DNA of 64,000 nucleotides from Methanobacteriota archaeon (GTDB lineage: Archaea; Thermoplasmatota; Poseidoniia; Poseidoniales; Poseidoniaceae): assembly GCA_002710015.1 (NCBI GenBank), contig PAOW01000033.1:8059-72058 (forward strand), in the 5' to 3' direction. Positions 1-64,000 of the stretch are shown here, piece by piece; position 1 is the stretch's first letter, and each line of letters opens with the position of its first letter. A model generated the notes under the pieces. That model searched no databases and was not told the origin of the DNA. It was given only the letters and a program-made list of their open reading frames with translations. The position numbers were made by a program, and so were the translations under genes.

Positions 1-69
1 CAAAGCGCATATTACAACCCAAATGGTTGCACCATTTTATGCATACCCATTCATAATTCACTCAAATCA

Positions 70-516
70 GTGCGTTCATATATTATTGGCAATACGGCGA
101 CCCGAGTTGAGACCATGGATGATGAGGTCATGGAATTCGGGATTGCACATAGTCGAAAGTATTCAAGAGACCACTTGTGGTATCAAGAAAAGGACGACAG
201 GTTAGTAATTGGAATATCAGATTTCCTTGCAGCAGACATAGGTGAAGTACTACGAATTATTCTTCCTCATGCGGAAACTGAGGTGGATGAGGAGCAGAAT
301 CTCTTCTCTATCTGGACTGCTGAAGAGAAATTTACATTCCCTAGTCCTTTTGCTGGAGAAATCGCAGAAGTAAACGGTGAGGTAGAGATTAATCCCGAAC
401 TGGTTAATGATTCCCCTTATGATTTGGGCTGGATTATTATTCTAGATCCTCACGATGTTGACATGGAAAATCTACTCGAGCCAGACGAATATGTTGACTT
501 TTTAGCCGAGGGATGA
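70..516 (+). CDS. Glycine-cleavage H-like (lipoyl-carrier fold) protein
   Basis: 148-aa ORF. Motifs DHLWYQEKDDRLVIGISDFLAADIGEVLRIILP and the PELVNDSPYDLGWIIIL tail match the GcvH pattern (DHEW...vGITD...LGdivfveLP ... PelvN.dPy.eGWl). Judged by eye only. Confidence 0.55.
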   Translation: MRSYIIGNTATRVETMDDEVMEFGIAHSRKYSRDHLWYQEKDDRLVIGISDFLAADIGEVLRIILPHAETEVDEEQNLFSIWTAEEKFTFPSPFAGEIAEVNGEVEINPELVNDSPYDLGWIIILDPHDVDMENLLEPDEYVDFLAEG

Positions 517-602
517 TTCATTACGTATCTCACGAGGCCAAACCCATATTAATAGACGGCTCTAGCAAGTAATGTAATCATTGGTAATGAGGTTTAGATA
601 GC

Positions 603-1709
603 ATGGACATAGACAAACACGAATTTCAACTAGATGACCTAGTTGAAAGAATAAAGCAAAACGACCTGAAGTTGGTTGCTTTACAAGTTCCGGAAGGTCT
701 CAAAATGCAAGCCTTGGAAATGATGGATGAAATTGAAAGTGAAACCTCAGCAAGAGTGGTGTTATCTGCTGACCCTTGTTATGGAGCTTGTGACTTAGTC
801 CATGACAAAATGCAGAACATAGGTGTAGAATTAGTTGCACACATGGGCCACTCACAGATGAACATTGACTCTGGAATGGCAACCCAATTTATTCCAGTAA
901 CATACCACGGTAGCCCAGAAATCGCTCCGGTTCTACCTTATTTGCACGCTCACAGAGAAATTGCTAGAAGTCGCCTAAATGATGCCTCCGGTCCGGTTTT
1001 GTCGGAACTTGAGGCAATAGACAAGTTCGAGGACATGGTGGGAAGAGTTGCACCGCTTACTGACACAAAACTAGGATTGGTTGGCAGCATACAACACCTA
1101 CACCTACTACATACTTTCAAGAAGCATTTTGAAGATGCAGGATTTGATGTTACAATTCCTGTTGGAGGAGCAAGGCTCACACTACCAGGGCAGGTACTTG
1201 GCTGCAATTATTCAGGAGATGATCCGACAGTTGGTCACTATGTATTCTTGGGAAGCGGAGACTTTCATCCTATTGGCTTAGTTCTTCATACTGGTAAACC
1301 GCTTGCAATGTTAGATCCATATTCAGGAGACGCAAAAGAAATGGGAAGGGAGAGAATAGAACGTATACTCCGGCAGAGATCTGGTTTGATCATGTCTTCT
1401 ATGGATAAGGATAGGTTTGGCATTTTGATTGGTGCTAAGCCGGGTCAGATGCGTAGAAATCTAGCCTTGCGAATGAAGAGAAAATTAGAGAAACACGGTA
1501 AGAAAGGTTTCCTACTTGCAATGGAGCATATTGGTCCCGAACTAATTGATTTTTATCCAGTAGATGTCTTTGTGAACACCGCTTGCCCCAGAATCGCAAT
1601 TGATGATGCTGTCAAGTATGCTAAACCAATGATTACTCCCTATGAGTTACAAGTTGTATTGGGCGAAAAGAAATGGGAGAACGGATATAAGTTTGACCAA
1701 ATACACTGA
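603..1709 (+). CDS. dph2: Diphthamide biosynthesis protein Dph2 (2-(3-amino-3-carboxypropyl)histidine synthase)
   Basis: 368 aa. Archaeal Dph2-like N-terminus (LKLVALQVPEGLK...RVVLSADPCYGACD) and a length typical of archaeal Dph2. Confidence 0.75.
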   Translation: MDIDKHEFQLDDLVERIKQNDLKLVALQVPEGLKMQALEMMDEIESETSARVVLSADPCYGACDLVHDKMQNIGVELVAHMGHSQMNIDSGMATQFIPVTYHGSPEIAPVLPYLHAHREIARSRLNDASGPVLSELEAIDKFEDMVGRVAPLTDTKLGLVGSIQHLHLLHTFKKHFEDAGFDVTIPVGGARLTLPGQVLGCNYSGDDPTVGHYVFLGSGDFHPIGLVLHTGKPLAMLDPYSGDAKEMGRERIERILRQRSGLIMSSMDKDRFGILIGAKPGQMRRNLALRMKRKLEKHGKKGFLLAMEHIGPELIDFYPVDVFVNTACPRIAIDDAVKYAKPMITPYELQVVLGEKKWENGYKFDQIH

Positions 1710-1838
1710 ACTCTTTATCCAGCGCAGCATGTTCTCAAAATGAGATGAACCGCTGACTAGCATTCGGCTTAATGATGACTTTTCTGAGGATTTTTTTATT
1801 GAAAGTTCAATAACCATAGACGATGACCCTTTGCAGTC

Positions 1839-3023
1839 ATGACCTCATATCTAGACCGCATAGGAGCAGGCCTCGTGCTCAGCAACCCGGAGGTTTTTGG
1901 TTTCGATTTTATTCCAGAAAACTTAGTTGGGAGAGAAGACATGCAGAAGGAACTAGCTGCGATATTCGGTAACATTAGTCATCCTGAAGGGACCGCCAGG
2001 GCTGTCATTACTGGACCGGTAGGCTCTGGGAAAACCGCACTTGCAAAACGGTTCTGCAAAGATGTGATTCGGCATTTCGCTGACAAAAGGAATATCCAAT
2101 ATGTCCACGTAAACTGTCGAAACGCAGCAACTCCGTCTCGAATAATGCAAAAAATAGTTCAGGATTTAGACCCAGGTCATCCAGATAGAGGTCTTGGCGT
2201 GGGAGAACTTCTGACAAGCCTTAGGAGAATGCTCAATAGCAGCAATTCTCACCTTATCGTTATTCTCGATGAAGTAGACCACCTTCTCAGAAGATCTGGA
2301 GACGATATCATATACAAATTGATGAGAATCGATGAGGACAGAGATGGTGCGGGAACACTGTCTGCAATCCTAATTAGTCAAGAGCAAATTCTGGACTTAC
2401 TAGAAAATGCAGTACTTTCAAGAGTTGGTCGATCAAACCACATTAGAATACCTCCTTATGATGAAAATGGACTTTTCAAGATAATCTCTCAAAGGAGAGA
2501 TATTGGTTTAGTAACAGGAACGTGTACGGATGAAATTCTACAATTGGTATCTCAAGCTGCCGCTCCATCTGGAGATGCAAGACAATCTATAGAATTACTT
2601 GAAGGAGCAGCAAAACGAGCTGAAGCAGCCGGGAGATCTATCATCGAATCTAAGGATGTTCAACGTACTGTTGTTACTATGCCAAACAATGCGGATTCTA
2701 TGAATATCGATGACATACCAGTTCATGCAATGCTCATCCTTCTGGGTCTTTGTAGACGTTTGAAGCGACAGGAAAGCGTTACAAGCGGAGAAGCAGAAAA
2801 ACTCTACCACGTTGTCTGTGAAGAATTCGATGAATCTCCAAAAGGACATACTACTTTGTGGAAACACCTGAAAAGATTGACACAGGAAGATATTATCGTA
2901 ACAAGAACTGCCAAAGCAGAAGTCGGAAGGGGGAGAACCCAGCATATTTCGATGCCCCACATGCTCCCCAGTGACGTAGCAAGACGTCTTGAAACACTGA
3001 TTCCGACAAAAATACGTCGATAG
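1839..3023 (+). CDS. cdc6: Orc1/Cdc6 replication initiator (AAA+ with C-terminal winged helix)
   Basis: 394 aa. LVGREDMQKEL upstream of Walker A GPVGSGKTALAK, Walker B ILDEVDHLL, and a C-terminal wH-like region. Confidence 0.85.
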   Translation: MTSYLDRIGAGLVLSNPEVFGFDFIPENLVGREDMQKELAAIFGNISHPEGTARAVITGPVGSGKTALAKRFCKDVIRHFADKRNIQYVHVNCRNAATPSRIMQKIVQDLDPGHPDRGLGVGELLTSLRRMLNSSNSHLIVILDEVDHLLRRSGDDIIYKLMRIDEDRDGAGTLSAILISQEQILDLLENAVLSRVGRSNHIRIPPYDENGLFKIISQRRDIGLVTGTCTDEILQLVSQAAAPSGDARQSIELLEGAAKRAEAAGRSIIESKDVQRTVVTMPNNADSMNIDDIPVHAMLILLGLCRRLKRQESVTSGEAEKLYHVVCEEFDESPKGHTTLWKHLKRLTQEDIIVTRTAKAEVGRGRTQHISMPHMLPSDVARRLETLIPTKIRR

Positions 3024-3094
3024 ATGATTATTTTTAATGACAAAAGGGCATAAATACCCCGCTCAAGTCGCAAAGCCGCTCAAGGGTTGATAAT

Positions 3095-3574
3095 ATGGCA
3101 GAGACCACATTTGTTGCAGTAGTCAATGACACAAATCCAGACAATAATGGACGTTCTTACAACATGACCGTTAGTGGAAACAATCTTTCACAATTCCTAG
3201 GTAAGAAAATTGGAGATTTGGTTGACGGAATTTTCGTTGGAGAAGGAGAACAAACCCTTGCTGGTTACAAATTGGAGATAACTGGCGGGTCAGACAAGAC
3301 TGGAACTCCGATGAGGAGTGATTTGAGCGGAGGTACACGCCAATCCGTCCTTGTCACCGCTTCAACCGGTTTCAAAGGCCATTCACTAGTATTCAAATCA
3401 AAAGGTGGAGAGAAGAAAAGATTCCGCTACAAACCAGACGGAATGAGAAAGCGAAGAAATTTCCGTGGAAATACAATTACCCAAGACACAAGACAAATCA
3501 ATCTCAAAGTTGTTGAGGCTGCAAACAAAAGCCTGGAAGACATTCTAGGTTCAATTGAGGAGAGCAGCGAGTGA
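3095..3574 (+). CDS. rps6e: 30S ribosomal protein S6e
   Basis: 159 aa. GYKLEITGGSDKTGTPMRSDLSG signature of eS6. Confidence 0.85.
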   Translation: MAETTFVAVVNDTNPDNNGRSYNMTVSGNNLSQFLGKKIGDLVDGIFVGEGEQTLAGYKLEITGGSDKTGTPMRSDLSGGTRQSVLVTASTGFKGHSLVFKSKGGEKKRFRYKPDGMRKRRNFRGNTITQDTRQINLKVVEAANKSLEDILGSIEESSE

Positions 3575-3605
3575 AGCCGCGAGGCTGATCTGAGGTTTTG
3601 GAAGG

Positions 3606-4853
3606 TTGGGAAGCATGGCACGCAAGCTTCCCGCACAACCCGAAGTAAACATAGGATTAGTAGGTCACGTAGACCACGGAAAAACCACATTAACACAGGC
3701 TCTTTCTGGAATCTGGACCGATACTCACTCAGAGGAGAGGAAAAGGGGTATTTCAATTAAACTTGGTTATGCAGATACAGCCTTCTACAAAACCGACAAA
3801 GGAGAATACTACGCAACAGGGAAAAGACCAGGTGGAGGCAATGACGATGTTACAGAGCTACAAAGGGTTGTTTCATTCGTAGACGCTCCTGGTCACGAGA
3901 CATTGATGGCGATAATGATTACAGGTGCTAGTATCATGGATGGTGCCATGTTGATGGTCGCTGCAAATGAAACATGCCCGCAACCTCAGACCAGAGAACA
4001 TCTTATGGCATTAGAAATCGCTGGGATCAAGAATATCGTAATCGTGCAAAACAAAATCGATTTGGTGACAAAAGAAAGGGCAATTGAATCATATAATGAA
4101 ATCAAGAATTTCTTGAAAGGAACCATCGTAGAAGACGCACCTATTATTCCAGTATCTGCACATCATGATGTAAACTTGGACATCTTAATCCAAGCGATTG
4201 AAGCCACAATACCAACACCCGACAGGTCACAAGATAAGCGAGCTATCATGCATGTTGCAAGATCTTTTGACATAAATCGACCCGGAACTAGGCCCACAAA
4301 ACTTCGGGGAGGAGTAATCGGAGGAAGCATCGTTGAGGGAGAATTCCAGAAGGATGATGAAATATTAATCGGACCTGGTAGGAAAATTGAGAAAGGCAAC
4401 AAGGTTCACTATGAACCAATCCGAACTAAAGTCTCTAGTATGCAAGGCGGAGGTCTAAATCTAGACAACATGCACGCAGGTGGTCTATGTGGAATGGCTA
4501 CACCATTAGATCCGGCAGTAACCACATCTGATAATCTATCTGGACAGGTTGTTGCTAGAGTGGGAGACCTACCTGAGGTAAGAGAAAAGGTCGACATTTC
4601 TGTAAGTTTGATGGAAAATATGGTGTCTGGAGAGGGAGAGGAACCAAACCAGATTATGCCATTAAGATCTAACGAGATGTTGATGGTTAACGTTGCAACA
4701 GCAACTAGTGTTGGAGTGGTCTCAAATCCAAAGAAGGATAGCGCTACCCTAACATTGAGATTACCAATTTGTGCAGATAAAGGCCAAAGAATATCATTGT
4801 CTAGACGTGTTGGTGCTAGATGGAGACTAATAGGACACGGGACAATCCAGTGA
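3606..4853 (+). CDS. eif2g: Translation initiation factor aIF2 gamma subunit
   Basis: 415 aa. NIGLVGHVDHGKTTL G1 motif, FVDAPGHE, NKID, and C-terminal RWRLIGHG. Near-collinear with known aIF2-gamma. The zinc-knuckle Cys residues of canonical aIF2-gamma are absent. Confidence 0.9.
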   Translation: MGSMARKLPAQPEVNIGLVGHVDHGKTTLTQALSGIWTDTHSEERKRGISIKLGYADTAFYKTDKGEYYATGKRPGGGNDDVTELQRVVSFVDAPGHETLMAIMITGASIMDGAMLMVAANETCPQPQTREHLMALEIAGIKNIVIVQNKIDLVTKERAIESYNEIKNFLKGTIVEDAPIIPVSAHHDVNLDILIQAIEATIPTPDRSQDKRAIMHVARSFDINRPGTRPTKLRGGVIGGSIVEGEFQKDDEILIGPGRKIEKGNKVHYEPIRTKVSSMQGGGLNLDNMHAGGLCGMATPLDPAVTTSDNLSGQVVARVGDLPEVREKVDISVSLMENMVSGEGEEPNQIMPLRSNEMLMVNVATATSVGVVSNPKKDSATLTLRLPICADKGQRISLSRRVGARWRLIGHGTIQ

Positions 4854-4858
4854 TTCTC

Positions 4859-5221
4859 ATGCAATGCGTCCTTGTTGACACCTGTGGATGGGTAGCAGTT
4901 ATCGAGGCAAACCTGAATATAGATAAATCACTAATCGAATGTGCTGGCATAAATCAACTTGCAATATTGCCAAGAGTTTTGGAAGAACTTGAAGCCATTG
5001 AAGGGGTGAATCTAATGCTCCCTATGTTGCGAAAAAAATCAATTGTTTTGGATACTCCAAACAACTCTGGAAAACACACAGATGACCAGTTATTTGTTGT
5101 CGCATCAGAAAATAAATTTCCAATATTAACTGTTGATACGGAATTGAAAAGACGGCTATCTAAAGCAAATCTTCCGTGGATTGAGGTCATCGGTGGGACT
5201 CACCTGAGATACGTTCGATGA
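4859..5221 (+). CDS. PIN-domain protein (putative ribonuclease)
   Basis: The ORF 4820..5221 overlaps the eif2g stop. The internal Met gives MQCVLVDTCGW..., a typical PIN start (vlDTs). Its position after aIF2-gamma is common in euryarchaea. Confidence 0.5.
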   Translation: MQCVLVDTCGWVAVIEANLNIDKSLIECAGINQLAILPRVLEELEAIEGVNLMLPMLRKKSIVLDTPNNSGKHTDDQLFVVASENKFPILTVDTELKRRLSKANLPWIEVIGGTHLRYVR

Positions 5222-5222
5222 T

Positions 5223-5519
5223 TTAAGGTAGAGTGAATAATTCGTCGTCTCCATGGCCATCTAGTAACCTAAGTTTTACTCCTGCATCTATCCAAGCATG
5301 AGCGTAATTGATTGCTCCAAACGCCCTGACGTAATCACCATTATCCATGAAAAATCTAGCGTCACTAGAATAGTCATCTGCCATCTTGAGCATAATTTCA
5401 AGCTGATCCCAATCCTTTGTTCCTTCATTTGGTATTGGTGTTGCCTTCTCTCTGGCTTTCTTTGTGAGTTTTAGGTAGTGGTCAACCTTTTCTCTTGTTA
5501 ACTTATCATTTATCTGCAC
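5223..5519 (-). CDS. Small hypothetical protein (98 aa)
   Basis: ORF sits immediately downstream of the WD40-like gene on the same strand. No motif recognised. Confidence 0.3.
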   Translation of the reverse strand: MQINDKLTREKVDHYLKLTKKAREKATPIPNEGTKDWDQLEIMLKMADDYSSDARFFMDNGDYVRAFGAINYAHAWIDAGVKLRLLDGHGDDELFTLP

Positions 5520-6572
5520 TCAATCACCTCTTTGCCTTTTCATCAGTCGATTTACATCGCTTGAACGACCCAACGACTCATACAAATTAATCGCAAGCGA
5601 GATTCTACCTTGATCTTCAGCATCACACGCCCGTTTGAAAATTTGTCTTCTTTCTTCCCAATCACTAGCAACTTTAGCTTCTGCAACCATCTTTTGCATC
5701 TCAACCCTTCTGAGTTTTGATAATTCTGGAGACTGCCAAACGCGAACAAGACCATCTCGTCTCACTGTTGCCATCGTATCTGCTGCCAAACCGACTAATG
5801 TATCCCCCAAATCTATGTTCACAGAATCAATAAACAGATTCTCAGTCATAGATGTTAGACTGCCTTCTATCGAAAGGACCCACCAGCCGTCTCCCGCTTT
5901 GTGTGCTGATAGAGGTTCTAAAGAGCGTGTATCAATCGTATCTAGGCTGTCCCATCCATATGGATGAGGGGACCCCTCCCATAGCATTCCATCTGCACTT
6001 TGCAAGAGTAATCTACCTCCTGACATTTTGCTCACCCAAGACCACACTCTATCCTCGAGGAGTCTTTGTGAATCTTCTTTGGCCAACCTAGCACAACGAA
6101 GTTTGCCGTCTTCATCCTGCCAAAGCAAGTGCTCCCTGTCAAACCACCCAACTAAACGCCTAACCCCTCCAGCTTCAAATCTCTTTAATCCTCTACCATC
6201 TTGATTGAAAACATGCAATTGGCCTTTCCTACAAGAAAGTACCCAACCGCCTCCGGGTCTAGGTAGGATGTCACTGAATCCTCCTTGAGTTGCTCTACCA
6301 TCCCCTAATTGTGATCCGTCACTAGCTTTGATGAGATGGAAACCGTGTCCATACAGGAGGCCTATTTTTCCAGAATCATGGTGAGCTGCATGAACTCTGA
6401 AAGGTAATTTCTTTTTCCATCTTTGCTCTAAATCCTCGTCAAGGAGCATTATTTCAAGGCCACATGAAATAAGTAAAGAGTTACCTACTGAAGTGGCAGA
6501 GGATACAATATTAGGTGCTTGCCATGATCTTGATACAGTCCAACTCATACACTCACCTCCATCATACCCCAT
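5520..6572 (-). CDS. WD40/beta-propeller-like protein with C-terminal helical tail
   Basis: 350 aa. Repeated DG..hh..W-type blade motifs (DGLVRVWQ, DGKLRCARL, DGMLWEG). Overlaps the upstream Arch_ATPase gene by 28 nt, consistent with co-transcription. Confidence 0.45.
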   Translation of the reverse strand: MGYDGGECMSWTVSRSWQAPNIVSSATSVGNSLLISCGLEIMLLDEDLEQRWKKKLPFRVHAAHHDSGKIGLLYGHGFHLIKASDGSQLGDGRATQGGFSDILPRPGGGWVLSCRKGQLHVFNQDGRGLKRFEAGGVRRLVGWFDREHLLWQDEDGKLRCARLAKEDSQRLLEDRVWSWVSKMSGGRLLLQSADGMLWEGSPHPYGWDSLDTIDTRSLEPLSAHKAGDGWWVLSIEGSLTSMTENLFIDSVNIDLGDTLVGLAADTMATVRRDGLVRVWQSPELSKLRRVEMQKMVAEAKVASDWEERRQIFKRACDAEDQGRISLAINLYESLGRSSDVNRLMKRQRGD

Positions 6573-8116
6573 GCAACTAGTTGCGCCCTTGCATCATTTG
6601 TCAACTTAAACATCCTTGACCTACCTTTTTGTTGAACTGACAAAATACCACTCCTATAGAGCCGGTTACACATCTGCGACATTCTAGGCCTTCCAACATT
6701 TAGTCGATCTTGAAGACGGTTATCTGAGGGAGAGATTTCACGCTCAGATGATACCTCCACCAATACTGCTTCACTCTTTGATAGGTTTCTTAACGTTTGA
6801 ACATCCAGAGGACTACTGCTTCTCTGTCCAATAACTGGTCTCCTCAATGCGGCGAGTAAATCTGCTAAACCTAGTCCGTCCGGCACACCAATTGCATCTA
6901 GTAATTGGGAAAATAGACCTTCAACATCTTTATTTGTTCCACTGTCTATTATATTGTCCTCATACATTTCTTCATCCTCTGAAAAGTAATCATCCTCAAC
7001 TTGATGATTGTCTTGAATTGGTTGTATTAATGTAGCACTTGGGTCATCAGATATCCATAATTGATTTTCCTCTCCTGCCAATTTTTCTGGAACCTTATAC
7101 TCGGCTTTAGTTTTATCAAAAGGTGGAGCATCTGTTTTATTCAAACGATTTCTTGCTACCAAAGCACCAAATCCTCCCATTGAGGACACAGGAGGTGGTG
7201 ATTGGTATTCTGCGGGAGGTTTTTGTAAACGATCTAGGTCAAGGTCGAAGCTGTTTTGCGGATCTAGGGTTTTATCGATAGCATCAAACTCTTTCATATG
7301 ATTAGTTTTATTTTCAATTTCTTCTTGTATTGTATCTACTTCCAAGTCATCATATTGTATCTCGCGAGGATTAGCCCTCTCATCATCCACTATTTCTCGA
7401 AGCAGACGCATGACTTTGTATGGTGACCCTCCTGTTTTGTCCATAACATAATCTAGAGCATCTTCATTCATTGACCAACCCAATTTTGAGGTAGTAGCTA
7501 TCCTTGCTTCACATAATTCTTTTACTTCATCTGCTTGAAGGGGCTGAATAACCTCTGTATGGTCGAATCTGGTTACCAGTGATGTAGGCCATTGGGCTCT
7601 TTGCTCAGTTGAAAGAGAGATTATCACTACTGCATTTAATCTCTCCAAAGGAGATATCAGGTTAGAAATGACTTGAGACAGATGAGATCCGTCTACATTT
7701 GGGAAATCTAGAGATATCAGCGGTATCGATCCATCCAAGTTTTCAGTAAATGATACTAATCTTGATGCTATTTCTTGTGTACTGGAAGGAACATCAAATC
7801 CAATCATGGATACAAATAACTCGTTTAGTATACTATGCGAGTGATTTTCGGTTGGAAACATGTCTAGATGTACGCTTTTTGAGGTCTCCCTGGACATACA
7901 TCTCATCAAAGATGACCGCCCAGAGCCCCTCTCTCCTATGAGTAAAATTAGCCTAGGAGTTCGATTTTTCAAGAACCTTGACCATCTGGCACTTAACTCA
8001 TCCCTTGCAACTAGCAATTCAGCTTGACCTGGTTCTAGTGGCCTAGCCTTGAAGGGATTCTCTCGTAAAGCAGGTAACCCAAGAATTGGATATTCTTCAG
8101 CCATATGCACACTCAA
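6545..8116 (-). CDS. Arch_ATPase-family AAA+ P-loop protein with acidic disordered linker and C-terminal winged-helix
   Basis: 523 aa. N-terminal NPF...ELLVARDEL...LILLIGERGSGRSSLM matches the archaeal ATPase pattern. Long D/E-rich middle. C-terminal MCNRLYRSGILSVQQKGRSRMFKLT looks like a wHTH. Confidence 0.55.
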   Translation of the reverse strand: MSVHMAEEYPILGLPALRENPFKARPLEPGQAELLVARDELSARWSRFLKNRTPRLILLIGERGSGRSSLMRCMSRETSKSVHLDMFPTENHSHSILNELFVSMIGFDVPSSTQEIASRLVSFTENLDGSIPLISLDFPNVDGSHLSQVISNLISPLERLNAVVIISLSTEQRAQWPTSLVTRFDHTEVIQPLQADEVKELCEARIATTSKLGWSMNEDALDYVMDKTGGSPYKVMRLLREIVDDERANPREIQYDDLEVDTIQEEIENKTNHMKEFDAIDKTLDPQNSFDLDLDRLQKPPAEYQSPPPVSSMGGFGALVARNRLNKTDAPPFDKTKAEYKVPEKLAGEENQLWISDDPSATLIQPIQDNHQVEDDYFSEDEEMYEDNIIDSGTNKDVEGLFSQLLDAIGVPDGLGLADLLAALRRPVIGQRSSSPLDVQTLRNLSKSEAVLVEVSSEREISPSDNRLQDRLNVGRPRMSQMCNRLYRSGILSVQQKGRSRMFKLTNDARAQLVAWGMMEVSV

Positions 8117-8159
8117 CTTTAGCGAGTATATGATGTTTCACATAATTGATTAGCATTAG

Positions 8160-8262
8160 ACGTGCGTTAACACACGTTATTAGTGATACCAATAGTATTT
8201 TTTTTACCATATTAACGCATCATTAACAATCTATTAACGCGTTAACTAATGCGTTAATCCAA
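8160..8262. promoter_or_regulatory. Divergent promoter region carrying a perfect palindrome TTAACGCGTTAA and several TTAACGC half-sites
   Basis: Read directly from the sequence. GCGTTAAC at about 8164, ATTAACGCAT at about 8211, CATTAAC at about 8221, ATTAACGCGTTAACTAATGCGTTAAT at about 8233-8258. It lies between the divergent Arch_ATPase and hmgA genes. Confidence 0.35.
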
Positions 8263-8312
8263 CGGTTCATTCATCAAGAGGGATAGCATGGGCCTGAATC
8301 AGAGGAAGATGA

Positions 8313-9611
8313 ATGCCAGTAGATGAAAGCAGACTTTCAGGATTCTACAAACTATCAGTTGAAGAGCGCCGAACTAAGGTGGCTGAATTAGCAAAACTAA
8401 CTCAAGACGAAGTTTCAGCATTGGCAAACACTGGTGAACTTGAAGAACTAGCAGCAGACAGAATGATAGAGAATGTAATTGGTACAATGTCACTACCTGT
8501 TGGCGTAGCGACTAATTTCATAATTGACGACAAACCATACCTCATACCCTTCTGTGTAGAAGAGTCCAGTATTGTCGCGGCAGCTAGTAATATGGCCAAA
8601 AGATGTCTAAAATATGGTGGATTTAAGACCTCTAATGATGATTCAATCATGGTAGCCCAAATTCAAGTTCTTGGCCTAGATGACATTGATGCAGCTGGAG
8701 AAGCTGTATTAACAGCAAAGTATGAATTAATGAAAATGTGTAATTCGCTACCCTCGACTATGGTCAAATTAGGAGGAGGATGCAAAGATATCGTTGTTAG
8801 GAACATACAGACACTCTCTGGTAAAATGCTCATAATACACTTGTTAGTTGATACAAAAGACGCAATGGGCGCTAACGCAGTTAATACCATGGCAGAATTA
8901 CTTACAGACAAAGTTGAAGAAATTACAGGTGGGAGAGTTCATCTTCGAATTTTATCGAATCTAGCCTCTGAGAGGTTGGCAAGAGTAGAAGCGGTATTCT
9001 CTCCCGAGGAATTATCAGATGATGGTTCAAGAGAAAATGGTAGCAAAATAATTTCTGCAATACTGGAAGCACATCACTTCGCAGTGGCTGATCCTTACCG
9101 AGCAGCAACCCACAACAAGGGCGTTATGAATGCGATAAGTGCGGTTGCATTAGCCTGTGGACAAGACTGGAGAGCGATAGAAGCAGGCTGCCATGCTTGG
9201 GCAGCTGTTGACAATGGACACTATTCTTCAATGACAAAATGGCATCGAGATGAGAATGGTAACCTAGTAGGTAAAATCGAGACACCAATGGCGGTAGGCA
9301 TTGTTGGAGGTGCATCAAAGGTGCATCCTGCTGCAAAAGCTAATCTTTCAATCTTGGGTGTTGAATCTGCAAAAGAATTGGCAGGAGTTATAGCAGCCGC
9401 TGGACTTGCACAAAACCTTGGTGCAATGCGGGCTTTGGCCACAAGTGGAATACAAGCAGGGCACATGAAGTTACATGCTAGAAATATGGCAGTAAGTGCA
9501 GGCGCTCTTGGGGAAGAAATAGAAAGAGTTGCAAATATAGTAAATTCACAAAAGGGACCTGTTACTCAACAACTGGTCAAACAAACGCTTGAAAATCTAA
9601 GAATGAAATAA
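8313..9611 (+). CDS. hmgA: HMG-CoA reductase, class II
   Basis: 432 aa. ENVIGTMSLPVGVATNFIIDDKPYLIPFCVEESSIVAAASN matches the class II signature (ENxIG..P.GxA.NF..NG..Y.VPMA.EEPSVVAAAS). Length is typical of class II. Confidence 0.85.
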   Translation: MPVDESRLSGFYKLSVEERRTKVAELAKLTQDEVSALANTGELEELAADRMIENVIGTMSLPVGVATNFIIDDKPYLIPFCVEESSIVAAASNMAKRCLKYGGFKTSNDDSIMVAQIQVLGLDDIDAAGEAVLTAKYELMKMCNSLPSTMVKLGGGCKDIVVRNIQTLSGKMLIIHLLVDTKDAMGANAVNTMAELLTDKVEEITGGRVHLRILSNLASERLARVEAVFSPEELSDDGSRENGSKIISAILEAHHFAVADPYRAATHNKGVMNAISAVALACGQDWRAIEAGCHAWAAVDNGHYSSMTKWHRDENGNLVGKIETPMAVGIVGGASKVHPAAKANLSILGVESAKELAGVIAAAGLAQNLGAMRALATSGIQAGHMKLHARNMAVSAGALGEEIERVANIVNSQKGPVTQQLVKQTLENLRMK

Positions 9612-10220
9612 CTACTCAGACTCTGAAACACCAAGAGTAGTCTGAACACTACCATCATGCTCGGTTTCATCTCTGAGTGCCAGTTTTCCTTCCATACCAT
9701 CCAGTAAACCTGATGTGACAACCATCTCCCTAAACCATGCTTTGACTTTCTTTCTATCAGTATGAGGGCATCCAAACATCTCAGAGAATCTCCTGGTAGT
9801 GGTTAACCTCCTAGTATTCCCATCTCTCCTTCTACCGACAAGCCCTGCTTGTGCTAATTCACGTATGTGATCGTAAGCTCTCTGACCTAGAAGTTCCACA
9901 AGTCTAGACTGAGGCATAGGTTGATGATATGCAATCAGAGCTGCCGCTTTCAGTAATTTAGGAGGCAATTCTGACTTGGTTTCCTTAGGAAGATGTTCGG
10001 CAATTTTTGGCTTTACTTCCATAGCCCACTTCTTTCCAATCTGAACAACCTGCAATCCGCCACCCCTCCTTCTTTTGATAGTGCTTTGCAGATTTGCTAG
10101 AGATTCAGTAATCTCTTCCTCCTCATAGCCAAGATTTTGAGATAATTCTTCCAACCCTAGCGAGCGACCAGCGCTGAATAACGTGGCTTCAAGCAGTGTT
10201 TCTAGTGGTATTTCTGACAT
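9612..10220 (-). CDS. scpB: Segregation and condensation protein B (ScpB)
   Basis: 202 aa. LEATLFSAG..L...EL and two wH repeats (ALIAYHQPMPQSRLVELLG). Immediately downstream of scpA. Confidence 0.8.
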   Translation of the reverse strand: MSEIPLETLLEATLFSAGRSLGLEELSQNLGYEEEEITESLANLQSTIKRRRGGGLQVVQIGKKWAMEVKPKIAEHLPKETKSELPPKLLKAAALIAYHQPMPQSRLVELLGQRAYDHIRELAQAGLVGRRRDGNTRRLTTTRRFSEMFGCPHTDRKKVKAWFREMVVTSGLLDGMEGKLALRDETEHDGSVQTTLGVSESE

Positions 10221-10232
10221 GTAAATTACTCC

Positions 10233-11399
10233 TTACTCGACCAACCAATCTTCGGGATTCTCTGAAGAAGATGCCTCCTCCAACTTTCGCTGCTCCTCGA
10301 TTTCCTGTTTTTCCTTTTCCGCTGCAATTCTAGCTCTTTCCGCTAGCCTTGCTGCATGCCTCATGGATTCTGTCTCGTCTTCCTTTATCGAAAGTGATTC
10401 GTCTTCTATCATCTTGTTAGCTAAAACAGTGACTTCATCGAAGGTTTTTGCTTTAGGCCACCTATCCTCTAGCATTATCGGGTCATCTGGATCACCTTGA
10501 CTTATCCATGCATAACCGCGATGAGTGAGGAACAAACCAGCAACAAATGACGTTATTTTCGATTCCACATCGTAACCTTCAGGAATCTCTCCAAATGTAT
10601 CGATTAGAATATTTGACAACTCTGATGTAACATCTGCAACTGGAACCTTTGATTCGTTTCTTACAGTCATTACATTCCTCATGGCAGTCCAACATCTGCG
10701 TATATCTCCTTCCATGTCTTCGTTATGCATTCGAGAACCCACATTGTCAAGCATGTTTTTTAATTCCTCAGCATGACTCTTTCTGTAGTCTTCTTTCGCT
10801 TTGAGAATTTCTGCTTCATCACAAGCATCTTTCAGTGCTGAAAGCAATTCACCTAATGTTGATGGTCGCCCCTCATCTCTCCTCATTCGTTCATCGAAGA
10901 ACGAAGGCAAAACGCTGTCAGCGTCTCCTCCTAGTATGGTTGTGGTGAATATAAACTCACTATCATCATAGTCAGACTCCCATCCATAATCAACAAAATC
11001 CTCTTCCTCATCTAAGTCCATTGCGATTACCCTATCAAAGAGAGAGGAAGCCTGCTGAGTGAGAACTTCCCAGGACATTCGTATTAACCTACCACAAGCA
11101 GGTAAATCTAGGCTTTCTGCTTCTTTCCTGACCCGTTGCGTGAAAATTTTCAGGAATGCTGACAAATCGATATTCCAAGGATCCATGCCTTCCTCTCTAA
11201 CTAAAGAAAGAACAAGCGCTACTGAACGGTCAAATGGATCAGACAAAACTTGATGCTCTGCACTTTCCTCCTGTGCGATTCTAAGAATTCTATCCGCATA
11301 TCTCTCAGCTTCTCCAATATCCTCATCTTGGCCAACTAACTTGTCGAGAATATCCTGTCTCAAAAACCAGTCATCTAAAACTGATTGCTGCATTCTCAA
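10233..11399 (-). CDS. scpA: Segregation and condensation protein A (ScpA kleisin), archaeal long form
   Basis: 388 aa. Overlaps the smc stop by 4 nt and lies between smc and scpB. Acidic C-terminus. Assigned on position plus composition. Confidence 0.65.
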   Translation of the reverse strand: MRMQQSVLDDWFLRQDILDKLVGQDEDIGEAERYADRILRIAQEESAEHQVLSDPFDRSVALVLSLVREEGMDPWNIDLSAFLKIFTQRVRKEAESLDLPACGRLIRMSWEVLTQQASSLFDRVIAMDLDEEEDFVDYGWESDYDDSEFIFTTTILGGDADSVLPSFFDERMRRDEGRPSTLGELLSALKDACDEAEILKAKEDYRKSHAEELKNMLDNVGSRMHNEDMEGDIRRCWTAMRNVMTVRNESKVPVADVTSELSNILIDTFGEIPEGYDVESKITSFVAGLFLTHRGYAWISQGDPDDPIMLEDRWPKAKTFDEVTVLANKMIEDESLSIKEDETESMRHAARLAERARIAAEKEKQEIEEQRKLEEASSSENPEDWLVE

Positions 11400-14300
11400 A
11401 CCTCCGAATCTGCCTCAATTTCTGATTCAGCGTCTTCTTCAGTTGCTGCTAATATTTCACTGACAATCTCTCGACGCTCATTTATGTCCTCTGTGAGCTC
11501 CTCTGCTCTCTCAACAATGGCACTGAAACCATCGCTAGGTTCTGTTTCATCCTCGGCCATATGTTTCAAGAGGCCGCCTAGGCTTTTTGGAACAGGCAGG
11601 GCTTCTGGCACCTCAGGCATATTTTCTGCGATTACCTTGGCTTCTTCTATTCTGGAGTGATTTTTGTCCGACGCATCGGATGCCTCTTTCTCTGCTTGAG
11701 CACCCAATTTGATTGCTCTATCACGGTCGAAATCAACGATTCTTCTCGAGCAACCGTCACCGCCATGAGTTATTCCTATGTGATGGTCCGCAAGTTCCAA
11801 TGATACCTTACGTAACGTTACCATAATGAACTGTGCTGCTTCGCTTCTGTTTCTGCATTCTGTTGCGATTAGTTTAGAATTAGGCACGTCAAGGTTTTGG
11901 TCGACCTCATCGAAATAATAGAATGGAGATGGATCGTGGTCTTGAATAGCAAATATCAATGACAATGAAGCCATTGATTTCTCTCCTCCCGAAAGACCTT
12001 GAAGTCTAGACTTGTTCGACTTACCACGTGGTTGTGCCCACATATCTAAGCCACCTTTGAATGGTTCTTCTGGGTTTTCAAGGAATAATTCTCCCCTTCC
12101 ACCATTGGATAGTCGTTTATATACTACCTTGAAATTCTTGTTAACTTCTTTCAGTGTTGCTAGTAGTCTAGTCTTTCTTTGATTCTCAAGCTTGTCTGTA
12201 ATATCAATGAGGCGTTTTCTTCTTTCTTGGAGAGTTTTGAAATCATCTTTCATCTCATCTAATCTAGATTTACAAGCATCATACTGCTCGATTGCCAGCA
12301 TGTTAAAATCACCAAATTTGTCAAGTTTTCTTCTCAGACTATTCAGTTCTTTTTCTGCATCACCAACATTTGGTATTGATGCATCTGAAGAAGCAACTGG
12401 AATTCCCTCGGCCTCCATGTCAACTAACAAATCTGCAAGCGCTTTTTCTTTGATTGCAAGGGCATGAGTTATTTCATTAGCTAATGATTTGGCATTTACT
12501 GCGTTACTAGCCATCTGATTTGCATCTGCTCTAACTTCTGCTCGTTCTTCGACAAGCGATCTACGCTCAAGCTCTAATCCTTCGTGCTCATCTAACAATG
12601 TAGCTCGCTCTGATTCTTTCTCAGTAAGAATAGAAGACTCTTTTTCTATATCTTCTTTCCAGATCTTTACTGATTTCTCCCGCCCTGCCATGTTAGCCTG
12701 AATCTCATCAGCTCTTGATGTAAATGAATCCAATCTTTCGTTGAGAAGTTCCTCTTTTTCCTTACCACTTTCAAGCGTTACTTGTGCCTTTGTAGCAATT
12801 CCTTCTGCTTCAACTCTACGGGTTTGAGCCTCTAGAAGTCTTTGCTTTATCTCATCTGGACTAGAATTCCTAAGGTTTTCGGCAGCTTTTTCTCTTTCAT
12901 TTTCTGCTTCAATTAATGCCATTTCACATTCTTGTAATAGGCCTAATTTTTCTGAATGTGCAGACTCTAATCCATCAAGGCGATTCTCTATTTTACTGGC
13001 ATTTTCTTTAGCTTTGTTAAGTGTTTTTTGCGCCATTTCCAACTCTGTCCTTAGAGAACTTGCCTTGATTGAACTATCATTCTCAGCAAGAGCATTTATT
13101 CTTCCTCTGATATCGTTTTGCTTTGTTCTAGCCTCTCTAAGAGCAGAAGCAACGGTTTGAGCCATCAAGGATAGCCTTTCGACTTCTCCAACAAGTTTCT
13201 CTACCTCGCCAGCACCGTGAATTTTACCACCGAAACCAGTCTTCATTTTTTGGCGACTACCTCCAATCATTGCACCTCCAGGTTCTGTGATTTCTCCACC
13301 AAGAGTAACTAGTCTCACCCCTCCCATAAGTTTCCTAGCAGTTGAAATGTTGTCAACTACTAGCGTATTTCTTAAGGCATATGCTACTGCTGTGCTTATT
13401 CTTGGATCGTAATCTAGAAGTTCATGTGCGAATCCAAGAACTCCTGGTTTGTTTAGTGACATTGCTGCTTTACCGGACGCTCTATTAGCCTGCATTTTGT
13501 TTAATGGAAGAAATGTTGCCCTTCCCAATTTACGGCTTTTCAGCAAAGCCATAGCCTCAGCAGCTATTTGATCATTCTCGACAACCACAGAATTCATTCC
13601 ACCTCCAACTGCGGTTGCAAGGGCATCCGCATGTGCTGGATCTTTAGGAGCGCAAAGTTCGCTAATCGTACCGATAACTCCTCTAAGTTCTCCACGATCT
13701 CGTGCAGCCATTACAGCAGCAGCTCCTGGTGCCATACCATTACTTCCCGAACGCTTGTCAAGTTCAGTTCTGGCAGCAGATAACCTCCGTTCTGCATCCT
13801 GTAACCTTCCATCAACTGCAGATGAGTCGTCTATGAGTCTCTTTTCAGCGTTCTGTGCACTTCTCAATTCTTCGGCTAAGGAAGATAGGTCATTTTGAGG
13901 ATTTGCCTCACCTAGTTCTTCCATCCGCAATTCAACATCGTCAAAGGCAAGTCGAGCGTCATCTAGTTCTTCTTCTGCTTTGGATAATTGCTCTGCAACT
14001 ATATCTGCTTCATTTGCCACTTTCTCGACATCTATCCTTGCATTTTGAAGTAACTCTCGAGATTTTTCAAAAACTTCGGTTGCATCTGATAACGCAACAG
14101 ATAATGCTGCGTTTTTGTTGCCGGAGCTTTCCAAAGATTCTCTAATTTCTTTCTCAATTGATTCGCACTCCATATATGCCTTTTCTGATTCAGAGAGTGC
14201 TTCCTTCGCAGCATCTAAACTTTGAACATGAGTTTCTAAGTCTGCCTTTGCAGATTCTATCTGTTCTTCAAGTTCGGCTAGAATCTCTAAGTCTGATATG

Positions 14301-15283
14301 TCTGCGTCTTCTGCATCTGTTATGTGATCTTTCTTTCTAGCAATTGAGACTTGTAAAGCATTAATTTCCTCGATTAATCCTCCTTTATCTCCACCCATAG
14401 CATCAGAAATTTGTCTTTCCAGTTCTACGATTTTATCATCTAAGCTAAGCAATATCTTCCCAGATGACTTTACAGAATCCTCCAATAGTGCTGCCTCTGA
14501 TAGGAACCTTGCTTTTTCTTCAGCATGATGCTTAATCTCAGCCCTTGCAGAGAGGTGCTTGGATTGTTGCAGCACCACGTTTGCAACATCATATTGCTCT
14601 TTTGTTGATTTAGCCTTCTCCGCTATGGATTTTTCTTTCTCCAATGTTTTGAGTCTAGCCTTTTGCTCGTCCTCAACCAATGATATTCTGTCGATGAATT
14701 CCTCAACCTGTGCCTTCTGCCTTTCGGCTTTGCGGATTTCATCATCATACGAAGTGACTCCTGCAACGGAATCAAGAACTTTTCTTCTTTCCATTGCTGT
14801 CATACTTGATAGTCTAGTTACATCGCCCTGTAAGACAATATTGTAACCATCAGGCCTGGCGTTCGCTTGACCTAACAACCTATGAAATGCCTTTTGGTTG
14901 CTTTCTTCTCCATTAAGCAAATAGGTTGAAACTGTGTTGTTTGACTTAGTCAATCTAACCTCTCTAGTCATCCTTACCTCATCGTTGTCGAGAGGTAATC
15001 TCCTTCTTCCGTTTGACAAAAGAGGATTTGCAAATACAAGTGTAACTTTCGCATTTCTTGCAGGCCGGTTGGATTTACCTCCATTGAAAATAAGATCCTT
15101 GGAATTCTGTGCACGTAGAACCTTTGCTGATCTTGCACCAAGAACAAATTGAATCGCATCGCCGCAATTCGATTTTCCAGACCCGTTAGGACCAGTTATA
15201 GCTGTAAATCCTCGGTCAAACGGGATTGTTGCTTCACCTTTGAATGATTTGAAGTTTTCAACTTCCAGCGTTTTTAGATACAT
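11396..15283 (-). CDS. smc: Chromosome segregation protein SMC
   Basis: The ORF runs to 15301. The likely start is MYLKTLEVENFKSFKGEATIPF...ITGPNGSGKSN (SMC head). It has long coiled coils, a hinge and a C-terminal LSGGEKS...FYYFDEVDQNLD signature. Confidence 0.9.
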   Translation of the reverse strand: MYLKTLEVENFKSFKGEATIPFDRGFTAITGPNGSGKSNCGDAIQFVLGARSAKVLRAQNSKDLIFNGGKSNRPARNAKVTLVFANPLLSNGRRRLPLDNDEVRMTREVRLTKSNNTVSTYLLNGEESNQKAFHRLLGQANARPDGYNIVLQGDVTRLSSMTAMERRKVLDSVAGVTSYDDEIRKAERQKAQVEEFIDRISLVEDEQKARLKTLEKEKSIAEKAKSTKEQYDVANVVLQQSKHLSARAEIKHHAEEKARFLSEAALLEDSVKSSGKILLSLDDKIVELERQISDAMGGDKGGLIEEINALQVSIARKKDHITDAEDADISDLEILAELEEQIESAKADLETHVQSLDAAKEALSESEKAYMECESIEKEIRESLESSGNKNAALSVALSDATEVFEKSRELLQNARIDVEKVANEADIVAEQLSKAEEELDDARLAFDDVELRMEELGEANPQNDLSSLAEELRSAQNAEKRLIDDSSAVDGRLQDAERRLSAARTELDKRSGSNGMAPGAAAVMAARDRGELRGVIGTISELCAPKDPAHADALATAVGGGMNSVVVENDQIAAEAMALLKSRKLGRATFLPLNKMQANRASGKAAMSLNKPGVLGFAHELLDYDPRISTAVAYALRNTLVVDNISTARKLMGGVRLVTLGGEITEPGGAMIGGSRQKMKTGFGGKIHGAGEVEKLVGEVERLSLMAQTVASALREARTKQNDIRGRINALAENDSSIKASSLRTELEMAQKTLNKAKENASKIENRLDGLESAHSEKLGLLQECEMALIEAENEREKAAENLRNSSPDEIKQRLLEAQTRRVEAEGIATKAQVTLESGKEKEELLNERLDSFTSRADEIQANMAGREKSVKIWKEDIEKESSILTEKESERATLLDEHEGLELERRSLVEERAEVRADANQMASNAVNAKSLANEITHALAIKEKALADLLVDMEAEGIPVASSDASIPNVGDAEKELNSLRRKLDKFGDFNMLAIEQYDACKSRLDEMKDDFKTLQERRKRLIDITDKLENQRKTRLLATLKEVNKNFKVVYKRLSNGGRGELFLENPEEPFKGGLDMWAQPRGKSNKSRLQGLSGGEKSMASLSLIFAIQDHDPSPFYYFDEVDQNLDVPNSKLIATECRNRSEAAQFIMVTLRKVSLELADHHIGITHGGDGCSRRIVDFDRDRAIKLGAQAEKEASDASDKNHSRIEEAKVIAENMPEVPEALPVPKSLGGLLKHMAEDETEPSDGFSAIVERAEELTEDINERREIVSEILAATEEDAESEIEADSEV

Positions 15284-15419
15284 CCCTTTCACCCAAATCA
15301 AAGCACTGAAACCTTGACGTTAATTCGGTAAGGAGACGAGGGGGGTTTTGAAGGTTACCCGAGTTGCTGGTTCTAGAAGCCCTTTCTAACACACTGTAAA
15401 ATTAGCCGGCGTATGCCGA

Positions 15420-16208
15420 TTATTGAACCATTCCAGTATTAGAACAACCATTACATCCCTCGCCATTACACAAGTGACAGGTTCTTCCTGCTGTTGACTG
15501 GAAATCATCACGAAGTCCTCCCTCAAATGCATCTTCATACTGAGATAGGCTTTGATGGCCCCACAGATCACCAATAGTCCGATACTTGTCTGCACCCTTA
15601 AGTTTCCTAGTTTTAGCAAGAGAACCTAAATCGCCTCCACGTTTGTATGCAAGGTCTAATTCCCTGTGAGAAAACTCCCTCTTGTCCTCTTTAGTTTTCT
15701 TCTGTTGTTCAATTTTATACTTTGGACCTCTTACAAGAAAAATTCCTGCTGCAAATATGCCAATTTGGACTGCAATTGCAGGTGCGGGAAATGGAAGTAA
15801 GACTGCTAAATCCTCTGAGGATGTTCCCGGTAATTTGTCGAAACTATCAGCCAATGCAATACCACACAGTGTAAGTCCTGTAACTATGGCTAACTTCCTT
15901 ATTCTGACAGCCCAACGTCCTTTTCTAGGCCATCTGAGTAATGTTGAGAGGAATATTACACAACCCTCTATCAGCAATAATAAATCAGGAGCATCCCAAA
16001 CACCTGGTGTTGTCACACATGGATTTACATCACCTGAGTCGAGATCCCTCTGAATTTCTTCCGAATTACAGCCCGGCTCTGCCATCTTTGCTAAAATTAA
16101 TTTTTGAGGAGGGTCTAAGCCCATTAATGCCCCGAATTCAACATTAGCAACGGACACGGCAACCAGTGCTAAGCCGATTACAGCTGCTAACTTTTTCATC
16201 AGGCCCAT
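15420..16208 (-). CDS. Membrane protein with N-terminal signal/TM segments and C-terminal CxxCxGxG zinc-finger-like motif
   Basis: 262 aa. Hydrophobic N-terminus and internal TM helices. C-terminus CHLCNGEGCNGCSNTG resembles a DnaJ-type zinc-finger repeat. Confidence 0.4.
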   Translation of the reverse strand: MGLMKKLAAVIGLALVAVSVANVEFGALMGLDPPQKLILAKMAEPGCNSEEIQRDLDSGDVNPCVTTPGVWDAPDLLLLIEGCVIFLSTLLRWPRKGRWAVRIRKLAIVTGLTLCGIALADSFDKLPGTSSEDLAVLLPFPAPAIAVQIGIFAAGIFLVRGPKYKIEQQKKTKEDKREFSHRELDLAYKRGGDLGSLAKTRKLKGADKYRTIGDLWGHQSLSQYEDAFEGGLRDDFQSTAGRTCHLCNGEGCNGCSNTGMVQ

Positions 16209-16300
16209 ATGCCTATCGTATAGAATGGAACACTTAATTTCTATCGCAATTTTATATCAGTCAAATTTGAATGCTACCGTCTGCTGGGACATCTGTACAC

Positions 16301-17881
16301 ATGGCGAAAGTTGTTATCGTTGGTAGCGGAATTGCAGGACTATTCGCTGCATTAAAACTCGAGGCAGCAGGGCACGAAGTAAATGTCATAACCAAACAGA
16401 GACCACAGGATTCTTCAACAAACTGGGCTCAAGGAGGAATCGCAGGTATTCTCGATAAAACTGATGGAGAAGCTATGCAGTCACACATCAATGACACATT
16501 ACTATCAGGAGACGGAATTTGTGATGAGGTTATTGTTCGATGTGTAGTAGAGGAAGCTGGAGACAGAATAAGAGATCTTCTTGCAGTTGGAGTAGATTTT
16601 GAAAAAGAAGGAGAAGACTTTCATCTTGTAAAGGAAGGAGGTCACTCTGAAAGAAGAATTTTACACGCTAAAGATGCTACTGGTGCCGAAATAGAGAGAG
16701 CATTGAATATGGCAGTCGCACAATCTAGGAATATTACAATGAGCTCTCACACACTTGGTGTGGATTTAATCCAAAGAGTGCACGGAGTGCCTAAAAAGGG
16801 CGTCAAAGGAATTTGGTGTCTGTGTCTAGATTCTGGAGAGATGAAAGCGATACCAGCAGATGCGATTCTAATAGCTACTGGAGGTTGTGGGCATTTGTGG
16901 GAGCGGACCACCAATCCATCAGTATCAACTGGTGACGGGCTAGCTATGGCTGTAAGGGCAGGCGCATCAAACAAAAATATGGCATTTTTCCAATTCCATC
17001 CAACGGCTTTAATGTCAAGAAATAAGACTCCTTTTTTGATAACCGAAGCCCTAAGAGGAGAGGGTGGAGTATTGCTGGATGATGATGGTTTAATTAACTA
17101 TAGAAAAGGAGATGATACTCCTGACAAACATTCTTTCACTCTAGAATTTTCAGACCTCGGAAGTTTAGCGACGAGAGACATAGTAGCTCGCGCATGTGAC
17201 CAGAGAATGAAGGTTACAGGAGCTGATAATGTATGGCTAATTACAGATCACCTTGACAAAGAAAAATTAAGGAATCATTTTCCAAACATCGAATCAAAAT
17301 TGAATGAATATAACCTATCACTTGGAGTCGACCCAATACCTGTTGCTCCTGCTGCTCATTACATGGTTGGTGGATTGTCTGTCGATATCAACGCAAGAGT
17401 GCTTCAAAACAACGCTGACCCAATACCTGGTCTTTATGGAATAGGAGAGGTGGCTTGCACAGGCATGCATGGTGCTAACAGACTAGCATCTAACAGTCTA
17501 TTGGAGGCAATTGTATTTGCTGACCGTGCTTCAAGGCATTTCATTTCAAATCCAATAAATGAAGGAGAGTCTGTTCCTAATTGGAGAGCAGATGGAACTC
17601 ATCGACTTATTGAGCATGCACCCCTAGTCAGAGACCTTGAAACGCTGAGAAAAACAATGACTGATGATGTTGGAATTGTAAGGAGTTTCAGTAGACTGAA
17701 CAGAGCTAAAAGGATGTTAGACCTATTGGAGACTGAAGTCGATTTGATTTGGAGAAAAAGTATACCAACACGAGAACTGATAGAGTTAAGGAATTTGGTA
17801 GAGGTTGCAAAACAAATAACTGATGATGCAATGTCAAGAACCGAAAATCGTGGTTTGCACTACAATAAAGACCTTATCTGA
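16301..17881 (+). CDS. nadB: L-aspartate oxidase
   Basis: ORF from 16271; the likely start is MAKVVIVGSGIAGL. It has NWAQGGIAGIL and HGANRLASNSLLE, and no SdhA-type covalent-FAD His context. Confidence 0.75.
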   Translation: MAKVVIVGSGIAGLFAALKLEAAGHEVNVITKQRPQDSSTNWAQGGIAGILDKTDGEAMQSHINDTLLSGDGICDEVIVRCVVEEAGDRIRDLLAVGVDFEKEGEDFHLVKEGGHSERRILHAKDATGAEIERALNMAVAQSRNITMSSHTLGVDLIQRVHGVPKKGVKGIWCLCLDSGEMKAIPADAILIATGGCGHLWERTTNPSVSTGDGLAMAVRAGASNKNMAFFQFHPTALMSRNKTPFLITEALRGEGGVLLDDDGLINYRKGDDTPDKHSFTLEFSDLGSLATRDIVARACDQRMKVTGADNVWLITDHLDKEKLRNHFPNIESKLNEYNLSLGVDPIPVAPAAHYMVGGLSVDINARVLQNNADPIPGLYGIGEVACTGMHGANRLASNSLLEAIVFADRASRHFISNPINEGESVPNWRADGTHRLIEHAPLVRDLETLRKTMTDDVGIVRSFSRLNRAKRMLDLLETEVDLIWRKSIPTRELIELRNLVEVAKQITDDAMSRTENRGLHYNKDLI

Positions 17882-18770
17882 GAGATTTTATTTGGGCCAG
17901 TAGAATAGAGTTTAGAGGAGTAGGAGTTCCGAGTTGTTCGCCTCTTTCGACGATTTGTCCACATAGTGAATCGATTTCAGTCTCCTTTCCCAACTTTACA
18001 TCTACAAGCATTGAGCATGTATTATCTGAGGTAGCATTCAAGACATGATGTAAATTTTGTATTAATTCCAAATCACTTCCTATGTCAATGCCAATTAATC
18101 GAGCTATTTTTGCACCCTCTAGCATAGTAGATTCCGCTTGCGAAATGAGAGGCTCCTCGAGTAGTGCACCGTTTTTAACACCACATATGGCTGCAATCGG
18201 GTTTATGGCTATGTTAATCAGCAACTTATTCCATAAAATAGAAGATAAATCTTCTTGATATATTGCTTCAAGTGAATTTAATTGATCTACAAACTCTGTT
18301 CCTTTTGGACCACCAATTACTAGATTCCCTTTTCCAACCCATTCTATACTACCCGGTGAAGGCCTTTTTACTGCGTTTGTAGTAACTGCTACTGCATAAT
18401 TTTCATGCTTATATTTCTGAATAACTTCCTTATTGCCAAGGCCATTTTGAAGTGACATAACTGGGCCATTGGTCAAATCCTTGGCAATCTTAGCCATGTA
18501 TTCTGTATCCTTAGATTTGCAAGTTATTATCACTTGATCGAATCTATTTTTCAAAGAATCATGAATTCCAACCTCGTCTAAACTTACTGTCCACTGGTCT
18601 GGTTTGATTTTCTTACCCCAAACTCCGGACACTGAAAGGCCATTAACCGCTAAAGCAGCGCCATGTTCACCTCTAGCATGGACGTGGACCTCATATCCGG
18701 AATCAACTAGTTTAGCCGCAATCAAAGACCCAATTGCACCTGCACCGAGCACTGCTATTCGCATACTCAT
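17874..18770 (-). CDS. panE: 2-dehydropantoate 2-reductase (ketopantoate reductase family)
   Basis: 298 aa. N-terminal Rossmann MRIAVLGAGAIGSLIAAKL, and an overall ApbA/PanE-like length and layout. Confidence 0.65.
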   Translation of the reverse strand: MSMRIAVLGAGAIGSLIAAKLVDSGYEVHVHARGEHGAALAVNGLSVSGVWGKKIKPDQWTVSLDEVGIHDSLKNRFDQVIITCKSKDTEYMAKIAKDLTNGPVMSLQNGLGNKEVIQKYKHENYAVAVTTNAVKRPSPGSIEWVGKGNLVIGGPKGTEFVDQLNSLEAIYQEDLSSILWNKLLINIAINPIAAICGVKNGALLEEPLISQAESTMLEGAKIARLIGIDIGSDLELIQNLHHVLNATSDNTCSMLVDVKLGKETEIDSLCGQIVERGEQLGTPTPLNSILLAQIKSLR

Positions 18771-21193
18771 ACCTCATGATTGACTAAGTGCAAAATTACC
18801 CTTCCTTCATCGTCCAATTCGAGCCATGAAAAAGAAACCCCCGAATCAGGTTGTAATGCTGAGATATTGACTGTCTGTCCCGCAGGGATAACAATGTCAT
18901 TAGATACGTTCCACTGCTTCCCATTGCCGTCAAATTCAATGTTTATTTCGACTTCACTCGACCCGGGGTTCTCAAGAATTAGGCTGCCGTTTTCTATCAT
19001 AACTGAGCCTATCCAGTGCTGTGTCCTTTCACCCAATGACTCGATTATCAGACTCGGCCCATCCCTAACAAGATATGTTATTGGCCTCTCGATTGACTCA
19101 CAATCTGTAATTGTTGAACCAGAAGGTACTAATAGACGGGTTTCGTTATCAGGATTATTTTTTGCTTGATAAACAATTGACATGTCCCACGTATGTTCGC
19201 CACTAATATTATCCCCGTTATACTCGACTTTATTTGTATCCAAGCAGTTTTCATCAGGATGATTGTAAGCTAAGACAGAATCACCAAACATCAACTCATC
19301 AGGGCCTAATATTACTCCTTCACTTGGTATAGAAAGGAAATGATCTTTTGAATATCCAGATTTGAAGGTATTATTGTAAATGGTAAACTGGTAATCTTCC
19401 AAATAACTCATGTCATCACCCGATAGTGCGATCAAACAAATTTCTGGATTCTTGATTTCAACAGATACGCTACCATTTTGATTTAGATTGTCCCAATATG
19501 TGTTGAGTGGTGATTCGGAGATATTGATGTATGAATCAATAGCTGTATTTAGTTCTAAACAGGCTTTTGGATCATCTAAATCTCCATTGAACTTCCAATC
19601 CCCTTTTGGATAAATATCGACATTGGGTTTCACTAAATTTTTCAATATTGCCTTTGAGTTTGTATCCACCTGCTCTACTTGCCATAATATATCAAATACT
19701 GATGGATTCCAGGGGGCTTCCCATTTGAAACTAAATTCTAATTCCAAATCTTGTTTGGGAGCGATTTCTCCATAGCATGAGTAATTGTCTAAGATCTTTC
19801 CAGTATTACAACTAATATTGCTATCAAGAGAAAAATCAGTTGCATGATAGTCTAGGAACTTGACTTTGTATGTCTGTTTAATTAGTGAAGGGTTACTTAC
19901 AACTATTGTTTGGTTAAACCAATCATCTTTTATTGAAAGTGTCTCATCTTCTAATTCCCATGTTATGCTGTCTCTCCAGTCCTCATCTTCGTAGAATGGA
20001 ATTTGGGCAGGTAACGCAGCTAAGAATGCGACAAATAGGATAACACCCAATCTGAAATGATCTTTTTCGGGTAATCCTTTGAAGTCATCTAAAACAACTG
20101 GTAATCTAGGATCACCTCCTCTCGAAATCAGCAGTGAACCACATAATGCAATGACTAGAACCCATATGCTCCATTGTGAAAATGCTCCATATAAGAATGC
20201 AAAGAGTAGAATTACTAACAACAACATTACCTGAGTAGATCCCGAACGTGCCTCGGGAATACCCATACGGGCAATTAGAACTCTACCTCCGGGGAATGTA
20301 GGTATTGGAAGTAGCGAAACCCATCCTACGAAGGTTAGCACCATCCCGACTCTCGTGAATGGATGAGCCCATGAAGTTTTGAGAATCAGTCCTAATTCGG
20401 ACTCCATACTTAATCCAATCAGTTGTATGATTAGCGGCAATTCCAGAACTAGAGGAGCTGCGTCAACAATAGCGTAGTCAGGTGTTAGGTAAATTCCAAA
20501 CAAGCAAAGGAATATTCCTGAAGTTATGATTACTAAAGGTGCTGATATTGCAGTATTTCCCAGAGTTGACCTATCAGGCCACAATCTAGCATCGCTCCTA
20601 GGGAGAGAAGCAAACCCAATTATTCCAAATGGCCACCATACTAAAGCGGGCCCAGGAATAGGGAATAAGTGCGGTAAGTGTACTCCTCTTTTCTTAGCCA
20701 CAAATTTCTGAATGAATGATGCTAAAATAAGTGTTGAAAATATTGGAACTGAATAACCTAAGAATGCATCAAAGGTTGCATTTTCAACAAACCAACCACC
20801 CTCTGGACGAGCAGATGATAACCATTTTTCACCTGCAAACATTGTAGTGAGAAGTGAAAACACCCACATTGCAATTACAAATCTCGGAGATGGCCATTGC
20901 ATTCTTGGATCTCGAATTAACTGAATAATCCAAGGATCGTCGGGATAAAGACGTGCATTATATCCAAGATTTTTCAAATGCGCATTTATCTCAATCAGGA
21001 CATCATGCATATTTTCATTCTCTCGCTCAGACACAACGAAAGTAGGGCTTCTACCGCCAACGTCCTCAATTACGTAGCAGTATCGGGACAAAATACGCTG
21101 CAATGTTTCCCGTTTTGTCCACGCTTCTTTGTGGACTTGGATTACATCTTCGCTAGACATGCGGTTACTCTCCCGATATTTATCTGGGTGCAA
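18767..21193 (-). CDS. Polytopic membrane protein with S2P/M50-like core but degenerate catalytic motifs, fused to a large N-glycosylation-rich extracytoplasmic domain
   Basis: 808 aa. The region FIQKFVAKKRGVHLPHLFPIPGP aligns with the S2P HExGHalvAkrlGv context, but HExxH is missing. LLPIPTFPGGRVL sits in place of the LDG motif. The C-terminal ~450 aa carry many NxS/T sequons. Confidence 0.45.
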   Translation of the reverse strand: MHPDKYRESNRMSSEDVIQVHKEAWTKRETLQRILSRYCYVIEDVGGRSPTFVVSERENENMHDVLIEINAHLKNLGYNARLYPDDPWIIQLIRDPRMQWPSPRFVIAMWVFSLLTTMFAGEKWLSSARPEGGWFVENATFDAFLGYSVPIFSTLILASFIQKFVAKKRGVHLPHLFPIPGPALVWWPFGIIGFASLPRSDARLWPDRSTLGNTAISAPLVIITSGIFLCLFGIYLTPDYAIVDAAPLVLELPLIIQLIGLSMESELGLILKTSWAHPFTRVGMVLTFVGWVSLLPIPTFPGGRVLIARMGIPEARSGSTQVMLLLVILLFAFLYGAFSQWSIWVLVIALCGSLLISRGGDPRLPVVLDDFKGLPEKDHFRLGVILFVAFLAALPAQIPFYEDEDWRDSITWELEDETLSIKDDWFNQTIVVSNPSLIKQTYKVKFLDYHATDFSLDSNISCNTGKILDNYSCYGEIAPKQDLELEFSFKWEAPWNPSVFDILWQVEQVDTNSKAILKNLVKPNVDIYPKGDWKFNGDLDDPKACLELNTAIDSYINISESPLNTYWDNLNQNGSVSVEIKNPEICLIALSGDDMSYLEDYQFTIYNNTFKSGYSKDHFLSIPSEGVILGPDELMFGDSVLAYNHPDENCLDTNKVEYNGDNISGEHTWDMSIVYQAKNNPDNETRLLVPSGSTITDCESIERPITYLVRDGPSLIIESLGERTQHWIGSVMIENGSLILENPGSSEVEINIEFDGNGKQWNVSNDIVIPAGQTVNISALQPDSGVSFSWLELDDEGRVILHLVNHEV

Positions 21194-21222
21194 CCCACCT
21201 CAATGAATGAATTGGTTGCATG

Positions 21223-21840
21223 TCACTTATTCTTGAATCGTTTAAGACGGAATGTTTCTTCCCTCTCCATTTCTTCAAGTCTTAACTGAATGAATACTCT
21301 TGCTTCTTCGAGTTCTGGTATTACCTTGAACTCCAGTGCGTTTACTCTTCTTTTTGTTGCCTCGATTTCAGACAATAAGCGTTTCAGGGTTGCCTCCATT
21401 TCAGCTGCTTTTACCATTTTCTCGATAAGGCTGCCAAAAGAATCCGCCGCTTCATCGATATATGGTGAAGACCCAGTAAATCCTATAGCTCTGTCGCCAA
21501 ATTCTTGCTTCAGGTTGGTGCCTGAAACCGATGGTACGACAACACCCATGATGTTTCTTCTTTCAACCTCGACTTCTGGAGAAGATGAGTTAGCTATCGC
21601 AGCAGATCTAACTTTCAACCCACCTTCGATAGCGTTGGCCAAATCTATTCGTGATTTTGCTAATACATATGATGCAGTCAGCTCTTTTTTGGCTTTTATC
21701 ATATCTGAAAGAAGTGTTCTGAACTCGTGGAATAGACCATCTCGCTTCATCTTTAGCAATTTATATCCATTTTTTGTCTGCTTTATTCTGCGTTTAAGAT
21801 TGATTAATTCGCTTCGGGTTGGTTTGATATCCAGAGCCAT
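21223..21840 (-). CDS. atpD: A/V-type ATP synthase subunit D
   Basis: 205 aa. N-terminus MALDIKPTRSELINLKRRIK... is typical of subunit D. It is the last gene of the ATPase operon. Confidence 0.85.
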   Translation of the reverse strand: MALDIKPTRSELINLKRRIKQTKNGYKLLKMKRDGLFHEFRTLLSDMIKAKKELTASYVLAKSRIDLANAIEGGLKVRSAAIANSSSPEVEVERRNIMGVVVPSVSGTNLKQEFGDRAIGFTGSSPYIDEAADSFGSLIEKMVKAAEMEATLKRLLSEIEATKRRVNALEFKVIPELEEARVFIQLRLEEMEREETFRLKRFKNK

Positions 21841-21869
21841 TTTAGTTCCCCCAAATCAATTACAGAATT

Positions 21870-23249
21870 TTAATCACGGTTGTCAGGATGATATTTCTCA
21901 ATCCATTTCTGATCCAAACGGACTAGATATTTGGTGTCAATCTCAGACATCAAGGTCCAACACAAATCCAGAGTCTCATCTATAGAACGATCTTCGTCTC
22001 GAGATTGCCTTAGGAATTTATCTTCAAATACTCCTGAGAAATCAAGCAGTTGCTTGTCACGCTCATTCAATGCATCTTCACCGACGATTGCTACAAGACC
22101 ACGCAGTTCTCTGCCTTGTGCGTATGCAGCATACATTTGGTCAGAGACAGATTTGTGATCTTCTCTAGTTGTATCTGCACCGATACATGAACCCATTAAT
22201 CGAGATAGAGATGGTAATACGTTAATTGGAGGGTATATACCCGCTTGATGCAATTCTCTTGAAATAACAATTTGTCCCTCTGTGATATATCCTGATAGAT
22301 CTGGGATTGGATGGGTTATATCGTCTCCCGGCATTGTTAGAATTGGGAATTGAGTAATACTTCCTTTCTTTCCTTTTACAATTCCTGCTCTTTCATAGAG
22401 CATAGCTAGATCGGTATACATGTATCCGGGATAACCACGACGTCCAGGAACTTCTTCTCTAGCTGCTCCAATCTGACGTAGCGCATCACAGTAGTTTGTC
22501 ATGTCTGTGTAAATGACAAGAACGTGGTAATCTTTCTCGAACGCAAGATACTCTGCAGCAGTCAGCGCAAGCCTTGGTGTAATAATTCGCTCAACAGCAG
22601 GATCGTCTGCAAGGTTTACGAATAATACAGCATTTTCAAGAGCACCTGTTCTCTCTAGGTCGCTTCTGAAGAAATTAAATTCTTCCGCAGTAATACCCAT
22701 TGCACAGAATACAACAATAAATTCCTCCTCAGAATCCTTCAGTCTTGCTTGCCTAGCGATTTGCAATGCGATGTCATTGTGTGGTAGACCTGATGCACTG
22801 AAGATAGGTAGCTTTTGTCCTCTAACTAGAGTAGTACAGCAGTCGATTGCACTAATTCCAGTTTGGATGAAATCGTGCGGACTTTGCCTTGAATACGGAT
22901 TGATAGCTGCACCGATGATATCTGCATTCTCTTCAGCCACAATATCCGGTCCACCATCACGTGGTCGTCCTGCACCATCCAGAATTCTTCCAATCAAGTC
23001 ATCAGATACTGGTAATTTGAAAACGTCTCCCATAAATTTGACACCAGTGTTTAGGTCAACTCCTGCTGTTCCTTCGAAAACCTGCACAACAACAAGTTCA
23101 TCTGAGGTATCAAGAACTTGTCCATTCTTGACTGAACCATCGTTCAATCTCAGTTGCACAATTTCTCCAAATGCTACAGGCTCAGTCTTGTTCAAAAAGA
23201 CCAGAGGTCCCTTTACATCAGTAATAGTTCGATATTCCTTTCCAGACAT
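21870..23249 (-). CDS. atpB: A/V-type ATP synthase subunit B
   Basis: 459 aa. Non-catalytic subunit pattern, with a B-specific N-terminus. Confidence 0.9.
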
Positions 23250-23260
23250 TTCTATTCCTC

Positions 23261-25039
23261 CTAATTCTCCTCAATCGCCCCTGCGATTTCATCATTCATC
23301 CTTTCAACCAATCCATCGATGTCATCTTTGTAGGTTGCCTCAAATCGGCCACGCATCAAATCAGTTCTAGCTGGAACGTTTACAACATCCTGAAGTTCTG
23401 CTCCTGCTGCCATTGCACTCTTTGCAGATTCTTGGAAGGTTAGAATGGCTTTTGCCATCTTGTAATGTAGGTCAACAGAACAGAATGCATCCACTTCGTG
23501 GAATCCATTTTGTTGAAGGAAATACTCACGAATCATACGTGCGACTTCCAAAGTCAACTGTTGGTCAACAGGCAGTGCATCAGAACCAACCAATTGGACA
23601 ATTTCTTGCAATTCTGCTTCTACCTGTAACAAACCACTAATTGCAGTTCTAATTTCAGGATAATCTTGTGCAATATTGTCACGGAACCACTGATCGAGAG
23701 ATGGTGGATATAGACTGTATGAACCAAGCCAGTTGATAGCAGGGAAATGCCTCTGTCTTGCTAGACCTGCATCTAATCCCCAGAATACCTTTACAATACG
23801 TAATGTTCCCTGAGAAACCGGCTCAGATATGTCACCACCTGGAGGTGATACAGCACCGATTACAGTTACTGAGCCGTCATCTCCGTTCAGTGTTTGAACA
23901 CGACCTGCTCGCTCATAGAATTCTGCAATTCTACTTGATAGGTAAGCAGGATAACCTTCCTCACCAGGCATTTCTTCAAGTCGTGAAGAAATTTCACGCA
24001 TTGCTTCTGCCCATCGACTGGTTGAATCCGCCATCAATGCTACATCATATCCCATGTCTCTGAAGTATTCCGCAATTGTAATTCCAGTGTATACAGATGC
24101 TTCACGAGCTGCTACTGGCATGTTGGATGTATTCGCAATCATGACTGTTCTGTTCATCAGGGGCTTTCCTGTGTTTGGATCAATAAGGTGGGGGAATTCG
24201 TCCAATACTTCTGTCATCTCGTTTCCTCGCTCACCACATCCGATGTAAACAACAATCTGAGCATCGGAATACTTTGCTAAAGATTGCTGTGTTACTGTCT
24301 TGCCTGATCCGAATGGACCTGGAATACCTGCTGCTCCACCCTTAGCTAGAGGGAACAAGAAATCAAGAATCCGCATTCCAGTGATTAGTGGTGTGTCCGG
24401 GGCATATTTCTGCTGGTATGGGCGAGGTGTTCTAACCGGCCACTTTTGCATCATCTGCATCGCAGTCCCGTCTTCTAAAACACAAACGTCCTCTGTTACG
24501 TTGAAGTCTCCAGTTGAAATTGATTTTACAACTCCACCCTTACCAGGGGGTACCATAATCTTGTGGACAATGGTCTCAGTTTCCTGGACAGTTCCAATGA
24601 CCTGTCCACTAACTACCTCGTCACCTTTTGCGACTGTTGCCTCAAATTTCCACTTCTTCTCCATGTCAAATCCATCTGCATCAACACCTCTTGTAATGAA
24701 TACACCCATAACTTCCTCTAAGGTTGCTAATGGTCGCTGAATACCATCATAAATTTGGGTCAGTAAACCTGGTCCTAGTGCGACTGATAAGGTCTCACGA
24801 GTGTTTAGGACTGGTTCGCCCGGGCGAATTCCGCTCGTATCTTCGTATACCTGAATTACAGCCTTATCGCCGTGTAGTTCGATAACCTCTCCCATCAGAC
24901 CTTCATGTCCTACACGAACCACATCATACATTCCCGCTTCCATTCCAGTAGCTGTTACAACAGGCCCTGATATTCGGTAAATTACTCCTTCATTGCTCAT
25001 TTCCTCTTCCTCCTTGGGTTTGGTTGGAATCACTTCCAC
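23261..25039 (-). CDS. atpA: A/V-type ATP synthase catalytic subunit A
   Basis: 592 aa. P-loop [12 protein letters not shown] and [11 protein letters not shown]. The non-homologous region typical of A-subunits is present. Confidence 0.9.
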
Positions 25040-25329
25040 AAATCAACTCCTATTGCCTTGCGAATTGTTTCGCGAAGGGTTGTATCCTCCTCAGTCCCTA
25101 TACCAAGGACTGTCGGAGTGACACTTTCTGATAGTCTCTCTTTGAGACGCTCAGGTAAGGAAGCCAGCATTGCGGAGTCGACGACCACAATGCCCACGCC
25201 CTTTGTTGTAAGTAAATCCCTGAATACCTTTGAGGTGTCTTCCTCTCCTTCAGGGTTGTATAGAGTGCTGATTCCTGCCAATTGGAATCCTAGAGTGAAT
25301 TCCGGACTGCCTACAACTGCAATTTCCAT
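25030..25329 (-). CDS. atpF: A/V-type ATP synthase subunit F
   Basis: 99 aa. [20 protein letters not shown] start typical of subunit F; operon position. Confidence 0.75.
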
Positions 25330-25338
25330 AATATCACC

Positions 25339-26400
25339 CTACAATACGTGTGCCTCCAGCACATCTGTTGTTAATCCTGCCATTTTCCCTCTTACAATGA
25401 AGCGTAAATCTTCAACTTCTTGAACTTTTGATGATACATAATGTATAATCGGTAAGGCTGATATTGGATGGAGGTAACTCATCCGCTGCATTTGAGTTGT
25501 TTCTCGGTTTTTTAACCAAGTAATGGCTGGATCTAATGTTCTTTTTTCATCGGATTCAATCAGTAGGTTTTGGAAACCTTCAGAGTCAAATTTACTAGAT
25601 AACCTAAGCACATCTAACAAACCATCCCTGCTGTTACTAGCTTGGGAAAAACTCCTTTCTGATATGAGACGCCCACCTGGAATGAGCGCATCTGTGATTT
25701 CCTCGCTGGACAGGCCAAACGCTTGTCCCTCGAGTATGTTGATAATATTGCGATGGTCAATTTCTGCACATACATGGTTTTTCAGAATGCGTATTTCAGG
25801 AGATCCCCCTTTTAGCATACTTAGCGACCGCTTGAAGTAATGCCTATCAAGGGCATCTTCGTATTTCTGCAATCCTTCTTCTTCACCCACTGCGAGCATG
25901 GCTTTCCCGAAAGGAAGTCTGCGCATTTGCTCAACAGCTTCGCGTATTGTGTTCGATTCTTCAATAATCTTTAGCCAAGGAGTGTTGATTTCACTCTCCT
26001 CGGGCAAAATGGAATGCGCGACTTTCTTGACATCTACTTCGTTGTCAACCGCACGTAATACTACCTTTGCATTCTGATATTGGAATCTGTTAGTGTAGAT
26101 TTCTACAATTCCTCTAACCTTCCCATTACACAGATTTAGAATATTGGACAATTCTTCTTGCAGATTGTGTGTCAATGCTGCCTCTACTAAATCTCCACCA
26201 GTGAAATGACCTGCATACAAGTCAATTTCAGCTCTGTAACCATTGTCTGCGACTGCGACCGTTAGTTGGTCAGGAGATTGTTGGATTAACTGACGTAACC
26301 TTGTTCTATCCATTAGACTGGATCTGCGTGACTTCGCACGAGCGGCTACATATGCAGTATTATTCCCGAAGATTGCCATATAATCGACTCCTTTTATCAT
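25339..26400 (-). CDS. atpC: A/V-type ATP synthase subunit C
   Basis: 353 aa. Assigned on size and position between E and F, plus N-terminal similarity to AtpC. Confidence 0.75.
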   Translation of the reverse strand: MIKGVDYMAIFGNNTAYVAARAKSRRSSLMDRTRLRQLIQQSPDQLTVAVADNGYRAEIDLYAGHFTGGDLVEAALTHNLQEELSNILNLCNGKVRGIVEIYTNRFQYQNAKVVLRAVDNEVDVKKVAHSILPEESEINTPWLKIIEESNTIREAVEQMRRLPFGKAMLAVGEEEGLQKYEDALDRHYFKRSLSMLKGGSPEIRILKNHVCAEIDHRNIINILEGQAFGLSSEEITDALIPGGRLISERSFSQASNSRDGLLDVLRLSSKFDSEGFQNLLIESDEKRTLDPAITWLKNRETTQMQRMSYLHPISALPIIHYVSSKVQEVEDLRFIVRGKMAGLTTDVLEAHVL

Positions 26401-26960
26401 CCAAATAGGGCCTCATTAACCGCTGCTCTCTGCTCCACCCAAGCCTCTTCCAACAATGTGTCGAATCTCAGGTCAAACGAGAGTGTTCCATCTTCGGCTT
26501 CAAGGATGAAGCCTCCCAATCCATCAACATCGTCTCCCATCGTGTAACTCTTTGCGGAGTCTGCTAGGGCAGACCTGTCGATTTTAGTTGGTCGCATTAC
26601 CATTTTCGCTTTGCTAAGTGCTCCTGCTTTCTTTACAAGGCTCTTCAATAGGCTAGCACGGCCGGCAAGGCTTGCGTCTCCTAATTGAGCTCGTGCACTT
26701 TCTAGAGTTGCGTCTAGTTCAGCACGGCGAGCGACAAGGATTTCTTTTTGATTGGCTTGGCGAGCAGATGCGACCATTTCTCTTGCAATTTGGTCTGCTT
26801 CCTTGCTCGCCTTTGTCGAAGCGTCTCCTTCAATGGATGCCGCACGACTTTTTGCCTCATCAACAATGGCTTTGGCTTCATCTTTGGCCGCCTTTATGGT
26901 AGCCTTAGCTTCCGCTTCTGCTGAAGCGGAAATATCCTTTGCGAGTTGTTCTAGCGTCAT
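26397..26960 (-). CDS. atpE: A/V-type ATP synthase subunit E
   Basis: 187 aa. Ala/Lys/Glu-rich N-terminal helix (AEAEAKATIKAAKDEAKAI) plus a globular C-terminus. Confidence 0.75.
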   Translation of the reverse strand: MTLEQLAKDISASAEAEAKATIKAAKDEAKAIVDEAKSRAASIEGDASTKASKEADQIAREMVASARQANQKEILVARRAELDATLESARAQLGDASLAGRASLLKSLVKKAGALSKAKMVMRPTKIDRSALADSAKSYTMGDDVDGLGGFILEAEDGTLSFDLRFDTLLEEAWVEQRAAVNEALFG

Positions 26961-27014
26961 TTATTCACCTCCGGCTCCACACCGAGATTTAATCTCGGGG
27001 GCAGCCTTGACTGC

Positions 27015-27347
27015 TCATAGGAACAGTGGTAGTGCACCTAGAATAACGATAGATTCTGGCAAAGCTGTGAAAATTAGAGCAGGTCCGAACTTGGATCCGT
27101 CCTCAGCAAGCATACCGACAGCAGCGCTACCGATGCTAGCTTGTGATACTCCAGCACCAATTGCTGCTAGACCCAATGCTATTCCTGCGCCCATATACTT
27201 ACCCCAGTCATCATATTCACCAGCGTCAGTGGTGTTAACCGCAAGGACGCTTTGTGCAATCATTGTGATGCTCATGAGAACAAGTAATAGTCTCAGGCTC
27301 AATTTCATACTTTTTTTCTTCATATTTTTACCTCCATTTTTGTCCAT
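27015..27347 (-). CDS. atpK: A/V-type ATP synthase proteolipid subunit K (single-hairpin c-subunit) with N-terminal extension
   Basis: 110 aa. Gly/Ala-rich helix 1 (GAGIALGLAAIGAGVSQASIGSAAVG) and helix 2 with a conserved carboxylate (ALPESIVILGAL). An N-terminal ~35-aa basic/hydrophobic extension precedes them. Confidence 0.75.
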   Translation of the reverse strand: MDKNGGKNMKKKSMKLSLRLLLVLMSITMIAQSVLAVNTTDAGEYDDWGKYMGAGIALGLAAIGAGVSQASIGSAAVGMLAEDGSKFGPALIFTALPESIVILGALPLFL

Positions 27348-27352
27348 TTGGA

Positions 27353-29398
27353 CTATGATTTGTGACCCTCCACATGAAGGGGACGGCCGCCAATTGGTGA
27401 GAATGCTTCACCAGAGCCATCGTAGAACTTCCCCATCCACTCTACGAAATGTAGACGGATAGCGTGAATGCTTGGGGACAATAGACCGAGCGCAAGTGCG
27501 AATACTTGAACACCAATCCATATGAAAAAGAACAAAACTGCTGAGATTATCTCTCCCGAAGAAATCGCATCGGCCATGCTGTGGAATCCCATCTCATTGC
27601 CGATTTCTGCAATTTTTACACCCGCAACACCTACTGCCATAATACGCAGATAAGATAGCGTGTTTGCAAGAAGGCCAAATGTTTCAATTGGGCCCATTAT
27701 TATGCCACCCAGCCAGCCGAAATTTTCGTAGACAGCTAGCCCATATATCAAACACAATACGCCAACAATGACCATTATAGACCAAGATGATGCTTCAAAT
27801 GTTCCATAGGAGTCGTCAGTTAGGAAGCGTAGAATGTGTGCTGAGCCACCGATTAGGATAAGCAACCAGGAGCCTTTTTCGAAGAAAGCAGCAACAATTC
27901 CGTGTGCTTTGAATACGTTGTAGAATCCAATTAAGAAGCCAAATAGAAGATGTGCACATCCAAGATAGATAGATAGTAGGATGTAATCCTGCAGTGCTCC
28001 AGCTGCTCTGTGGAATGGTAAATATGTGTGAGTAAGTCCAAATAATTCACCGAAAATGGAGTCTGGTATGATGTATTTCGTAGAGGAATACATCGGCTCA
28101 TACAACCAGACAAACGCATCCCATTTTTCTATGACGAAACCAAATGCCTCTGCTGTCAAGACGCCAACAATGAATGTTGCAATTCCCATATTCATTAGAA
28201 TCCTTGATGCCACTTTACCCATAGGATCGTGGCCAATCTTAGACCTGATTAACAATGCCAATAGCATGATTACAAGCCCGTAACCAGCATCTCCCAGAAT
28301 CAAACCGTAGAAAATTGGGAAGGTGAAAGCAATCATACTGGTTGGATCAAACGAACCATATTTTGGCCTACCAACTAGGTTTGTCAATACAGATGCATGT
28401 CGAGTTGCCTCGATGGTATCATACTCTATTGGAGGCATTTCTGTTTCATGGTGACCATGATCATCATGCCCATGTCCGTGGTCTTCTGTGAATTCTTCTA
28501 TCTTAATGTGTGAGGAGTATTTGGATAATACACTTCTTGCAGAATCTGACTCAGAGGATGGTAGCCAAGCTTCAAGAGCGTAAGCGTGCGCACTGGTTGC
28601 ACAGAGATTGTGGCCAGTCAGGATGTCTGACTCTCTTTCGAGATACTCCTCAATAGCAAGTAGAATCCTTCCATTCTTGTTTGCCCAAGATTCTATTTCG
28701 TTGTCGAAATTGACAATAGAATTTTCATGTTTTTCTAAGCTCTTTTGTGCAGATGATAATAGATCGCTAGGTTTTCCCTCACCAGTTGGTATCTGAACAG
28801 ACTTGGCCCCAAGTTCTCCCATAGCCATCTGGACTTCAGCAGCATCCTTGCCTTGACAAGCAACTGCAATTACGTTCCCAGCAACATGAAGTTCCACTCT
28901 ATCTTTCAAATCTGCAAAAACTTTTGGGATTTTGTTTCTTTTGCTGAAAGTACCTAAGTAAACCTCGACTGATTTTACTCCAGTCATTAGTTCCAAAGGT
29001 ATGTTAAGAGAACTTATAGAGGAAAGAATTTCAATCCTCTCCTGCATTTTTGCGATTTCTGAATTTGCGTTTGCCTTTTGCGTAATATTATTTAGGACAG
29101 AATCTAATTCTTCTGAGAAATTGTCATCTAATGATTTTTTCACATCCTTTATGTTGACAGGTCCTTTCCTGTTCGAGCATTTAATTGAGGTTGTTACCGA
29201 CCTAACCTTTGCAAGCATTGCAGAAATTTCATCAGCGTCGGGATGTGGTGTCCCCACAGTGATACCTTCAACCTCGCCAGAATATGGTTTAATGTGTATG
29301 TGGCCTAAATCAGCACACTTTCTGAGTAATTCGTCCAGTTTGTCAACCGACCCGGCCATTGTCAATTTTGACATTTCTACCGAACTGAACATAATCAC
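27353..29398 (-). CDS. atpI: A/V-type ATP synthase subunit I (a-subunit)
   Basis: 681 aa. Soluble N-terminal half plus a C-terminal polytopic domain. Sits at the operon position upstream of K. Confidence 0.85.
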   Translation of the reverse strand: MIMFSSVEMSKLTMAGSVDKLDELLRKCADLGHIHIKPYSGEVEGITVGTPHPDADEISAMLAKVRSVTTSIKCSNRKGPVNIKDVKKSLDDNFSEELDSVLNNITQKANANSEIAKMQERIEILSSISSLNIPLELMTGVKSVEVYLGTFSKRNKIPKVFADLKDRVELHVAGNVIAVACQGKDAAEVQMAMGELGAKSVQIPTGEGKPSDLLSSAQKSLEKHENSIVNFDNEIESWANKNGRILLAIEEYLERESDILTGHNLCATSAHAYALEAWLPSSESDSARSVLSKYSSHIKIEEFTEDHGHGHDDHGHHETEMPPIEYDTIEATRHASVLTNLVGRPKYGSFDPTSMIAFTFPIFYGLILGDAGYGLVIMLLALLIRSKIGHDPMGKVASRILMNMGIATFIVGVLTAEAFGFVIEKWDAFVWLYEPMYSSTKYIIPDSIFGELFGLTHTYLPFHRAAGALQDYILLSIYLGCAHLLFGFLIGFYNVFKAHGIVAAFFEKGSWLLILIGGSAHILRFLTDDSYGTFEASSWSIMVIVGVLCLIYGLAVYENFGWLGGIIMGPIETFGLLANTLSYLRIMAVGVAGVKIAEIGNEMGFHSMADAISSGEIISAVLFFFIWIGVQVFALALGLLSPSIHAIRLHFVEWMGKFYDGSGEAFSPIGGRPLHVEGHKS

Positions 29399-29401
29399 AC
29401 C

Positions 29402-29719
29402 TCAGTTTGACATTAGAGAATCTATTACAATCTTAACAGCAGATTTTCGTCGATCACCAGCGGAACTCTGAATGCTTTCTACTGCCTTGGCACCTTCTTT
29501 GTGAACCGTGCCCGCTTCTTTGCCAGCTTTTTCACGAGCGGAATCTAGGGTAGCGACTGTCGAACTCACCGAACCGTCTTGAGCGTTCTGAATAATCTCG
29601 AGTGCTTCTTTCCTAGCATCTGAAATAATTTTTGCTGCTTCTTCCTTGGACGCCGTAATTTTGGCGTCAGCGGCTTCCTCAGCGTTTTTTATGCTTTGAA
29701 GGACGTCTGGTAGACCCAT
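29402..29719 (-). CDS. atpH: A/V-type ATP synthase subunit H
   Basis: ORF runs to 29767; likely start MGLPDVLQSIKNAEEAADAKI. Small Ala/Glu/Lys-rich helical protein. It is the first gene of the operon. Confidence 0.6.
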   Translation of the reverse strand: MGLPDVLQSIKNAEEAADAKITASKEEAAKIISDARKEALEIIQNAQDGSVSSTVATLDSAREKAGKEAGTVHKEGAKAVESIQSSAGDRRKSAVKIVIDSLMSN

Positions 29720-29851
29720 TTGTTCACCCCTAGGTAAACCTCCGAAATGCAACCGGTTGATAACCAATGTGGTCTAGAAAAATTGCATGAATTTTCTGTT
29801 GTATTCTCAATAGCACCAAATTCTCAAAACCAAAATCCCAGAGGGCTTGTT

Positions 29852-30592
29852 ATGTCTGACCGTTCGGCAACCCAAGGTTTTGACCCTTCAGGTATAGACG
29901 AAGATGCGTGGACAGAACTAGAAAGGCAACTTGAAGCCACCATTCCTGTATATGACAAAGTCAACAAAATAATGACTTTAGGGTTTGACAAAAGCATGAG
30001 AAAACACGTAAGGAGTCATGCGCAAGCAGGGATGAAAGTATTGGAAGTTGGATGTGGCCCGGGCTCTTTCGCCGTCGACCTAGAAAATGTCGATTTGACA
30101 TGTCTGGATCCAAGTGCCGAGATGCTCAAGGTTTGTAAGAAAAGAGTGGACAAGGTTCGAAAATCGAGGGGAGAGACCCCCGCTAAATACGTCGAAGCTA
30201 TCGCTGAAGAAATTCCATTACCCGATGATACATTTGACAGAGTTTTCTGTTTATTCTCTTTCAGGGATTTCAAGGATAAAAAACAAGGTTTGACAGAAAT
30301 TTTTAGAGTCCTTAAACCGGGTGGCCAGTTAGTAATTTGTGACGCAGGAAAAGCAAATTGGTTCCATGGACTCTTTGGTAGACTTTACATGGGAACTTTC
30401 GTTCAGTGGGTTGCTAGAATTGTAACAAAAGATCCCAACCACCCTTGGAAGTGGTTAGCAAGAACTTACACACACTACGGAACTCATTCCTACTACAAGA
30501 ATATCATGAAAGAGATAGGATATAATGATGTTAAAGCAAGGCTTCTTTTCCCTGGAATGTCAAGCAGATTCAAAGCACGAAAGCCTGAGTGA
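29852..30592 (+). CDS. ubiE: UbiE/MenG-family quinone C-methyltransferase (class I SAM MTase)
   Basis: ORF from 29747; likely start MSDRSATQGF. Has IPVYDKVNKIMTLGFDKSMRK (UbiE YD..N..mS.G pattern), SAM motif I VLEVGCGPG, and motif post-I LKPGGQLVICD. Confidence 0.7.
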   Translation: MSDRSATQGFDPSGIDEDAWTELERQLEATIPVYDKVNKIMTLGFDKSMRKHVRSHAQAGMKVLEVGCGPGSFAVDLENVDLTCLDPSAEMLKVCKKRVDKVRKSRGETPAKYVEAIAEEIPLPDDTFDRVFCLFSFRDFKDKKQGLTEIFRVLKPGGQLVICDAGKANWFHGLFGRLYMGTFVQWVARIVTKDPNHPWKWLARTYTHYGTHSYYKNIMKEIGYNDVKARLLFPGMSSRFKARKPE

Positions 30593-30657
30593 ATAAAGCA
30601 TATCTAACCCCCTATGGGAGCTGCTTATTTCTGATTATTTTGGCACACAATCAAACT

Positions 30658-31461
30658 TCAAGCGATACGCTCAACAGTTTCTGGTGTGATTCCTTCCTCT
30701 GGCGTTACTCTGTACACCATGATCGAAAGGTTTTCTGGAGCATTTCTGAATTTTGAAACAATCATAGAGGTCTCAAAGTCAGAACCGATTGTTCTAACCT
30801 TGAAATCACAAACCATGTCTGCAATTGCAGCCATTTCTTGTTTTACTGCTGGCGTAATTGTGTCGTTTGATACTGTGATGAACAGGATGCCACGGTATAG
30901 TTGTGTATGCGCTTGCATCATTCTCAACATAGCAACTACTCTGCCCGGATCATCTCTTTGCATGAAGAAATCTAGTGAATCTATAACTGCTCTGAAATAA
31001 GGACCCATGGCCATAACTTCATTTGTCATTTCAGTAAGGAAATCCTGGGTGTCATCATCAACAAAGCGAGTTTGGGCAAGTCTTTGGATATCAGGAAGTT
31101 TGAACCCTTCAAGCCTATATCTACTTGCTAACAATTCCTTTTCGAGAACCTTTGCATTGTATTCCTCACCAAGTGTCCTTACTGCTATGTCCGTTGGCCA
31201 ATTATATTTCTTGAAAACACGAGCAATTTCAAGCTGTGATTCGTTTGTAGAGATTAATATTGTATTTTCTGGTTCTTCAGCAGGGGAGGTAAATTGTTTT
31301 GCAAAAAGTTCGGAACCTGACCCTGTTTCTGTAAATCCAACAACCAAAAATCCTCTGGGAACTCCTCCATGCATTGCATTATCGAATTTGGGAACTCCAA
31401 AACTGCCAACACCTCCGAAGAAATCCTCATCTTCTGGGTTGAATTTCATCTGCTTGTTCAT
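30658..31461 (-). CDS. KaiC/RecA-superfamily-like protein with degenerate Walker A
   Basis: 267 aa. The P-loop position reads GFTETGSGSELF, with no GK[ST]. A Walker B-like AVIDSLDFF is retained. It is the last gene of a three-gene KaiC-like tandem. Confidence 0.55.
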   Translation of the reverse strand: MNKQMKFNPEDEDFFGGVGSFGVPKFDNAMHGGVPRGFLVVGFTETGSGSELFAKQFTSPAEEPENTILISTNESQLEIARVFKKYNWPTDIAVRTLGEEYNAKVLEKELLASRYRLEGFKLPDIQRLAQTRFVDDDTQDFLTEMTNEVMAMGPYFRAVIDSLDFFMQRDDPGRVVAMLRMMQAHTQLYRGILFITVSNDTITPAVKQEMAAIADMVCDFKVRTIGSDFETSMIVSKFRNAPENLSIMVYRVTPEEGITPETVERIA

Positions 31462-31474
31462 TACAAATCAATCC

Positions 31475-32068
31475 TCAATGAATTACAACTTGACCTCTAT
31501 CAATGAGGTCTGTACAATATAGATCCAAGTTTGATAACACCGAAGGCGGGACTTGGTCGGGAACATTCAAGATTACTGTTAGAACCTCTCTTTGTCTGAA
31601 TGTATTAATAAAAGTGTGAAGATACTCAGCCAACATTCTTTCTTCATTGTATATTGCAAGAGAGTTTACTGAATCGATGAGGACAAAATTTCTTTCTGTG
31701 TTTGCGATTCTGAGCCTGTAAAGGGTTCTTAGCAACACGCTTTCTAGCATAATCGGGCTGTCAATAAAGGTGACGTTAGGGTATTGCACGTCTGTTCCGC
31801 CGAGTATCCCTGAAGATACCAAATCAATAAACTGAATATTAGAAACATCAACTCCGATTGTTTCAAAAGCCTCAATTATCTCAACAGCACCTCGAGTTGC
31901 GCAGATGTATACTCCACCCATCTCAAACATCTGCATGAGAGGAATCATTGTTGAGGCTGTAACCATGAATGCGTTAGAGTTACCACACCTAACTTGAATA
32001 GAAGAACTTAGGCTAACCTCGCTAAGTTGCTCCGCAATACGCTGATCTAACTCGAACAAATCAAGCAC
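31475..32068 (-). CDS. KaiC/RecA-like fold protein lacking Walker A
   Basis: 197 aa. No P-loop; a Walker B-like LIDSVNSLAIY is retained. Overlaps the upstream KaiC-like gene by 8 nt. Confidence 0.4.
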   Translation of the reverse strand: MLDLFELDQRIAEQLSEVSLSSSIQVRCGNSNAFMVTASTMIPLMQMFEMGGVYICATRGAVEIIEAFETIGVDVSNIQFIDLVSSGILGGTDVQYPNVTFIDSPIMLESVLLRTLYRLRIANTERNFVLIDSVNSLAIYNEERMLAEYLHTFINTFRQREVLTVILNVPDQVPPSVLSNLDLYCTDLIDRGQVVIH

Positions 32069-32861
32069 CCCACCTGCTAGTATTGTCGTTTACAGCTCCC
32101 CATTTAAGCATAGGAGTTAGCATAACGCCAAGTGGTGTCAATTCAATTGAATGTTTAGCTCGACTGTGAGCTGTTCCGCGCATTTTTACTACTTGCAAAA
32201 ATCTTAGCAGATGCCCCATACGCTCAACATCTCCCATTACGATGATTCCATCAGCAATCGCTTCTTCTACACCAAACGATGACCAGTGAGCATTTTCTGA
32301 TGCTGAAGTTATCTCTGAGATGAGTATTGTAGTACAACCAAGAGTTGCTAATTTCTTCCCTAGTGTGAATAAGAAATCACGAATTAACTGCTCGCTTTTA
32401 ATCTTGTAACACAGAGTCGTTACTGAGTCTATTACTAGCCTTGTTACTCCTATTGTATTTACGATGTCAACAATCGCTTTAATGAGAGCGTGAACGTCTT
32501 CTAGATCAAACGATGCTTTATCCAATCCCAGCCATGAATAAAGCACGTCCATATCGAATACGTTGATTAAACCTGAATCAATCATATTCATGTCAAAAAA
32601 TGCATACTGACGGATGTTCTCAAGCAGCTTCACACTTGGTTCTGTTGCGGTAAAATGTGCGCATGCTTCCCCTGCCAGAGCACCTCTAACAAGGAACTCC
32701 ATTCCTAGCGTGGTTTTACCTGAACCGCATGTTCCTGCTGCCAAAACAGTGGACCCATAAGGTATTCCGCCTCTCAAAATCTCGTCCATGCCGTGAATAC
32801 CAGTAATGCAACGGTCCCGACTATACACTGTTGCTGGCTGCATGGGTAACACTATACCCAA
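32061..32861 (-). CDS. KaiC-like RecA-superfamily ATPase (single domain, intact P-loop)
   Basis: 266 aa. GIHGMDEILRGGIPYGSTVLAAGTCGSGKTTLGMEFL (Walker A), and Walker B RLVIDSVTTL. Belongs to the archaeal signal-transduction-type KaiC family. Confidence 0.7.
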   Translation of the reverse strand: MGIVLPMQPATVYSRDRCITGIHGMDEILRGGIPYGSTVLAAGTCGSGKTTLGMEFLVRGALAGEACAHFTATEPSVKLLENIRQYAFFDMNMIDSGLINVFDMDVLYSWLGLDKASFDLEDVHALIKAIVDIVNTIGVTRLVIDSVTTLCYKIKSEQLIRDFLFTLGKKLATLGCTTILISEITSASENAHWSSFGVEEAIADGIIVMGDVERMGHLLRFLQVVKMRGTAHSRAKHSIELTPLGVMLTPMLKWGAVNDNTSRWGA

Positions 32862-32896
32862 ACCATCACACTAAATGAACGATACGCCAAAAACGC

Positions 32897-33976
32897 TCAA
32901 ACTACGCCGGGAGTTGGTGTATTCGATATGTCCCATGAATCATCAAGAGATGGGGGCCCACCATTCCAAACTATGCTGCTATTTTGAAGTATTATGTCGT
33001 TAGATGTCCATTCTATTTTGCATACTTGATAACCCACGCCCTCATCTTCTTCAGCAAATAGGAACCTAAGGCGTCCTTTATTGTCATCAAGACCATCTAA
33101 ATTTCCGACTCCCAAAAATCCGGTTGTTCCTAAATCATACACCACGCTAGCGCTTCCTGTAACTTGGCTAGAAGGATCGCCACTGAAAATCGCCAATTTT
33201 CCTCCGGGTATAACTCCGGATTTGTATAAATAATCGCTTTCTCCGTTTGTGCCGGTCCTTTCAAAAGACCACCCTTTTAGGGAGATTGCAAAGCCATTCT
33301 GATTCTGAACTTCTATCCATTCAGGGCCATTTTGTGAAGGCTTTGGTGATATTTCTGTCACACGCAGAATCTTTGGAGAATCTGCTCCATCATGGACCTC
33401 GAGGCTTACTGAGATTACATTATCATTTGATATGAATGTTCTACTAGCCACAGAGGACATAGTCGCCGTCGACCTTTCAGAACCACCTGTGAACAGTATA
33501 TTTCCAACTTCAGATTCGTTTGATGAAGATATTACTTTTATGAGCAATTTTACTTGCAAACCGTAAGATAATCCCAGACCACTTGTTACTGCCTCCACAC
33601 TGACATTACATAGGGCATTGATTCTGTCAAAATCTAACAATCCATTTTTCATTATCCCTGGTTGTATGACGCCCTTTTCAATTTGGCTGGGAGAAATGTG
33701 ATGCCAATTCTCAGTAGCATTAGCTTGATCTCTTACTCCATCTTTGTAAGGTACATACCACCCCTCGCCATTTGTTAGTCGATCTAATCCGTCTACTGCT
33801 GACCTATCAACCAAATCGGTGTATGGATCGTTACTCCCTAATTCTAATTGAGCTAAAGACATGAAAGCAGTTAAAATCATCAAAAACAAGGTAAAGGCAG
33901 AGAGGAATTCAACGACTGCAACTACTGCGTTCTCATCGTCAGAAGCAGCAAGGCATACTGCTCTCCTACCCTGCAT
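32897..33976 (-). CDS. N-terminally membrane-anchored extracellular protein with lamin-tail-domain (LTD)-like module
   Basis: 359 aa. An N-terminal hydrophobic anchor, NxS/T sequons, and PEWIEVQNQNGFAISLKGWSF matching the LTD signature (E.iEl.N.g...v.L.GW.l). Confidence 0.5.
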   Translation of the reverse strand: MQGRRAVCLAASDDENAVVAVVEFLSAFTLFLMILTAFMSLAQLELGSNDPYTDLVDRSAVDGLDRLTNGEGWYVPYKDGVRDQANATENWHHISPSQIEKGVIQPGIMKNGLLDFDRINALCNVSVEAVTSGLGLSYGLQVKLLIKVISSSNESEVGNILFTGGSERSTATMSSVASRTFISNDNVISVSLEVHDGADSPKILRVTEISPKPSQNGPEWIEVQNQNGFAISLKGWSFERTGTNGESDYLYKSGVIPGGKLAIFSGDPSSQVTGSASVVYDLGTTGFLGVGNLDGLDDNKGRLRFLFAEEDEGVGYQVCKIEWTSNDIILQNSSIVWNGGPPSLDDSWDISNTPTPGVV

Positions 33977-34099
33977 GATATAGGGTAAAGGGTCATTCTA
34001 TTGAGAGTGTCGCCAGTTTATGTTCAAATTGTTACAATACCACAATTATTGACTTCAGCCACCGATTCATATTTGAGTAGATGATACCACCACCCTATC

Positions 34100-37051
34100 A
34101 TGGCCTGCGAAAGCGTTACCAATAGAAGACACTCATCCAAGAGGTCTATTGGGCTAGTTTCGCTTTTGATATTAACATCAATAGGCGGAATAATGGCAAC
34201 ACCTAGCGCTGCTGCTTCTGTTAGCGGTGACTACGAAATAACCGCATCCGTATCCCCTTTACCCGGAGATTACATGTCTGCTTGGGACCCTGTTTACATG
34301 GAAGTTGAAATAACAAACTCAGGGTTTTTCTACAACACTCAGCCAAGATCAGTAGAATGGTTCGTTTGTGAGGGCAACCAATTAGAGAATGACTGTTATA
34401 ACAATCGAGAGGGATACGGAATAGGTTCAATCGATCCAATAATTGTAGGTGAAAGTGTTACTTACAGTTTCTCAAACTATTTCTCACCAAATGGTGATGA
34501 AGGACTTTATACACTTGTCTATAGATTTATCGATTCCGATACAAACACAACAAATGATGCAGGCATTTACAATTTTAACTTGGTGAGGAAACTTGTTGAT
34601 GTTATATTTGAGGAGCAAGATATTCTTGGTCAATTAGAAGGACTTGCAAGTTACAATGATGTATTGATTCTAAACACTGACACAGACTACCTAACCAGTG
34701 TTGAGGGCATTGCAAAGTCTTGCGGTAGTTGTGGATTGGTTGCAAACCTTGGTTGGAAAATCACAGATAATTTTGGAGTTGAACTAGCGAACGCTACTAC
34801 TTCATACGCCGACCTTCCAAATTGGGGTGAAAGCTCCTTTACACGTAATCTTCCCCCAATTAATTTTGACACAGAAGGTGTCTATACGCTGTATTATGGA
34901 ATAATAAGTTCAACAGGAACACCTTCCGGAGATATGAACTCTTACAACGATCTACAAAGCTTAGAAATTACCTTTGACGACACCGTCGACTTGCAAATCG
35001 AATCTATGCATCCAAGTTATGCACCAAGTTCCGCAGTATACTATTATGGTAACAATAGTGTTTCAGTTTCGGTAGCCAATCTTGGAAACCATACTGTTGT
35101 AGAACCTCTAGTCAGATTCACGATCTTGACTCTCGATGAAAATATTGAATCACAACAAGATTGCCTCCCCGAGGAGATTATCCCAGGTGAATCATACGTT
35201 TGCAATTTCAACTTGAATGCGCTCGGTGATAAACGGCTTAGGGTTTTCGTTAGCGAAGCTTTGAATGAGGGACTAGATCAAAAGCCATCTGATAACACCC
35301 TAAATGTGATATCTGAAGTTGTTAGAGGAGAGATAAACCCTTTAATCGAGCAAACAAATTTCTTCGGTACTTACAAAACAGCAGACAACATTGATTTGAA
35401 TGCTAGAGTTAATCCAACTGCCGCTGCTCCGCTTTCATACACTTGGTGGATGAGCGGTATTATCCCGATTGGTTCTGGCCAAAACGTTTCAATCCCTGCA
35501 TCCACATTAGGACTTGGAGATCATTATCTTACTGTTCGTGCTACTGATGCTTTGGGAACATTGGAATCCGAAACCATACCCATTACTATATTCAACAGCA
35601 CTGATATCAGCATTGGAAACTGGTTGAACGGATCTGCTGTGACTAGGACGCACGCTACCGCTATTGCAGAATATGATTACCCGCTTGTTGGCGCCAATTA
35701 TGCCGTAGGTGAAAATCTAGAGCCCTTGCTGCGTATGTCAATCGATGTAATACCTACTACCAATGCTCCCGATGCTGGCATGGATTGGATGGAATTTGAC
35801 ATAAATCTAACAAATGTAATCCCAGATAATATCCCCAGAGAATCTATTGCAGTCCACAAATTAAACGGATACGAACAAGTCATATGGGAACCTTTGGACT
35901 CAGAAAATTTCTTTCAAGTTATAGATAATGATACTCTGCGTGTTAACATAACACAGAATATGGACTTAATCATCGTAGGAGATTTACCATCACCAGAAAT
36001 CGACCTTGACAATCCAATACTGACACTTTTGCCTGATGGTAAAATGAAACTAGATTGGAATTCTAGTGGAGACTTATCAAATCCCTATTTTGGAGGTTGG
36101 AAAATTTTCAGAGTAACCAGCCCGGTAACTGTATCTGCATACTTTCCAAACCCAGACGATGTTCCTAGTAGATTTGTATGGGAGGGATTGATGAAAGATT
36201 CCTTGTCTGCAACCTTGAACGGAACAATGAACTCTTGGATTGACGAGCGCTCATTAGAGACCGGAATTTGTGCATCATATGCTGTAATACCAACTGATAG
36301 GGCAGGTAATCCTGATTATTTAGAAGCAGAAGTCTCCCTTGTTGACGGCGTCCCAGGATTGACGTGTGGTGATGCAATTGACCCAACTGCTAGTGTCTCA
36401 GGATTAAAATCAAATGTTGTATATACCAACGATAGTGACTGCCATGCTGCAAATAGGAATTGGGACATGTGCTATGAATTAACCCTGTCATGGACATGGC
36501 CCGATAATGAGCCAAGTGGAGATCTCTCTTGGAACATATACAGAATTGAACAGAAACCTGAAGATGTAGATCTAAGATTTGTCACCCCGATTGCTACTGG
36601 ACTACAAAATGTGCCTGGAGAGCAAGGAAATTTCACTCAAACCGGACTTGAGTATGATGGAATAAGGCCTTACAGAACTTACTATTACATACTTACGCCA
36701 ATTGATAATATTGGTAATGAGTTGACTACTATTGGTGGTAGTTCTTCATCAAATGTCCACAGAGTCTACATTGAAGACCAATACTGGCAATACAACCAGC
36801 ATAGAATTCCAGAACCACCTGAACCACCTGAACCACCTTATGGCATTGAATGGTTAGGCGATTTAGAGGACTTTATGGAGCAAGAGAACTTTCAATTAGC
36901 AGGAATAATACTTCTAGTCACGATTGTAGTGAACTTCATAGGGTTACCAATTATACTCAAGAAAAGAAAAAGGATGGCAAGAGCGTTATCTAGAAGAAAA
37001 AATAGACAAGCAGAGAATTTAGATGATGATTTTGAAGATTTCTTTAACTAG
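34100..37051 (+). CDS. Large (983 aa) secreted, heavily N-glycosylation-sequon-rich surface protein with PEP-repeat stalk and C-terminal TM anchor
   Basis: Signal-peptide-like N-terminus and dozens of NxS/T sequons. PEPPEPPEPP precedes the hydrophobic helix LAGIILLVTIVVNFIGLPIIL, followed by a basic tail. There is no PGF-CTERM. Confidence 0.6.
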   Translation: MACESVTNRRHSSKRSIGLVSLLILTSIGGIMATPSAAASVSGDYEITASVSPLPGDYMSAWDPVYMEVEITNSGFFYNTQPRSVEWFVCEGNQLENDCYNNREGYGIGSIDPIIVGESVTYSFSNYFSPNGDEGLYTLVYRFIDSDTNTTNDAGIYNFNLVRKLVDVIFEEQDILGQLEGLASYNDVLILNTDTDYLTSVEGIAKSCGSCGLVANLGWKITDNFGVELANATTSYADLPNWGESSFTRNLPPINFDTEGVYTLYYGIISSTGTPSGDMNSYNDLQSLEITFDDTVDLQIESMHPSYAPSSAVYYYGNNSVSVSVANLGNHTVVEPLVRFTILTLDENIESQQDCLPEEIIPGESYVCNFNLNALGDKRLRVFVSEALNEGLDQKPSDNTLNVISEVVRGEINPLIEQTNFFGTYKTADNIDLNARVNPTAAAPLSYTWWMSGIIPIGSGQNVSIPASTLGLGDHYLTVRATDALGTLESETIPITIFNSTDISIGNWLNGSAVTRTHATAIAEYDYPLVGANYAVGENLEPLLRMSIDVIPTTNAPDAGMDWMEFDINLTNVIPDNIPRESIAVHKLNGYEQVIWEPLDSENFFQVIDNDTLRVNITQNMDLIIVGDLPSPEIDLDNPILTLLPDGKMKLDWNSSGDLSNPYFGGWKIFRVTSPVTVSAYFPNPDDVPSRFVWEGLMKDSLSATLNGTMNSWIDERSLETGICASYAVIPTDRAGNPDYLEAEVSLVDGVPGLTCGDAIDPTASVSGLKSNVVYTNDSDCHAANRNWDMCYELTLSWTWPDNEPSGDLSWNIYRIEQKPEDVDLRFVTPIATGLQNVPGEQGNFTQTGLEYDGIRPYRTYYYILTPIDNIGNELTTIGGSSSSNVHRVYIEDQYWQYNQHRIPEPPEPPEPPYGIEWLGDLEDFMEQENFQLAGIILLVTIVVNFIGLPIILKKRKRMARALSRRKNRQAENLDDDFEDFFN
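36810..36840 (+). repeat. In-frame 9-bp tandem repeat (x3) encoding PEPPEPPEPP stalk
   Basis: ccagaaccacctgaaccacctgaaccacct, seen directly in the sequence inside the 983-aa surface protein gene. Confidence 0.7.
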
Positions 37052-37100
37052 ATATCAAACCGTCTGATTTATTTCAAATACCAAAGTCGGAGTTTTACTT

Positions 37101-37186
37101 GCGGCGATCGCATAGCCTGGCCATTGCGTCGGATTGCTAATCCGATGGGTGTTCCCGCGGGGGTTCGAATCCCCCTCGCCGCGCCA
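37101..37186 (+). tRNA. tRNA-Ser (anticodon GCU), encoded CCA
   Basis: Folded by hand. The acceptor stem GCGGCGA/TCGCCGC is 7 bp. The anticodon stem TCGGA/TCCGA carries the loop TTGCTAA, giving anticodon GCT. There is a long variable arm (GGG-TGTT-CCC) and a T-arm GGGGG-TTCGAAT-CCCCC. The discriminator is G, followed by CCA. Confidence 0.8.
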
Positions 37187-37190
37187 AAAT

Positions 37191-38288
37191 CTATTCCGCA
37201 TTCAGGACCTTTACCTTCTTACTAGCTGAGATTTTCCACGATTTGAATATGAAGTTCATACATGGGACAAGCAAGAGGAAAGCAAAAGTCATTTCCCATA
37301 TGTAATCTACTGGCACTGCTGCTGTGTATACGACACCTACAAACATCCAAGCTAAATATCCAAGTGACCTAGTAAAGGATGTGAAGGCTTTTGACATCCT
37401 TCCATTTTCATCAAATTTCTGATGTGGATCAATTTTCCAAACCGAAATTGAATACCAAAGTGTCAACGCTCCTGAAAGGAATGCATAAGCAAGAGGAAGG
37501 CCTGCTTCTGGCCAAAAACACGGTACGGACCCAACACCAAATAGCATGATACAATAGAATTTGGCTTCTTTGAGTGTCCTTACTGGTCCTTTGACGTCTG
37601 GCATCATTGGAACACCAACTTTAGCATATTCTCCGCTACGGTAGAGTGCTAATGCCCAGAAGTGCGGCGGTGTCCAGAAGAATATCAGGAAGAATAGCAT
37701 CCAAGGGATTGGTGAACCCAAGTCAAATGGGTTCAGATTATCAGGAATAGTTGCTTGTGATGCTACAATCCAACCTATCAACGGTGGAGTTGACCCTGCT
37801 ATTCCGCCGATAACAATATTCTGTGGTGTTCTTCTCTTTAGCCAAATTGTGTAGATAAATACATAGAAAGCCACGGAAAATAATGACCAAAAGGCTGCTT
37901 TCCATGTATACAATAAAAACAAACCACTACCAAGTAATGAGATTATTATTCCAAAAACCAATGAATGCTTGGGAGATATCCAGCCACTTGGTATTGGTCT
38001 AGCCCTAGTTCTTGACATGCCAGGATCTATATCTCTATCGTAAACCATGTTAATGGCATTAGAACCACCGGCTGCCAAGGTTCCTGCGAATAAGGTGAAT
38101 GTACAGGATTCGATTGTGTCTATCCAAGTCCTGTCTCCTGACAACTCTCCACTTCTTACCATTAAATCATGAGTTAAGATTGCACATATCGCAGTAATTT
38201 GCAATAAAATTACGACTCTTAACTTCATTAATTGCAAGTATATTTTGAGAAGATTAGGTTTTTCACTCATCCTCTCCGACCTCTTCAC
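37191..38288 (-). CDS. ctaB: Protoheme IX farnesyltransferase (heme O synthase), UbiA family
   Basis: 365 aa polytopic protein. UbiA-type Asp-rich motifs (YDRDIDPGMSRTRARPIPSG). Adjacent to ctaA. Confidence 0.8.
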   Translation of the reverse strand: MKRSERMSEKPNLLKIYLQLMKLRVVILLQITAICAILTHDLMVRSGELSGDRTWIDTIESCTFTLFAGTLAAGGSNAINMVYDRDIDPGMSRTRARPIPSGWISPKHSLVFGIIISLLGSGLFLLYTWKAAFWSLFSVAFYVFIYTIWLKRRTPQNIVIGGIAGSTPPLIGWIVASQATIPDNLNPFDLGSPIPWMLFFLIFFWTPPHFWALALYRSGEYAKVGVPMMPDVKGPVRTLKEAKFYCIMLFGVGSVPCFWPEAGLPLAYAFLSGALTLWYSISVWKIDPHQKFDENGRMSKAFTSFTRSLGYLAWMFVGVVYTAAVPVDYIWEMTFAFLLLVPCMNFIFKSWKISASKKVKVLNAE

Positions 38289-39312
38289 CCAGTTTCAACA
38301 GCATAAGGCCAACAGATGCACATAAAAAACTAGCCACTCCTAGCAACAAGTGCAAAAGAGATAATTTTTCAGGAAACTCCCCCAACTTTGCAAACACAAC
38401 ATACAAGCCACCAACTAAAACATTAGTCATCCATAGACCAGTAGCGATATCAAATGTCCTTGTATATCCAAAATGTATGTCATTAGCTTTTGCACTCTCT
38501 CTGAATTTCATTCCTCCAAAAATAAGTGCAATACCAACCAAACCAGCTCCCGACCTGTGTACCATTTGGACTAAAATTCCGCTATCGTCTAAAGTAGGAA
38601 GAACACTCCCTTGACATTTAGGCCATCCGTCTGGGAATCCAACTGAACATCCCTGATTACCATTGGGAGACGATGACACCCAAGCACCCAAAATAAGGAG
38701 CAGGAATATAGATGCTGTTAGAATTTTCAATCTCTTTAGTTGAAGTTGCTTGAACTTGTTTGAAACTCTGAACATTGCCCATTTAGCCCCTTCAGCCTTC
38801 CTCATACTGAAATATTGCCAGAGTAATATGTAAACAAAACATGATGCCAGCCCGAGATGTAAGGCAACCGACCAGTCAGCATTGTCGAACCTTACAGTAA
38901 CAGCACCTGCCGCTCCTTGCAGTGTAAGTAGAATTCCGGTAAAAAATGAAATTTTGACTAAAGATTTTCCATATAATTTCTTACGTTTTAAAATTATCAA
39001 GAAATTTGCCAAAACCGGAAGCGCCATTATTGCAGCTAAGAGGCGGTGGACCCACTCGATAAAGATCTCAAATGTAGTGTATCTTTTATCTGGTCCACGA
39101 CTATCATACTCTTTTGTTTCCTCATACCAATTTTCCTGATCTTCCTCAGAGATATCAAAACCCCATGTTCCAAAACACTGCGGCCAATCAGGACAGGATT
39201 CACCAGCATCGTAAATCCGAATAGTTCCACCTGCTGTTATTATTATCATTGCCAATATTGCAATTGCAAGAGGCAACGTAGAAGGGCGGCGGAACCATGG
39301 GGTTTCCATCGT
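38263..39312 (-). CDS. ctaA: Heme A synthase (CtaA/Cox15)
   Basis: ORF runs to 39366; likely start METPWFRR. Has the CPDWPQC motif, EWVHR, and a second His-containing half. Confidence 0.75.
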   Translation of the reverse strand, partial: TMETPWFRRPSTLPLAIAILAMIIITAGGTIRIYDAGESCPDWPQCFGTWGFDISEEDQENWYEETKEYDSRGPDKRYTTFEIFIEWVHRLLAAIMALPVLANFLIILKRKKLYGKSLVKISFFTGILLTLQGAAGAVTVRFDNADWSVALHLGLASCFVYILLWQYFSMRKAEGAKWAMFRVSNKFKQLQLKRLKILTASIFLLLILGAWVSSSPNGNQGCSVGFPDGWPKCQGSVLPTLDDSGILVQMVHRSGAGLVGIALIFGGMKFRESAKANDIHFGYTRTFDIATGLWMTNVLVGGLYVVFAKLGEFPEKLSLLHLLLGVASFLCASVGLMLLKLGEEVGEDE

Positions 39313-39352
39313 CCCCCGGGGCAAGAGGCTCCCTTTTAACAAACCGGACTGT

Positions 39353-40195
39353 TTGGGCATACACATGGGGAGGAGGGGTTTAGTCGCACTTTTTGCAGTA
39401 ACTATACTTTTTTCTGGACCCGCAACCAGTCATGGCATTGAAGGCGCACATTCAGAAGGTTACATCATCGACGTAATCGTTGTTGATTTAGAATGCGAGG
39501 AAAACTACACCTGTGTTTCAAGAGCTAGCAACATAATTGAATACTTTGGTGCTGATTGGTGTGACGAATGTCCAGACGTAGAGAAGACCCTTAATGAAAC
39601 ACCAAACCAGTCTGAAATTATCCTTAGCCACAGGCCATCTACTACCGACGAATTTTGGCTCCCTGCCTCACGTGAACGATTTTTAGATGTCTATGGGCTG
39701 TGGGGATATCCTACAATTGCATTGGACGGACACTATATTTTAGCTGGCCCAACCCAAGCTAAAGAATTAAATTCCCTACTTTCCAATTCCATTTCAAACT
39801 ACAGCGGTATAACCAACGCAACATTGGATAATAATTCCCTGACCTTAGAGGGGCAATTTGATAATCTTAGTATCGATGTGTGGACAGTAATATCTGATGG
39901 AAATATTACAAATCTAGCATTAAATCACACAAACTACTCACAATCAAATATTGTTAACACAGATGGAGAGAAATTAATCATTGTTTTATCAAACCCAGGA
40001 TACATTGCACTTCAATCAGGATCTTCAATACCTGCTGGAGATTATGATCCGGACGGAGGAATTTATCAAGCCGATGAAGATAAAAATCAGTTCAATGTTT
40101 CTACTGTTGTAATCATCACAATACTACTGATTATAATCTCACTTCCAGCTACATACCAACTTCTTCAAGTCATCAAAGATAATGGTAAGTCCTGA
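39353..40195 (+). CDS. Secreted thioredoxin-like CxxC protein with C-terminal TM anchor
   Basis: 280 aa. A signal-like N-terminus, FGADWCDECP (WCxxC), NxS/T sequons, and a C-terminal hydrophobic helix VVIITILLIIISL. Divergent from ctaA. Confidence 0.4.
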   Translation: MGIHMGRRGLVALFAVTILFSGPATSHGIEGAHSEGYIIDVIVVDLECEENYTCVSRASNIIEYFGADWCDECPDVEKTLNETPNQSEIILSHRPSTTDEFWLPASRERFLDVYGLWGYPTIALDGHYILAGPTQAKELNSLLSNSISNYSGITNATLDNNSLTLEGQFDNLSIDVWTVISDGNITNLALNHTNYSQSNIVNTDGEKLIIVLSNPGYIALQSGSSIPAGDYDPDGGIYQADEDKNQFNVSTVVIITILLIIISLPATYQLLQVIKDNGKS

Positions 40196-40282
40196 AACCA
40201 TCGCTATCTAGTAAAATTGCGTAGGTTTCAAAAACGGGTCTATTGTCGGAGCAACAGCACAGCCTGTGTATGAGGTATACCC

Positions 40283-40537
40283 ATGGTTAAACCAAAAAAT
40301 CCCCACACTAGATTTGAAAGAGCGAGAATCATAGGCGCAAGGGCCCTACAAATTGGAATGGGAGCTCCATTAAATGCTCCTGAAGATGTATTGCGCGAAG
40401 CCTTCAAAGAAGAATTAATATCCCTATACGGACTTGAAGAAGCATCGGTTAGATTCGTTCTAGATCCTCTAAAAATCGCTATCTACGAGTATGAGAATGA
40501 ACTCATTCCAATAGATACAGACCCGCATACTGAATAA
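40283..40537 (+). CDS. rpoK: DNA-directed RNA polymerase subunit K (Rpb6/omega homolog)
   Basis: 84 aa. The RpoK core [14 protein letters not shown]. Confidence 0.8.
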
Positions 40538-41593
40538 TCAATTGTCAGATGCATATCCGTAGAACTCCGAATTGAGAGGATTCGATATTGCATCCCTTTT
40601 GACCAACATTGTCCTAACTGCCCACAAATCTGTAAAGATACGATAATTCAATGTCATATCTAGATAGTCTACACCGCTTGAACCACCCGTTCCCATCCTC
40701 CTGCCAATCATCCTCTCTACCATTCTCGCATGATGAGATCGGAAAAGTAGCATGGCCTCTTCCATATCAACGACTGAATCAATCAGCCTTCTGGGCCACG
40801 AGAGTAAGGGCAATTCCCGGTAAGATTCGATAAATAGAAGACCCGCCCTTGGTAGTGAGACATTCCCTTCTGGCAGTAAAAAGTCGCGTGCTGATTGAAT
40901 ACTAGATTCTATCCTCGGCCTAACCTTTTCTTCAGTACCGTGCCCTATCTTAACCATGTGAGATATTACCATTTCACCATGTGATTTCATAGAACTGAGA
41001 TGACTTTCAACAAACCCTCTCATCACGTTTTCATCCCCAGAGACACCATTTACAGGAGTTCTAGATAGCCATTTTATCAGAACATCATTCAGTGAAGGCA
41101 TAGAACTAATTCTGTTTAAATCATCCATAACTGAGCTACTCAATTTGCCCTCTGCATGCAATTTCTTATTGTGCACCATAGGATCCATTCCGCCGATACG
41201 TTGTTCGGATTTGAGTCCAAGAAGCATTTCTATTGACCTTAGTTGCCAACTTTCGAAGCCAGAGGATGTTCCCAATCTATCTCTAAAAGCAAGGAAATCT
41301 TGAGGCGATAATGTTTCCATTACCTTCCACTGTGAGGCTAATAACCTAAAAATCTCTGAACACCTTTCAAGGTGGCTAACAACAACTGGAATCTGATTTT
41401 CCTCGACTTCATCAACGTCAAAAAGAGTAATTGCACATTCTAATTCTTTCATTATCTGTTTGAACCAAAGTTCAAACGCTTGATGGACTACAATAAAATG
41501 CATCTCATGGTTAGAAATTGAATTCTTAATTCCATTGTATCCATCTTGTAAAGATAACAAATCTTCCAGTCTAAGGTAATTACCATAGGTCAT
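40538..41593 (-). CDS. kynA: Tryptophan 2,3-dioxygenase
   Basis: ORF runs to 41626; likely start MTYGNYLRLEDLLSLQ, the hallmark TDO N-terminus. Heme-binding His context present; length about 350 aa. Confidence 0.7.
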   Translation of the reverse strand: MTYGNYLRLEDLLSLQDGYNGIKNSISNHEMHFIVVHQAFELWFKQIMKELECAITLFDVDEVEENQIPVVVSHLERCSEIFRLLASQWKVMETLSPQDFLAFRDRLGTSSGFESWQLRSIEMLLGLKSEQRIGGMDPMVHNKKLHAEGKLSSSVMDDLNRISSMPSLNDVLIKWLSRTPVNGVSGDENVMRGFVESHLSSMKSHGEMVISHMVKIGHGTEEKVRPRIESSIQSARDFLLPEGNVSLPRAGLLFIESYRELPLLSWPRRLIDSVVDMEEAMLLFRSHHARMVERMIGRRMGTGGSSGVDYLDMTLNYRIFTDLWAVRTMLVKRDAISNPLNSEFYGYASDN

Positions 41594-41754
41594 CCTACCC
41601 CTTGGAGATTCTCCGCTCATATACATGCGAGAGTGGGTAAGGCTTGAAACTTTGACGGATAATTTCCCTTCGTTTTTACATCAGACTAGAACAATCTATG
41701 ATTTCACAATTCTGAGTGCGTAATGGTCATTAACAAGACACTGAAGCCGTACGT

Positions 41755-42867
41755 ATGGGCGTAGACACTCAGACCCTGCGAAAATGGTTGGAATCTTACG
41801 ATACCAATAGTATAACCATTGGAGTAGTCGCATCCCATTCTTCGCTGCAAATTCTACACGGCGCAAGACAGGAAGGTTTCAGAACCTTGGGAATTGCAGT
41901 TGGAGAAAACAGAAGAAAATTCTATTCAGCATTCCCCGGTGCTGACCCAGATGAGTGGTTAATGTTAGAAAACTATCAGCAAATGCTGGATTATGCAGAA
42001 TGGTTCAGAGAAAGAAATGTCATAATAATCCCACATGGTTCACTCGTTGAATATCTCGGTAGTGAAAATTTCAAAGGTTTGGAAGTCCCTACTTTTGGTA
42101 ACAGAGGTATATTACACTGGGAAAGCAGTCGAGAGAGGCAAAGGCAGTGGCTTGCAATGGGAGGTTGCTCAATGCCGAAAGTAATCGATGACCCTCATGA
42201 CATTGACGGGCCTGTAATAGTAAAATATGCAGGTGCAAAAGGAGGTGAAGGTTACTTCATTGCCAGAGATTACCGTGATTTTAAGAGGAATGTGAATATT
42301 GAACAAGAGTTTACAATCCAAGAATACGTATTAGGTTGCAGATACTACTTGCACTTCTTTTTTGACCCAATAGCAAAAGATGGTTACCAAGTGCAGGGCA
42401 TAGGCAAAAATGCTGGTAAAAATCTTGGGCGGCTTGAGCTAATGAGTATGGATAGAAGAGATGAATCGAATGTTGATGAGTTTTACAAACTTGGAAGCTT
42501 ACGTGACTTGAGAGAAATGAGCTTAGAGCCCTCATTTGTCGTTACTGGAAATCAGCCTGTTGTTATTAGAGAAAGTTTACTTCCTCGAGCATTTGAAATG
42601 GCAGAGGGGACCGTTGCAGCATCTTTTGAGCTGGAAGAAAATTCCAGAGGTATGATAGGTTCCTTTTGCTTAGAAACAATCGTTACAGACAAACTTGAGT
42701 TCAGAGTTTTTGAAATTAGTGCAAGAATCGTAGCCGGTTCTAATCCATTCGTTGGTGGATCGCCTTACAGCGACATAAACGAGCCATTCATGTCAACGGG
42801 AAGAAGAATTGCCCGCTCAATAAAGAAGGCAGTCTCAAATAATTGCATAGAAGATATACTATCGTAA
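41755..42867 (+). CDS. purP: 5-formaminoimidazole-4-carboxamide ribonucleotide synthetase (archaeal PurP, ATP-grasp)
   Basis: 370 aa. ITIGVVASHSSLQILHGARQEGFRTLGIA matches the PurP N-terminus (ITIATLGSHTSLHILKGAKLEGFKTLAI); ATP-grasp length. Confidence 0.8.
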   Translation: MGVDTQTLRKWLESYDTNSITIGVVASHSSLQILHGARQEGFRTLGIAVGENRRKFYSAFPGADPDEWLMLENYQQMLDYAEWFRERNVIIIPHGSLVEYLGSENFKGLEVPTFGNRGILHWESSRERQRQWLAMGGCSMPKVIDDPHDIDGPVIVKYAGAKGGEGYFIARDYRDFKRNVNIEQEFTIQEYVLGCRYYLHFFFDPIAKDGYQVQGIGKNAGKNLGRLELMSMDRRDESNVDEFYKLGSLRDLREMSLEPSFVVTGNQPVVIRESLLPRAFEMAEGTVAASFELEENSRGMIGSFCLETIVTDKLEFRVFEISARIVAGSNPFVGGSPYSDINEPFMSTGRRIARSIKKAVSNNCIEDILS

Positions 42868-44607
42868 TCAGTCATCTAATAATTCATCTAGGATATCTGA
42901 GGATTCTGATTCATCCTCTGAACCATCCCAATCACCGCTTTCAATCGCTGCGATTCTCTCTCTAGCTTCATTTATCTTGGCTGTTCTAGATTCTGGATCC
43001 TCTAAGTTAAACTCACAGATTAGCATTATCGGATCTCCGTTAGAAATCTCACCCTCATACTCTAATATCTCTCCACCTGCGTTACAGATAACTTGGAATT
43101 TTGTCGGGTCTTTTGACCTGCGCTTCTTATGTTTCTTGTAATGATGGACATATGCTTTGTAAGTTCCACCTGGAGCCTTTGATTCAGGCCAGACAACATT
43201 TTCAACTGGCTTCTTGGTCTCAGGTCTGACATTGGCATCAACATCCAACTCGCCTCCACAGGCTGATTCGCGATTACCTCCATGAATTCTCTCACCCGAC
43301 GGACAGACAACATGTAGGTCCAAGTCATTGTAATTATTCCACAAAAGGGATATTTGGACATCAGAAGATCTTGCTCCTTCTCGCTCTAATCTCTCTTTCA
43401 GTTCCTTTAATACCTGTTCTGTTGCCTTTATCGATTCTAATTCATCGGCTTCGTTAGCAACTATTTCAGCAAGGCGCTGTTCCTCTGCTTCAGCCATCTC
43501 TTGCTGTCTTTGCTCTTCCATCTCAATTGCGAGTCTTTCTTCTTCAGCGATACGCTCAGTTTCTTCTGCTATCAATGCAGTCTCTCTTTCTTCATCTGTC
43601 CCTCTTTCTTCAGGAGGTTCTAACTCGAATTCACATACTAGTAAAATCGGGTCTCCAGCCGATAGTTCTCCCTCGTAATGTTTGATTTCTCCGCCAGAGT
43701 TGACCACTACACGGAATTGTGTTGGATCTTTTGACCTGCGCTTCTTGTGTTTTTTGTAATGATGAACATAAACCTTGTAGTTGCCAGGAGGGGCTTTAAA
43801 ATCGGGCCACACAATATTTTCCACTGGCTTTTTAGTTTCAGGCCTTACATTAGCATCAACATCTAACTCTCCACCACATTCAGAAGTCTTGTTACCTCCA
43901 TGTATCCTCTCACCAGAAGGGCATAGAACGTGTAAGTCAAGATCGTTGTAGTTGTCCCACATGAGCGAGACTTGAACCTCGGAAGTTTTCGCTCCTTCCC
44001 TATCAAGTCTCTCTTCTAATTCCTGCTCTGCCTGCTCACTGGCCATTTGTGCTTCAAGCGCCTCAGATTCTTTCAACGCTTCAATCTCGGATTTCCTAGC
44101 TTCCTCTTCTTCTGCTAATTCCTGTTGCCTTTCAGCCTCTCGTTCCTCAGCAAGTCGCTTTTCCTCTGCGAGTCTTTCAGCTTCTCGTTCCTCAGCAAGC
44201 CGTCTTGCTTCATCTAACTCCGCTTGTCTCGCAGCTTCATATTCAGCCTTCTTTCTAGCTTCTTCAGCCTCTATCTCAGCAACTCTAGCTTCTTCTTCAG
44301 CAATCAATTTCTTTGCGGCTCTGTCAGCTAAATCTTTTCTTGCTTGTTCCTCTGCCAGAAGAATCGCCCTTTCATCTCTACGCTTGGATTCAAGGTGCCT
44401 CTCTACCTGAGCTAACTTCTTGTCAAACTCGTTATGAGCCTGCCTGAAATCAGGCGCACCTCTACGTGTCAAATCTTGCCTGTGAATAGTCATTGTTCGA
44501 GAGCTTTGATCGTCCTCTCTCACAAGCATGAACCAAATACCAAATAGAAAAGCACCGCCTAAAAAGCCGATAATCAGCCAAGAGGTCAGGTCCATGAGAC
44601 AAGCCAA
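42868..44607 (-). CDS. Membrane-anchored charged coiled-coil protein with two tandem copies of a ~130-aa Cys/His-bearing beta-domain (DUF2135/YfaP-like by motif memory)
   Basis: 579 aa. N-terminal TM, then E/R/A-rich coiled coil. The unit SLMWDNYNDLDLHVLCPSGERIHGGN..CGGELDVDANVRPETKKPVENIVWP...YKVYVHHYKKHKKRRSKDP occurs twice. The nucleotide copies lie at about 43611..43986 and 42975..43365. Confidence 0.6.
   Translation of the reverse strand: MACLMDLTSWLIIGFLGGAFLFGIWFMLVREDDQSSRTMTIHRQDLTRRGAPDFRQAHNEFDKKLAQVERHLESKRRDERAILLAEEQARKDLADRAAKKLIAEEEARVAEIEAEEARKKAEYEAARQAELDEARRLAEEREAERLAEEKRLAEEREAERQQELAEEEEARKSEIEALKESEALEAQMASEQAEQELEERLDREGAKTSEVQVSLMWDNYNDLDLHVLCPSGERIHGGNKTSECGGELDVDANVRPETKKPVENIVWPDFKAPPGNYKVYVHHYKKHKKRRSKDPTQFRVVVNSGGEIKHYEGELSAGDPILLVCEFELEPPEERGTDEERETALIAEETERIAEEERLAIEMEEQRQQEMAEAEEQRLAEIVANEADELESIKATEQVLKELKERLEREGARSSDVQISLLWNNYNDLDLHVVCPSGERIHGGNRESACGGELDVDANVRPETKKPVENVVWPESKAPGGTYKAYVHHYKKHKKRRSKDPTKFQVICNAGGEILEYEGEISNGDPIMLICEFNLEDPESRTAKINEARERIAAIESGDWDGSEDESESSDILDELLDD
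42975..43986 (-). repeat. Intragenic direct duplication (~0.38 kb units about 620 bp apart)
   Basis: Nucleotide stretches near 43081.. and 43701.. are closely similar by eye (for example ...tcttttgacctgcgcttcttatgtttcttgtaatgatggacatatgc... versus ...tcttttgacctgcgcttcttgtgttttttgtaatgatgaacataaacc...). They encode the two protein-domain copies. Confidence 0.65.
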
Positions 44608-44664
44608 TGCTAACAGGAACTTATTACCATCGCTGAAAAAATCAAAAAATTCATGCAGAATTAC

Positions 44665-47103
44665 CTAATTTGAGAGGTCCTTAACCTTCTCTACCAAATC
44701 CATGTTGCGCAATCTCCAGATACCGATTGGAGTCATCGCAACTGCGATTATCAATACACCAAATAATAGTTCAAATGCTACACTATCGACCAACAAAACT
44801 GGGAAGTAAAATTGCCAAGAAGAAAACGATGCTGCCAAGCCGACTGCACCAAGATAGGCGAACAGAACCCCTATCAATCCACCAATTATACCGATTAGCA
44901 CGCTTTCAAACAATAGCATGATACCAAGTCTGGTTGTCGATGCTCCTAACACTCTCAAAGTCGCCAATTCGAAATCTCTCTCAGCTACATTCATTATCAT
45001 CGTGTTTAGCATAACTGCAATAGTAAACAGCAATCCTAGATACATAATTGCTTGGAACAAATCGGTTTGTTTTTCAATCAAAGATTCAACCCCATTTAGT
45101 AGGGTTACTCTTTCGACAATACCTACTGATATCTCGCCCAAACTGAAGTCAACCTCAACTCCATCAGGCATCATAATGTAGACAGAGGTTGCATTAACAC
45201 CAGTAATTTGAGTTAAATCCTCTCTATCAAAATACATAGTTCTGGATAATTCTCCACGTGTTATTCCTACGATTTTTACCTCTGATTCCTCTCCGTTGAG
45301 TGTAACTAGTCTAGTTTCACCTATTTCCCACCCAAGGAATTTCATCGCACCTTCGTCCATCAATACTTGCAATTCATTATCTGATTTTTCAGGTAAATCA
45401 CCACTTAGTAGGTTTACAGAACGCATTTTAGAACTGAAATCACTCAGGCCCACCATTGTGAAAATTCGGGCTACACCGCTAGAATCTTCGACCGAGCCGA
45501 GGGGCATTTCTATTACCAATTCCCACTCACAAGAATTACCTTCTGCCCAATCTACAACTGCGCCCTCACTACCTGGATTCACGTAAACTTGTGCATCCCA
45601 ATTTTGATCATCCTCAATACTAGATACTAGCGTATTCTCAAACCCTGCGGATATCATTTGTATAGACCCAAATAGCATTAGGGAAATTCCAACAGCTAGG
45701 AACGTCATTGTCAGCCTGATTGGCTTCCTGACACTTGATCTCACTGAGAGGCTTAGCGTTGTGGGTAGCCAAGAAGTTATTTTCTTAATTATATTCGAAC
45801 CAATTTTTACTTCATTTTGGCCACTCAAAACTTCCAGCGGATCTATTCGGCTAGCTTTCAATGCTGGAAATGCACCTGAAAAGAAAACTACTGCCATAGT
45901 TAGAGATACGACTGTTGTATATGTCGTAAGGGGGATGTCACGTTTTATTATTGGAACTCCAACAATATCTTGATACAAATCAAGCATCCAATTAGCTCCA
46001 TATGGACCTAAAAGACAACCGATTAGACATCCGATTCCGCCTATAATTACTGGAGCAATCATATAACCTTGAAGTAATGATTTCCTAGAAACACCCAAAG
46101 TTCTCAACACTGCAATTTCTCTTGCTTGGCTTTGTACTAATCTTTGGAGGCTCAGAATAATTGTTATAGAGGCAATAGCAGCAATCATCAGAGTAAATGG
46201 AACAGTAGTTCTTTTTGCACCTTCAAGGTCTTGACGCATTACTTCGACGGCCTCATATTGGCCTCTGTCTCTGACTCTAGCATCAAGATTCTCAACTTCG
46301 AGGACATCCTCAACAATTTGCTTTACTCGATCGATTTCATCTCCTTCGTACTCCTCAGTATCAGGCAAATCGTAACTCGGTTTTCCTTCGACATCAAGCA
46401 TTATTGTATTACTTGACCCAACTGTATTACCAGTAAGTCTTTCCATACCCAAATCGGACAAATATCCAACCACATAATCTCCTTCTTCTGGAGGAAAGAA
46501 AGTCCCTTCAGGAGCCATTAATATGTGAAGTGGGTGAAAGCCAATACCAACAATTTCAAATTCTGCTGAAGAATTTCCAGCACCAATTAATATCATATCA
46601 CCCAGGTCAAGATCCAAGGCTTCAGTAACATGAGCATCTATAACAATCTCATCTGAATTGCTCGCCAATCTACCTTTGGAATGTTTATCAGGCATCCAAA
46701 CGGTGTCGACATTTGCACCCACCGGTATACCATGCCACAATGAATTTATTGTCACACTCCCTGTATCTGTTGATTGAAACATTGCGCCTTTAACAATTGA
46801 TCTGCCTTCACAGTGATCTAAATTTGAGGTCAAGTTCCACCTTTCATTCAATTCAGAACAAAAGGACTCAACCTGCTCTGAAGTCCACATTATGCTACCA
46901 TTATCAATCCACAAGTCTGCAAGATTTGCCCCTTCTTCATCGTCACCATGCATAGTTGAATACATATTGTCAAGATTATGTGAATACCCACCAAACGTTA
47001 TTCCTGCAAAAACACCAACTGAGACCATGAAAACTACTGCTAGAAGCCTTAACTTCGTGCGCCATAGGCTTCTCATCAATCTCTTGTTTAACAGTGCAGA
47101 CAA
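44665..47103 (-). CDS. ABC transporter permease, MacB/FtsX-like with two FtsX domains and large extracytoplasmic loops
   Basis: 812 aa. An N-terminal TM, a large periplasmic-type domain, a 3-TM FtsX unit, a second large loop and a second FtsX unit. Immediately upstream of the ABC ATPase. Confidence 0.75.
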   Translation of the reverse strand: MSALLNKRLMRSLWRTKLRLLAVVFMVSVGVFAGITFGGYSHNLDNMYSTMHGDDEEGANLADLWIDNGSIMWTSEQVESFCSELNERWNLTSNLDHCEGRSIVKGAMFQSTDTGSVTINSLWHGIPVGANVDTVWMPDKHSKGRLASNSDEIVIDAHVTEALDLDLGDMILIGAGNSSAEFEIVGIGFHPLHILMAPEGTFFPPEEGDYVVGYLSDLGMERLTGNTVGSSNTIMLDVEGKPSYDLPDTEEYEGDEIDRVKQIVEDVLEVENLDARVRDRGQYEAVEVMRQDLEGAKRTTVPFTLMIAAIASITIILSLQRLVQSQAREIAVLRTLGVSRKSLLQGYMIAPVIIGGIGCLIGCLLGPYGANWMLDLYQDIVGVPIIKRDIPLTTYTTVVSLTMAVVFFSGAFPALKASRIDPLEVLSGQNEVKIGSNIIKKITSWLPTTLSLSVRSSVRKPIRLTMTFLAVGISLMLFGSIQMISAGFENTLVSSIEDDQNWDAQVYVNPGSEGAVVDWAEGNSCEWELVIEMPLGSVEDSSGVARIFTMVGLSDFSSKMRSVNLLSGDLPEKSDNELQVLMDEGAMKFLGWEIGETRLVTLNGEESEVKIVGITRGELSRTMYFDREDLTQITGVNATSVYIMMPDGVEVDFSLGEISVGIVERVTLLNGVESLIEKQTDLFQAIMYLGLLFTIAVMLNTMIMNVAERDFELATLRVLGASTTRLGIMLLFESVLIGIIGGLIGVLFAYLGAVGLAASFSSWQFYFPVLLVDSVAFELLFGVLIIAVAMTPIGIWRLRNMDLVEKVKDLSN

Positions 47104-47140
47104 CTATATCACTCACTTCATACTGATTTTGTGTTTCAAA

Positions 47141-47827
47141 TTACTCAGGATTTTCAACGACAGTGTCTGAAATTATTTTTCCACTATCAACTCTAATTAC
47201 TCTGGTAGAATATTTTACTAAGCTCTCATCATGAGTTACAAATACCGATGTGATTTTTTCTTTTTCACAAGCCTTGACTAATGCTTCCATAACTTTTGTA
47301 CTGGTCAAAGTATCCAAATTTCCAGTCAATTCATCTCCAAGAAGTAGATTGGGCTTTTTTGCGATACTTCTTGCTATTGCAACTCGCTGCTGTTGACCTC
47401 CACTAATTTCACCTGGAAATCTATCGACTTCGTTACTCAATCCAACTAAATCAAGTAGGTCTCTTGCTCGTTGTTCGTCTTTTTTGCCAGATAATTCTTG
47501 AATTAGAAGTATATTTTCAAGAACCGTTAAATCTTGTAATAGATTAAAAAATTGAAAAACATAACCGATATTTTCTCTCCTAAAGGAAGTCATCCTCTCA
47601 GAGTGGTTCCTTGGAACTTCAATACCATTAAACGTGTATTGTCCAGAAGTCGGACTGTCCAATCCTGATAAGCAGTTCAGCAACGTAGTTTTTCCTGAAC
47701 CGGATGGACCAAGCAACAAAACTCTCTCTCCTTTTTCTATTGAAATATCAACTCCATCCAATGCTTTTACAACACCTGATGCCATCTCATAATGCCTTTT
47801 TATGTCCTCCATCTCAATCATAGGCAT
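47141..47827 (-). CDS. ABC transporter ATP-binding protein (MacB/LolD-type)
   Basis: 228 aa. Walker A LLGPSGSGKTTLLN, ABC signature LSGGQQQRVAIAR, and Walker B LLLGDELTGNLD. Confidence 0.85.
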   Translation of the reverse strand: MPMIEMEDIKRHYEMASGVVKALDGVDISIEKGERVLLLGPSGSGKTTLLNCLSGLDSPTSGQYTFNGIEVPRNHSERMTSFRRENIGYVFQFFNLLQDLTVLENILLIQELSGKKDEQRARDLLDLVGLSNEVDRFPGEISGGQQQRVAIARSIAKKPNLLLGDELTGNLDTLTSTKVMEALVKACEKEKITSVFVTHDESLVKYSTRVIRVDSGKIISDTVVENPE

Positions 47828-47913
47828 GCTATCAGATAACCTAAATGGGGGAGGTATAATTTATTTGTTAATTTAAGGCCATTATTCATAAACGAGATTG
47901 ACGAGGAGAAAAT

Positions 47914-48573
47914 GTGCGAGAAGTTCAACTCAAGTGGAACCCGAGTTCGGTTGATATTTCAGATATATCCGAAATTACACTAGTAACATCCCTGTTCGAA
48001 GTTGTTGCTCATTTGGAAGTAACCAAGGAAGGAGTAAGACAACTGGTGAAAATAAAATTCAAGCCAGACAAAGGCCCAGACAACCTAAATCAAATCGCTT
48101 ACCTTGAAGTTGAGGGACCTTTGAATCCTTACCCTATGCCTATCCAAGGGGGTGAAGGATACGTCGTGGTATGGAACAGACACCCCCTTTCTGTTGCTGC
48201 AATAAACTTCGACAGTTTACACGTAATCCCTCCGTATGTGATTGATGAAAATGGAGTCCAGATAACAATTCGAGGATTACCCGAGGGTGTGAGTGGATTC
48301 TTAAAAGCCGCCAGGAGTATATTTCCACCAGATAACGTAAAAGTTGTTGATGTAGAGGAAATTGAAGACAGCGTTCTGAAGATACTTACTCCCAAACAAT
48401 TAGAAATCGCTGTCATCGCAGTTCAGTCGGGCTATTACCAAAATCCAAGAAAAATTAGCAAGAAAGAACTCTCAGAACTTTCAAACATACCGCGTTCCAC
48501 GCTTCAAGAACATCTCGCAAAAGCCGAGGCTGCTCTTATGGAATGGGTTGTAAAAGTACACAACTCCAAGTAG
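47914..48573 (+). CDS. HTH_10 (bacterio-opsin-activator-type) transcription regulator
   Basis: 219 aa. C-terminal LTPKQLEIAVIAVQSGYYQNPRKISKKELSELSNIPRSTLQEHLAKAEAAL matches the Bat-type HTH_10. Confidence 0.6.
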   Translation: MREVQLKWNPSSVDISDISEITLVTSLFEVVAHLEVTKEGVRQLVKIKFKPDKGPDNLNQIAYLEVEGPLNPYPMPIQGGEGYVVVWNRHPLSVAAINFDSLHVIPPYVIDENGVQITIRGLPEGVSGFLKAARSIFPPDNVKVVDVEEIEDSVLKILTPKQLEIAVIAVQSGYYQNPRKISKKELSELSNIPRSTLQEHLAKAEAALMEWVVKVHNSK

Positions 48574-48608
48574 TAACCCTTTCTTATAACTCACGTCTAG
48601 GGTTAAAC

Positions 48609-49379
48609 ATGAGGGACATTGACTCTATACTGCCGAACGGCAAAGGAGTTTGGATACCAATTGACCACGCTGTATCGGATTACCCTGTGAACGGACTGGA
48701 AAATCTAGACAAACTGATGGATAAAATCTCCAAGGCAAACGCCATAATCGCACAAAAGGGTGTAATTTCACATTACAACAGAGACGAATTGAATTTAGTC
48801 GCACATCTATCCGCATCAACTCGTCATGCTGGAAATAGAGAATCTGAAAAGGTAATCGTCGGTACAGCCAAAGAAGCAGTTGAAAGAGGTGCAAAGGGCG
48901 TTAGTGTGCAGGTAAATCTTGGTAGCCCTTTCGAACCTGAGATGATTGAGAGATTAGGATTTATCACGGCTGACGCACACGAATTGGGAATCCCAACTCT
49001 TGGTATGATTTATCCAAGAGGCGAGAATCTAAGCATTATTGACGGAGACGACACCAAGGGTGCTGCTCATGCAGCAAGACTGGCATTTGAGCTTGGATGT
49101 AATGTTGTAAAGACAATATGGACTGGATCGGAGGAATCATTCAGGAAAGTAACTGAATCTGTTCCAATTCCTGTTTTGATAGCAGGTGGCCCTAGTGGCT
49201 CTAGCACGGAGGAAATTCTAACAATTGTTTATGATTCAATACAAGCAGGCGGTTCAGGAGTATGTATGGGAAGACAGGTGTTCTCTCACCAATATCCGGA
49301 TAGAATGGTAAATGCCTTGCTGATGATTGTGCATGAAGGGGCTACTGTTAGTCAAGCTATAACAAATTCAGGATTGTGA
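48609..49379 (+). CDS. aroA': 2-amino-3,7-dideoxy-D-threo-hept-6-ulosonate synthase (AroA', DhnA-type class I aldolase family)
   Basis: ORF from 48543; likely start MRDIDSIL after the stop of the upstream gene. Class I aldolase (DhnA) family pattern, immediately upstream of DHQ synthase II. This context favours ADH synthase over FBP aldolase. Confidence 0.6.
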   Translation: MRDIDSILPNGKGVWIPIDHAVSDYPVNGLENLDKLMDKISKANAIIAQKGVISHYNRDELNLVAHLSASTRHAGNRESEKVIVGTAKEAVERGAKGVSVQVNLGSPFEPEMIERLGFITADAHELGIPTLGMIYPRGENLSIIDGDDTKGAAHAARLAFELGCNVVKTIWTGSEESFRKVTESVPIPVLIAGGPSGSSTEEILTIVYDSIQAGGSGVCMGRQVFSHQYPDRMVNALLMIVHEGATVSQAITNSGL

Positions 49380-49383
49380 ATTT

Positions 49384-50358
49384 ATGCAAATATGGTTAGA
49401 TTTTGGTCAAAGATCTAACGGCGTGGATTTAGTCAATGGTGAAGACCTAATCGTAGATGGTGATGCAGTATATATCGATGGTAAAATAGCCGGTAGAAGA
49501 GTTGATGTCAGTGATTCAAAGGGTCAAGCAAGAGCTAGATCAATGGCTGGCAGCCTTGAGTGGATACTACTCGATTTAGGCGATTGGAAAATGATCCCAA
49601 TAGAGAATATAATCGCTGCATGTGACGGAACGCCCACGAAGGTCGCTGCTCGTATATCAACATCAGAACAACTACTGGGTGCTGCATTTGCTTTACAGAT
49701 TGGAGTAGATGCGCTACTTGTACCAGAATCAATACTTGAAAGCGCTTTAATCGCTAAATCTCAACGTTTGGAGAGAACTGAAACTGAGATTTTAAGCGGT
49801 AATCAGCATGACTTTACATTGACTACACTAGAGGTTACAACAGTCACTGAAGGGGGCGTTGGAGATAGGGTATGTGTTGACTTTACAGGCTTATTAAGTG
49901 AAGGAGAAGGCATGTTAGTTGGCTCTAGTTCATCTTCTATGGCATTAGTTCACGGTGAAACCGTGGAATCGGAGTTTGTCCCAACTAGACCATTCAGAGT
50001 AAACGCAGGTGCAGCTCATTCCTACACCTTGATGGCAGATGGTAGCACCAAGTATCTATCTGAATTAAAAATGGGTGATGAAGTGAAAGTTATATCACAG
50101 GATAGTGCTGAACGATTTATGACTGTTGGTCGTGTAAAAATCGAGAAGAGACCATTTATCCTACTCAAGTGGAAAGATGAAAACAATAATCAATCAGGTC
50201 TCTTCCTTCAGCAAGCGGAGACTGTTCGCCTAGTAGGTATTTCTGAAGAACTCATACCTGTCACTAGTATTAACATTGGAATGAAAATTTTGGGTTACAC
50301 AGGAGGAACAGGTAGGCACATTGGTATCCCGATTAATGCAGAAGTGAAAGAGAGGTAG
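49384..50358 (+). CDS. aroB': 3-dehydroquinate synthase II (archaeal AroB')
   Basis: 324 aa. GDRVCVDFTGLL..GEGMLVGSSSSSMALVHGETVESEFVPTRPFRVNAGAAHSY...VGRVKIEKRPFILL is near-collinear with the MJ1249-family DHQ synthase II. Confidence 0.85.
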   Translation: MQIWLDFGQRSNGVDLVNGEDLIVDGDAVYIDGKIAGRRVDVSDSKGQARARSMAGSLEWILLDLGDWKMIPIENIIAACDGTPTKVAARISTSEQLLGAAFALQIGVDALLVPESILESALIAKSQRLERTETEILSGNQHDFTLTTLEVTTVTEGGVGDRVCVDFTGLLSEGEGMLVGSSSSSMALVHGETVESEFVPTRPFRVNAGAAHSYTLMADGSTKYLSELKMGDEVKVISQDSAERFMTVGRVKIEKRPFILLKWKDENNNQSGLFLQQAETVRLVGISEELIPVTSINIGMKILGYTGGTGRHIGIPINAEVKER

Positions 50359-50366
50359 GTGAGCAA

Positions 50367-51245
50367 ATGGCCGTGTTGGGAAATGGTTCTGCAAATGGAG
50401 CATGTAGCCTGCTTCATGCAGCAGGTCTAGGTTATGGAGCCTCCCTAGCACTTGACCTCCAAGTCAAAGTTAGAGTTCTGGACAAACAGCCAAGGAAAGT
50501 ATTAGACGATCCCGACGGTCTTTTGAATGAAGTTGAAACTTCTTGGAAGAATGCGGGACACGATTTTCCCGATCAAGAAATATTTTGGTCAGTAACTTCA
50601 GATATACCTCCTCGCCAAGGCCTGAAATCAAGTTCTGCGGTTGCAGTTGCTGCGATTAGAGCCCTTTGTGATGCAACAAATACAGAACTTAGTAACGGAG
50701 AAATCGTTGACATCGCTGCTGCTGCACAACTTGCTTCAGGTGTATCTATTACTGGTAGTTATGATGATTCATGGGCCGCAATTGAAGGAGGTTGGAAACT
50801 TATCGATATTAGTGCTGAGACTGCTGAACAAGGGCTATTGCTGGAATCTCCCGGGCCAAATTCTGAGGACTGGACTGTGTTAATAGTTCTTCGAGATGAG
50901 AGGCTTGAACGCCCTTCCTTGGAGAGCTTCTCCTATCAGCAACAATCCTTCTCACAAGCACTAACAGCCTTACAGGAAGGAAAAGATTTAGTTGCCTTAA
51001 CATTGAATGGAAGAGGAGTTATCGGAGCTGTAAATGACCCAATAGCAAGAAGGATGACAAATGACGCATTTGTGAATGGGGCAAGAGCCGCAGGAATGAC
51101 GGGTTCAGGTCCTGCAATAGTGATCTTTTTACCCAGTATTAGCCAACAATCCATAGATAGGCTGCGAAATTGGTATGACAGATATGATGGAGTTGAAATA
51201 TTGGAAACGACTGTCATAAATGCAGATTTGGTGTATGAACAATAG
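50367..51245 (+). CDS. aroK: Shikimate kinase, archaeal GHMP-kinase type
   Basis: 292 aa. GHMP motif PRQGLKSSSAVAVAAIRA. Sits between the DHQ synthase II and chorismate synthase genes. Confidence 0.65.
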   Translation: MAVLGNGSANGACSLLHAAGLGYGASLALDLQVKVRVLDKQPRKVLDDPDGLLNEVETSWKNAGHDFPDQEIFWSVTSDIPPRQGLKSSSAVAVAAIRALCDATNTELSNGEIVDIAAAAQLASGVSITGSYDDSWAAIEGGWKLIDISAETAEQGLLLESPGPNSEDWTVLIVLRDERLERPSLESFSYQQQSFSQALTALQEGKDLVALTLNGRGVIGAVNDPIARRMTNDAFVNGARAAGMTGSGPAIVIFLPSISQQSIDRLRNWYDRYDGVEILETTVINADLVYEQ

Positions 51246-51262
51246 TAACCACACATTCTTGA

Positions 51263-52282
51263 ATGGATGGCTGCTCATCCTCTTTGACACCAATGCGTAT
51301 GAGTTTGGGCGAGAATGTAGTCGTTACTCTTTTTGGAGAGTCCCATGGCCTAGCAGTTGGCGCATTAATCGAAGGCATGCCTGCAAATAATGAAATAAAT
51401 TTGGAGCAACTAATAGAAGATATGGTCTCTAGAAGACCAGGCTCTGGGCTGGCGAGTAAGAGGAAAGAAACGGATGATGTTGAGATATTATCTGGTGTCC
51501 ACAAAGGTAAAACAACAGGTATGCCAATATTACTACTGATTAGGAACAAAGATGTTAGATCAAAGGATTATTCATTTCTTCCGTATCAACCTAGACCTGG
51601 CCATGTTGACCACCCTATCAGCGTAAAGAGTGAGGGTGCAGCTGACTTACGAGGAGGCGGATCGTTTTCCGCCAGATTGACCGCAGGTTTGGTTGCAGCA
51701 TCATCAATCTCAAGAGTTGCCATACCTGATGATTGGAAGATTGATGCAACTGTTGGTGCTTTGGGTGGCCTTGAAGGTGATGCTGGAATTGCCCTAGCAG
51801 AGGAAGCGCGCAAAGCTGGAGATTCTTTAGGCAGTAGAGTTGATTTAGTGATTTCCGGGCTCCCTGTTGGATTAGGTGAGCCATGGTTTGACGGAATTGA
51901 ACCAGTACTAGCAAGAGCCCTAATGGCTATACCTGCGGCTAGAGCAGTTGAATTTGGAAGAGGAGTGAATGCCGGACTCATGCGAGGAAGTGAACATAAT
52001 GATACGTGGGGAGAAGATATGTCCCTTGGTGAAGGTGCTGATGGAGCCCTTGGCGGGATGGCAAGTGGAGCACCCATCCATGTGCGAGTTACTTTCAAAC
52101 CTCCAAGCGGTATATCACTACCTCAAGAAACGTTTAATCAAGTCACTGGGATGATTGAAGAACTTGCTATTGAAGGTAGACATGACCCCGTGATTGCACC
52201 ACGTGCTAGACCAGTTGTAGAAGCTGTTGCGAGGTTGGTTCTACTAGATTTAGGCATCCAAGGAGGATACATAGATGAGTGA
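51263..52282 (+). CDS. aroC: Chorismate synthase
   Basis: 339 aa. FGESHG near the N-terminus plus the RPGHxD and RSSARET-like regions. The start may be an internal Met (MRMSLGENV). Confidence 0.8.
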   Translation: MDGCSSSLTPMRMSLGENVVVTLFGESHGLAVGALIEGMPANNEINLEQLIEDMVSRRPGSGLASKRKETDDVEILSGVHKGKTTGMPILLLIRNKDVRSKDYSFLPYQPRPGHVDHPISVKSEGAADLRGGGSFSARLTAGLVAASSISRVAIPDDWKIDATVGALGGLEGDAGIALAEEARKAGDSLGSRVDLVISGLPVGLGEPWFDGIEPVLARALMAIPAARAVEFGRGVNAGLMRGSEHNDTWGEDMSLGEGADGALGGMASGAPIHVRVTFKPPSGISLPQETFNQVTGMIEELAIEGRHDPVIAPRARPVVEAVARLVLLDLGIQGGYIDE

Positions 52283-53519
52283 AATTGTTGTTCACAAATT
52301 TGGTGGTTCATGCTTGAGAGAAAAAGGTGACATAGACAGGATTTACAACATCATCAAGAACACAAAAGAAAGCCCTGTGATAGTAGTCTCAGCAATTTGG
52401 GGTATGACTGACAGGCTGATTCGTGCTGAGAGAGATCCAGCATATGCAGGTAGGTTAGTCCAAGACTTAAGATCTCAACATCTAATCTTTGCACCGGGAC
52501 TCGACAAAGGTGAATTTTCAGATTTATTTGAGAGAGTCATGTCTGGAATTTCTAATAATTTACTAGAATATACTTCTGGAGAAGCATCCTCGCATTGCAA
52601 AAACCTGATTTTAGCCGCCGGTGAAAGGCTCAGTGCATTAGCTGTTGCACACCGACTACGTGAACTAGGACTTGAGAAAGCACAACCAATAGGTGCTGAA
52701 GACGTGGGTCTAAAACTGAAAGGCAAAGGGAGAGCGAAGGAGATTGACATCGAGTTATCCTCAAAACATCTGGATAACAAAAGACTTGTCGGCATTCCAG
52801 TATTAACCGGTTGGTTTGGAGAAGGTGAAGACGGAGATATAGCAGTCTTGTCTAGGGGAGGTTCTGATCACTCAGCTGCCGCCTTCGCAAACTTGCTCAA
52901 TGCAAAAAAACTGATTTTGTGGAAAGATGTAGATGGAATTAAGAGACTAAATCCAAGATGGGGATTAGAAACACCTAGCATTCCGTATTTGAATTATGAA
53001 CAAGCCCTTGAACTATCACTACATGGAACACCTATCATCCACCCTGCTACGGTGATACCACTTGTAGAGATTGGAATTCCAATAGAAGTTCGCAATTTTC
53101 ACAAACCAACAAGTAACACTCCAACCAAGATAGGTCCTGAAGCCGCATCAAGCGGCGTAATTGCGATAGGTTGCTACCCTGGCGTTGCAGTAATAACAAA
53201 TAACAAACAATTGTCCAGTCTACTGTTATCTAAAATTGAGGAGTTCGATGTCTCTCCGTGGTTAATGAAATCAACTCCAGACAGTTTGAAACTGATTATA
53301 CCTACCCATGACTTTGACAGGCTAGAAGAGTTTGTTGAGGGAAAAACCGAATTCAAAACAGCAATTGTCTCAATAATAGGAGATTGTGAGATTCCCAGTG
53401 GATATGAAATAGTCTCTAGCAATGAATATGCTACAAGAGTAATCGTCGAAACAGACAACTTGTCAAAGACTATTGATGAGATATATCACTCTTTATTCTC
53501 TCTCCAAGACTGCAAATGA
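52275..53519 (+). CDS. lysC: Aspartate kinase (amino-acid kinase family with C-terminal ACT-like region)
   Basis: 414 aa. N-terminal VVHKFGGSCL (aspartokinase KFGGTS pattern) and VVVSAIWGMTDRL. Overlaps the aroC stop by 8 nt. Confidence 0.65.
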   Translation: MSEIVVHKFGGSCLREKGDIDRIYNIIKNTKESPVIVVSAIWGMTDRLIRAERDPAYAGRLVQDLRSQHLIFAPGLDKGEFSDLFERVMSGISNNLLEYTSGEASSHCKNLILAAGERLSALAVAHRLRELGLEKAQPIGAEDVGLKLKGKGRAKEIDIELSSKHLDNKRLVGIPVLTGWFGEGEDGDIAVLSRGGSDHSAAAFANLLNAKKLILWKDVDGIKRLNPRWGLETPSIPYLNYEQALELSLHGTPIIHPATVIPLVEIGIPIEVRNFHKPTSNTPTKIGPEAASSGVIAIGCYPGVAVITNNKQLSSLLLSKIEEFDVSPWLMKSTPDSLKLIIPTHDFDRLEEFVEGKTEFKTAIVSIIGDCEIPSGYEIVSSNEYATRVIVETDNLSKTIDEIYHSLFSLQDCK

Positions 53520-54400
53520 GTCGGCAAGTCCAAGGCAAACAAGCCGCCAACGACCAGGAATACAAACAGAGTTCCCAGAGCAACGCCATATACAGAAATC
53601 AGTTCTACGGATTCTTCCATTCTTAGGGCTGTTTGTTCAGAGAACAACGATACTAGCGCTGGTAAGATCGTGTTTACAGAAAGAACGAGCAAAGCTAATC
53701 CACCAGCAATAATGGGGTTTATGACCAAGGAACGATGATATTTCCCGATTATTTTTTTCACATTCATTACGTAAACTTCTCTAGTCCTTATCGAAGTGTC
53801 AAGCATGCTAAATCTCAATACTCCGTTGGACAATTCGAAATACATAACAAGCAAAACTGCATATGTTACAACCAGAATCGTCAGAAGGAATTCACTATCC
53901 CCTAATCCAAAAACATCTTGTGAAAGTGATACCTTTGAGGATGCAAATCTCATTACAGACAATATGAACAGTATGTAAGAGGTTAGCAAATATCTAGCAT
54001 CTCTACTCATTGTACCCCAAAAACCAGTTCCAATAGCTCCAACTACTACGATTAACTGTAGAATGTTTGCAATAGCAATTGAGCCCGTAACTGCATACCA
54101 TAGTGTGCCAACAGCAGGGGTTACAATATATGTCAAGATACCAAGTGCTATTAGAACTCCATAGCAACCTAATTGTAAATTTTGCACCATCTTATCAGCA
54201 GGCAAGAATTTCATTTTAGGTACTAGTGGACCACCGAGTAAACTCTCAACAAAGGAAGGTATCTCTACGGTAGGAATTGCATCCTTTGGAATCTCAGATC
54301 CTCCTGACATCTTTCCTGCCAGTTTCTTTCGAGAGGGTGCTGAAGAGCGCACGGTCTTGCCATCGTATAGGTGGGATGTGTCTCCTGATTTATTTGCCAT
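53486..54400 (-). CDS. Polytopic membrane protein, last gene of MoxR-DUF58 operon
   Basis: 304 aa. A soluble ~60-aa N-terminus followed by about 6 hydrophobic helices. Begins 11 nt downstream of the DUF58 gene. Confidence 0.4.
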   Translation of the reverse strand: MANKSGDTSHLYDGKTVRSSAPSRKKLAGKMSGGSEIPKDAIPTVEIPSFVESLLGGPLVPKMKFLPADKMVQNLQLGCYGVLIALGILTYIVTPAVGTLWYAVTGSIAIANILQLIVVVGAIGTGFWGTMSRDARYLLTSYILFILSVMRFASSKVSLSQDVFGLGDSEFLLTILVVTYAVLLVMYFELSNGVLRFSMLDTSIRTREVYVMNVKKIIGKYHRSLVINPIIAGGLALLVLSVNTILPALVSLFSEQTALRMEESVELISVYGVALGTLFVFLVVGGLFALDLPTHLQSWRENKE

Positions 54401-54410
54401 TATGATACCC

Positions 54411-55724
54411 CTAAAATCCTCTTGCTCCTGCTAGCGCTGTTGAAAGTAGCATGTCTGGTTCCCAATCCATGATATTTACACCAAGTCCTCGTAACTCGCC
54501 TATCAGCACGTCCCTTTCTGTCTTCAACACTTCATATCCAGTTCTATCTAACCTTCTTGCATCGAATTCAAACTCTAGGCTAGAAGGCGATAATACTGTC
54601 ACATCGAAGTCCCTAGCTCTGAAGTCTCTCAGTGCATTGACAACAGTGGGATCATCCTCAAGATTTGATAGAACTATTATCGGGCTACCTTTGTTAATGT
54701 GGGGCAATATTCTGTTTACTACAACCTGAAGTGGAATATTTCCTTTAGCCATAGCCCCAGCTAGTTTTGTCAAAATAACATACAACTGCTTCTTACCTGT
54801 ATCTCTGTCAACACTAACAACCTCATCACCATACGTGATCAATCCAACTGAGTCTCTCCTACCAAGGAAATACTTGGCTAGACTAGCCGCTGCTCTGGTA
54901 GAATAAACCAAGGCATTTCGAGAAACCGGACCTGTCTCAGATACAGCCCTAGAATCTACAATCAATATTATATCGCTAACTGCATCTCTTTCTCTCTCGT
55001 TGACCATCAATCGGCCGCTTCTTGCATATGCTGACCAGTTTATCGCTCGGAAAGAGTCACCATCAAAATATTCTCTAAGCGAATAGAATTCAGAACCTGG
55101 CCCTGGCTGTCTAATGTTTACAGCACCAGTGAATATTTTTGGAACTCTTGATTTGACAAATGTATCTTTCAAATCCTCCATCTTAGGGAAAACTAGGAAA
55201 TCGTTGTAGACATGCAACTCCTTTTCTTTGTGGAAAAGACCGAATGGGTCTTGAACCCTTACAGCCACTGGTCCTAAACTGTAAAACCCTCTTAGAGGAC
55301 ACTCTACTGTATACTCTATGAATGTCTCACGTCTTGGGCCTAATTCCATTAAAATGTAATTTGCTCCTTCTTTTATCCGCATGACTTCAGGAACTCTATC
55401 ACGAACCTCGAGTATTTTTCCAAGAGCAGAGTGATTTTGCATCCTCAATGTAACTGAAACCTCGCCATCTTCAAAAATACGAGCACTAGACAGTTTTCGC
55501 ATTGCAGAGACATTGGAAAGAGATACACCCTCTTCTCCCATCCATTCCTCTGCCCTGCGTCCACTAGCAGCGACGTCAGCATGTCCTCCAAACAATGCAG
55601 CCCATGTTAGGAACACAAAGATCACAACAGCTATGGTTACTAATTGAGAATTTCTCAACGTAAGACCAAGCAAATACATTGCTACGGCTAAAGACCCTAA
55701 CATTGCACTTTTGCGACTCCACAT
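54411..55724 (-). CDS. DUF58-family protein (MoxR partner, vWA-like)
   Basis: 437 aa. N-terminal two TM helices. GPGSEFYSLREYFDGDSFRAINWSAYARSGRLMVNERERD matches the DUF58 core (G.G.eF...ReY..GDd.R.IdW...AR). Confidence 0.7.
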   Translation of the reverse strand: MWSRKSAMLGSLAVAMYLLGLTLRNSQLVTIAVVIFVFLTWAALFGGHADVAASGRRAEEWMGEEGVSLSNVSAMRKLSSARIFEDGEVSVTLRMQNHSALGKILEVRDRVPEVMRIKEGANYILMELGPRRETFIEYTVECPLRGFYSLGPVAVRVQDPFGLFHKEKELHVYNDFLVFPKMEDLKDTFVKSRVPKIFTGAVNIRQPGPGSEFYSLREYFDGDSFRAINWSAYARSGRLMVNERERDAVSDIILIVDSRAVSETGPVSRNALVYSTRAAASLAKYFLGRRDSVGLITYGDEVVSVDRDTGKKQLYVILTKLAGAMAKGNIPLQVVVNRILPHINKGSPIIVLSNLEDDPTVVNALRDFRARDFDVTVLSPSSLEFEFDARRLDRTGYEVLKTERDVLIGELRGLGVNIMDWEPDMLLSTALAGARGF

Positions 55725-55755
55725 ACTACGTCACCTACGGTTATTCAGTGAAATT

Positions 55756-56925
55756 TCAGACCGTTGGAACTGGAACTTCTCGCAAAATCGTCTGTATTAC
55801 TTCACCAGACTCCAATCCTTTGATTTGGTGTTCTGGCTTTAGTATGATTCTGTGTGCTAGTGCAAGTTCTGCTACGGTCTTGATGTCATCGGGTGTTACG
55901 AAATCGCGTCCACGAAGGGCCGCTGCTGCACGAGATGTTTTCAGTAGAGCTTGAGAACCACGAGGGGATGAACCTACCAAAACTCTTGGATCTTCCCTTG
56001 TTCTAGTTACAACCTCAACCATGTACATTCTCAACGCTGGATCGACATAAATGTCTTCACACGCTTGTTGCATGGCTATAACTCTCTGTGGGTCTGTAAT
56101 TACGTCAACATCAACAGCGTCTTTTCCACGGTTGATACGTCGAGCAAGTATCTCGTCCTCATCTGCACGGTCCGGATAACCTACACTCATCTTGAACATG
56201 AACCGGTCCAGCTGTGCTTCAGGTAGGGGATATGTTCCTTCCTGTTCAACAGGGTTTTGTGTTGCCATAACAATAAACGGTGCAGGTAACTTGTGGGTGA
56301 CTGTTCCAATAGTCACCTGCTTCTCCTGCATAGCCTCAAGCAAAGCAGCTTGGGTTTTAGGAGGAGCACGGTTTATTTCGTCAGCAAGTAACAAGTTACA
56401 GAACAATGGTCCTGGCTTGAATGTGAATTCTCCCTTCTTGGCATCGTATATGTTAGTACCAGTAATATCTGCTGGTAGCAAATCCGGAGTGAACTGGACA
56501 CGTTTGAAGTCACATCCAAGTGCGTCTGCAAACGTGTTGGTCATCAGGGTTTTTGCAAGTCCAGGATAATCTTCGAATAACAGGTTTCCGTTAGATAAGA
56601 TATTGATTAATACATTATCTATAACGTGGCTCTTTCCGATAATTACCTTCTGTACTTCAGCGCTTATTGCCTGAGCGATTGCTCCTACTGCTTGTAGGCG
56701 TTCTCTTACCTCAGGGCTACTCTGGTGTCTAGGCTGTGCCTGAACCGGTGCTGGTGCAGCAGGGGCTGGTGCCGGAGCAGCTGGAGCAGGCGCTTGAGGC
56801 GCTGCTGGAGCTGCTGGAGCAGGCGCTTGAGGCGCTGCTGGGGCTGGTGCCGCTGCTGGCATTCCTGCGGGAGCAGGTGGTGCCGGTGCAGGGGGGGCTG
56901 CGGGTGGTGGTGGTGCTGGCTGCAT
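55756..56925 (-). CDS. moxR: MoxR-family AAA+ ATPase with ~65-aa Pro/Ala-rich N-terminal extension
   Basis: 389 aa. Walker A region FEDYPGLAKTLM, Walker B LLADEINRAPPKTQAALLEAMQE, and an overall MoxR layout. The N-terminus MQPAPPPPAAPPAPAPPAPAGMPAAAPAPAAPQAPAPAAPAAPQAPAPAAPAPAPAAPAP is low-complexity. Confidence 0.85.
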   Translation of the reverse strand: MQPAPPPPAAPPAPAPPAPAGMPAAAPAPAAPQAPAPAAPAAPQAPAPAAPAPAPAAPAPVQAQPRHQSSPEVRERLQAVGAIAQAISAEVQKVIIGKSHVIDNVLINILSNGNLLFEDYPGLAKTLMTNTFADALGCDFKRVQFTPDLLPADITGTNIYDAKKGEFTFKPGPLFCNLLLADEINRAPPKTQAALLEAMQEKQVTIGTVTHKLPAPFIVMATQNPVEQEGTYPLPEAQLDRFMFKMSVGYPDRADEDEILARRINRGKDAVDVDVITDPQRVIAMQQACEDIYVDPALRMYMVEVVTRTREDPRVLVGSSPRGSQALLKTSRAAAALRGRDFVTPDDIKTVAELALAHRIILKPEHQIKGLESGEVIQTILREVPVPTV

Positions 56926-56945
56926 GTCTTTTTTACCTCCTTAGT

Positions 56946-58517
56946 TTATTTTCCCCAACGCCGAATTTGTTGCAATAATTGCCTTAATTCTTCGTTGGAA
57001 TATGAACGCTGTTGTGAATATAACAGCTCGATTAGGCGAGGATCTTTTACCATAGATTGGACCTCTCCTGGGGTTTTTCTTATCATCTCGTCACGTGTCA
57101 AATCATTGAACTGACGAACTTTTGCCATTAGTGCTTCTCGCACTCTAGGAATATACTGATTAGGATCGACTTTGTTGGGTCTCTCTCTAAATCTTGTTAA
57201 ATCGAATATGTGTCTCCAGTTTTCCTTTTCAGGGACTACCATGATTGCGATTGATAGTAGAGCGACTAAGTTCAAAATTATTAGCCATTTTAACAGTGTA
57301 TCACTGGTGAGCATTACTATCGCACCAATAGCTTCAGTAAACGGAGAAGATACAGCAGAGGTTACGTGGCGAGATTCGTCAAATACGATGTAGAAATTGC
57401 TATTTTCGCTGGTTATGACAGTAGAAATTTCTTCGTTATCATGCTCCATCATATCTCTAATCATGGTTACGAAGTAATCCTCATTACCATTCCAATTTGT
57501 ATCGCCATCGCTAGAAGATAGTAGTGAATCCCAGCATGCCCTATCACCATAGCTTGCAGAGGAGCATTGTTCCTTACCTGTGACTTCAGCATCAGCCTTA
57601 TCCCACAGATGATTAGCAAAAACTGAATGGTCCGAGATAAATACAATACTTCCTGTTACATCAACTTCTCCTTCACGAATTCCCTTCACTTGATCAACGA
57701 CTTCTATACCTGGGTAGTCCATTCTTACTATCAAACCAGTGTTGTTGCCTCCGAGTACGGGGTTGTTTCTGTTGTTAGGATTGTTATCTTCTCTGGCAAT
57801 AAATGCTGAGCCAGATGCGTGTGCAAGGATTTTGACATTTCTAGAATCCTCAACGTCGTTCTCTAAAACTTGAATTGCTGTTGGCCTGTGGAACAAAACA
57901 GGTAGCGCACAGTCGTCGTATTTGCTACTGTCTTGTAAATCACTGCAATACTCTCGCCTTTCAAATTGATCGTCCCAAACCTTGCTCACACCGGCAACAG
58001 CCCAAATCTTGTGCTGATCGGCAGGTTCAGGTTGACCGGTTTGGCTTTTGACCTCGTAGTATCTGTTTGGATCAACAACTGGAGCATCGAAGAACTTTAC
58101 ATCAAATTCTTCTGCAACTGTTTGAGCATTTGTTGAATTTGCAGCGATTATCACTTTACCTCCTTTTTCAGTAACGAAATCATGGATTGCTTCTGCCTCA
58201 GAACTATCGAAGGGCTTCTCCGGTGCAGCTATGATTAGCATTGTCCTGTGAGGTTCTCTCCAGTCATTTACTAACATAGGAGTTGACATTGTATTAGCAA
58301 CTACGTAGTTCTTACCTTCATCGCCAAGCGAGGCACGCATGGTCGAAATCTGTTGATACTGTAGATTTGTATCAGCGTCTGTAACGTAAGCAGAGTATAC
58401 AGTATCCTTGTCAGCAGAGGTGACTACTATCACTGTAGTAGAAAGTAGCAGTGCTACGATGAATCCCACCAAGAGCCAGGTTTCTAACTTGACCTTAGAT
58501 GGCTCTCCGTCTGTCAT
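56946..58517 (-). CDS. Membrane protein with large extracytoplasmic domain (N-terminal and near-C-terminal TM helices), MoxR operon
   Basis: 523 aa. TM near the N-terminus (WLLVGFIVALLLSTTVIVV) and near the C-terminus (LIILNLVALLSIAIMVV). Possibly DUF4350-like, as is common in MoxR-DUF58 operons; not verified. Confidence 0.4.
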   Translation of the reverse strand: MTDGEPSKVKLETWLLVGFIVALLLSTTVIVVTSADKDTVYSAYVTDADTNLQYQQISTMRASLGDEGKNYVVANTMSTPMLVNDWREPHRTMLIIAAPEKPFDSSEAEAIHDFVTEKGGKVIIAANSTNAQTVAEEFDVKFFDAPVVDPNRYYEVKSQTGQPEPADQHKIWAVAGVSKVWDDQFERREYCSDLQDSSKYDDCALPVLFHRPTAIQVLENDVEDSRNVKILAHASGSAFIAREDNNPNNRNNPVLGGNNTGLIVRMDYPGIEVVDQVKGIREGEVDVTGSIVFISDHSVFANHLWDKADAEVTGKEQCSSASYGDRACWDSLLSSSDGDTNWNGNEDYFVTMIRDMMEHDNEEISTVITSENSNFYIVFDESRHVTSAVSSPFTEAIGAIVMLTSDTLLKWLIILNLVALLSIAIMVVPEKENWRHIFDLTRFRERPNKVDPNQYIPRVREALMAKVRQFNDLTRDEMIRKTPGEVQSMVKDPRLIELLYSQQRSYSNEELRQLLQQIRRWGK

Positions 58518-58668
58518 TTTTCTCCACCAATTAATCGGCTACGTACAAACGTAGTAATCAACGGAACTTCACTACACTCATATAGATTATCGTGGCTTGC
58601 TCAAATTTTTGAAATGAATATCATATGACCTATAAGAGTATCATTCCCTTATTTGTGAATTAAATACG

Positions 58669-59619
58669 TCATTTTCGCCGGAAAACGGCAGCCAATGTAA
58701 CAATTAGCACACACATTACAGAAGAATTTGCTGATAATGAGTTGTCCTCAACCTCCAATCCTACTGGCTCATTGTCGGGTAATGGCTCCTCATTTTCTTC
58801 CTCGGAATTATCACTTTTCGTGTCTGAATGTCCATCAACATTGAACTCTAGTTCATTGGTGTATGACAGGCCATTACCTTCGCTCGTTACCGTCAATAAG
58901 AATTTACAAATTCTATCTTGGTGATTTGAAGGTGCAGACAGGATTATTGATCCTATTTTCGAGTCTGATATGGTTACGCCTTGCTCAATTCCTGAATCAC
59001 TAGAATCATAATTCATTTGAGGACATCCTCGAAATGACATCGAAACTTTTTGTATTGCATCATCGACATTACCTGAATTCGAAATTTTTACATCGACCCT
59101 CTCGCTTGTTCCAGATTTAATTTCTGGACCTTTTCCGTCTATTAAAGATTGGAATTCTATCTCGAATCCAAATACTGAAGAGAATTGTATTTGTTTCTCG
59201 ATTTCTTTTGAGTCAATTACCTGATCACCCACATCCAAGGTAGCCGTAACTTTGACCACATCAAAGTATGCGCCACTAGCATCGTGAAACACGCCATCCA
59301 ACATTCCAGACCCTGTAATAGTTATTTCAAAGGTCTCATTTGCATTCGCTGCCACGTCGACTTTGCCTGGATCGTCTACTTCAAATCCATCATAAGTCTC
59401 GATTTCGACTTCAAATTCTCCCGGAACTGGACGTGAATTGTCAATCCAGAATTTCAAAACCAAATTGAAGTTTGAAGAACTATCAAGCTCCATAATTGCA
59501 GGTTCGTCTTCCACTTCCCAACCTAAATCCCAGTTAGGTGGCTCGAATTCTGGAAGTTGTGCATCTGCTGCTGGCACTACAAAAGCCAGTAGTAAGAGTG
59601 CGATTACTGCTCGTCTCAC
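58669..59619 (-). CDS. Secreted acidic protein with signal peptide and C-terminal TM anchor, first gene of MoxR operon
   Basis: 316 aa. Signal-like MRRAVIALLLLAFVVPAADA, an acidic beta-rich body, and a C-terminal VMCVLIVTLAAVF anchor. Overlaps the upstream hcrB-like stop by 4 nt. Confidence 0.4.
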   Translation of the reverse strand: MRRAVIALLLLAFVVPAADAQLPEFEPPNWDLGWEVEDEPAIMELDSSSNFNLVLKFWIDNSRPVPGEFEVEIETYDGFEVDDPGKVDVAANANETFEITITGSGMLDGVFHDASGAYFDVVKVTATLDVGDQVIDSKEIEKQIQFSSVFGFEIEFQSLIDGKGPEIKSGTSERVDVKISNSGNVDDAIQKVSMSFRGCPQMNYDSSDSGIEQGVTISDSKIGSIILSAPSNHQDRICKFLLTVTSEGNGLSYTNELEFNVDGHSDTKSDNSEEENEEPLPDNEPVGLEVEDNSLSANSSVMCVLIVTLAAVFRRK

Positions 59620-60569
59620 AATGGGTCCTCACAAGCCCTTTTGACTAAAACCTTTATCATATTTCTTCGATATCTTGGAGGAAGAGCAGTGTTGTTTACC
59701 GGTTTAGTTGTCCTGAATATAGCATCGCAAATCGCCTTCACATCTCCATTTGATTCAGCGACTTCGTCATCGTGCCGTCTGGGGATACTCTCGAGTGCGG
59801 TGGTGGCGACTCTTAGTGTACTTCTATCACCCTTCAACCACGCCGCTGCTGCTCCTGCTTCAGGAAAATCCCACGAGTCTCTAATCCTTAGTTTACGATA
59901 GGCTCCTATCCAATTTTCTATATCTTCAGGCATAGTAACCCTCAGCATGAATTCCCCCGGCTCCAGAACGTTCCTAGTCATTCCATCTAACTTGTAAAAC
60001 TCACTAATAGGGATTTTTCTCTCACCATTAGGCCCTATCAAGTGGACATGAGCATCCAATACCATAAGCGTTGGAGCAACATCGCCTTGATAGGTTGCAA
60101 CACAAAGCTCATTTTGATTTGGTATAACTCTGCAATCAGCTCCAGTACCACAATCACACTTGTGACACCAATCTATGCTACTTCTCCATTCTTCGGTTTG
60201 GTTAAACCAAAAGCAGCGTGTGTCCAAACAAAGGTTTCCTCCAAGTGTGGCGTTTCTTCTAATCAGAGATGATGCCACTTTACTTGCTGCTTCAGCGACC
60301 AGAGGATGGGCTTCACCTGATTCAGCAATGTCGTGAAGTCGCGCCATACAGCCTATTTCTGTCATTGATATCGTTGATAGGCCGTCAATTCCTGCCAAAG
60401 AGATTACATGAGGTTTTGAATTGATGTGCCATTTATAGTTGGGAATCAAATCCGTTCCCCCTGCAATCCAATCAAATTCCTGCCCAGATGCGAGAAGTTT
60501 TGCGGCAATATCACAGGCATCAGAAATGGACTTTGGTCTGTGCAATTCAAATGGAGGCATTAGCATCAT
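59616..60569 (-). CDS. Molybdo-flavoenzyme FAD-binding (medium) subunit with Cys-rich insertion (HcrB-like)
   Basis: 317 aa. CoxM/XdhB-type FAD domain (DWIAGGTDLIP, RNATLGGNL). A ~45-aa insertion, CLDTRCFWFNQTEEWRSSIDWCHKCDCGTGADCRVIPNQNELC (7 Cys), is absent from CoxM/XdhB but characteristic of the 4-hydroxybenzoyl-CoA reductase beta subunit. Confidence 0.7.
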   Translation of the reverse strand: MMLMPPFELHRPKSISDACDIAAKLLASGQEFDWIAGGTDLIPNYKWHINSKPHVISLAGIDGLSTISMTEIGCMARLHDIAESGEAHPLVAEAASKVASSLIRRNATLGGNLCLDTRCFWFNQTEEWRSSIDWCHKCDCGTGADCRVIPNQNELCVATYQGDVAPTLMVLDAHVHLIGPNGERKIPISEFYKLDGMTRNVLEPGEFMLRVTMPEDIENWIGAYRKLRIRDSWDFPEAGAAAAWLKGDRSTLRVATTALESIPRRHDDEVAESNGDVKAICDAIFRTTKPVNNTALPPRYRRNMIKVLVKRACEDPL

Positions 60570-63370
60570 TTACCACTCTCCATATGCCTCTGTTCTTTCT
60601 TCGTCCATGCGGTCCCTGCCAATCCAAGGTTTTCCAGCTGGCTAGCATCTGGCTTGACTGAAATCTTCCATGTCTCATCCTGTTCTTCGGGAGGCAATGT
60701 TGGATCTAGTCCAAACAACACACCATTTAGATATGGTCCTTTATCTTCCATTCTCTGCCTGCGAGAGTCTCTTAACTTGTGTTCATCTGATCTTTCTTCT
60801 AATTTCTCTTGTAGTTCAGAATAATCAAGGGTTGGAACCGGAAGTTCACGCGGATCGTCTATTTTCAGCTTTTTCATTTTCTTAGATATCGCAGCCCAAA
60901 CTTTGTCAGGAGTTAGTGGCAAGTCGTTTATTCTTACACCAATGGCATCATACACTGCATTGACTACCGCAGGAAGAATTGGTAACAGTGGCCCTTCACC
61001 TGCTTCTTTTGCTCCAAACGGACCCTCTGGGTCACAGGATTCAATAATAATCGGAGTTACATTTGGCATCTCATGAACGCTTGGAATCTTATACTCAAGG
61101 AAGTTAGGATTTTGCAAATGGCCAGTTCTTCCATAGACCATTTGTTCAGATAATACCTGACCTAGACCCATGTGGCATGAGCCTATGATTTGCCCCTCTA
61201 CCGCAAGAGGATTCAACGCTTTCCCACAGTCATGAGCAGCCCAAACATTAGTACACTTGATTAACCCTGTATCGACATCAACCTCAACCTCTGCAACATA
61301 GGCAGAGAATGAGTAAGCAGGAGCAAGCCCTGCTGCGGCTCCTTTGTGAATACCTCCCATAGGCGGAGTTCTGTAAGCACCACTTGCAATCAGCGCTCCA
61401 ATGTCTTCCTGAGATTTGTGTAGTGCATCCAGATATGATACGCCGATAGTTGGGTCCCTCTTATTGTAAATTCGTCTGTCGTTTAAGACTAACATTTTTG
61501 GCTCCAAATCTAGCATTTCACCAGCTGCATTGAGCAATTTTTCTCGAATCTCCAAAGCAGCACCAATCGCTGCGTTTGCGTTCATGAAAGTTACTCTAGA
61601 TGAGTATGAACCCAAATCCACGGGGCTGGTATCACTCTCATGAGATCTTACATGGACCATTTCAAGAGGGAGGGCTAGAACCTCAGCGACAACTTGAGCT
61701 ACTGCTGTGGAGGACCCCTGTCCAATATCAGCAGCCCCTGTGTGTACTGTCACCCCTCCATCCATATCTATTTGCAAGTGAACGGTAGCGTGAGGGAAAT
61801 TATGGGGGTCCCAATGAATCGGTAAACCTGAGCCTGAAATGAAAAAGCCACAACCTATTCCAATACCTTTGCCAAGTGGTAATTTTCGGAATTTTTCTGT
61901 CCAGTTGCTTCCTTCTCTTACTCTTTCTAGAGCCTGCCTCATTCCATTGGAAGTAATCCTAAATCCGGTTATGGTTTTGGAATGGGGTGGAAGCAAATTT
62001 GCCAATCGCAGGTCGATAGGGTCAACTTGGAGTTTCTCAGCAATATCATCTAACCCTACTTCTATTGCACACCTAGTATTCACAGCACCATGGCCTCTCA
62101 TAGCCCCACTTGCTGGCTTATTAGTCCAAACTCTTGCACCAGTGTAGTGAAATGATCCTAGTTCATAGGGCGCAGTCGCCAATACACCGTTGTAATATGA
62201 TGTGACGTGACCAAATGACGCAAAGCCACCTCCATCTATTAGTGCATCAATCTCAAATCCAGAAATTTTAGCGTCCTCGTTGGCATTTATTTTGACCTCG
62301 ATATGAGATGGGTGTCTTCCACGGTTGACCCAAAACACCTCCTCCCTGTCAAATGTTATTCTAACAGGCCTTCCAGCCTTTCGGGCTAATATAGCCGCAC
62401 ACATTTCATGAGGAAATGGATCTGATTTTCCTCCAAACCCTCCCCCGACGAATGTTCGTATGACATTTATCTGGTGCATAGGAACCTCAAGGACAGTAGC
62501 AAGTGCTCGGTGTGCGTAATGAGGCACCTGTTGTGGCGTGTATAATTGTAATCGGCCATTAGGATCCCAATGAGCAACCACTGCATGGGGTTCAGTAAAA
62601 CCGTGATTTACACCCATAAATTTCCATTTCCCATTGTGGAAAGCCTTGGTTGTGTTTTCTAGACTCTCCCTATCTCCAAACTCTTGAAAAACTCGTTTTT
62701 GAACATTGGTTGAGCCTATGTGATAAGGGCCACGCCAGTGGATTGGCTCGTCAACGTCCAGGAGACCCTTCTTTGGGTCATGTACAGCATCTAACACATC
62801 GTATTCTACTTCAATTAGAGTTACTGCTTGACGGGCTGTTTCTTCATCAACGGCTGCGACGCAGGCAACCAAATCACCAACATGTCTTACCTTTTCAACA
62901 GCCATTGCATGTTCATCTTTTGTAACAGGTAAAACTCCAAACTTACTAGGCGCGTCAACCCCGGTAGAAACTGCGATTACACCGGGTAGTTCTTCGGCCT
63001 TAGAGGTATCAACACTCTTCACTTTAGCATAATGATAAGGGGACCTCACAATTCTTCCAATCAACTCATTTGGCAGCCTTATATCATCGCCATACCAAGC
63101 TTGTCCAGTTACTTTTGCATTTGCATCTACAAGCGGTGTTCTTTTTCCAACAGTCGTTCCAGTTCTGTAACTATCTTGGAAATGACCACCAGCAGGCTGA
63201 GCTTCATTTCCGCCTTCTAATTCAGGGATGAATTCAAGGTCTCTTTCAGCCATTTTTGGTCTCGAACCTCCAGACCCGGGAGGGTTAAATCGCATCTTAC
63301 CAGCAACTCTTTTGCCATCTACGCGAACTTCTTTGCTCATGCCAGCCTGCTGAACGTAATCTTTACTCAT
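60566..63370 (-). CDS. Molybdopterin-binding large subunit of xanthine-dehydrogenase-family enzyme, with N- and C-terminal extensions
   Basis: 934 aa. Contains GGGFGGK, GHGAVNTRCAIE, and TGAADIGQGSSTAVAQVVAEVL (MoCo dimerisation region). About 60 aa N-terminal and about 120 aa C-terminal charged extensions lie beyond the typical ~780 aa. Confidence 0.85.
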   Translation of the reverse strand: MSKDYVQQAGMSKEVRVDGKRVAGKMRFNPPGSGGSRPKMAERDLEFIPELEGGNEAQPAGGHFQDSYRTGTTVGKRTPLVDANAKVTGQAWYGDDIRLPNELIGRIVRSPYHYAKVKSVDTSKAEELPGVIAVSTGVDAPSKFGVLPVTKDEHAMAVEKVRHVGDLVACVAAVDEETARQAVTLIEVEYDVLDAVHDPKKGLLDVDEPIHWRGPYHIGSTNVQKRVFQEFGDRESLENTTKAFHNGKWKFMGVNHGFTEPHAVVAHWDPNGRLQLYTPQQVPHYAHRALATVLEVPMHQINVIRTFVGGGFGGKSDPFPHEMCAAILARKAGRPVRITFDREEVFWVNRGRHPSHIEVKINANEDAKISGFEIDALIDGGGFASFGHVTSYYNGVLATAPYELGSFHYTGARVWTNKPASGAMRGHGAVNTRCAIEVGLDDIAEKLQVDPIDLRLANLLPPHSKTITGFRITSNGMRQALERVREGSNWTEKFRKLPLGKGIGIGCGFFISGSGLPIHWDPHNFPHATVHLQIDMDGGVTVHTGAADIGQGSSTAVAQVVAEVLALPLEMVHVRSHESDTSPVDLGSYSSRVTFMNANAAIGAALEIREKLLNAAGEMLDLEPKMLVLNDRRIYNKRDPTIGVSYLDALHKSQEDIGALIASGAYRTPPMGGIHKGAAAGLAPAYSFSAYVAEVEVDVDTGLIKCTNVWAAHDCGKALNPLAVEGQIIGSCHMGLGQVLSEQMVYGRTGHLQNPNFLEYKIPSVHEMPNVTPIIIESCDPEGPFGAKEAGEGPLLPILPAVVNAVYDAIGVRINDLPLTPDKVWAAISKKMKKLKIDDPRELPVPTLDYSELQEKLEERSDEHKLRDSRRQRMEDKGPYLNGVLFGLDPTLPPEEQDETWKISVKPDASQLENLGLAGTAWTKKEQRHMESGK

Positions 63371-63378
63371 GCTGACAC

Positions 63379-63954
63379 CTAGATTTCAGGGCCACTAGGA
63401 TGTGGATCGGAATGGGCTGCATTGTTTGAAGCGACCGCTTCTGCATCACCTCTGTGAATGGCTGCTGCAGCTTGTATTGATTGGATTATTTGCTGGTATC
63501 CAGTGCATCTGCAAAGGTTACCTTCAATTGCGCATGCAATTTCTTTTTCACTAGGGTCAGGGTTTTTGTCTAAAAGTGCCTGGGAAGCAACCAAAAAACC
63601 AGGTGTGCAGAAACCACATTGTGACCCTCCATAATCTGCAAAGCATTGTTGGATAGGCGCTAGATGGGATCCATCAGATAGCCCTTCAACAGTTGTAATT
63701 TTACAACCGCTCACGTCATGTGCCATAGTTAGACAAGAAAGGCGTGGCTCACCATCTATCATGACCGTACAACAGCCACATGTCCCCATGTCGCATCCGC
63801 GTTTAACACCCAAGCATCCTGCTTTGTCGCGGAGAACGTCAAGAAGTATCGAATTTGATTTTGCTATAACCTCTTTTTTCTGTCCGTTGACTTCCCCGAA
63901 CCATATTTCAGATGGTGCAGCAGGAATCATCGAGACAAAGTCTTCGCCGACCAT
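63379..63954 (-). CDS. [2Fe-2S] small subunit of molybdo-flavoenzyme (CoxS/HcrC-like)
   Basis: 191 aa. Plant-type ferredoxin motif CDMGTCGCCTV and second cluster CGFCTPGF...CRCTGY. Confidence 0.85.
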   Translation of the reverse strand: MVGEDFVSMIPAAPSEIWFGEVNGQKKEVIAKSNSILLDVLRDKAGCLGVKRGCDMGTCGCCTVMIDGEPRLSCLTMAHDVSGCKITTVEGLSDGSHLAPIQQCFADYGGSQCGFCTPGFLVASQALLDKNPDPSEKEIACAIEGNLCRCTGYQQIIQSIQAAAAIHRGDAEAVASNNAAHSDPHPSGPEI

Positions 63955-64000
63955 AAGTTACACCAACCTAATCTCCTTACAAAGACTCAACCTAATAGCG

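Follow-up and report, generated by a model that had tools for sequence, protein, structure and literature searches.

A four-gene operon in the analysed stretch of archaeal DNA (64,000 nt, hereafter the window) encodes a lamin-tail-domain (LTD) surface protein and three KaiC-fold proteins, p2, p3 and p4, of which the first is a predicted ATPase and the other two are degenerate paralogues. The p2-p3-p4 trio is an old, phylum-wide operon of the Thermoplasmatota, and the LTD protein is a Poseidoniales-only addition to it. The most consistent partners of the trio are type IV pilin genes, together with a prepilin peptidase gene in MGIIb-type loci, and this gene adjacency points to a probable functional link of the trio with pilins and surface proteins. 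We give about an even chance to the reading that the trio forms a KaiC-like ATPase/pseudo-ATPase complex, probably a hetero-oligomeric ring, which regulates or assists a type-IV-pilin-based surface structure.

The four genes, read as ORFs from the sequence, are intact and tightly packed on the minus strand. The LTD gene and p2 are separated by 35 nt (TTG start of p2) or 53 nt (ATG start), p2 and p3 overlap by 8 nt (GTG start of p3) or leave a 1-nt gap (TTG start), and p3 and p4 are 13 nt apart. This spacing is close enough for translational coupling. The features of the locus are as follows.

34100..37051, plus strand: 983-aa cell-surface protein with a signal peptide, a PEPPEPPEPP linker, a C-terminal membrane anchor and an acidic tail
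33977..34099, no strand: divergent intergenic region common to the LTD operon and the 983-aa gene, with presumed promoters
32897..33976, minus strand: the 359-aa LTD surface protein, whose gene opens the operon
33845..33931, minus strand: residues 16-44 of the LTD protein, its N-terminal membrane helix, including the invariant glutamate E23
33389..33760, minus strand: residues 73-196 of the LTD protein, a middle alpha/beta ectodomain that has no Pfam family
32924..33367, minus strand: lamin-tail domain (Ig-like beta-sandwich), residues 204-351, with PEWIEVQN and LKGWSF
32061..32861, minus strand: p2, predicted active single-domain KaiC-like ATPase, 266 aa from TTG, PF06745 at 177 bits
32709..32735, minus strand: Walker A of p2, GTCGSGKTT, read from the sequence, with GxGKT invariant
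31475..32068, minus strand: p3, with the KaiC fold but no P-loop, 197 aa (GTG start) or 194 aa (TTG start at 32059)
30658..31461, minus strand: p4, KaiC-like pseudo-ATPase, 267 aa, PF06745 at 53 bits
31309..31338, minus strand: degenerate P-loop of p4, GFTETGSGSE, from the sequence and the family alignment

The first-pass annotation had placed the four ORFs at these positions and on this strand, and had read three of them as one catalytic and two degenerate KaiC-fold paralogues. Pfam and NCBIfam profiles together with the motifs bore this out. In the HMM search that it had proposed, p2 and p4 matched PF06745 above its threshold, and the RadB and FlaH scores stayed far below the cut-offs.

p2 matched PF06745 with 177.1 bits (threshold 26.6) over HMM positions 3-228 of 231. 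Walker A (GTCGSGKTT), the catalytic Glu in TATE, Walker B (LVIDSV) and KMRGTAH (K-x-R-G-x-x-H) were all present. G40, G42, K43, T44, E68, D139 and K220-x-R222-G (260-aa numbering) were invariant in 13 diverse Thermoplasmatota orthologues. The best solved relatives were the KaiC CI domain (E 7e-41), PH0186 and PH0284. By score and motifs p2 is a bona fide single-domain KaiC-like protein, for which ATPase activity is predicted. The ATG at 32843 is the more likely start than the TTG; it gives the 260-aa form carried by public databases under the name 'circadian clock protein KaiC'.

p3 has a RecA/KaiC fold without a P-loop, and its best structural matches were the KaiC-like proteins PH0284 and SSO2452. 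Its PF06745 score was 23 bits (threshold 26.6), and on NCBIfam it reached only 15.7 bits (PRK06067). The catalytic Glu is replaced, as 'ATR' aligns with the 'ATE' of p2, and the protein terminates before the K-x-R motif; in the alignment of the wider family, D132 alone is invariant. Window p3 gave no match to DUF7504, DUF7090 or DUF835 at an E value of 1 or better. Such matches were seen in family members at 21-65% identity (DUF7090 in 24 of 36, DUF7504 in 18, DUF835 in 9), and in large TPR/CARDB membrane proteins the C-terminal domain is a relative of p3.

p4 showed clear KaiC-domain homology (PF06745: 53.4 bits; hhalign to p2: 97.6%) with the Walker A Lys and Thr lost, which makes it a KaiC-fold pseudo-ATPase. 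Among 50 family members, the Lys position was never Lys (T, M, S, L, V or I), and the Thr position was Glu in 46 and Asp in 4. The degenerate P-loop is itself the conserved signature, G-x-P-G-[SA]-G-x-E-L-F-A-K-Q-F. The family also conserves E74, R157, D161 and K237-x-R-N-x-P-E, and p4 keeps a Walker B-like motif, AVIDSL.

Purifying selection acts on all parts of the operon. Across MGIIa and MGIIb, identity to the window proteins was 77-95% for the KaiC protein, 66-80% for p3, 56-76% for p4 and 38-49% for the LTD protein. The four-gene arrangement recurs in every related Poseidoniales locus examined, far beyond chance.

The trio is distributed widely across the Thermoplasmatota, with 362 tblastn-confirmed stretches in the species-representative genome collection. 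The p2-p3-(p4) order, without the LTD gene, was found in 75 of the 80 loci of other (non-Poseidoniales) Thermoplasmatota species, where the genes overlap or nearly abut (median gaps of 0 and −4 nt). Directly after the trio, or after a p2-p3 duo, one to three co-directional PilA-type pilin genes were observed in 46 of 59 informative loci, which are the non-Poseidoniales loci with enough downstream DNA; the median distance to the pilin gene was 131 nt. Three representative pilins scored 39-45 bits on Pfam Pilin_N (gathering score 25.2), and one representative trio-adjacent pilin matched the solved Haloferax and Natrinema PilA pilins. The pilin adjacency was present in both trio and duo lineages. 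The remaining 13 loci, including Aciduliprofundum/DHVE2, had a trio or duo without an adjacent pilin. A motif search of 84 loci for an ORF with T2SSE-type Walker A detected no PilB/ArlI-type ATPase within 7 kb of the trio.

Only the Poseidoniales (Marine Group II) have the LTD partner, and there its gene keeps its place beside the trio in three genomic contexts that are unrelated to one another. The window belongs to the MGIIa lineage, in which the whole region is syntenic. Five loci taken to be Marine Group IIb (MGIIb-type) had genomic contexts unlike that of the window. In all five, the LTD gene and trio adjoin a FlaK-type prepilin peptidase with DLKIRRVPN and GGADAK motifs, and three of the five also contain a Pilin_N gene. 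On Arc_PepC_II (gathering score 29.9) the peptidase of locus L085 scored 33.2 bits, and that of L087 scored 27.5 bits, below the gathering score. The peptidase gene was found on either side of the LTD/trio block in different MGIIb-type contexts.

In the window itself, Pfam searches of 40 of its 55 ORFs of at least 150 aa gave no KaiA, KaiB, ArlI/ArlJ, T2SSE, TadC or A24 peptidase. The scanned ORFs held neither a PilB/ArlI-type ATPase nor a TadC/PilC platform, and so no complete type IV pilus system. A profile built from trio-adjacent pilins of other lineages found no pilin among the window ORFs. In MGIIa, pilin and peptidase are elsewhere or absent from the locus, and the first-pass annotation missed this context because the window lacks those genes. 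Its statement that the locus has no KaiA/KaiB and no FlaI/FlaJ, and is not an archaellum locus, agreed with the ORFs scanned. The neighbourhood survey that it had called for showed the LTD-plus-trio order in the Poseidoniales and the trio arrangement conserved far beyond close relatives. Of its envelope-linked module, the envelope link held, as the LTD gene is adjacent in three Poseidoniales contexts; the trio itself proved to occur well beyond this locus and also without the LTD protein.

The LTD protein has one N-terminal membrane helix (hydropathy peak 2.48; AF2 helix 13-46), a short cytoplasmic tail and, on the predicted topology, extracellular alpha/beta and lamin-tail domains. In the helix, xAV(V/I)EFLSAFTLFLMILTAF is almost invariant in homologues down to 45% overall identity. 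The lamin-tail region is an Ig-like beta-sandwich matching lamin tail; its PF00932 score was 31.5 bits (gathering threshold 34.3), and most homologues are annotated PF00932. The tail comprises only 12-15 residues and is poorly conserved, so direct signalling from the LTD protein to the cytoplasmic KaiC proteins has no obvious structural basis. A role as direct sensor of the KaiC-like regulator is unlikely; the most likely role of the LTD protein is that of an adhesin or an accessory component of the surface, expressed together with the regulator. We also considered it as a type IV pilin. The pilin profile and Pilin_N gave no match to the LTD protein, and its −2 position lacks the Lys/Arg usual in class III signal peptides; pilin likeness stands only as a structural analogy.

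The divergently encoded 983-aa protein carries hydrophobic segments at 16-35 and 929-955. In two MGIIb-type loci with otherwise different flanks, L087 and L089, homologues (26-27% identity along about 780 aa, E about 1e-62) are likewise encoded divergently at this position, and the protein is also conserved in loci L001-L004. It is probably an associated component of the LTD/KaiC module. As a universal partner of the trio it was rejected, since outside the Poseidoniales the large upstream ORFs are unrelated; read by eye, these were leucyl-tRNA-synthetase-like, ribonucleotide-reductase-like or zinc-ribbon/TPR sequences.

Among known systems, p2 is a full member of the single-domain archaeal KaiC-like ATPases (PF06745: PH0186, PH0284, SSO2452), and p3 and p4 share the fold. 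The KaiC families arCOG01171, arCOG01174 and arCOG01175 have been linked to type IV pilus loci as predicted regulators (Makarova, Koonin and Albers 2016, PMC4858521), and several KaiC arCOGs adjoin type IV pilin genes, as the trio does. The association was thus already noted in 2016, and the trio is a further case of it. Compared with those regulators, the trio is a fixed set of three genes, one active and two inactivated paralogues; it adjoins stand-alone pilin genes and not a PilB/TadC operon, and it is conserved across the Thermoplasmatota and coupled to LTD in Marine Group II. No description of this three-gene KaiC set was found in the searchable literature.

ArlH (FlaH), which is cited as the KaiC-like partner of ArlI in PMC12448462, is likewise a single-domain KaiC/RecA-fold protein, and its gene accompanies those of membrane-anchored beta-sandwich proteins and of pilin-like filament subunits. 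It was the best NCBIfam match of the C-terminal half of p4, and homologues of p3 carry the JGI label 'FlaH'. However, the NF052589 scores were 52 bits (p4) and 34.8 bits (p2) against a cut-off of 215, and no arlI, arlJ, arlF/G or archaellin was found in the window or related loci. The archaellum operon occurs in only half of the MGIIb genera (PMC6461757), whereas the trio locus occurs in both Poseidoniales families. The locus as an archaellum fragment was rejected because of the low ArlH scores and the absence of arlI/arlJ.

Haloferax volcanii CirA resembles the trio proteins as a single-domain KaiC-like protein tied genetically to PilA-type pilins and a type IV pilus-like machine: PilA pilin loss blocks motility, and suppressors map to arlI, arlJ and cirA (PMC10983859). 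Unlike the trio, the Cir proteins have no pseudo-ATPase partner and no LTD protein. The cirA to cirD genes are scattered on the chromosome and all encode Walker A and B (PMC3941300), and cirB, cirC and cirD were therefore rejected as an equivalent three-gene operon. A further comparison is with the inactivated KaiC or iKaiC domains (DUF835, MEDS, DUF7504, DUF7090; Galperin et al. 2018, PMC5847659). p3 falls in a P-loop-less KaiC-fold family with members that match DUF7504, DUF7090 or DUF835, whereas window p3 itself matches none of these models at E of 1 or better and stands alone as a 194-aa protein with a fixed place between two KaiC paralogues.

p2 aligns with the CI domain of the cyanobacterial clock protein, but it is one domain (260-266 aa), compared with CI plus CII in clock KaiC (about 500 aa). 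Its scores were 128 bits against 408 for NF006799 and 98.5 against 546 for TIGR02655. With neither kaiB nor kaiA among the 40 window ORFs scanned with Pfam, a KaiABC clock was rejected. A defence system was also rejected: PADLOC gave a single partial match, of p2 to mad8 (20 bits), and none for the other four proteins.

In the regulatory reading, p2, p3 and p4 would constitute one conserved cytoplasmic unit of an ATP-binding and ATP-hydrolysing subunit and two non-catalytic ones, assembled into a KaiC/RecA-type ring; a hetero-hexamer is plausible. Nucleotide binding by a canonical P-loop would be limited to p2. p4 retains the K-x-R 'finger', the Glu at the catalytic position and the Walker B Asp and may complete or modulate a neighbouring site, and p3 may serve as scaffold or adaptor. 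Depending on its nucleotide or phosphorylation state, the complex could then control how type IV pilin-like surface proteins are produced, pooled in the membrane or assembled, with precedents in the action of ArlH on the archaellum motor ATPase ArlI and in the genetic tie of Haloferax CirA to PilA pilins. Marine Group II has this unit joined to an N-terminally anchored protein displaying sensor-like alpha/beta and LTD Ig-fold domains outside, and to the large anchored surface protein. MGIIb-type loci add a FlaK-type prepilin peptidase and, in some cases, a PilA pilin. Counting against a pilin regulator are the lack of pilin, prepilin peptidase, secretion ATPase and TadC in the window, the pilin-free loci (13/59) and the lack of a PilB/ArlI-type ATPase near the trio.

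To our knowledge, the attachment of Marine Group II to particles or phytoplankton has been inferred only from gene content. These are the most abundant planktonic archaea of surface ocean water and have no cultured representative (PMC6461757). The locus defines a conserved module tied to surface proteins, consisting of the LTD-anchored protein, the large anchored surface protein, the KaiC ATPase and two pseudo-ATPases, and in sister lineages it is tied to pilins and prepilin peptidase. As a fixed operon of one active and two dead paralogues across a phylum, p2-p3-p4 is a tractable test case for KaiC-like ATPases as archaeal signalling hubs, and also bears on the communication between such proteins and type IV pilin systems. 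Any cultured Thermoplasmatota found to carry the trio would be usable for biochemistry.

The trio could also be a general KaiC-type signalling hub with outputs unrelated to pili, its neighbours being kept through inherited synteny or shared regulation. This is unlikely, if readily conceivable. It fits the pilin-free loci and the synteny of the MGIIa region, the pleiotropic effects of CirA (PMC10983859), the proposal of KaiC-like ATPases as broad archaeal hubs (Makarova et al. 2017, as cited in PMC5847659) and the fusion of p3-related P-loop-less KaiC domains (DUF7504, DUF7090, DUF835) to REC, TPR and surface-type domains (PMC5847659; also our domain searches). However, pilin adjacency in trio and duo lineages recurs in MGIIb-type loci in an unrelated context, and passive synteny is hard to reconcile with a peptidase on either side of the block.

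We consider it improbable that the three proteins form a complex of RecA-superfamily paralogues with nucleic acids or tRNA as its target, Rad51-paralogue- or Elp4/5/6-like, with a housekeeping and not an envelope role. Very high conservation and the wide distribution would suit it, as would weak Pfam Elong_Iki1 matches (window p3, E 0.046; 6 of 36 family members, best 1e-4). All three proteins are nevertheless closest by sequence to KaiC (PF06745) and not to RadA, RadB or Elp, and the top structural matches are KaiC-like. RadB/RadA was rejected at 12-21 bits on NCBIfam (cut-offs 172-403). Elp4/5/6 of Elongator and the Rad51-paralogue hetero-oligomers showed no specific sequence relationship and offer an architectural analogy only. 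No DNA- or tRNA-related gene is consistently adjacent to the trio, whereas pilins are.

A still fainter prospect is that the trio is not a regulator and is instead the cytoplasmic engine of an unrecognised surface-display or uptake machine. Together, a hetero-hexameric p2/p3/p4 ring and the prepilin peptidase would extract or assemble both the PilA-type pilins and the LTD protein with its pilin-like anchor; no locus-encoded PilB/TadC pair would be needed, and the LTD Ig domain would serve as external binding module. Lamin tails bind DNA, and LTD domains accompany some secreted bacterial nucleases. Binding of extracellular DNA by this domain, and hence DNA uptake, is a guess.

Decay of the two degenerate genes into pseudogenes, or chance juxtaposition of the four, can practically be set aside: the degenerate P-loops and nothing further speak for it, whereas more than 80 loci have intact ORFs without frameshifts, p3 shows 82-100% identity across its 120 best-matching database clusters (each a 90%-identity cluster), the P-loop degeneracy of p4 is itself conserved, and the gene order is kept phylum-wide.

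The operon at 30658-33976 formed a tight minus-strand block, and the first-pass annotation, which described four co-directional ORFs here, was right in every particular. Gene 1 encoded a membrane-anchored surface protein with a lamin-tail domain (LTD protein), and genes 2, 3 and 4 encoded three KaiC-fold proteins, p2, p3 and p4 (together the trio; p2 and p3 without p4, the duo). The block and its two neighbors were as follows:

32897-33976, minus strand, gene 1, LTD protein (359 aa)
34100-37051, plus strand, 983-aa anchored surface protein, divergent from the LTD gene
29747-30592, plus strand, UbiE-type methyltransferase, convergent with p4

The junction between the LTD gene and p2 measured 35 or 53 nt, depending on the start codon chosen; p2 probably starts at the ATG at 32843, which yields the 260-aa database form. 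The p2–p3 junction was an 8-nt overlap or a 1-nt gap, and the p3–p4 junction was 13 nt. Between the LTD gene and the 983-aa gene lies a divergent region of 123 bp. Pfam identified housekeeping genes on the flanks, namely the A-type ATP synthase operon, the UbiE-type methyltransferase, heme A synthase, UbiA, SMC/ScpB, Orc1/Cdc6, and shikimate pathway genes. The Pfam scan of 40 window ORFs found no KaiA/B and no ArlI/J, as had been claimed, and no secretion ATPase, TadC, or FlaK-type prepilin peptidase (A24 peptidase). A profile of trio-adjacent pilins from elsewhere detected no pilin among the window ORFs. Database entries that matched exactly or nearly so were named, among others, Candidatus Poseidoniaceae, Poseidoniales, and ‘Euryarchaeota archaeon’, which places the window in an archaeon of Marine Group IIa (MGIIa). 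In the Poseidonia-type MGIIa loci L001-L004, the methyltransferase gene and the trio share one direction; MGIIa lineages thus differ by an inversion of this single gene. In many other Thermoplasmatota loci, a UbiE-like methyltransferase (flanking-ORF cluster C3) recurred downstream of the trio, a few genes away.

The assignment of one catalytic and two degenerate KaiC-like copies was borne out by Pfam, hhalign, and motif status. p2 matched PF06745 with 177 bits and the KaiC CI domain with an E value of 7e-41, and from these matches it is predicted to be a genuine single-domain KaiC-like ATPase. It belongs to the KaiC family but falls outside the equivalogs of both clock KaiC and ArlH. p3 had no P-loop and its catalytic Glu was replaced (‘ATR’ aligned to ‘ATE’ of p2). 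It scored only 23 bits against PF06745, with an hhalign value of 77% against the p2 family. p4 was a full-length KaiC homologue (PF06745 53 bits, hhalign to p2 97.6%). Its Walker A lysine position held a lysine in none of the 50 family members examined; at the threonine position that follows, 46 members had Glu and the other 4 Asp. Conserved in p4 were Glu74 at the catalytic position, Arg157, Asp161, and K237-x-R-N-x-P-E, which aligned to K-M-R-G of p2. p3 and p4 are inactivated KaiC-fold proteins, a kind already recognized in general terms.

The full HMMER scan with p3 gave 528 cluster representatives at E ≤ 0.001. Many were free-standing, at about 190 aa, and some formed the C-terminal domain of large TPR/CARDB-type proteins. 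Among 36 family members, Pfam matched KaiC in 29, DUF7090 in 24, DUF7504 in 18, and DUF835 in 9; these three DUFs are ‘inactivated KaiC’ domains of Galperin et al. (PMC5847659). Scanning one genome per GTDB species gave 362 tblastn-confirmed stretches encoding p3 relatives, and the best 80 were taken as loci for the neighborhood counts. They came from Thermoplasmata, Methanomassiliicoccales, Aciduliprofundum/DHVE2, and related metagenome-assembled genomes. The order of the KaiC-fold genes was conserved in Thermoplasmatota: among these best 80 of 362, p2 lay directly 5′ of p3 in 75 loci (median gap 0 nt), and p4 followed p3 in 45 (median gap −4 nt). The p2-p3 pair stood alone, without p4, in one clade. 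As the p2-p3-(p4) order is phylum-wide, the set of one active and further dead copies is ancient and strongly constrained, and is no local oddity.

Some database homologues had other architectures. In P0297, P0302, P0309, and P0346 (560-1,800 aa), a P-loop-less KaiC domain related to p3 formed the C-terminus, and the N-terminal parts held TPR/SNAP repeats with CARDB, NPCBM_assoc, BatD, or TRAP_beta Ig-like domains. An arrangement of this kind suggests receptor-like proteins that use the inactivated KaiC domain as the cytoplasmic module. P0241 (2,519 aa), P0262 (749 aa), and P0349 (2,600 aa) showed p3 matches in 43, 12, and 14 separate stretches, respectively, and P0194 was called as a thermosome–LTD fusion; all four are probably assembly or gene-calling artefacts.

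Outside Poseidoniales, clustering of flanking ORFs revealed a family of 130-230 aa proteins encoded immediately behind the trio or duo, in the same orientation and in 1-3 tandem copies. At the N-terminus these proteins read K(A/G)VSPVIATILMVAITVVLAAVLY. With Pfam Pilin_N (gathering score 25.2), three representatives scored 39-45 bits, and a representative matched the solved Haloferax and Natrinema PilA pilins. Downstream sequence was sufficient in 59 non-Poseidoniales loci; such pilins were adjacent in 46 of these (26 after the trio, 20 after the duo), at a median of 131 nt from the last KaiC-like gene, and were lacking in the other 13. The LTD protein was not found in any non-Poseidoniales locus, also in a search with its family profile. 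The arrangement of an LTD gene with three KaiC-like genes held within Poseidoniales, but not in the non-Poseidoniales loci, where the trio or duo occurred without it.

Within Poseidoniales, MGIIa loci whose LTD protein was just 46-49% identical showed the window's arrangement; alone this is weak evidence for a tie between LTD protein and trio, because the whole region is syntenic. More telling are five other loci with surroundings quite unlike those of the window. They were labelled MGIIb-type from a p3 identity of 66-70% to window p3, since database matches named Thalassarchaeaceae fall in the same range. In L085, L086, and L088 the order was A24 peptidase, LTD, KaiC, p3, p4, and Pilin_N, beside EPSP synthase and MutL/MutS. 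In L087 and L089 it was a divergent 1,100-aa protein, LTD, KaiC, p3, p4, and an opposite-strand A24 peptidase, beside gyrA and Lon. The L085 peptidase scored 33.2 for Arc_PepC_II (threshold 29.9) and the L087 peptidase 27.5, just under it. The first aspartyl-protease motif was DLKIRRVPN in L085 and L088, with variants in L087 and L089, and a GGADAK motif was seen in L085. The 1,100-aa protein was homologous to the window 983-aa protein (26-27% identity over ~780 residues, E ~1e-62), and both had a signal peptide, a Pro/Glu linker, a C-terminal anchor, and an acidic tail. Identity to the window was 77-95% for KaiC, 66-80% for p3, 56-76% for p4, and 38-49% for LTD; conservation thus drops from the cytoplasm outward.

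The 983-aa protein, with its PEPPEPPEPP linker, C-terminal membrane anchor, and acidic DDFEDFFN tail, had no Pfam family save a weak fn3 match, and could be an S-layer or major surface protein. In one Thermoplasmata clade (L040, L054, L062, L067, and L083; cluster C35), an unrelated protein of 1,050-1,190 aa was divergent from the trio and showed many zinc-ribbon repeats of the CxxC type, several membrane helices, an acidic region, and TPR repeats at its C-terminus.

The LTD protein scored 31.5 bits with Pfam LTD, below the gathering score of 34.3. In its topology, residues 16-44 were the one hydrophobic segment. The AlphaFold2 model, built from 30 homologues (mean pLDDT 82.6), placed a long N-terminal helix at residues 13-46, a second helix at 51-68, a compact alpha/beta domain at 73-196, and a beta-sandwich at 204-351. 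The membrane helix was the most conserved region, with xAV(V/I)EFLSAFTLFLMILTAF near-invariant in homologues whose overall identity drops to 45%. The LTD N-terminus carries an (L/V/M)(T/V)AV(I/V)E motif. The first-pass annotation proposed envelope-linked signalling or assembly; a link to the envelope is supported by the LTD gene lying beside the trio in different genomic contexts of Poseidoniales. The cytoplasmic tail of the LTD protein is too short, and too variable among homologues, for an obvious signalling link. The protein is best regarded as a surface component expressed along with the trio: it could be an adhesin, a sensor-like ectodomain, or perhaps an accessory with a pilin-like anchor.

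The three KaiC-fold proteins would probably assemble as a ring-type hetero-oligomer, because their gene order is fixed, their stop and start codons overlap, and their motif retention is complementary: p2 kept all motifs, p4 the trans-acting K-x-R and acidic residues without the P-loop lysine, and p3 no more than the core and the Walker B Asp. By analogy to ArlH–ArlI, and to Haloferax, where KaiC-like CirA is linked genetically to PilA pilins (PMC10983859), this complex would probably regulate or assist a pilin-based surface structure. Several KaiC arCOGs are located within type IV pilus loci or close to them (PMC4858521), which agrees with such a role. In Cuniculiplasma divulgatum, the pilin genes cdiPA and cdiPB are reported to lie some 500 kb away from the operon for their machinery (PMC12448462). 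The pilin reading is weakened by the window, which lacks pilin and peptidase, by lineages with the trio alone, and by a motif search of 84 loci, which found no PilB/ArlI-type ATPase within 7 kb of the trio.

KaiC association with type IV pilus loci is already published. Three features appear undescribed in the literature searched, outside which lies the 2017 KaiC survey (mBio 8:e01959-17). The first is the p2-p3-p4 operon of fixed order, in which the pseudo-P-loop signature is conserved. The second is that, across Thermoplasmatota, the trio is directly coupled to PilA-type pilin genes that stand alone. The third is its extension in Poseidoniales by an LTD-anchored protein, a peptidase of the FlaK type, and a large surface protein with an anchor. 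Their interest is raised by the ecological importance of Marine Group II and by the testability of the hetero-oligomer hypothesis.

Elsewhere in the window, the following genes were observed:

1839-3023, plus strand, Orc1/Cdc6
5520-8116, 10233-11399, and 18767-21193, minus strand, and 39353-40195, plus strand, sizeable ORFs without a Pfam family
42868-47827, minus strand, ABC ATPase, 812-aa MacB/FtsX-type permease, and 579-aa DUF2135-containing protein
47914-48573, HTH_10 regulator, adjoining the preceding genes
53486-63370, minus strand, DUF58 protein (54411-55724), MoxR-type AAA_3 ATPase (55756-56925), DUF4350 protein (56946-58517), and five further unassigned ORFs (304, 316, 317, 934, and 191 aa)

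A replication origin may lie in an intergenic region adjoining Orc1/Cdc6. One Pfam-less ORF (808 aa) lay directly 3′ of the ATP synthase operon. The genes at 42868-47827 form a probable export system. The block at 53486-63370 looks like a Bat/MoxR-vWA-type operon, and such systems are counted among the type IV pilus-associated ones (PMC4858521).

Follow-up and report, generated by a model that had tools for sequence, protein, structure and literature searches.

The closest described relatives of the protein considered here belong to the YfaP family (COG4676, DUF2135, Pfam PF09906), represented by YfaP of E. coli and by MagA and MagF of P. aeruginosa. The literature is slim: our search returned no paper on DUF2135, mentions of yfaP only in passing and a single useful paper, reached via COG4676. 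According to that paper MagA and MagF, the only COG4676 proteins to have been studied, are periplasmic, non-enzymatic partners in a membrane-associated complex (PMC3735191). E. coli YfaP itself carries a Sec signal peptide (it starts MRKIFLPLLLVALSPVAHS) and an N-terminal domain (aa ∼20–140), and the YfaP and Mag loci include an alpha-2-macroglobulin operon (yfaS/magD, yfaQ/T/A). The YfaP_C family is very large (8,825 representatives, counted as clusters at 50% identity, at E≤1e-3) and is without any solved structure.

The protein described here is encoded in a 64-kb stretch of DNA (hereafter the window) from a Poseidoniales archaeon. It shares with YfaP a homologous beta-sandwich, and JGI and NCBI call its orthologs ‘YfaP family’. 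It lacks a Sec signal peptide, its N-terminus being acidic and free of K/R in 78/78 orthologs; the YfaP N-terminal domain is absent, with an alpha-helix before each domain instead; and no alpha-2-macroglobulin operon surrounds the gene. Unlike YfaP, it has a TM anchor predicted to be N-out, long charged helices, tandem copies of the domain, a polybasic loop and an acidic tail. Rather than a new kind of thing, the gene represents a version, specific to its lineage, of a domain already known but uncharacterised.

The coding sequence occupies 42868..44595 of the minus strand (575 aa plus stop) and specifies the exact product found in public gene calls. It lies in a minus-strand ORF, 42868–44607, that has no interruption. 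The ORF list runs the gene to a TTG at 44607, whereas public gene calls begin at the ATG at 44595, which is likely to be the true start. A TATA-box-like element (GGTAATAAG, 44619..44627, minus strand), read directly from the sequence, stands 24–32 nt 5′ of this ATG and suggests that transcription starts from a promoter of the gene's own and yields a leaderless mRNA. In several orthologs the TATA-like stretch can be translated as a spurious ‘GDGNK’. The identical protein occurs on eight independent metagenome contigs (ENA, TARA and JGI assemblies); one database entry with 100% identity (P0229) is named by NCBI ‘hypothetical protein CMB16_06355 [Euryarchaeota archaeon]’. This is a real gene, and a strongly conserved one. 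A second YfaP-like domain was sought elsewhere in the 64-kb window and none was found.

A likeness to DUF2135/YfaP had been noted in an earlier, sequence-only reading of this DNA, and profile searches bear it out: the whole protein scores 27.9 bits against PF09906, above the cut-off of 22. Single copies score 20.2 and 12.7 bits, both below that cut-off, and E. coli YfaP scores 66.4 bits. Of the ∼120 residues of the domain, the Pfam model takes in just the final ∼48. In a profile comparison the domain matched E. coli YfaP over aa 142–213 (hhalign probability 97.8%, E 1e-12), and the two have in common the motifs LxW...DLDLH...P.G, G.LD.D, PE(N) and G.Y.V.V..Y (also written G.Y.VY.NYY). Judged by these alignments, the domain and the C-terminal domain of E. 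coli YfaP (COG4676/DUF2135) are homologues. The same reading held that fusion of this fold to a TM-anchored coiled coil was not known, which is true of the literature but not of the databases, where the full-length query finds at least 1,331 proteins at E≤1e-10; those with a source name go by ‘hypothetical protein’ or ‘uncharacterized protein YfaP (DUF2135 family)’.

Beyond this family, relatives are distant. An NCBIfam search with the protein returned nothing, and a PDB sequence search with a single domain or an MGII-only profile gave no meaningful match. Foldseek of the domain model against the PDB found no significant match, the best being PLAT, MmpS and transglutaminase barrels (TM 0.3–0.39, E>0.03); as to a C2 fold, there was no Pfam C2 match and the Foldseek C2/PLAT matches were insignificant (TM 0.3–0.4). 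Weak PDB sequence matches (E 0.003–0.007) fell on the jelly roll at the C-terminus of three subtilases, Tk-SP (3AFG), KP-43 (1WMD) and SubHal (5FAX), and the Pfam models P_proprotein and PPC weakly match 9/29 and 5/29 diverse family members, respectively, at E≤1. Subtilase jelly rolls, P-domains and PPC domains show the same ‘L.W....DLDL.l..P.G’ strand-turn-strand motif and a later ‘G.Y.v.V..Y’ strand, but the similarity is marginal, Foldseek did not retrieve the subtilase structures, and the jelly rolls hang on secreted proteases whereas the archaeal protein is without a catalytic domain. [quoted passage not shown] From these sequence matches we tentatively link the family to Ca-binding P-domain/PPC jelly rolls; each domain would then be a jelly roll of this kind. 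The domain also matches the PHROG profile phrog_1735 (E 1.9e-25, positions 414–528), represented by gp39 of Salmonella phage Det7 and gp32 of Pseudomonas phage Arace01. The phage proteins have the same domain together with the preceding ‘R.xxxGA’ helix, but they are soluble, ∼670 aa long, unrelated in their N- and C-terminal regions and encoded among early and metabolic phage genes.

Full-length AF2 modelling lays the protein out as an N-terminal TM helix, a 150-residue charged helix, beta-sandwich 1, a 72-residue helix, beta-sandwich 2 and an acidic tail (all coordinates that follow are on the minus strand). The one N-terminal TM segment of the earlier reading is present as a single hydrophobic helix (aa 3–27, 44515..44589) that bears a GGAFxxG motif conserved among orthologs. 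A juxtamembrane linker (aa 28–50, 44446..44514), predicted to be disordered (pLDDT <50 for aa 32–49), leads into the conserved motif F50...K60-L61 (‘PDFxxAHNEFDRKLAEVE’), of which F50, K60 and L61 are invariant in orthologs. Stalk helix 1 (aa 51–200, 43996..44445) is an unbroken, E/A/R/K-rich run of 150 residues (AF2 pLDDT 80–93) and contains a 45-nt (15-aa) tandem repeat, AEEREAERLAEEKRL-like, at 44129..44211 (84% identity). The capping helix ‘ELEERLDREGA’ precedes the first YfaP_C-like beta-sandwich (aa 207–325, 43621..43977; AF2 pLDDT 91.6, pTM 0.87), whose polybasic loop KKHKKRRSK (aa 281–289, 43729..43755) is modelled at lower pLDDT (68 for block 91–100 of domain 1). Stalk helix 2, 72 residues of acidic composition (aa 334–405, 43381..43596), comes before the second beta-sandwich (aa 413–531, 43003..43359), in which all family-invariant residues are present and the polybasic loop recurs (aa 487–495, 43111..43137). 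In ortholog alignments this loop is kept across Poseidoniales; bacterial homologs have ‘NHGxxDP’ instead. The chain finishes with a C-terminal helix (aa 534–552) and a disordered acidic tail ending SSDILDELLDD (together 42871..42996); the ending ‘[ST]PD(I)L.(D/E)LL(D/E)D’ is common among orthologs, though short of universal. An acidic tail had been claimed after each copy: that after domain 2 is borne out, but what follows domain 1 is the predicted 72-residue helix.

The stalk is indeed long and E/R/A-rich (E 30%, A 21%, R 12%), and monomer AF2 models aa 51–200 as a single helix; the heptad coiled coil that it was first taken for is not supported. Occupancy of the seven heptad positions is flat (4, 5, 3, 3, 1, 4, 3), and an a/d hydrophobic register of period 3.5, sought in the stalk, is absent, the strongest period being a weak one of 3.65. 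Hydrophobic residues (LIVMFWY) make up 16% of the stalk, E+D 34% and K+R 20%, and 140 aa contain 23 i/i+4 and 29 i/i+3 pairs of opposite charge. The stalk may be an ER/K-type single alpha-helix, although its net negative charge is atypical. If straight, stalk helix 1 is ∼22 nm long. The helices would serve as rigid spacers, probably of the single-alpha-helix kind, and keep the two domains at about 20 and 35 nm from the membrane.

A metal-binding site had been proposed from conserved Cys, His and Asp positions. The acidic part of the proposal is plausible: across 187 domains, taken from 143 representative proteins, D27, D29, D54, D56, N58, E68 and N69 vary little or not at all, and the putative cluster of these Asp, Asn and Glu residues would bind a divalent cation, most likely Ca2+. 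The cysteines fare otherwise: C34 is present in 53 of the 187 domains, C49 in 95 and C130 in 27, and since they are not conserved across the family they cannot define a conserved site. Of the 53 domains with C34, 49 also have C49, but C49 occurs without C34 in 46 domains, so the pair is no obligate disulfide. On these counts we reject both a Cys-based metal site and an obligate disulfide.

Two copies of a domain of about 130 aa had been described, and this is correct: the copies are ∼120–140 aa long, identical at 95/121 residues and 618 nt apart from start to start. Local alignment fixes the boundaries of the duplication at 43582..44184 (copy 1, aa 138–338) and 42958..43563 (copy 2, aa 345–546); the duplicated unit exceeds the domain, being about 200 aa long and including ∼60 residues of the preceding helix. 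The copies were also said to be about 80% identical in nucleotides and hence recent. In fact the 423-nt domain is 70.7% identical between the copies, the best 270 nt 73% and the whole unit 67%; third codon positions agree at 41–43% (pS = 0.81, saturated), and in a comparison of 27 genomes from the window's clade D1 and D2 fall into separate clades. Because synonymous sites are saturated and D1 and D2 were already distinct in these related genomes, the tandem duplication of the helix-plus-domain unit is, on sequence grounds, old. With pS saturated while dN is 0.03–0.17, the sequences indicate that the domains are under strong purifying selection. That the repeat is instead recent, or a collapsed or expanded artefact of assembly, is barely credible. 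Many metagenomic gene calls of the family are fragments, with the break in the repeat or close to it, as such a reading would have it, but the exact two-copy protein is present on the eight independent contigs, so the internal repeat is no assembly artefact; orthologs have one copy or two, with two at 71/85 loci; and these facts, together with the separable D1 and D2 orthologs and the synonymous saturation, refute it for the window's lineage. Within each of four host clades D1 and D2 are reciprocally monophyletic, and in one locus (L075) they are 93% identical in DNA. Repeated duplication, loss or gene conversion would be expected to produce such differences among clades in copy number and copy similarity: the domain copies are products of concerted evolution or repeated duplication.

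Where the domains reside is a question of topology. Across 78 orthologs the N-side of the TM helix has 0 K/R and 90 D/E, and the first 15 residues on the C-side have 247 K/R. By the positive-inside rule, from which alone the topology is predicted, this distribution places the bulk of the protein in the cytoplasm: the short acidic N-terminus would lie outside the cell and the remainder inside. One might alternatively read the N-terminal helix as a signal anchor that leaves the C-terminus external, with the charged helices lifting two Ca2+-stabilised jelly rolls above the membrane or into the S-layer space, there to bind polysaccharide, protein or particles by analogy with TolA-like or SlaB-like stalks and with PPC/P-domain accessory modules. 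Such an extracellular binding protein would be at home among its relatives: the characterised or annotated ones (YfaP with its signal peptide, MagA and MagF) are periplasmic, many bacterial homologs are fused to Lectin_C, CarboxypepD_reg or NPCBM or have lipoprotein-like leaders, and the weak homology is to the Ca2+-binding jelly rolls of secreted proteases, a class of domain that is typically extracellular. Seawater Ca2+ would fill the Asp-rich site, and the co-occurring Cys34 and Cys49 could form a disulfide. Yet a Sec signal peptide or type II anchor would have its charges the other way round from this acidic, K/R-free tip and the R/K that come right behind the TM helix; the frequent occurrence of C49 on its own argues against an obligate disulfide; and the very high order-wide conservation is unusual for surface-exposed proteins. 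Phage proteins with the same domain are without a signal peptide, which was also counted toward the cytoplasm. We consider the extracellular placement unlikely, though it is the alternative with most in its favour. An apparent soluble single-domain homolog (P0033), at one point entertained as evidence for the cytoplasm, was discarded: it is a frameshift fragment of a syntenic ortholog in a long-read assembly.

A different partner is suggested by the gene's position. An FtsX-type permease (44665–47103), on the same strand, and an ABC ATPase (47141–47827) lie upstream, the permease immediately so and only ∼70 nt from the gene. The FtsEX family drives coiled-coil-plus-globular partners (EnvC, PcsB, CwlO) by mechanotransmission, and a long helix with a globular domain would suit that pattern by analogy; the protein might then be an accessory subunit of this MacB/FtsX-type transporter. 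Several deep clades, single-domain lineages among them (L066, L078, L082, L084), have the ABC–FtsX pair directly upstream. However, about half of 80 genomes lack the pair at this locus and one (L047) has it inverted, while the gene stays. Permease identity is 43–48% where the protein's domains are ∼90% identical, yet 66–68% in the distant L082 and L084; the two are decoupled and do not co-vary. Furthermore, the gene has its own TATA-like element, and the predicted topology puts the domains opposite the permease's extracytoplasmic domain. Given its variable presence and decoupled divergence, we down-weight an operon with the ABC/FtsX pair and regard the subunit role as improbable.

What does not vary is the locus itself. 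There are 519 confirmed loci in GTDB species genomes, and the best 80 are all from Poseidoniales; in these 80 genomes the gene always has HTH_10 on one side, ABC/FtsX being present or not, and a convergent PurP on the other, in a neighbourhood that also includes Trp dioxygenase and shikimate genes. The genomic contexts of two distant homologs (P0070 and P0067) were uninformative. On this evidence from sequence and gene order, Poseidoniales (Marine Group II archaea) inherit the gene vertically as part of their core set, and it keeps to one syntenic housekeeping locus. Domain identity is ∼70% across the order, compared with 42–65% for the neighbouring TDO, COX15 and DHQS in the same genomes.

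The best overall explanation, which we offer tentatively and at somewhat less than even confidence, is that this Poseidoniales core gene encodes a bitopic, cytoplasmic, metal-stabilised binding scaffold tethered to the membrane. Predicted cytoplasmic domains on spacers, a putative cation site and presumed partner binding would together make it a scaffold or tether rather than an enzyme; the domains and their lineage-specific polybasic loops would bind a conserved partner, whether protein or polyanion. The non-enzymatic roles of the relatives MagA and MagF in a membrane-associated complex favour binding by analogy. ZipA, synaptotagmin/E-Syt and TolA are likewise anchored by one N-terminal TM and carry their globular binding domain(s) at the C-terminus, beyond a long charged spacer, and synaptotagmin has a short N-out tail, two tandem Ca2+-binding beta-sandwiches and a polybasic patch. 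These are architectural analogues only: no sequence or fold relationship was detected, and no TolQR or FtsZ-related neighbours were found near the gene. A more specific version, quite improbable as it stands, is that of a cation-responsive cytoplasmic tether, in which jelly rolls on single-helix rulers ∼20 and 35 nm from the membrane would reversibly capture a conserved structure (nucleoid, ribosomes, cytoskeleton or another membrane) via the Asp cluster and polybasic loops. If true, it would be an architectural convergence on synaptotagmin or E-Syt and would provide the first function for the YfaP_C family and the phage phrog_1735 proteins.

These results do not overturn current ideas. They show that the real YfaP_C domain comprises ∼120 residues as against the 48 of the Pfam model, and they locate it in a widespread phage protein family; the protein makes a good target for structural and biochemical study. 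Poseidoniales rank with the most abundant archaea of the plankton and are still uncultured. Given ∼70% identity across the order and a fixed housekeeping locus, the protein probably matters for their cell biology.

The open reading frame at 42868-44607 (minus strand) is uninterrupted in the window; in public gene calls it begins with the ATG at 44595 and encodes 575 aa. The identical protein occurs on 8 independent contigs (ENA, TARA and JGI assemblies), so the repeat-bearing gene is no assembly artefact, a concern raised by the sequence-only reading; NCBI lists it under a Euryarchaeota MAG as 'hypothetical protein'. The element GGTAATAAG, 24-32 nt 5′ of the ATG, looks like an archaeal TATA box and would imply a leaderless transcript. 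DNA at 44610-44640 is conserved and in some genomes (orthologs L007, L010, L013, L016, L027 and L029) is translatable in frame as 'M.TGDGNKSQ...', a reading for which the window has no start codon. Since the conserved bases contain the TATA-like element, this 'extension' is probably promoter DNA rather than protein.

On profile evidence the suspected likeness of the repeated domain to DUF2135/YfaP reflects real homology: an archaeal domain profile aligns with aa 142-213 of E. coli YfaP (hhalign probability 97.8%), and the full-length protein scores 27.9 bits (cut-off 22) against Pfam PF09906, formerly DUF2135 and now YfaP_C. Each copy alone falls below the cut-off because the Pfam model is confined to the C-terminal ∼48 residues of the domain. 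Searched with a profile, 1.84 billion representatives yielded 8,825 proteins at E≤1e-3, of which 891 reach E≤1e-30; each carries 1 to 12 domain copies. Fusion partners include a zinc ribbon with TM helix and C-type lectin, CarboxypepD_reg with NPCBM, GYF_2, and what looks like a von Willebrand A domain, though unconfirmed by Pfam. Proteins of other marine lineages (database entries P0123, P0127, P0067, P0076 and P0077) share this logic, but their spacers are unrelated: after an N-terminal helix and basic residues comes a long spacer, either acidic-repeat or Arg/Ser-rich, and then one C-terminal YfaP_C-like domain.

Built on an alignment of domain homologs, an AlphaFold2 model predicts with good confidence a nine-stranded β-sandwich, capped at its N-terminus by a short helix (pLDDT 91.6, pTM 0.87). 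Neither sequence search nor Foldseek found a relative among solved structures. A broader family profile (A3) gave marginal matches (E 0.003-0.007) to the C-terminal β-jelly-roll of the subtilases Tk-SP, KP-43 and SubHal, with which the family has the motifs L.W...DLDL...P.G and G.Y.V.V..Y in common; diverse members also match P_proprotein (9/29) and PPC (5/29) weakly. The Tk-SP jelly roll binds two Ca2+ (PMC3599501). Across 187 domains of 143 representative proteins, W22, D27, D29, G51, D54, D56, N58, E68, N69 and G80 (domain numbering) are invariant or nearly so, while the three cysteines are present in only 53, 95 and 27 domains. The conserved feature is thus not the Cys/His metal site first proposed; nearly invariant Asp, Asn and Glu together with variable cysteines make a hard-ligand (Ca-type) site plausible.

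In the full-length AlphaFold2 model a TM helix (aa 3-27) and a disordered linker (aa 32-49) precede a continuous single helix (aa 51-200), sandwich 1 (aa 207-325), a second helix (aa 334-405), sandwich 2 (aa 413-531), a short helix (aa 534-552) and a disordered acidic tail. Glu accounts for 30% of the stalk, Ala for 21%, Arg for 12%, Leu for 10% and Lys for 8%; large hydrophobics make up only 16% of its residues and are spread flatly over heptad positions, with no detectable heptad register. A heptad coiled coil, as originally read, is therefore not demonstrable, and a single-alpha-helix-like stalk or a non-canonical bundle is more likely. Within the stalk helix lies a 45-nt (15-aa) tandem repeat (44129-44211, 84% identical, AEEREAERLAEEKRL); expansion of such repeats may be a source of change in spacer length.

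Self-alignment bears out the two domain copies and sets the duplicated unit at ∼200 aa (aa 138-338 versus 345-546 of the 575-aa product), that is, the domain plus ∼60 residues of helix. The duplication had been taken as recent, with ∼80% DNA identity. Protein identity between the copies is 79%, yet DNA identity is only 70.7%, falling to 41-43% at third codon positions; the proportion of synonymous differences is 0.81, past saturation, with dN 0.17. Such values mark an old duplication with strong purifying selection on both copies.

Among 519 confirmed loci in GTDB species genomes the best 80 are all Poseidoniales; of 85 loci examined, 71 encode two domains and seven intact genes encode one (L047, L066, L068, L071, L078, L082 and L084). 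A tree of 139 domain sequences groups host clades first and separates copies 1 and 2 only within clades. Within the window's clade (27 genomes), orthologs of copy 1 are 79-96% identical to copy 1 of the window (87-96% except L030) and 75-81% identical to its copy 2. Both copies within one Poseidonia protein are 88-98% identical; at locus L075 (Poseidonia sp.; ORF aa 258-398 and 465-605) they reach 98% in protein and 93% in DNA, with a dS of 0.35 where that between the window copies is saturated, evidence that this lineage has recently undergone gene conversion or re-duplication. In every clade the units are spaced 201-208 aa apart. The pattern fits a tandem unit repeatedly duplicated, lost or homogenised by gene conversion. 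Short database matches (metagenome gene calls P0001-P0084, P0336 and P0339) are mostly fragments broken in or beside the repeat, and at least two of the entries of full length seem to be chimeric, joining different clades; evidently the repeat fragments or mis-joins short-read assemblies.

All Poseidoniales loci have purP as the gene's tail-to-tail neighbour, within conserved housekeeping surroundings (Trp dioxygenase, Rpb6, CtaA/CtaB and shikimate genes). In the window the purP-like gene (41755-42867, plus strand) and this gene (stop codon 42868-42870, minus strand) converge with zero intergenic bases; across Poseidoniales the junction is kept, with a small variable gap in other genomes. The syntenic block also contains a conserved 983-aa ORF (34100-37051, plus strand) with no Pfam family on record, adjoining an LTD-domain gene.

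An accessory role for a transporter is suggested by an upstream ABC ATPase and MacB/FtsX-type permease (44665-47827), which behave like a variable cassette at a fixed locus (same positions in L005-L084). The pair is present in 33 of 84 loci (∼40%), inverted in L047 and otherwise absent, and its divergence is decoupled from that of the gene: where YfaP-like domains share ∼90% identity, the permeases of the genomes concerned share 43-48%. Compared with the permease of the window, those of other genomes have a bimodal identity (∼45% for close relatives, 66-79% for some others), a split suggestive of replacement through recombination. Given this variability, the decoupled divergence and the gene's own promoter-like element, the transporter was set aside as obligate partner, and an accessory role seems improbable.

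Which side of the membrane the domains occupy separates the two main readings. Summed over 78 orthologs, the stretch preceding the TM helix has 0 K/R and 90 D/E, the 15 residues following it 247 K/R; by the positive-inside rule the short N-terminus would lie outside and the bulk of the protein in the cytoplasm. Consistent with this, the domain matches a phage family without signal peptide (phrog_1735, E 1.9e-25), and its identity across the order (∼70%) exceeds that of several neighbouring enzymes. In this conserved ∼670-aa phage family the domain and capping helix lie mid-protein, as in Salmonella phage Det7 gp39 (L088:2774-4789) and Pseudomonas phage Arace01 gp32 (L087:4777-6774); tblastn found such proteins in 410 phage records, spanning Ackermannviridae, N4-like phages, Bacillus SP-15, and phages of Caulobacter and Microcystis; several of the genes bear the erroneous label 'DNA-directed RNA polymerase'. 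Against a cytoplasmic location, the relatives that have been characterised are periplasmic: E. coli YfaP, which starts with a signal peptide, and P. aeruginosa MagA and MagF, which join the alpha-2-macroglobulin homolog MagD in a complex associated with the inner membrane (PMC3735191). Many bacterial homologs also carry extracytoplasmic modules. The main rival is an extracellular stalked binder, though we consider it rather unlikely. We tentatively favor, at somewhat less than even chances, a membrane-tethered cytoplasmic scaffold, in which rigid helices of ∼22 nm and ∼11 nm would space two cation-stabilised jelly-roll modules from the inner face of the membrane, and these modules, with their lineage-specific KKHKKRRSK loops, would hold a conserved partner.

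YfaP_C is a named family and orthologs already carry the label 'YfaP family' in databases. What is specific here is that a putative N-out anchor and long charged helices are combined with tandem domain copies, a polybasic loop and an acidic tail, whereas the signal peptide, N-terminal domain and macroglobulin operon of bacterial YfaP proteins are absent. The stalked tandem YfaP-domain protein is a sound target for structural work.

Follow-up and report, generated by a model that had tools for sequence, protein, structure and literature searches.

The closest characterised relative of the enzyme described here is HcrCAB, the 4-hydroxybenzoyl-CoA reductase (4-HBCR) of Thauera aromatica (PDB 1RM6; HbaBCD in Rhodopseudomonas palustris), which strips the phenolic hydroxyl from aromatic CoA esters using low-potential electrons. 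Its genes are arranged in the order small-large-medium and its FAD subunit has a four-Cys insertion, the residues of which (C122, C138, C146 and C155) are reportedly the ligands of a [4Fe-4S] cluster. PaoABC of E. coli (5G5G) and the aldehyde oxidase of Methylobacillus (5Y6Q), also of the xanthine oxidase family, have a four-Cys FAD-subunit loop in the same place and act in the oxidative direction. PaoABC is periplasmic and its export signal is on PaoA. The FAD subunit of PaoABC bears a [4Fe-4S] cluster (bioRxiv 10.64898/2026.07.15.738685). The urolithin C dehydroxylase of Enterocloster, UcdCFO, removes a phenolic hydroxyl reductively, lacks the [4Fe-4S] loop in its FAD subunit, and has a lysate activity that is raised by NADH (PMC11760930). 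It is likened to the present enzyme by description, both being of the xanthine oxidase family, and its example means that reductive dehydroxylation within this family is not confined to 4-HBCR.

The window, that is the whole 64,000 nucleotide (64-kb) stretch of DNA analysed, comes from a Poseidoniales (Marine Group II) archaeon. Three ORFs on its minus strand encode a small subunit of 191 aa with two [2Fe-2S] motifs (63954..63379), a Mo-pterin large subunit of 934 aa (63370..60566), and an FAD-binding medium subunit of 317 aa (60569..59616). The ORFs lie at exactly the coordinates given in the preliminary description, and its HcrC-A-B order and 934 aa Mo subunit are confirmed. The stop codon of the small subunit gene and the ATG of the large subunit gene are 8 nt apart, with GGTG immediately 5' of the ATG, and the large and medium subunit genes share 4 nt. 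A further minus strand ORF (58669..59619) has its start overlapping the medium subunit stop by 4 nt and is therefore probably the fourth member of the transcription unit. Its 316 aa product has an N-terminal signal peptide, a C-terminal membrane anchor and no Pfam match. It is found in the same position in every locus that reaches that far, yet with only 22–47% identity.

All three subunits have Pfam domains with E-values of 1e-28 to 1e-72, which places the domain calls far beyond chance. The large subunit contains Ald_Xan_dh_C, MoCoBD_1 and MoCoBD_2, the small subunit Fer2_2 (1.3e-29), Fer2 and Fer2_3, and the medium subunit FAD_binding_5 (1.3e-32). The two [2Fe-2S] motifs of the small subunit are GCDMGTCGCC...SC and QCGFCTPG...CRCTGY, and the FAD motifs of the medium subunit are AGGTDL and TLGGNL. 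On these domains and the active-site Gln and Glu discussed below, the enzyme is assigned to the xanthine oxidase family. Within the family, the best NCBIfam model for each subunit is that of 4-HBCR, with all three scores below the equivalog cutoffs: TIGR03193 (4-HBCR gamma) for the small subunit (182.9 bits, cutoff 257.8), TIGR03194 for the large (797.9 bits, cutoff 994.55) and TIGR03195 for the medium (236.3 bits, cutoff 404.55). In the PDB, the large subunit matches 1RM6_A at 624 bits, the next chain being at 276 bits. The medium subunit matches 1rm6_B at 187 bits, and 1rm6_B is also the top Foldseek match of its AF2 model (E 9e-20). Sequence comparison thus confirms the earlier reading of a complete, HcrCAB-like molybdo-flavoenzyme, and places it in a branch that is specific to, and order-wide within, the Poseidoniales.

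In a neighbour-joining tree, which is distance-based, the window sequence groups with those of other Poseidoniales and with P0121, a bacterial sequence of 55% identity that is the closest non-archaeal relative (bootstrap 84). This group nests beside P0122 and P0123, with large subunits 49–50% identical to that of the window and next-nearest in the tree, in a 19-member clade that includes Thauera HcrA (bootstrap 67), so that support for the outer clade is moderate. The position is away from CoxL and XdhA, in keeping with the bit scores (in the PDB 624 against 276; among NCBIfam models 798 with TIGR03194 and 529 with the best of those for Xdh). The small-large-medium order is shared with the true hcrCAB locus, L089, and with nearly all of the clade relatives examined.

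Judged by its sequence, however, this is not a 4-HBCR in the strict sense. True HcrA sequences from several phyla (n=120) are at least 74% identical to Thauera HcrA and their cluster representative, P0136, scores 1301.7 bits with TIGR03194. The window subunits are only 43% (alpha, blastp) and 39% (beta) identical to HcrA and HcrB, have sub-cutoff scores and are on a separate branch. Of 349 columns that are invariant in true HcrA, 195 are kept and 154 are not, with 112 invariant columns fixed as other residues in the window group. Fixed changes near the Mo site are ART to GKS after GGGFG, H443F, K452I, V648H, V650C and S725G. The annotation pipelines have already applied the 4-HBCR name to some orthologs. 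Others are named in public records as 'aldehyde oxidase' or 'xanthine dehydrogenase family protein', and with none of the three subunits at its curated equivalog threshold these conflicting names call for caution in annotation.

Q281, R425/H427 (within GAMRGHG) and E792 stand where Thauera has Q214, the RGHG motif and E726, and these four window residues are invariant in an alignment that takes in true HcrA. The Gln and Glu expected around the Mo centre are therefore present. The aromatic pocket helix of Thauera (Y316/Y319/Y326) is likewise retained as F383/F386/Y393, and GSYSSRVTFM is common to both enzymes. The window, P0122 and P0123 share a near-identical set of Mo-site motifs: GGGFGGKSDPF.HE, GAMRGHG, G.GF.ISGS.LPI, AHDCG and GEG.

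The names of some orthologs, XdhA model scores of 518–529 bits and the presence of XdhC nearby in related loci could indicate a canonical xanthine or purine dehydrogenase, or an aerobic CO dehydrogenase, that has been misread through family similarity. This is very improbable, since those models are far under both their own cutoffs (NF043082, 529 of 780 bits; TIGR02416, 292 of 991 bits) and the 4-HBCR score. GAMRGHG stands in place of the CO dehydrogenase loop (VAYRCSFR type; GGVAYACSFR in CoxL), the gene order is not M-S-L, and the FAD subunit has a Cys loop that is missing from CoxM and XdhB. By motif mapping, the positions that we take to be those of the purine-binding Glu802 and Arg880 of bovine XDH are occupied by S316 and Y393. 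Identity with xanthine dehydrogenase, with CO dehydrogenase and with PaoABC was therefore rejected on scores, motifs and gene order.

The FAD_binding_5 match covers residues 6–215 of the medium subunit over 168 profile positions, which leaves approximately 42 extra residues. These correspond to the insertion of some 45 aa with seven Cys that was described previously, and the seven are C114, C119, C135, C138, C140, C146 and C156. The insertion (residues 112–160; 60090..60236, minus strand), a putative [4Fe-4S] loop, aligns directly with the loop of HcrB in 1rm6_B. Thauera HcrB has five Cys within residues 3–315, at 117, 122, 138, 146 and 155, and the window has a Cys at all five positions, C114 being equivalent to C117 and C119/C135/C146/C156 to C122/C138/C146/C155. 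C138 is the only loop Cys that varies among 19 Poseidoniales sequences, the other six being invariant. One of these, C140, is an extra Cys that lies within a 3-residue insert and differs from the Thauera loop. The same four Cys are found in the FAD subunits of all 9 clade relatives examined, one of which is a true HcrB and which include P0122 and P0123. P0128 lies just outside the clade, and the FAD subunit encoded next to it has no such loop. In the AF2 model, made without cofactor and from a shallow alignment, the loop has a pLDDT of approximately 30, as expected under these conditions.

As a hallmark of 4-HBCR, which is how the preliminary description presented it, the loop holds in that it aligns with that of HcrB and fails in that it is not unique, being shared with PaoB and 5Y6Q. 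The alignment of the four Cys with the oxidative enzymes PaoB (5G5G) and 5Y6Q_B raises the possibility that the same hardware runs oxidatively, as a Mo hydroxylase or aldehyde oxidoreductase acting on an aromatic aldehyde, N-heterocycle or aryl-CoA. The [4Fe-4S] cluster would then be the electron exit, with electrons passing from Mo to [2Fe-2S], FAD and [4Fe-4S] and then to a carrier, be it ferredoxin or some other, in the manner put forward for PaoABC-type enzymes. A general base Glu (E792) with Gln (Q281) is typical of hydroxylases, scores under the cutoffs and 112 positions fixed otherwise than in true HcrA permit another reaction, and the source annotations of some orthologs as 'aldehyde oxidase' or 'xanthine dehydrogenase family protein' point the same way. 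However, PaoB and PaoC are far more distant than HcrB and HcrA (85 against 187 bits and 213 against 624 bits), and the PaoA (NF008514) and PaoC (NF041671) models reach only 114 of 322 and 292 of 1180 bits. The genes are not arranged as in Pao, and there is no twin-arginine signal at the N-terminus of the small subunit.

The gene neighbourhoods of the relatives also bear on the direction of the reaction. P0122 (L082/L083) and P0123 (L088) come from uncultured anaerobes and adjoin genes for class I benzoyl-CoA reductase. P0122 is beside BcrA (575 bits, cutoff 578), a BcrD-CoA-ligase fusion (325 bits, above the cutoff of 313), a thiolase and an SDR. P0123, a fusion of small and large subunit, is beside BcrB (617 bits, above 487) and BcrC (432 bits, above 421). 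P0125 and P0130 adjoin 2-oxoacid:ferredoxin oxidoreductases, BcrAD-type ATPases or a PaaK-like ligase, and the neighbourhood of P0121 is uninformative. Thus the relatives with an informative context are tied to benzoyl-CoA reductase or ferredoxin-reducing enzymes, rather than to aldehyde metabolism. In the 64-kb window and in 80 syntenic loci no gene for CoA ligase, benzoyl-CoA reductase, Box proteins or ferredoxin was found, and this lack of benzoyl-CoA pathway context would suit an oxidative enzyme. It is weak counter-evidence to a function like that of 4-HBCR, since the true hcrCAB locus likewise has none of the CoA ligase, benzoyl-CoA reductase or ferredoxin-type genes within 10 kb.

An aerobic host would also suit an oxidative enzyme. 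The window contains genes for CtaA (38263–39366), a UbiA/CtaB-family protein (37191–38288) and tryptophan 2,3-dioxygenase (40538–41626), from which it follows that the host uses O2, as had been proposed from ctaA and ctaB. We know of no benzoyl-CoA route in this archaeon. Taking both sides together, oxidative operation is the main rival reading, one that we consider less likely than not.

In the reading favoured here, for which the case is about evenly balanced, the enzyme dehydroxylates a hydroxyaryl-CoA reductively with electrons from ferredoxin. In its favour are the best matches of all three subunits to 4-HBCR, the gene order, the four loop Cys, the place in the tree, the shared Mo-site motifs and the benzoyl-CoA reductase, CoA-ligase and ferredoxin-reducing genes next to the nearest relatives with informative context. 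The locus encodes a cytoplasmic heterotrimer with Mo-pterin, two [2Fe-2S] clusters, FAD and a predicted [4Fe-4S] cluster on the FAD-subunit loop. A low-potential ferredoxin would deliver single electrons to the [4Fe-4S] cluster at the surface, from which FAD and then the two [2Fe-2S] clusters would relay them to the Mo centre. The substrate at that centre would be an aromatic acyl-CoA with a para-hydroxyl, either 4-hydroxybenzoyl-CoA or a close analogue, and would lose its phenolic hydroxyl as water.

The substrates that the uncultivated Marine Group II take from among dissolved organic compounds are a long-standing question. Few archaea in the plankton of the oxic ocean are as abundant as the Poseidoniales. 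Their enzyme is conserved in both of the named families and is costly, with Mo, FAD and a predicted three Fe-S clusters. Chemistry like that of 4-HBCR would tie these archaea to phenolic acid turnover in the oxic ocean and would place an 'anaerobic' type of reaction in an aerobe; different chemistry would mean a new substrate class for the [4Fe-4S]-bearing Mo hydroxylases. None of the papers searched on Marine Group II (MGII, Poseidoniales) in connection with 4-HBCR, benzoyl-CoA, benzoate or molybdopterin discusses the enzyme; one MGII transcriptome paper mentions only a putative xdhC/yagS in MGIIb. It is conceivable, if on present evidence improbable as a whole, that the Poseidoniales, with no benzoyl-CoA reductase, carry out ferredoxin-driven reductive dehydroxylation, which is known from the anaerobic breakdown of aromatics, on phenolic acyl-CoA esters that come from dissolved organic matter of algal or terrestrial origin, the extra loop Cys and the extensions of the large subunit being adaptations, for example to oxygen tolerance or to docking of an archaeal ferredoxin.

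These extensions, noted at the outset as unusual and charged, set the large subunit apart from both Thauera HcrA and the P0122 and P0123 enzymes. The match to 1rm6_A covers only the core, residues 73–829, so that compared with HcrA there are approximately 72 extra N-terminal and 105 extra C-terminal residues. The N-terminal extension (residues 1–72; 63155..63370, minus strand) has the motif DGKRVAGK..F.PPGSGGSRP.M..RD.DFIPE..GG.E.QPAG and is conserved in the Poseidoniaceae loci (majority-residue frequency 0.83–0.87 over 80 loci). It is absent from the full-length representatives of the 50% clusters, the sole carrier among representatives of non-Poseidoniales clusters being P0156, whose gene is truncated and lies in an uninformative context on a contig of 4.9 kb. 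The charged C-terminal extension (residues 830–934; 60569..60883, minus strand) runs to the stop codon that overlaps the medium subunit start, and contains RRQR.ED..(P/A)Y.NGVLFG.DP and LGLAG.AW.K.EQR.M. Its conservation over the 80 loci is 0.65–0.83, and its length is unchanged in orthologs of 70–72% identity, one of which is named Thalassarchaeaceae. The alignments of all 150 cluster representatives to the large subunit stop at or before approximately residue 840. Both features are therefore conserved across the Poseidoniales and absent from the other full-length relatives listed.

Neither extension has a Pfam match, and the C-terminal extension alone has no match in PDB sequences at E<=10. 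Both are predicted to be ordered in the AF2 model, with pLDDT of 81–97 for the C-terminal extension, including a helix at 853–872, and of 80–89 for residues 41–72 of the N-terminal extension, where residues 1–33 are below 50. They may serve to contact the other subunits or a partner. In the locus of the closest bacterial relative, L081, the large and medium subunit genes are separated by an ORF of 141 aa, which was considered as a counterpart of the C-terminal extension in the form of an independent protein. This idea was rejected because the ORF has a lipoprotein-like signal (MALVGTALLMAAC) and no similarity visible by inspection.

The large subunit is 78–95% identical and fully syntenic across 80 species-level loci, which shows it to be under strong constraint, and a relative is encoded in 484 genome stretches. 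That the closest non-archaeal relative, P0121, is bacterial could suggest a decaying, non-functional relic of a horizontally acquired hcr operon. This identity and synteny, the intact reading frames with translational coupling, the invariance of all cofactor motifs, and a GC content the same as in the remainder of the window leave that reading with a negligible probability; the conservation data effectively refute it.

Directly after the gene for the 316 aa protein is an AT-rich gap of 151 nt, beyond which are DUF4350-MoxR-DUF58 genes that are syntenic in all Poseidoniaceae loci. These were considered as maturation factors like CoxD and CoxE. As they are found in none of the relatives' loci and the gap intervenes, they are treated as an unrelated neighbouring unit. 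Unlike in Thauera, neither MarR nor XdhC is encoded directly beside the operon in the window. In related loci, a gene for an XdhC Moco chaperone is located approximately 8 kb upstream.

The coordinates given in the preliminary description for the Mo-enzyme genes are exact, and all three genes are on the minus strand. The small subunit (63954..63379, 191 aa) has the Pfam domains Fer2 and Fer2_2, the large subunit (63370..60566, 934 aa) has Ald_Xan_dh_C, MoCoBD_1 and MoCoBD_2, and the medium, or FAD, subunit (60569..59616, 317 aa) has FAD_binding_5. The small-subunit gene stops just 8 nt ahead of the large-subunit ATG, which has GGTG immediately upstream, and the large gene runs 4 nt into the medium gene. 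A fourth ORF (58669..59619, minus strand) is translationally coupled to the medium gene, the end of which it overlaps by 4 nt; its 316 aa product has a signal peptide and, at the C-terminus, a membrane anchor. This ORF is followed by a 151 nt AT-rich gap. From these overlaps, the 8 nt spacing and the gap, the transcription unit probably consists of the small, large and medium subunits and the 316 aa secreted protein. Its GC content is that of the window. The position of the 316 aa surface protein is constant in every locus that reaches it, its identity being 22–47% versus 59–100% for its neighbours. A fast-evolving surface protein would thereby be co-transcribed with a cytoplasmic Mo enzyme.

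The top NCBIfam model for each of the three subunits is the equivalog of 4-hydroxybenzoyl-CoA reductase (4-HBCR; HcrCAB), with all scores below the curated cutoffs (gamma, 183 vs 258 bits; alpha, 798 vs 995; beta, 236 vs 405). Against the PDB, the best match of the large subunit is chain A of the Thauera 4-HBCR structure 1RM6 (624 bits), and that of the FAD subunit is chain B (187 bits). Foldseek, run on the FAD subunit as modelled by AlphaFold2, likewise puts 1rm6_B at the top. Canonical Xdh, CODH and Pao identities were rejected on the basis of scores, motifs and gene order; the runner-up NCBIfam models of the large subunit (XdhA, 518–529 bits), its next PDB chain (a CoxL, 276 bits) and PaoB for the FAD subunit (85 bits) all fall below the 4-HBCR scores. 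Pseudogene status was also rejected.

The FAD_binding_5 match takes 210 protein residues to cover 168 profile positions, therefore the insertion in the FAD subunit is of approximately 42 residues. All seven of the cysteines previously listed for it are present. Residues 3–315 of Thauera HcrB, reconstructed from the printed alignment and of the expected length, have cysteines at 117, 122, 138, 146 and 155 only, the last four of which are reported to be the ligands of the [4Fe-4S] cluster. In the alignment, window C119, C135, C146 and C156 pair with Thauera 122, 138, 146 and 155, and C114 aligns with C117. The spacing is C-x15-C-x10-C-x9-C in the window and C-x15-C-x7-C-x8-C in Thauera, the difference being a 3-residue insert that contains C138 and C140, plus one more residue. 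Six of the seven loop cysteines (C114, C119, C135, C140, C146 and C156) are invariant across 19 Poseidoniales sequences, where C138 is variable (C, A or E). The four ligand-equivalent cysteines are also present in the FAD subunits adjoining eight more distant relatives and one true HcrA. The C117-equivalent position is not conserved in the FAD subunits of these relatives, which independently supports the assignment of 122, 138, 146 and 155 as ligands. The loop is wholly absent from the FAD subunit beside P0128, a relative just outside the HcrA-containing clade, and could not be modelled by AlphaFold2 (pLDDT ~30). The cofactor hardware is of the 4-HBCR type, and both the observation and the reading made in the preliminary description hold.

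The Cys loop also occurs outside 4-HBCR. [quoted passage not shown] The main rival to a reductive reaction is the identical machine run oxidatively, in which electrons would leave through the [4Fe-4S] cluster in the manner of PaoABC. This rival is less likely than the reductive reading; the FAD subunit of the archaeal enzyme matches 1RM6 better than it does PaoB.

When 1.84 billion cluster representatives were scanned in full by HMMER with the large subunit, the closest full-length relative was P0121, at 55% identity, and about ten clusters outrank the Thauera-type cluster. Thauera HcrA is 61% identical to P0136, the representative of true HcrA, and 43% identical to the window large subunit. 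P0136 alone passes the TIGR03194 cutoff (1302 bits), with P0121–P0129 at 773–960. A neighbour-joining tree of 147 sequences and 699 columns, rooted on CoxL, groups the window, the Poseidoniales and P0121 (bootstrap 84), followed by P0122 and then P0123. Thauera HcrA and P0136 are paired with a bootstrap of 100. The large subunit falls in the HcrA-containing clade, the 19 members of which include both of these groups (bootstrap 67). The outer edge of this clade is soft in this distance-based tree.

Divergence from true 4-HBCR was assessed against the 120 database sequences nearest to Thauera HcrA, each at least 74% identical to it, which span the Alpha-, Beta- and Gammaproteobacteria and the Actinomycetota. 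The Poseidoniales keep 195 of the 349 columns that are at least 97% invariant in this set. There are 112 columns fixed in both true HcrA and the Poseidoniales with different residues, several of which fall in segments around the Mo centre. GGGFG-ARTE of true HcrA is GGGFG-GKSD in the Poseidoniales, and the other changes are Y316F, Y319F, I321H, L325Y, H443F, K452I, V648H, V650C and, beside the catalytic Glu, S725G. The general catalytic residues are retained (Q281, E792, GAMRGHG and GSYSSR). The purine-binding positions of xanthine dehydrogenase, as mapped from the bovine motifs, are occupied by Ser and Tyr. The window-type Mo-site residues are common to intermediate relatives. At the 112 discriminating positions, P0122 agrees with the Poseidoniales at 52 and with HcrA at 24, and P0123 at 53 and 26, respectively.

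P0122 is flanked by a BcrA-like gene (575, cutoff 578) and a BcrD-like gene (325, cutoff 313), with a thiolase and an SDR also at the locus. P0123 adjoins benzoyl-CoA reductase subunits B (617, cutoff 487) and C (432, cutoff 421). BcrAD-type ATPases, an acyl-CoA dehydrogenase and a 2-oxoacid:ferredoxin oxidoreductase adjoin P0125, and a PaaK-like ligase and a ferredoxin-domain 2-oxoacid oxidoreductase adjoin P0130. Enzymes linked to aryl-CoA metabolism and low-potential ferredoxin therefore bracket the Poseidoniales branch. No informative neighbours were found at the P0121, P0124, P0126 and P0133 loci. At a true hcrCAB locus the neighbours are just MarR and XdhC, so the missing aryl-CoA and ferredoxin genes near the archaeal operon carry little weight.

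Some of these loci have features of their own. At the P0122 locus, 1929–4565 (+) encodes an 878 aa fusion of a BcrD-like ATPase (325 bits, above cutoff) and an AMP-binding acyl-CoA ligase domain, in one operon with the Hcr-like enzyme of an uncultured anaerobe. Two bacterial relatives have small unrelated genes between those for the large and FAD subunits, these being a lipoprotein-like 141 aa ORF (8050–8475, +, at the P0121 locus) and a nitroreductase and SPOR-domain protein (10522–11730, +, at locus L085).

The likeliest reading, with about an even chance of being right, is that the archaeal enzyme is a ferredoxin-fed reductive dehydroxylase of an aromatic CoA ester. Electrons from ferredoxin would enter at the [4Fe-4S] cluster and pass via FAD and then two [2Fe-2S] clusters to Mo, where the aromatic CoA ester would lose its phenolic OH reductively. 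Aerobic archaea generally obtain reduced ferredoxin from 2-oxoacid oxidoreductases, which makes a ferredoxin donor plausible. Existing database labels of the orthologs are '4-hydroxybenzoyl-CoA reductase' in some cases and 'aldehyde oxidase' or 'xanthine dehydrogenase family protein' in others. No discussion of a Marine Group II version of the enzyme was found in the literature searched. The cofactor architecture is shared with 4-HBCR; what sets the enzyme apart is the distinct branch, the conserved extra segments, the extra loop cysteine and the unexpected host.

The extra segments at the ends of the large subunit, noted before as charged extensions, are real and cover residues 1–72 and 830–934, conserved across 80 loci. 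Both have clear conserved motifs in these loci, with majority-residue frequencies of 0.83–0.87 (N-terminal) and 0.65–0.83 (C-terminal) against 0.93 for the core. With an alignment spanning the extensions, AlphaFold2 gives pLDDT of 80–89 for residues 41–72 and 81–97 for residues 831–930, with a helix at 853–872; apparent disorder is confined to residues 1–33. Pfam and PDB sequence searches found no match to either extension, and the alignments of the 150 nearest cluster representatives all end by about residue 840. On these grounds the extensions are a real, lineage-specific structural addition.

A search of the species-representative genome collection with the large subunit recovers 484 stretches, the best 80 of which are 78–95% identical. 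MAGs account for 78 of these 80, under the labels Poseidoniales, Poseidoniaceae, Thalassarchaeaceae, Thermoplasmatota, Methanobacteriota, Euryarchaeota or euryarchaeote. The bacterial labels of the other two (L059 and L068) are probably binning contamination. These MAGs are named 'uncultured Rhodobiaceae bacterium' and 'Salipiger bermudensis', and their operons are 80% identical with full Poseidoniales synteny. Length is unchanged in orthologs at 70–72% identity, including one named Thalassarchaeaceae. Gene order around the operon is identical in all 80 loci, with XdhC, RNase T, a large membrane protein, a subtilase and an acyltransferase upstream, and DUF4350, MoxR, DUF58, a membrane protein and aspartate kinase downstream. 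The window encodes CtaA, a UbiA/CtaB-family protein and tryptophan 2,3-dioxygenase, indicating that the host uses O2, and its remainder is archaeal housekeeping genes.

The DUF4350, MoxR AAA+, DUF58 and membrane-protein cluster (53486–58517, −) is directly downstream of the operon. It recalls CoxD/CoxE, yet is absent from all of the relatives' loci. When matches truncated by a contig end are left aside, MoxR and DUF58 are 87–100% identical between loci, which exceeds the conservation of the Mo enzyme. The MoxR N-terminal tail is a low-complexity, Pro/Ala-rich sequence of about 65 aa. On the opposite strand, approximately 7 kb from the Mo enzyme, an HTH_10 regulator precedes four archaeal-type shikimate-pathway genes of aromatic amino-acid biosynthesis (47914–52282, +), encoding a DeoC-family aldolase, 3-dehydroquinate synthase II, a GHMP kinase and chorismate synthase.

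Four large ORFs have no Pfam match at E≤1e-4: 34100–37051 (+, 983 aa), 18767–21193 (−, 808 aa), 6545–8116 (−, 523 aa) and 5520–6572 (−, 350 aa). Three adjacent genes at 30658–32861 (−) encode KaiC/RecA-superfamily ATPases of 267, 197 and 266 aa. The tryptophan 2,3-dioxygenase (40538–41626, −) is near CtaA, the UbiA/CtaB-family gene and an FAD_binding_2 flavoprotein of the L-aspartate oxidase or SdhA type (16271–17881), which may hint at an O2-dependent kynurenine route.
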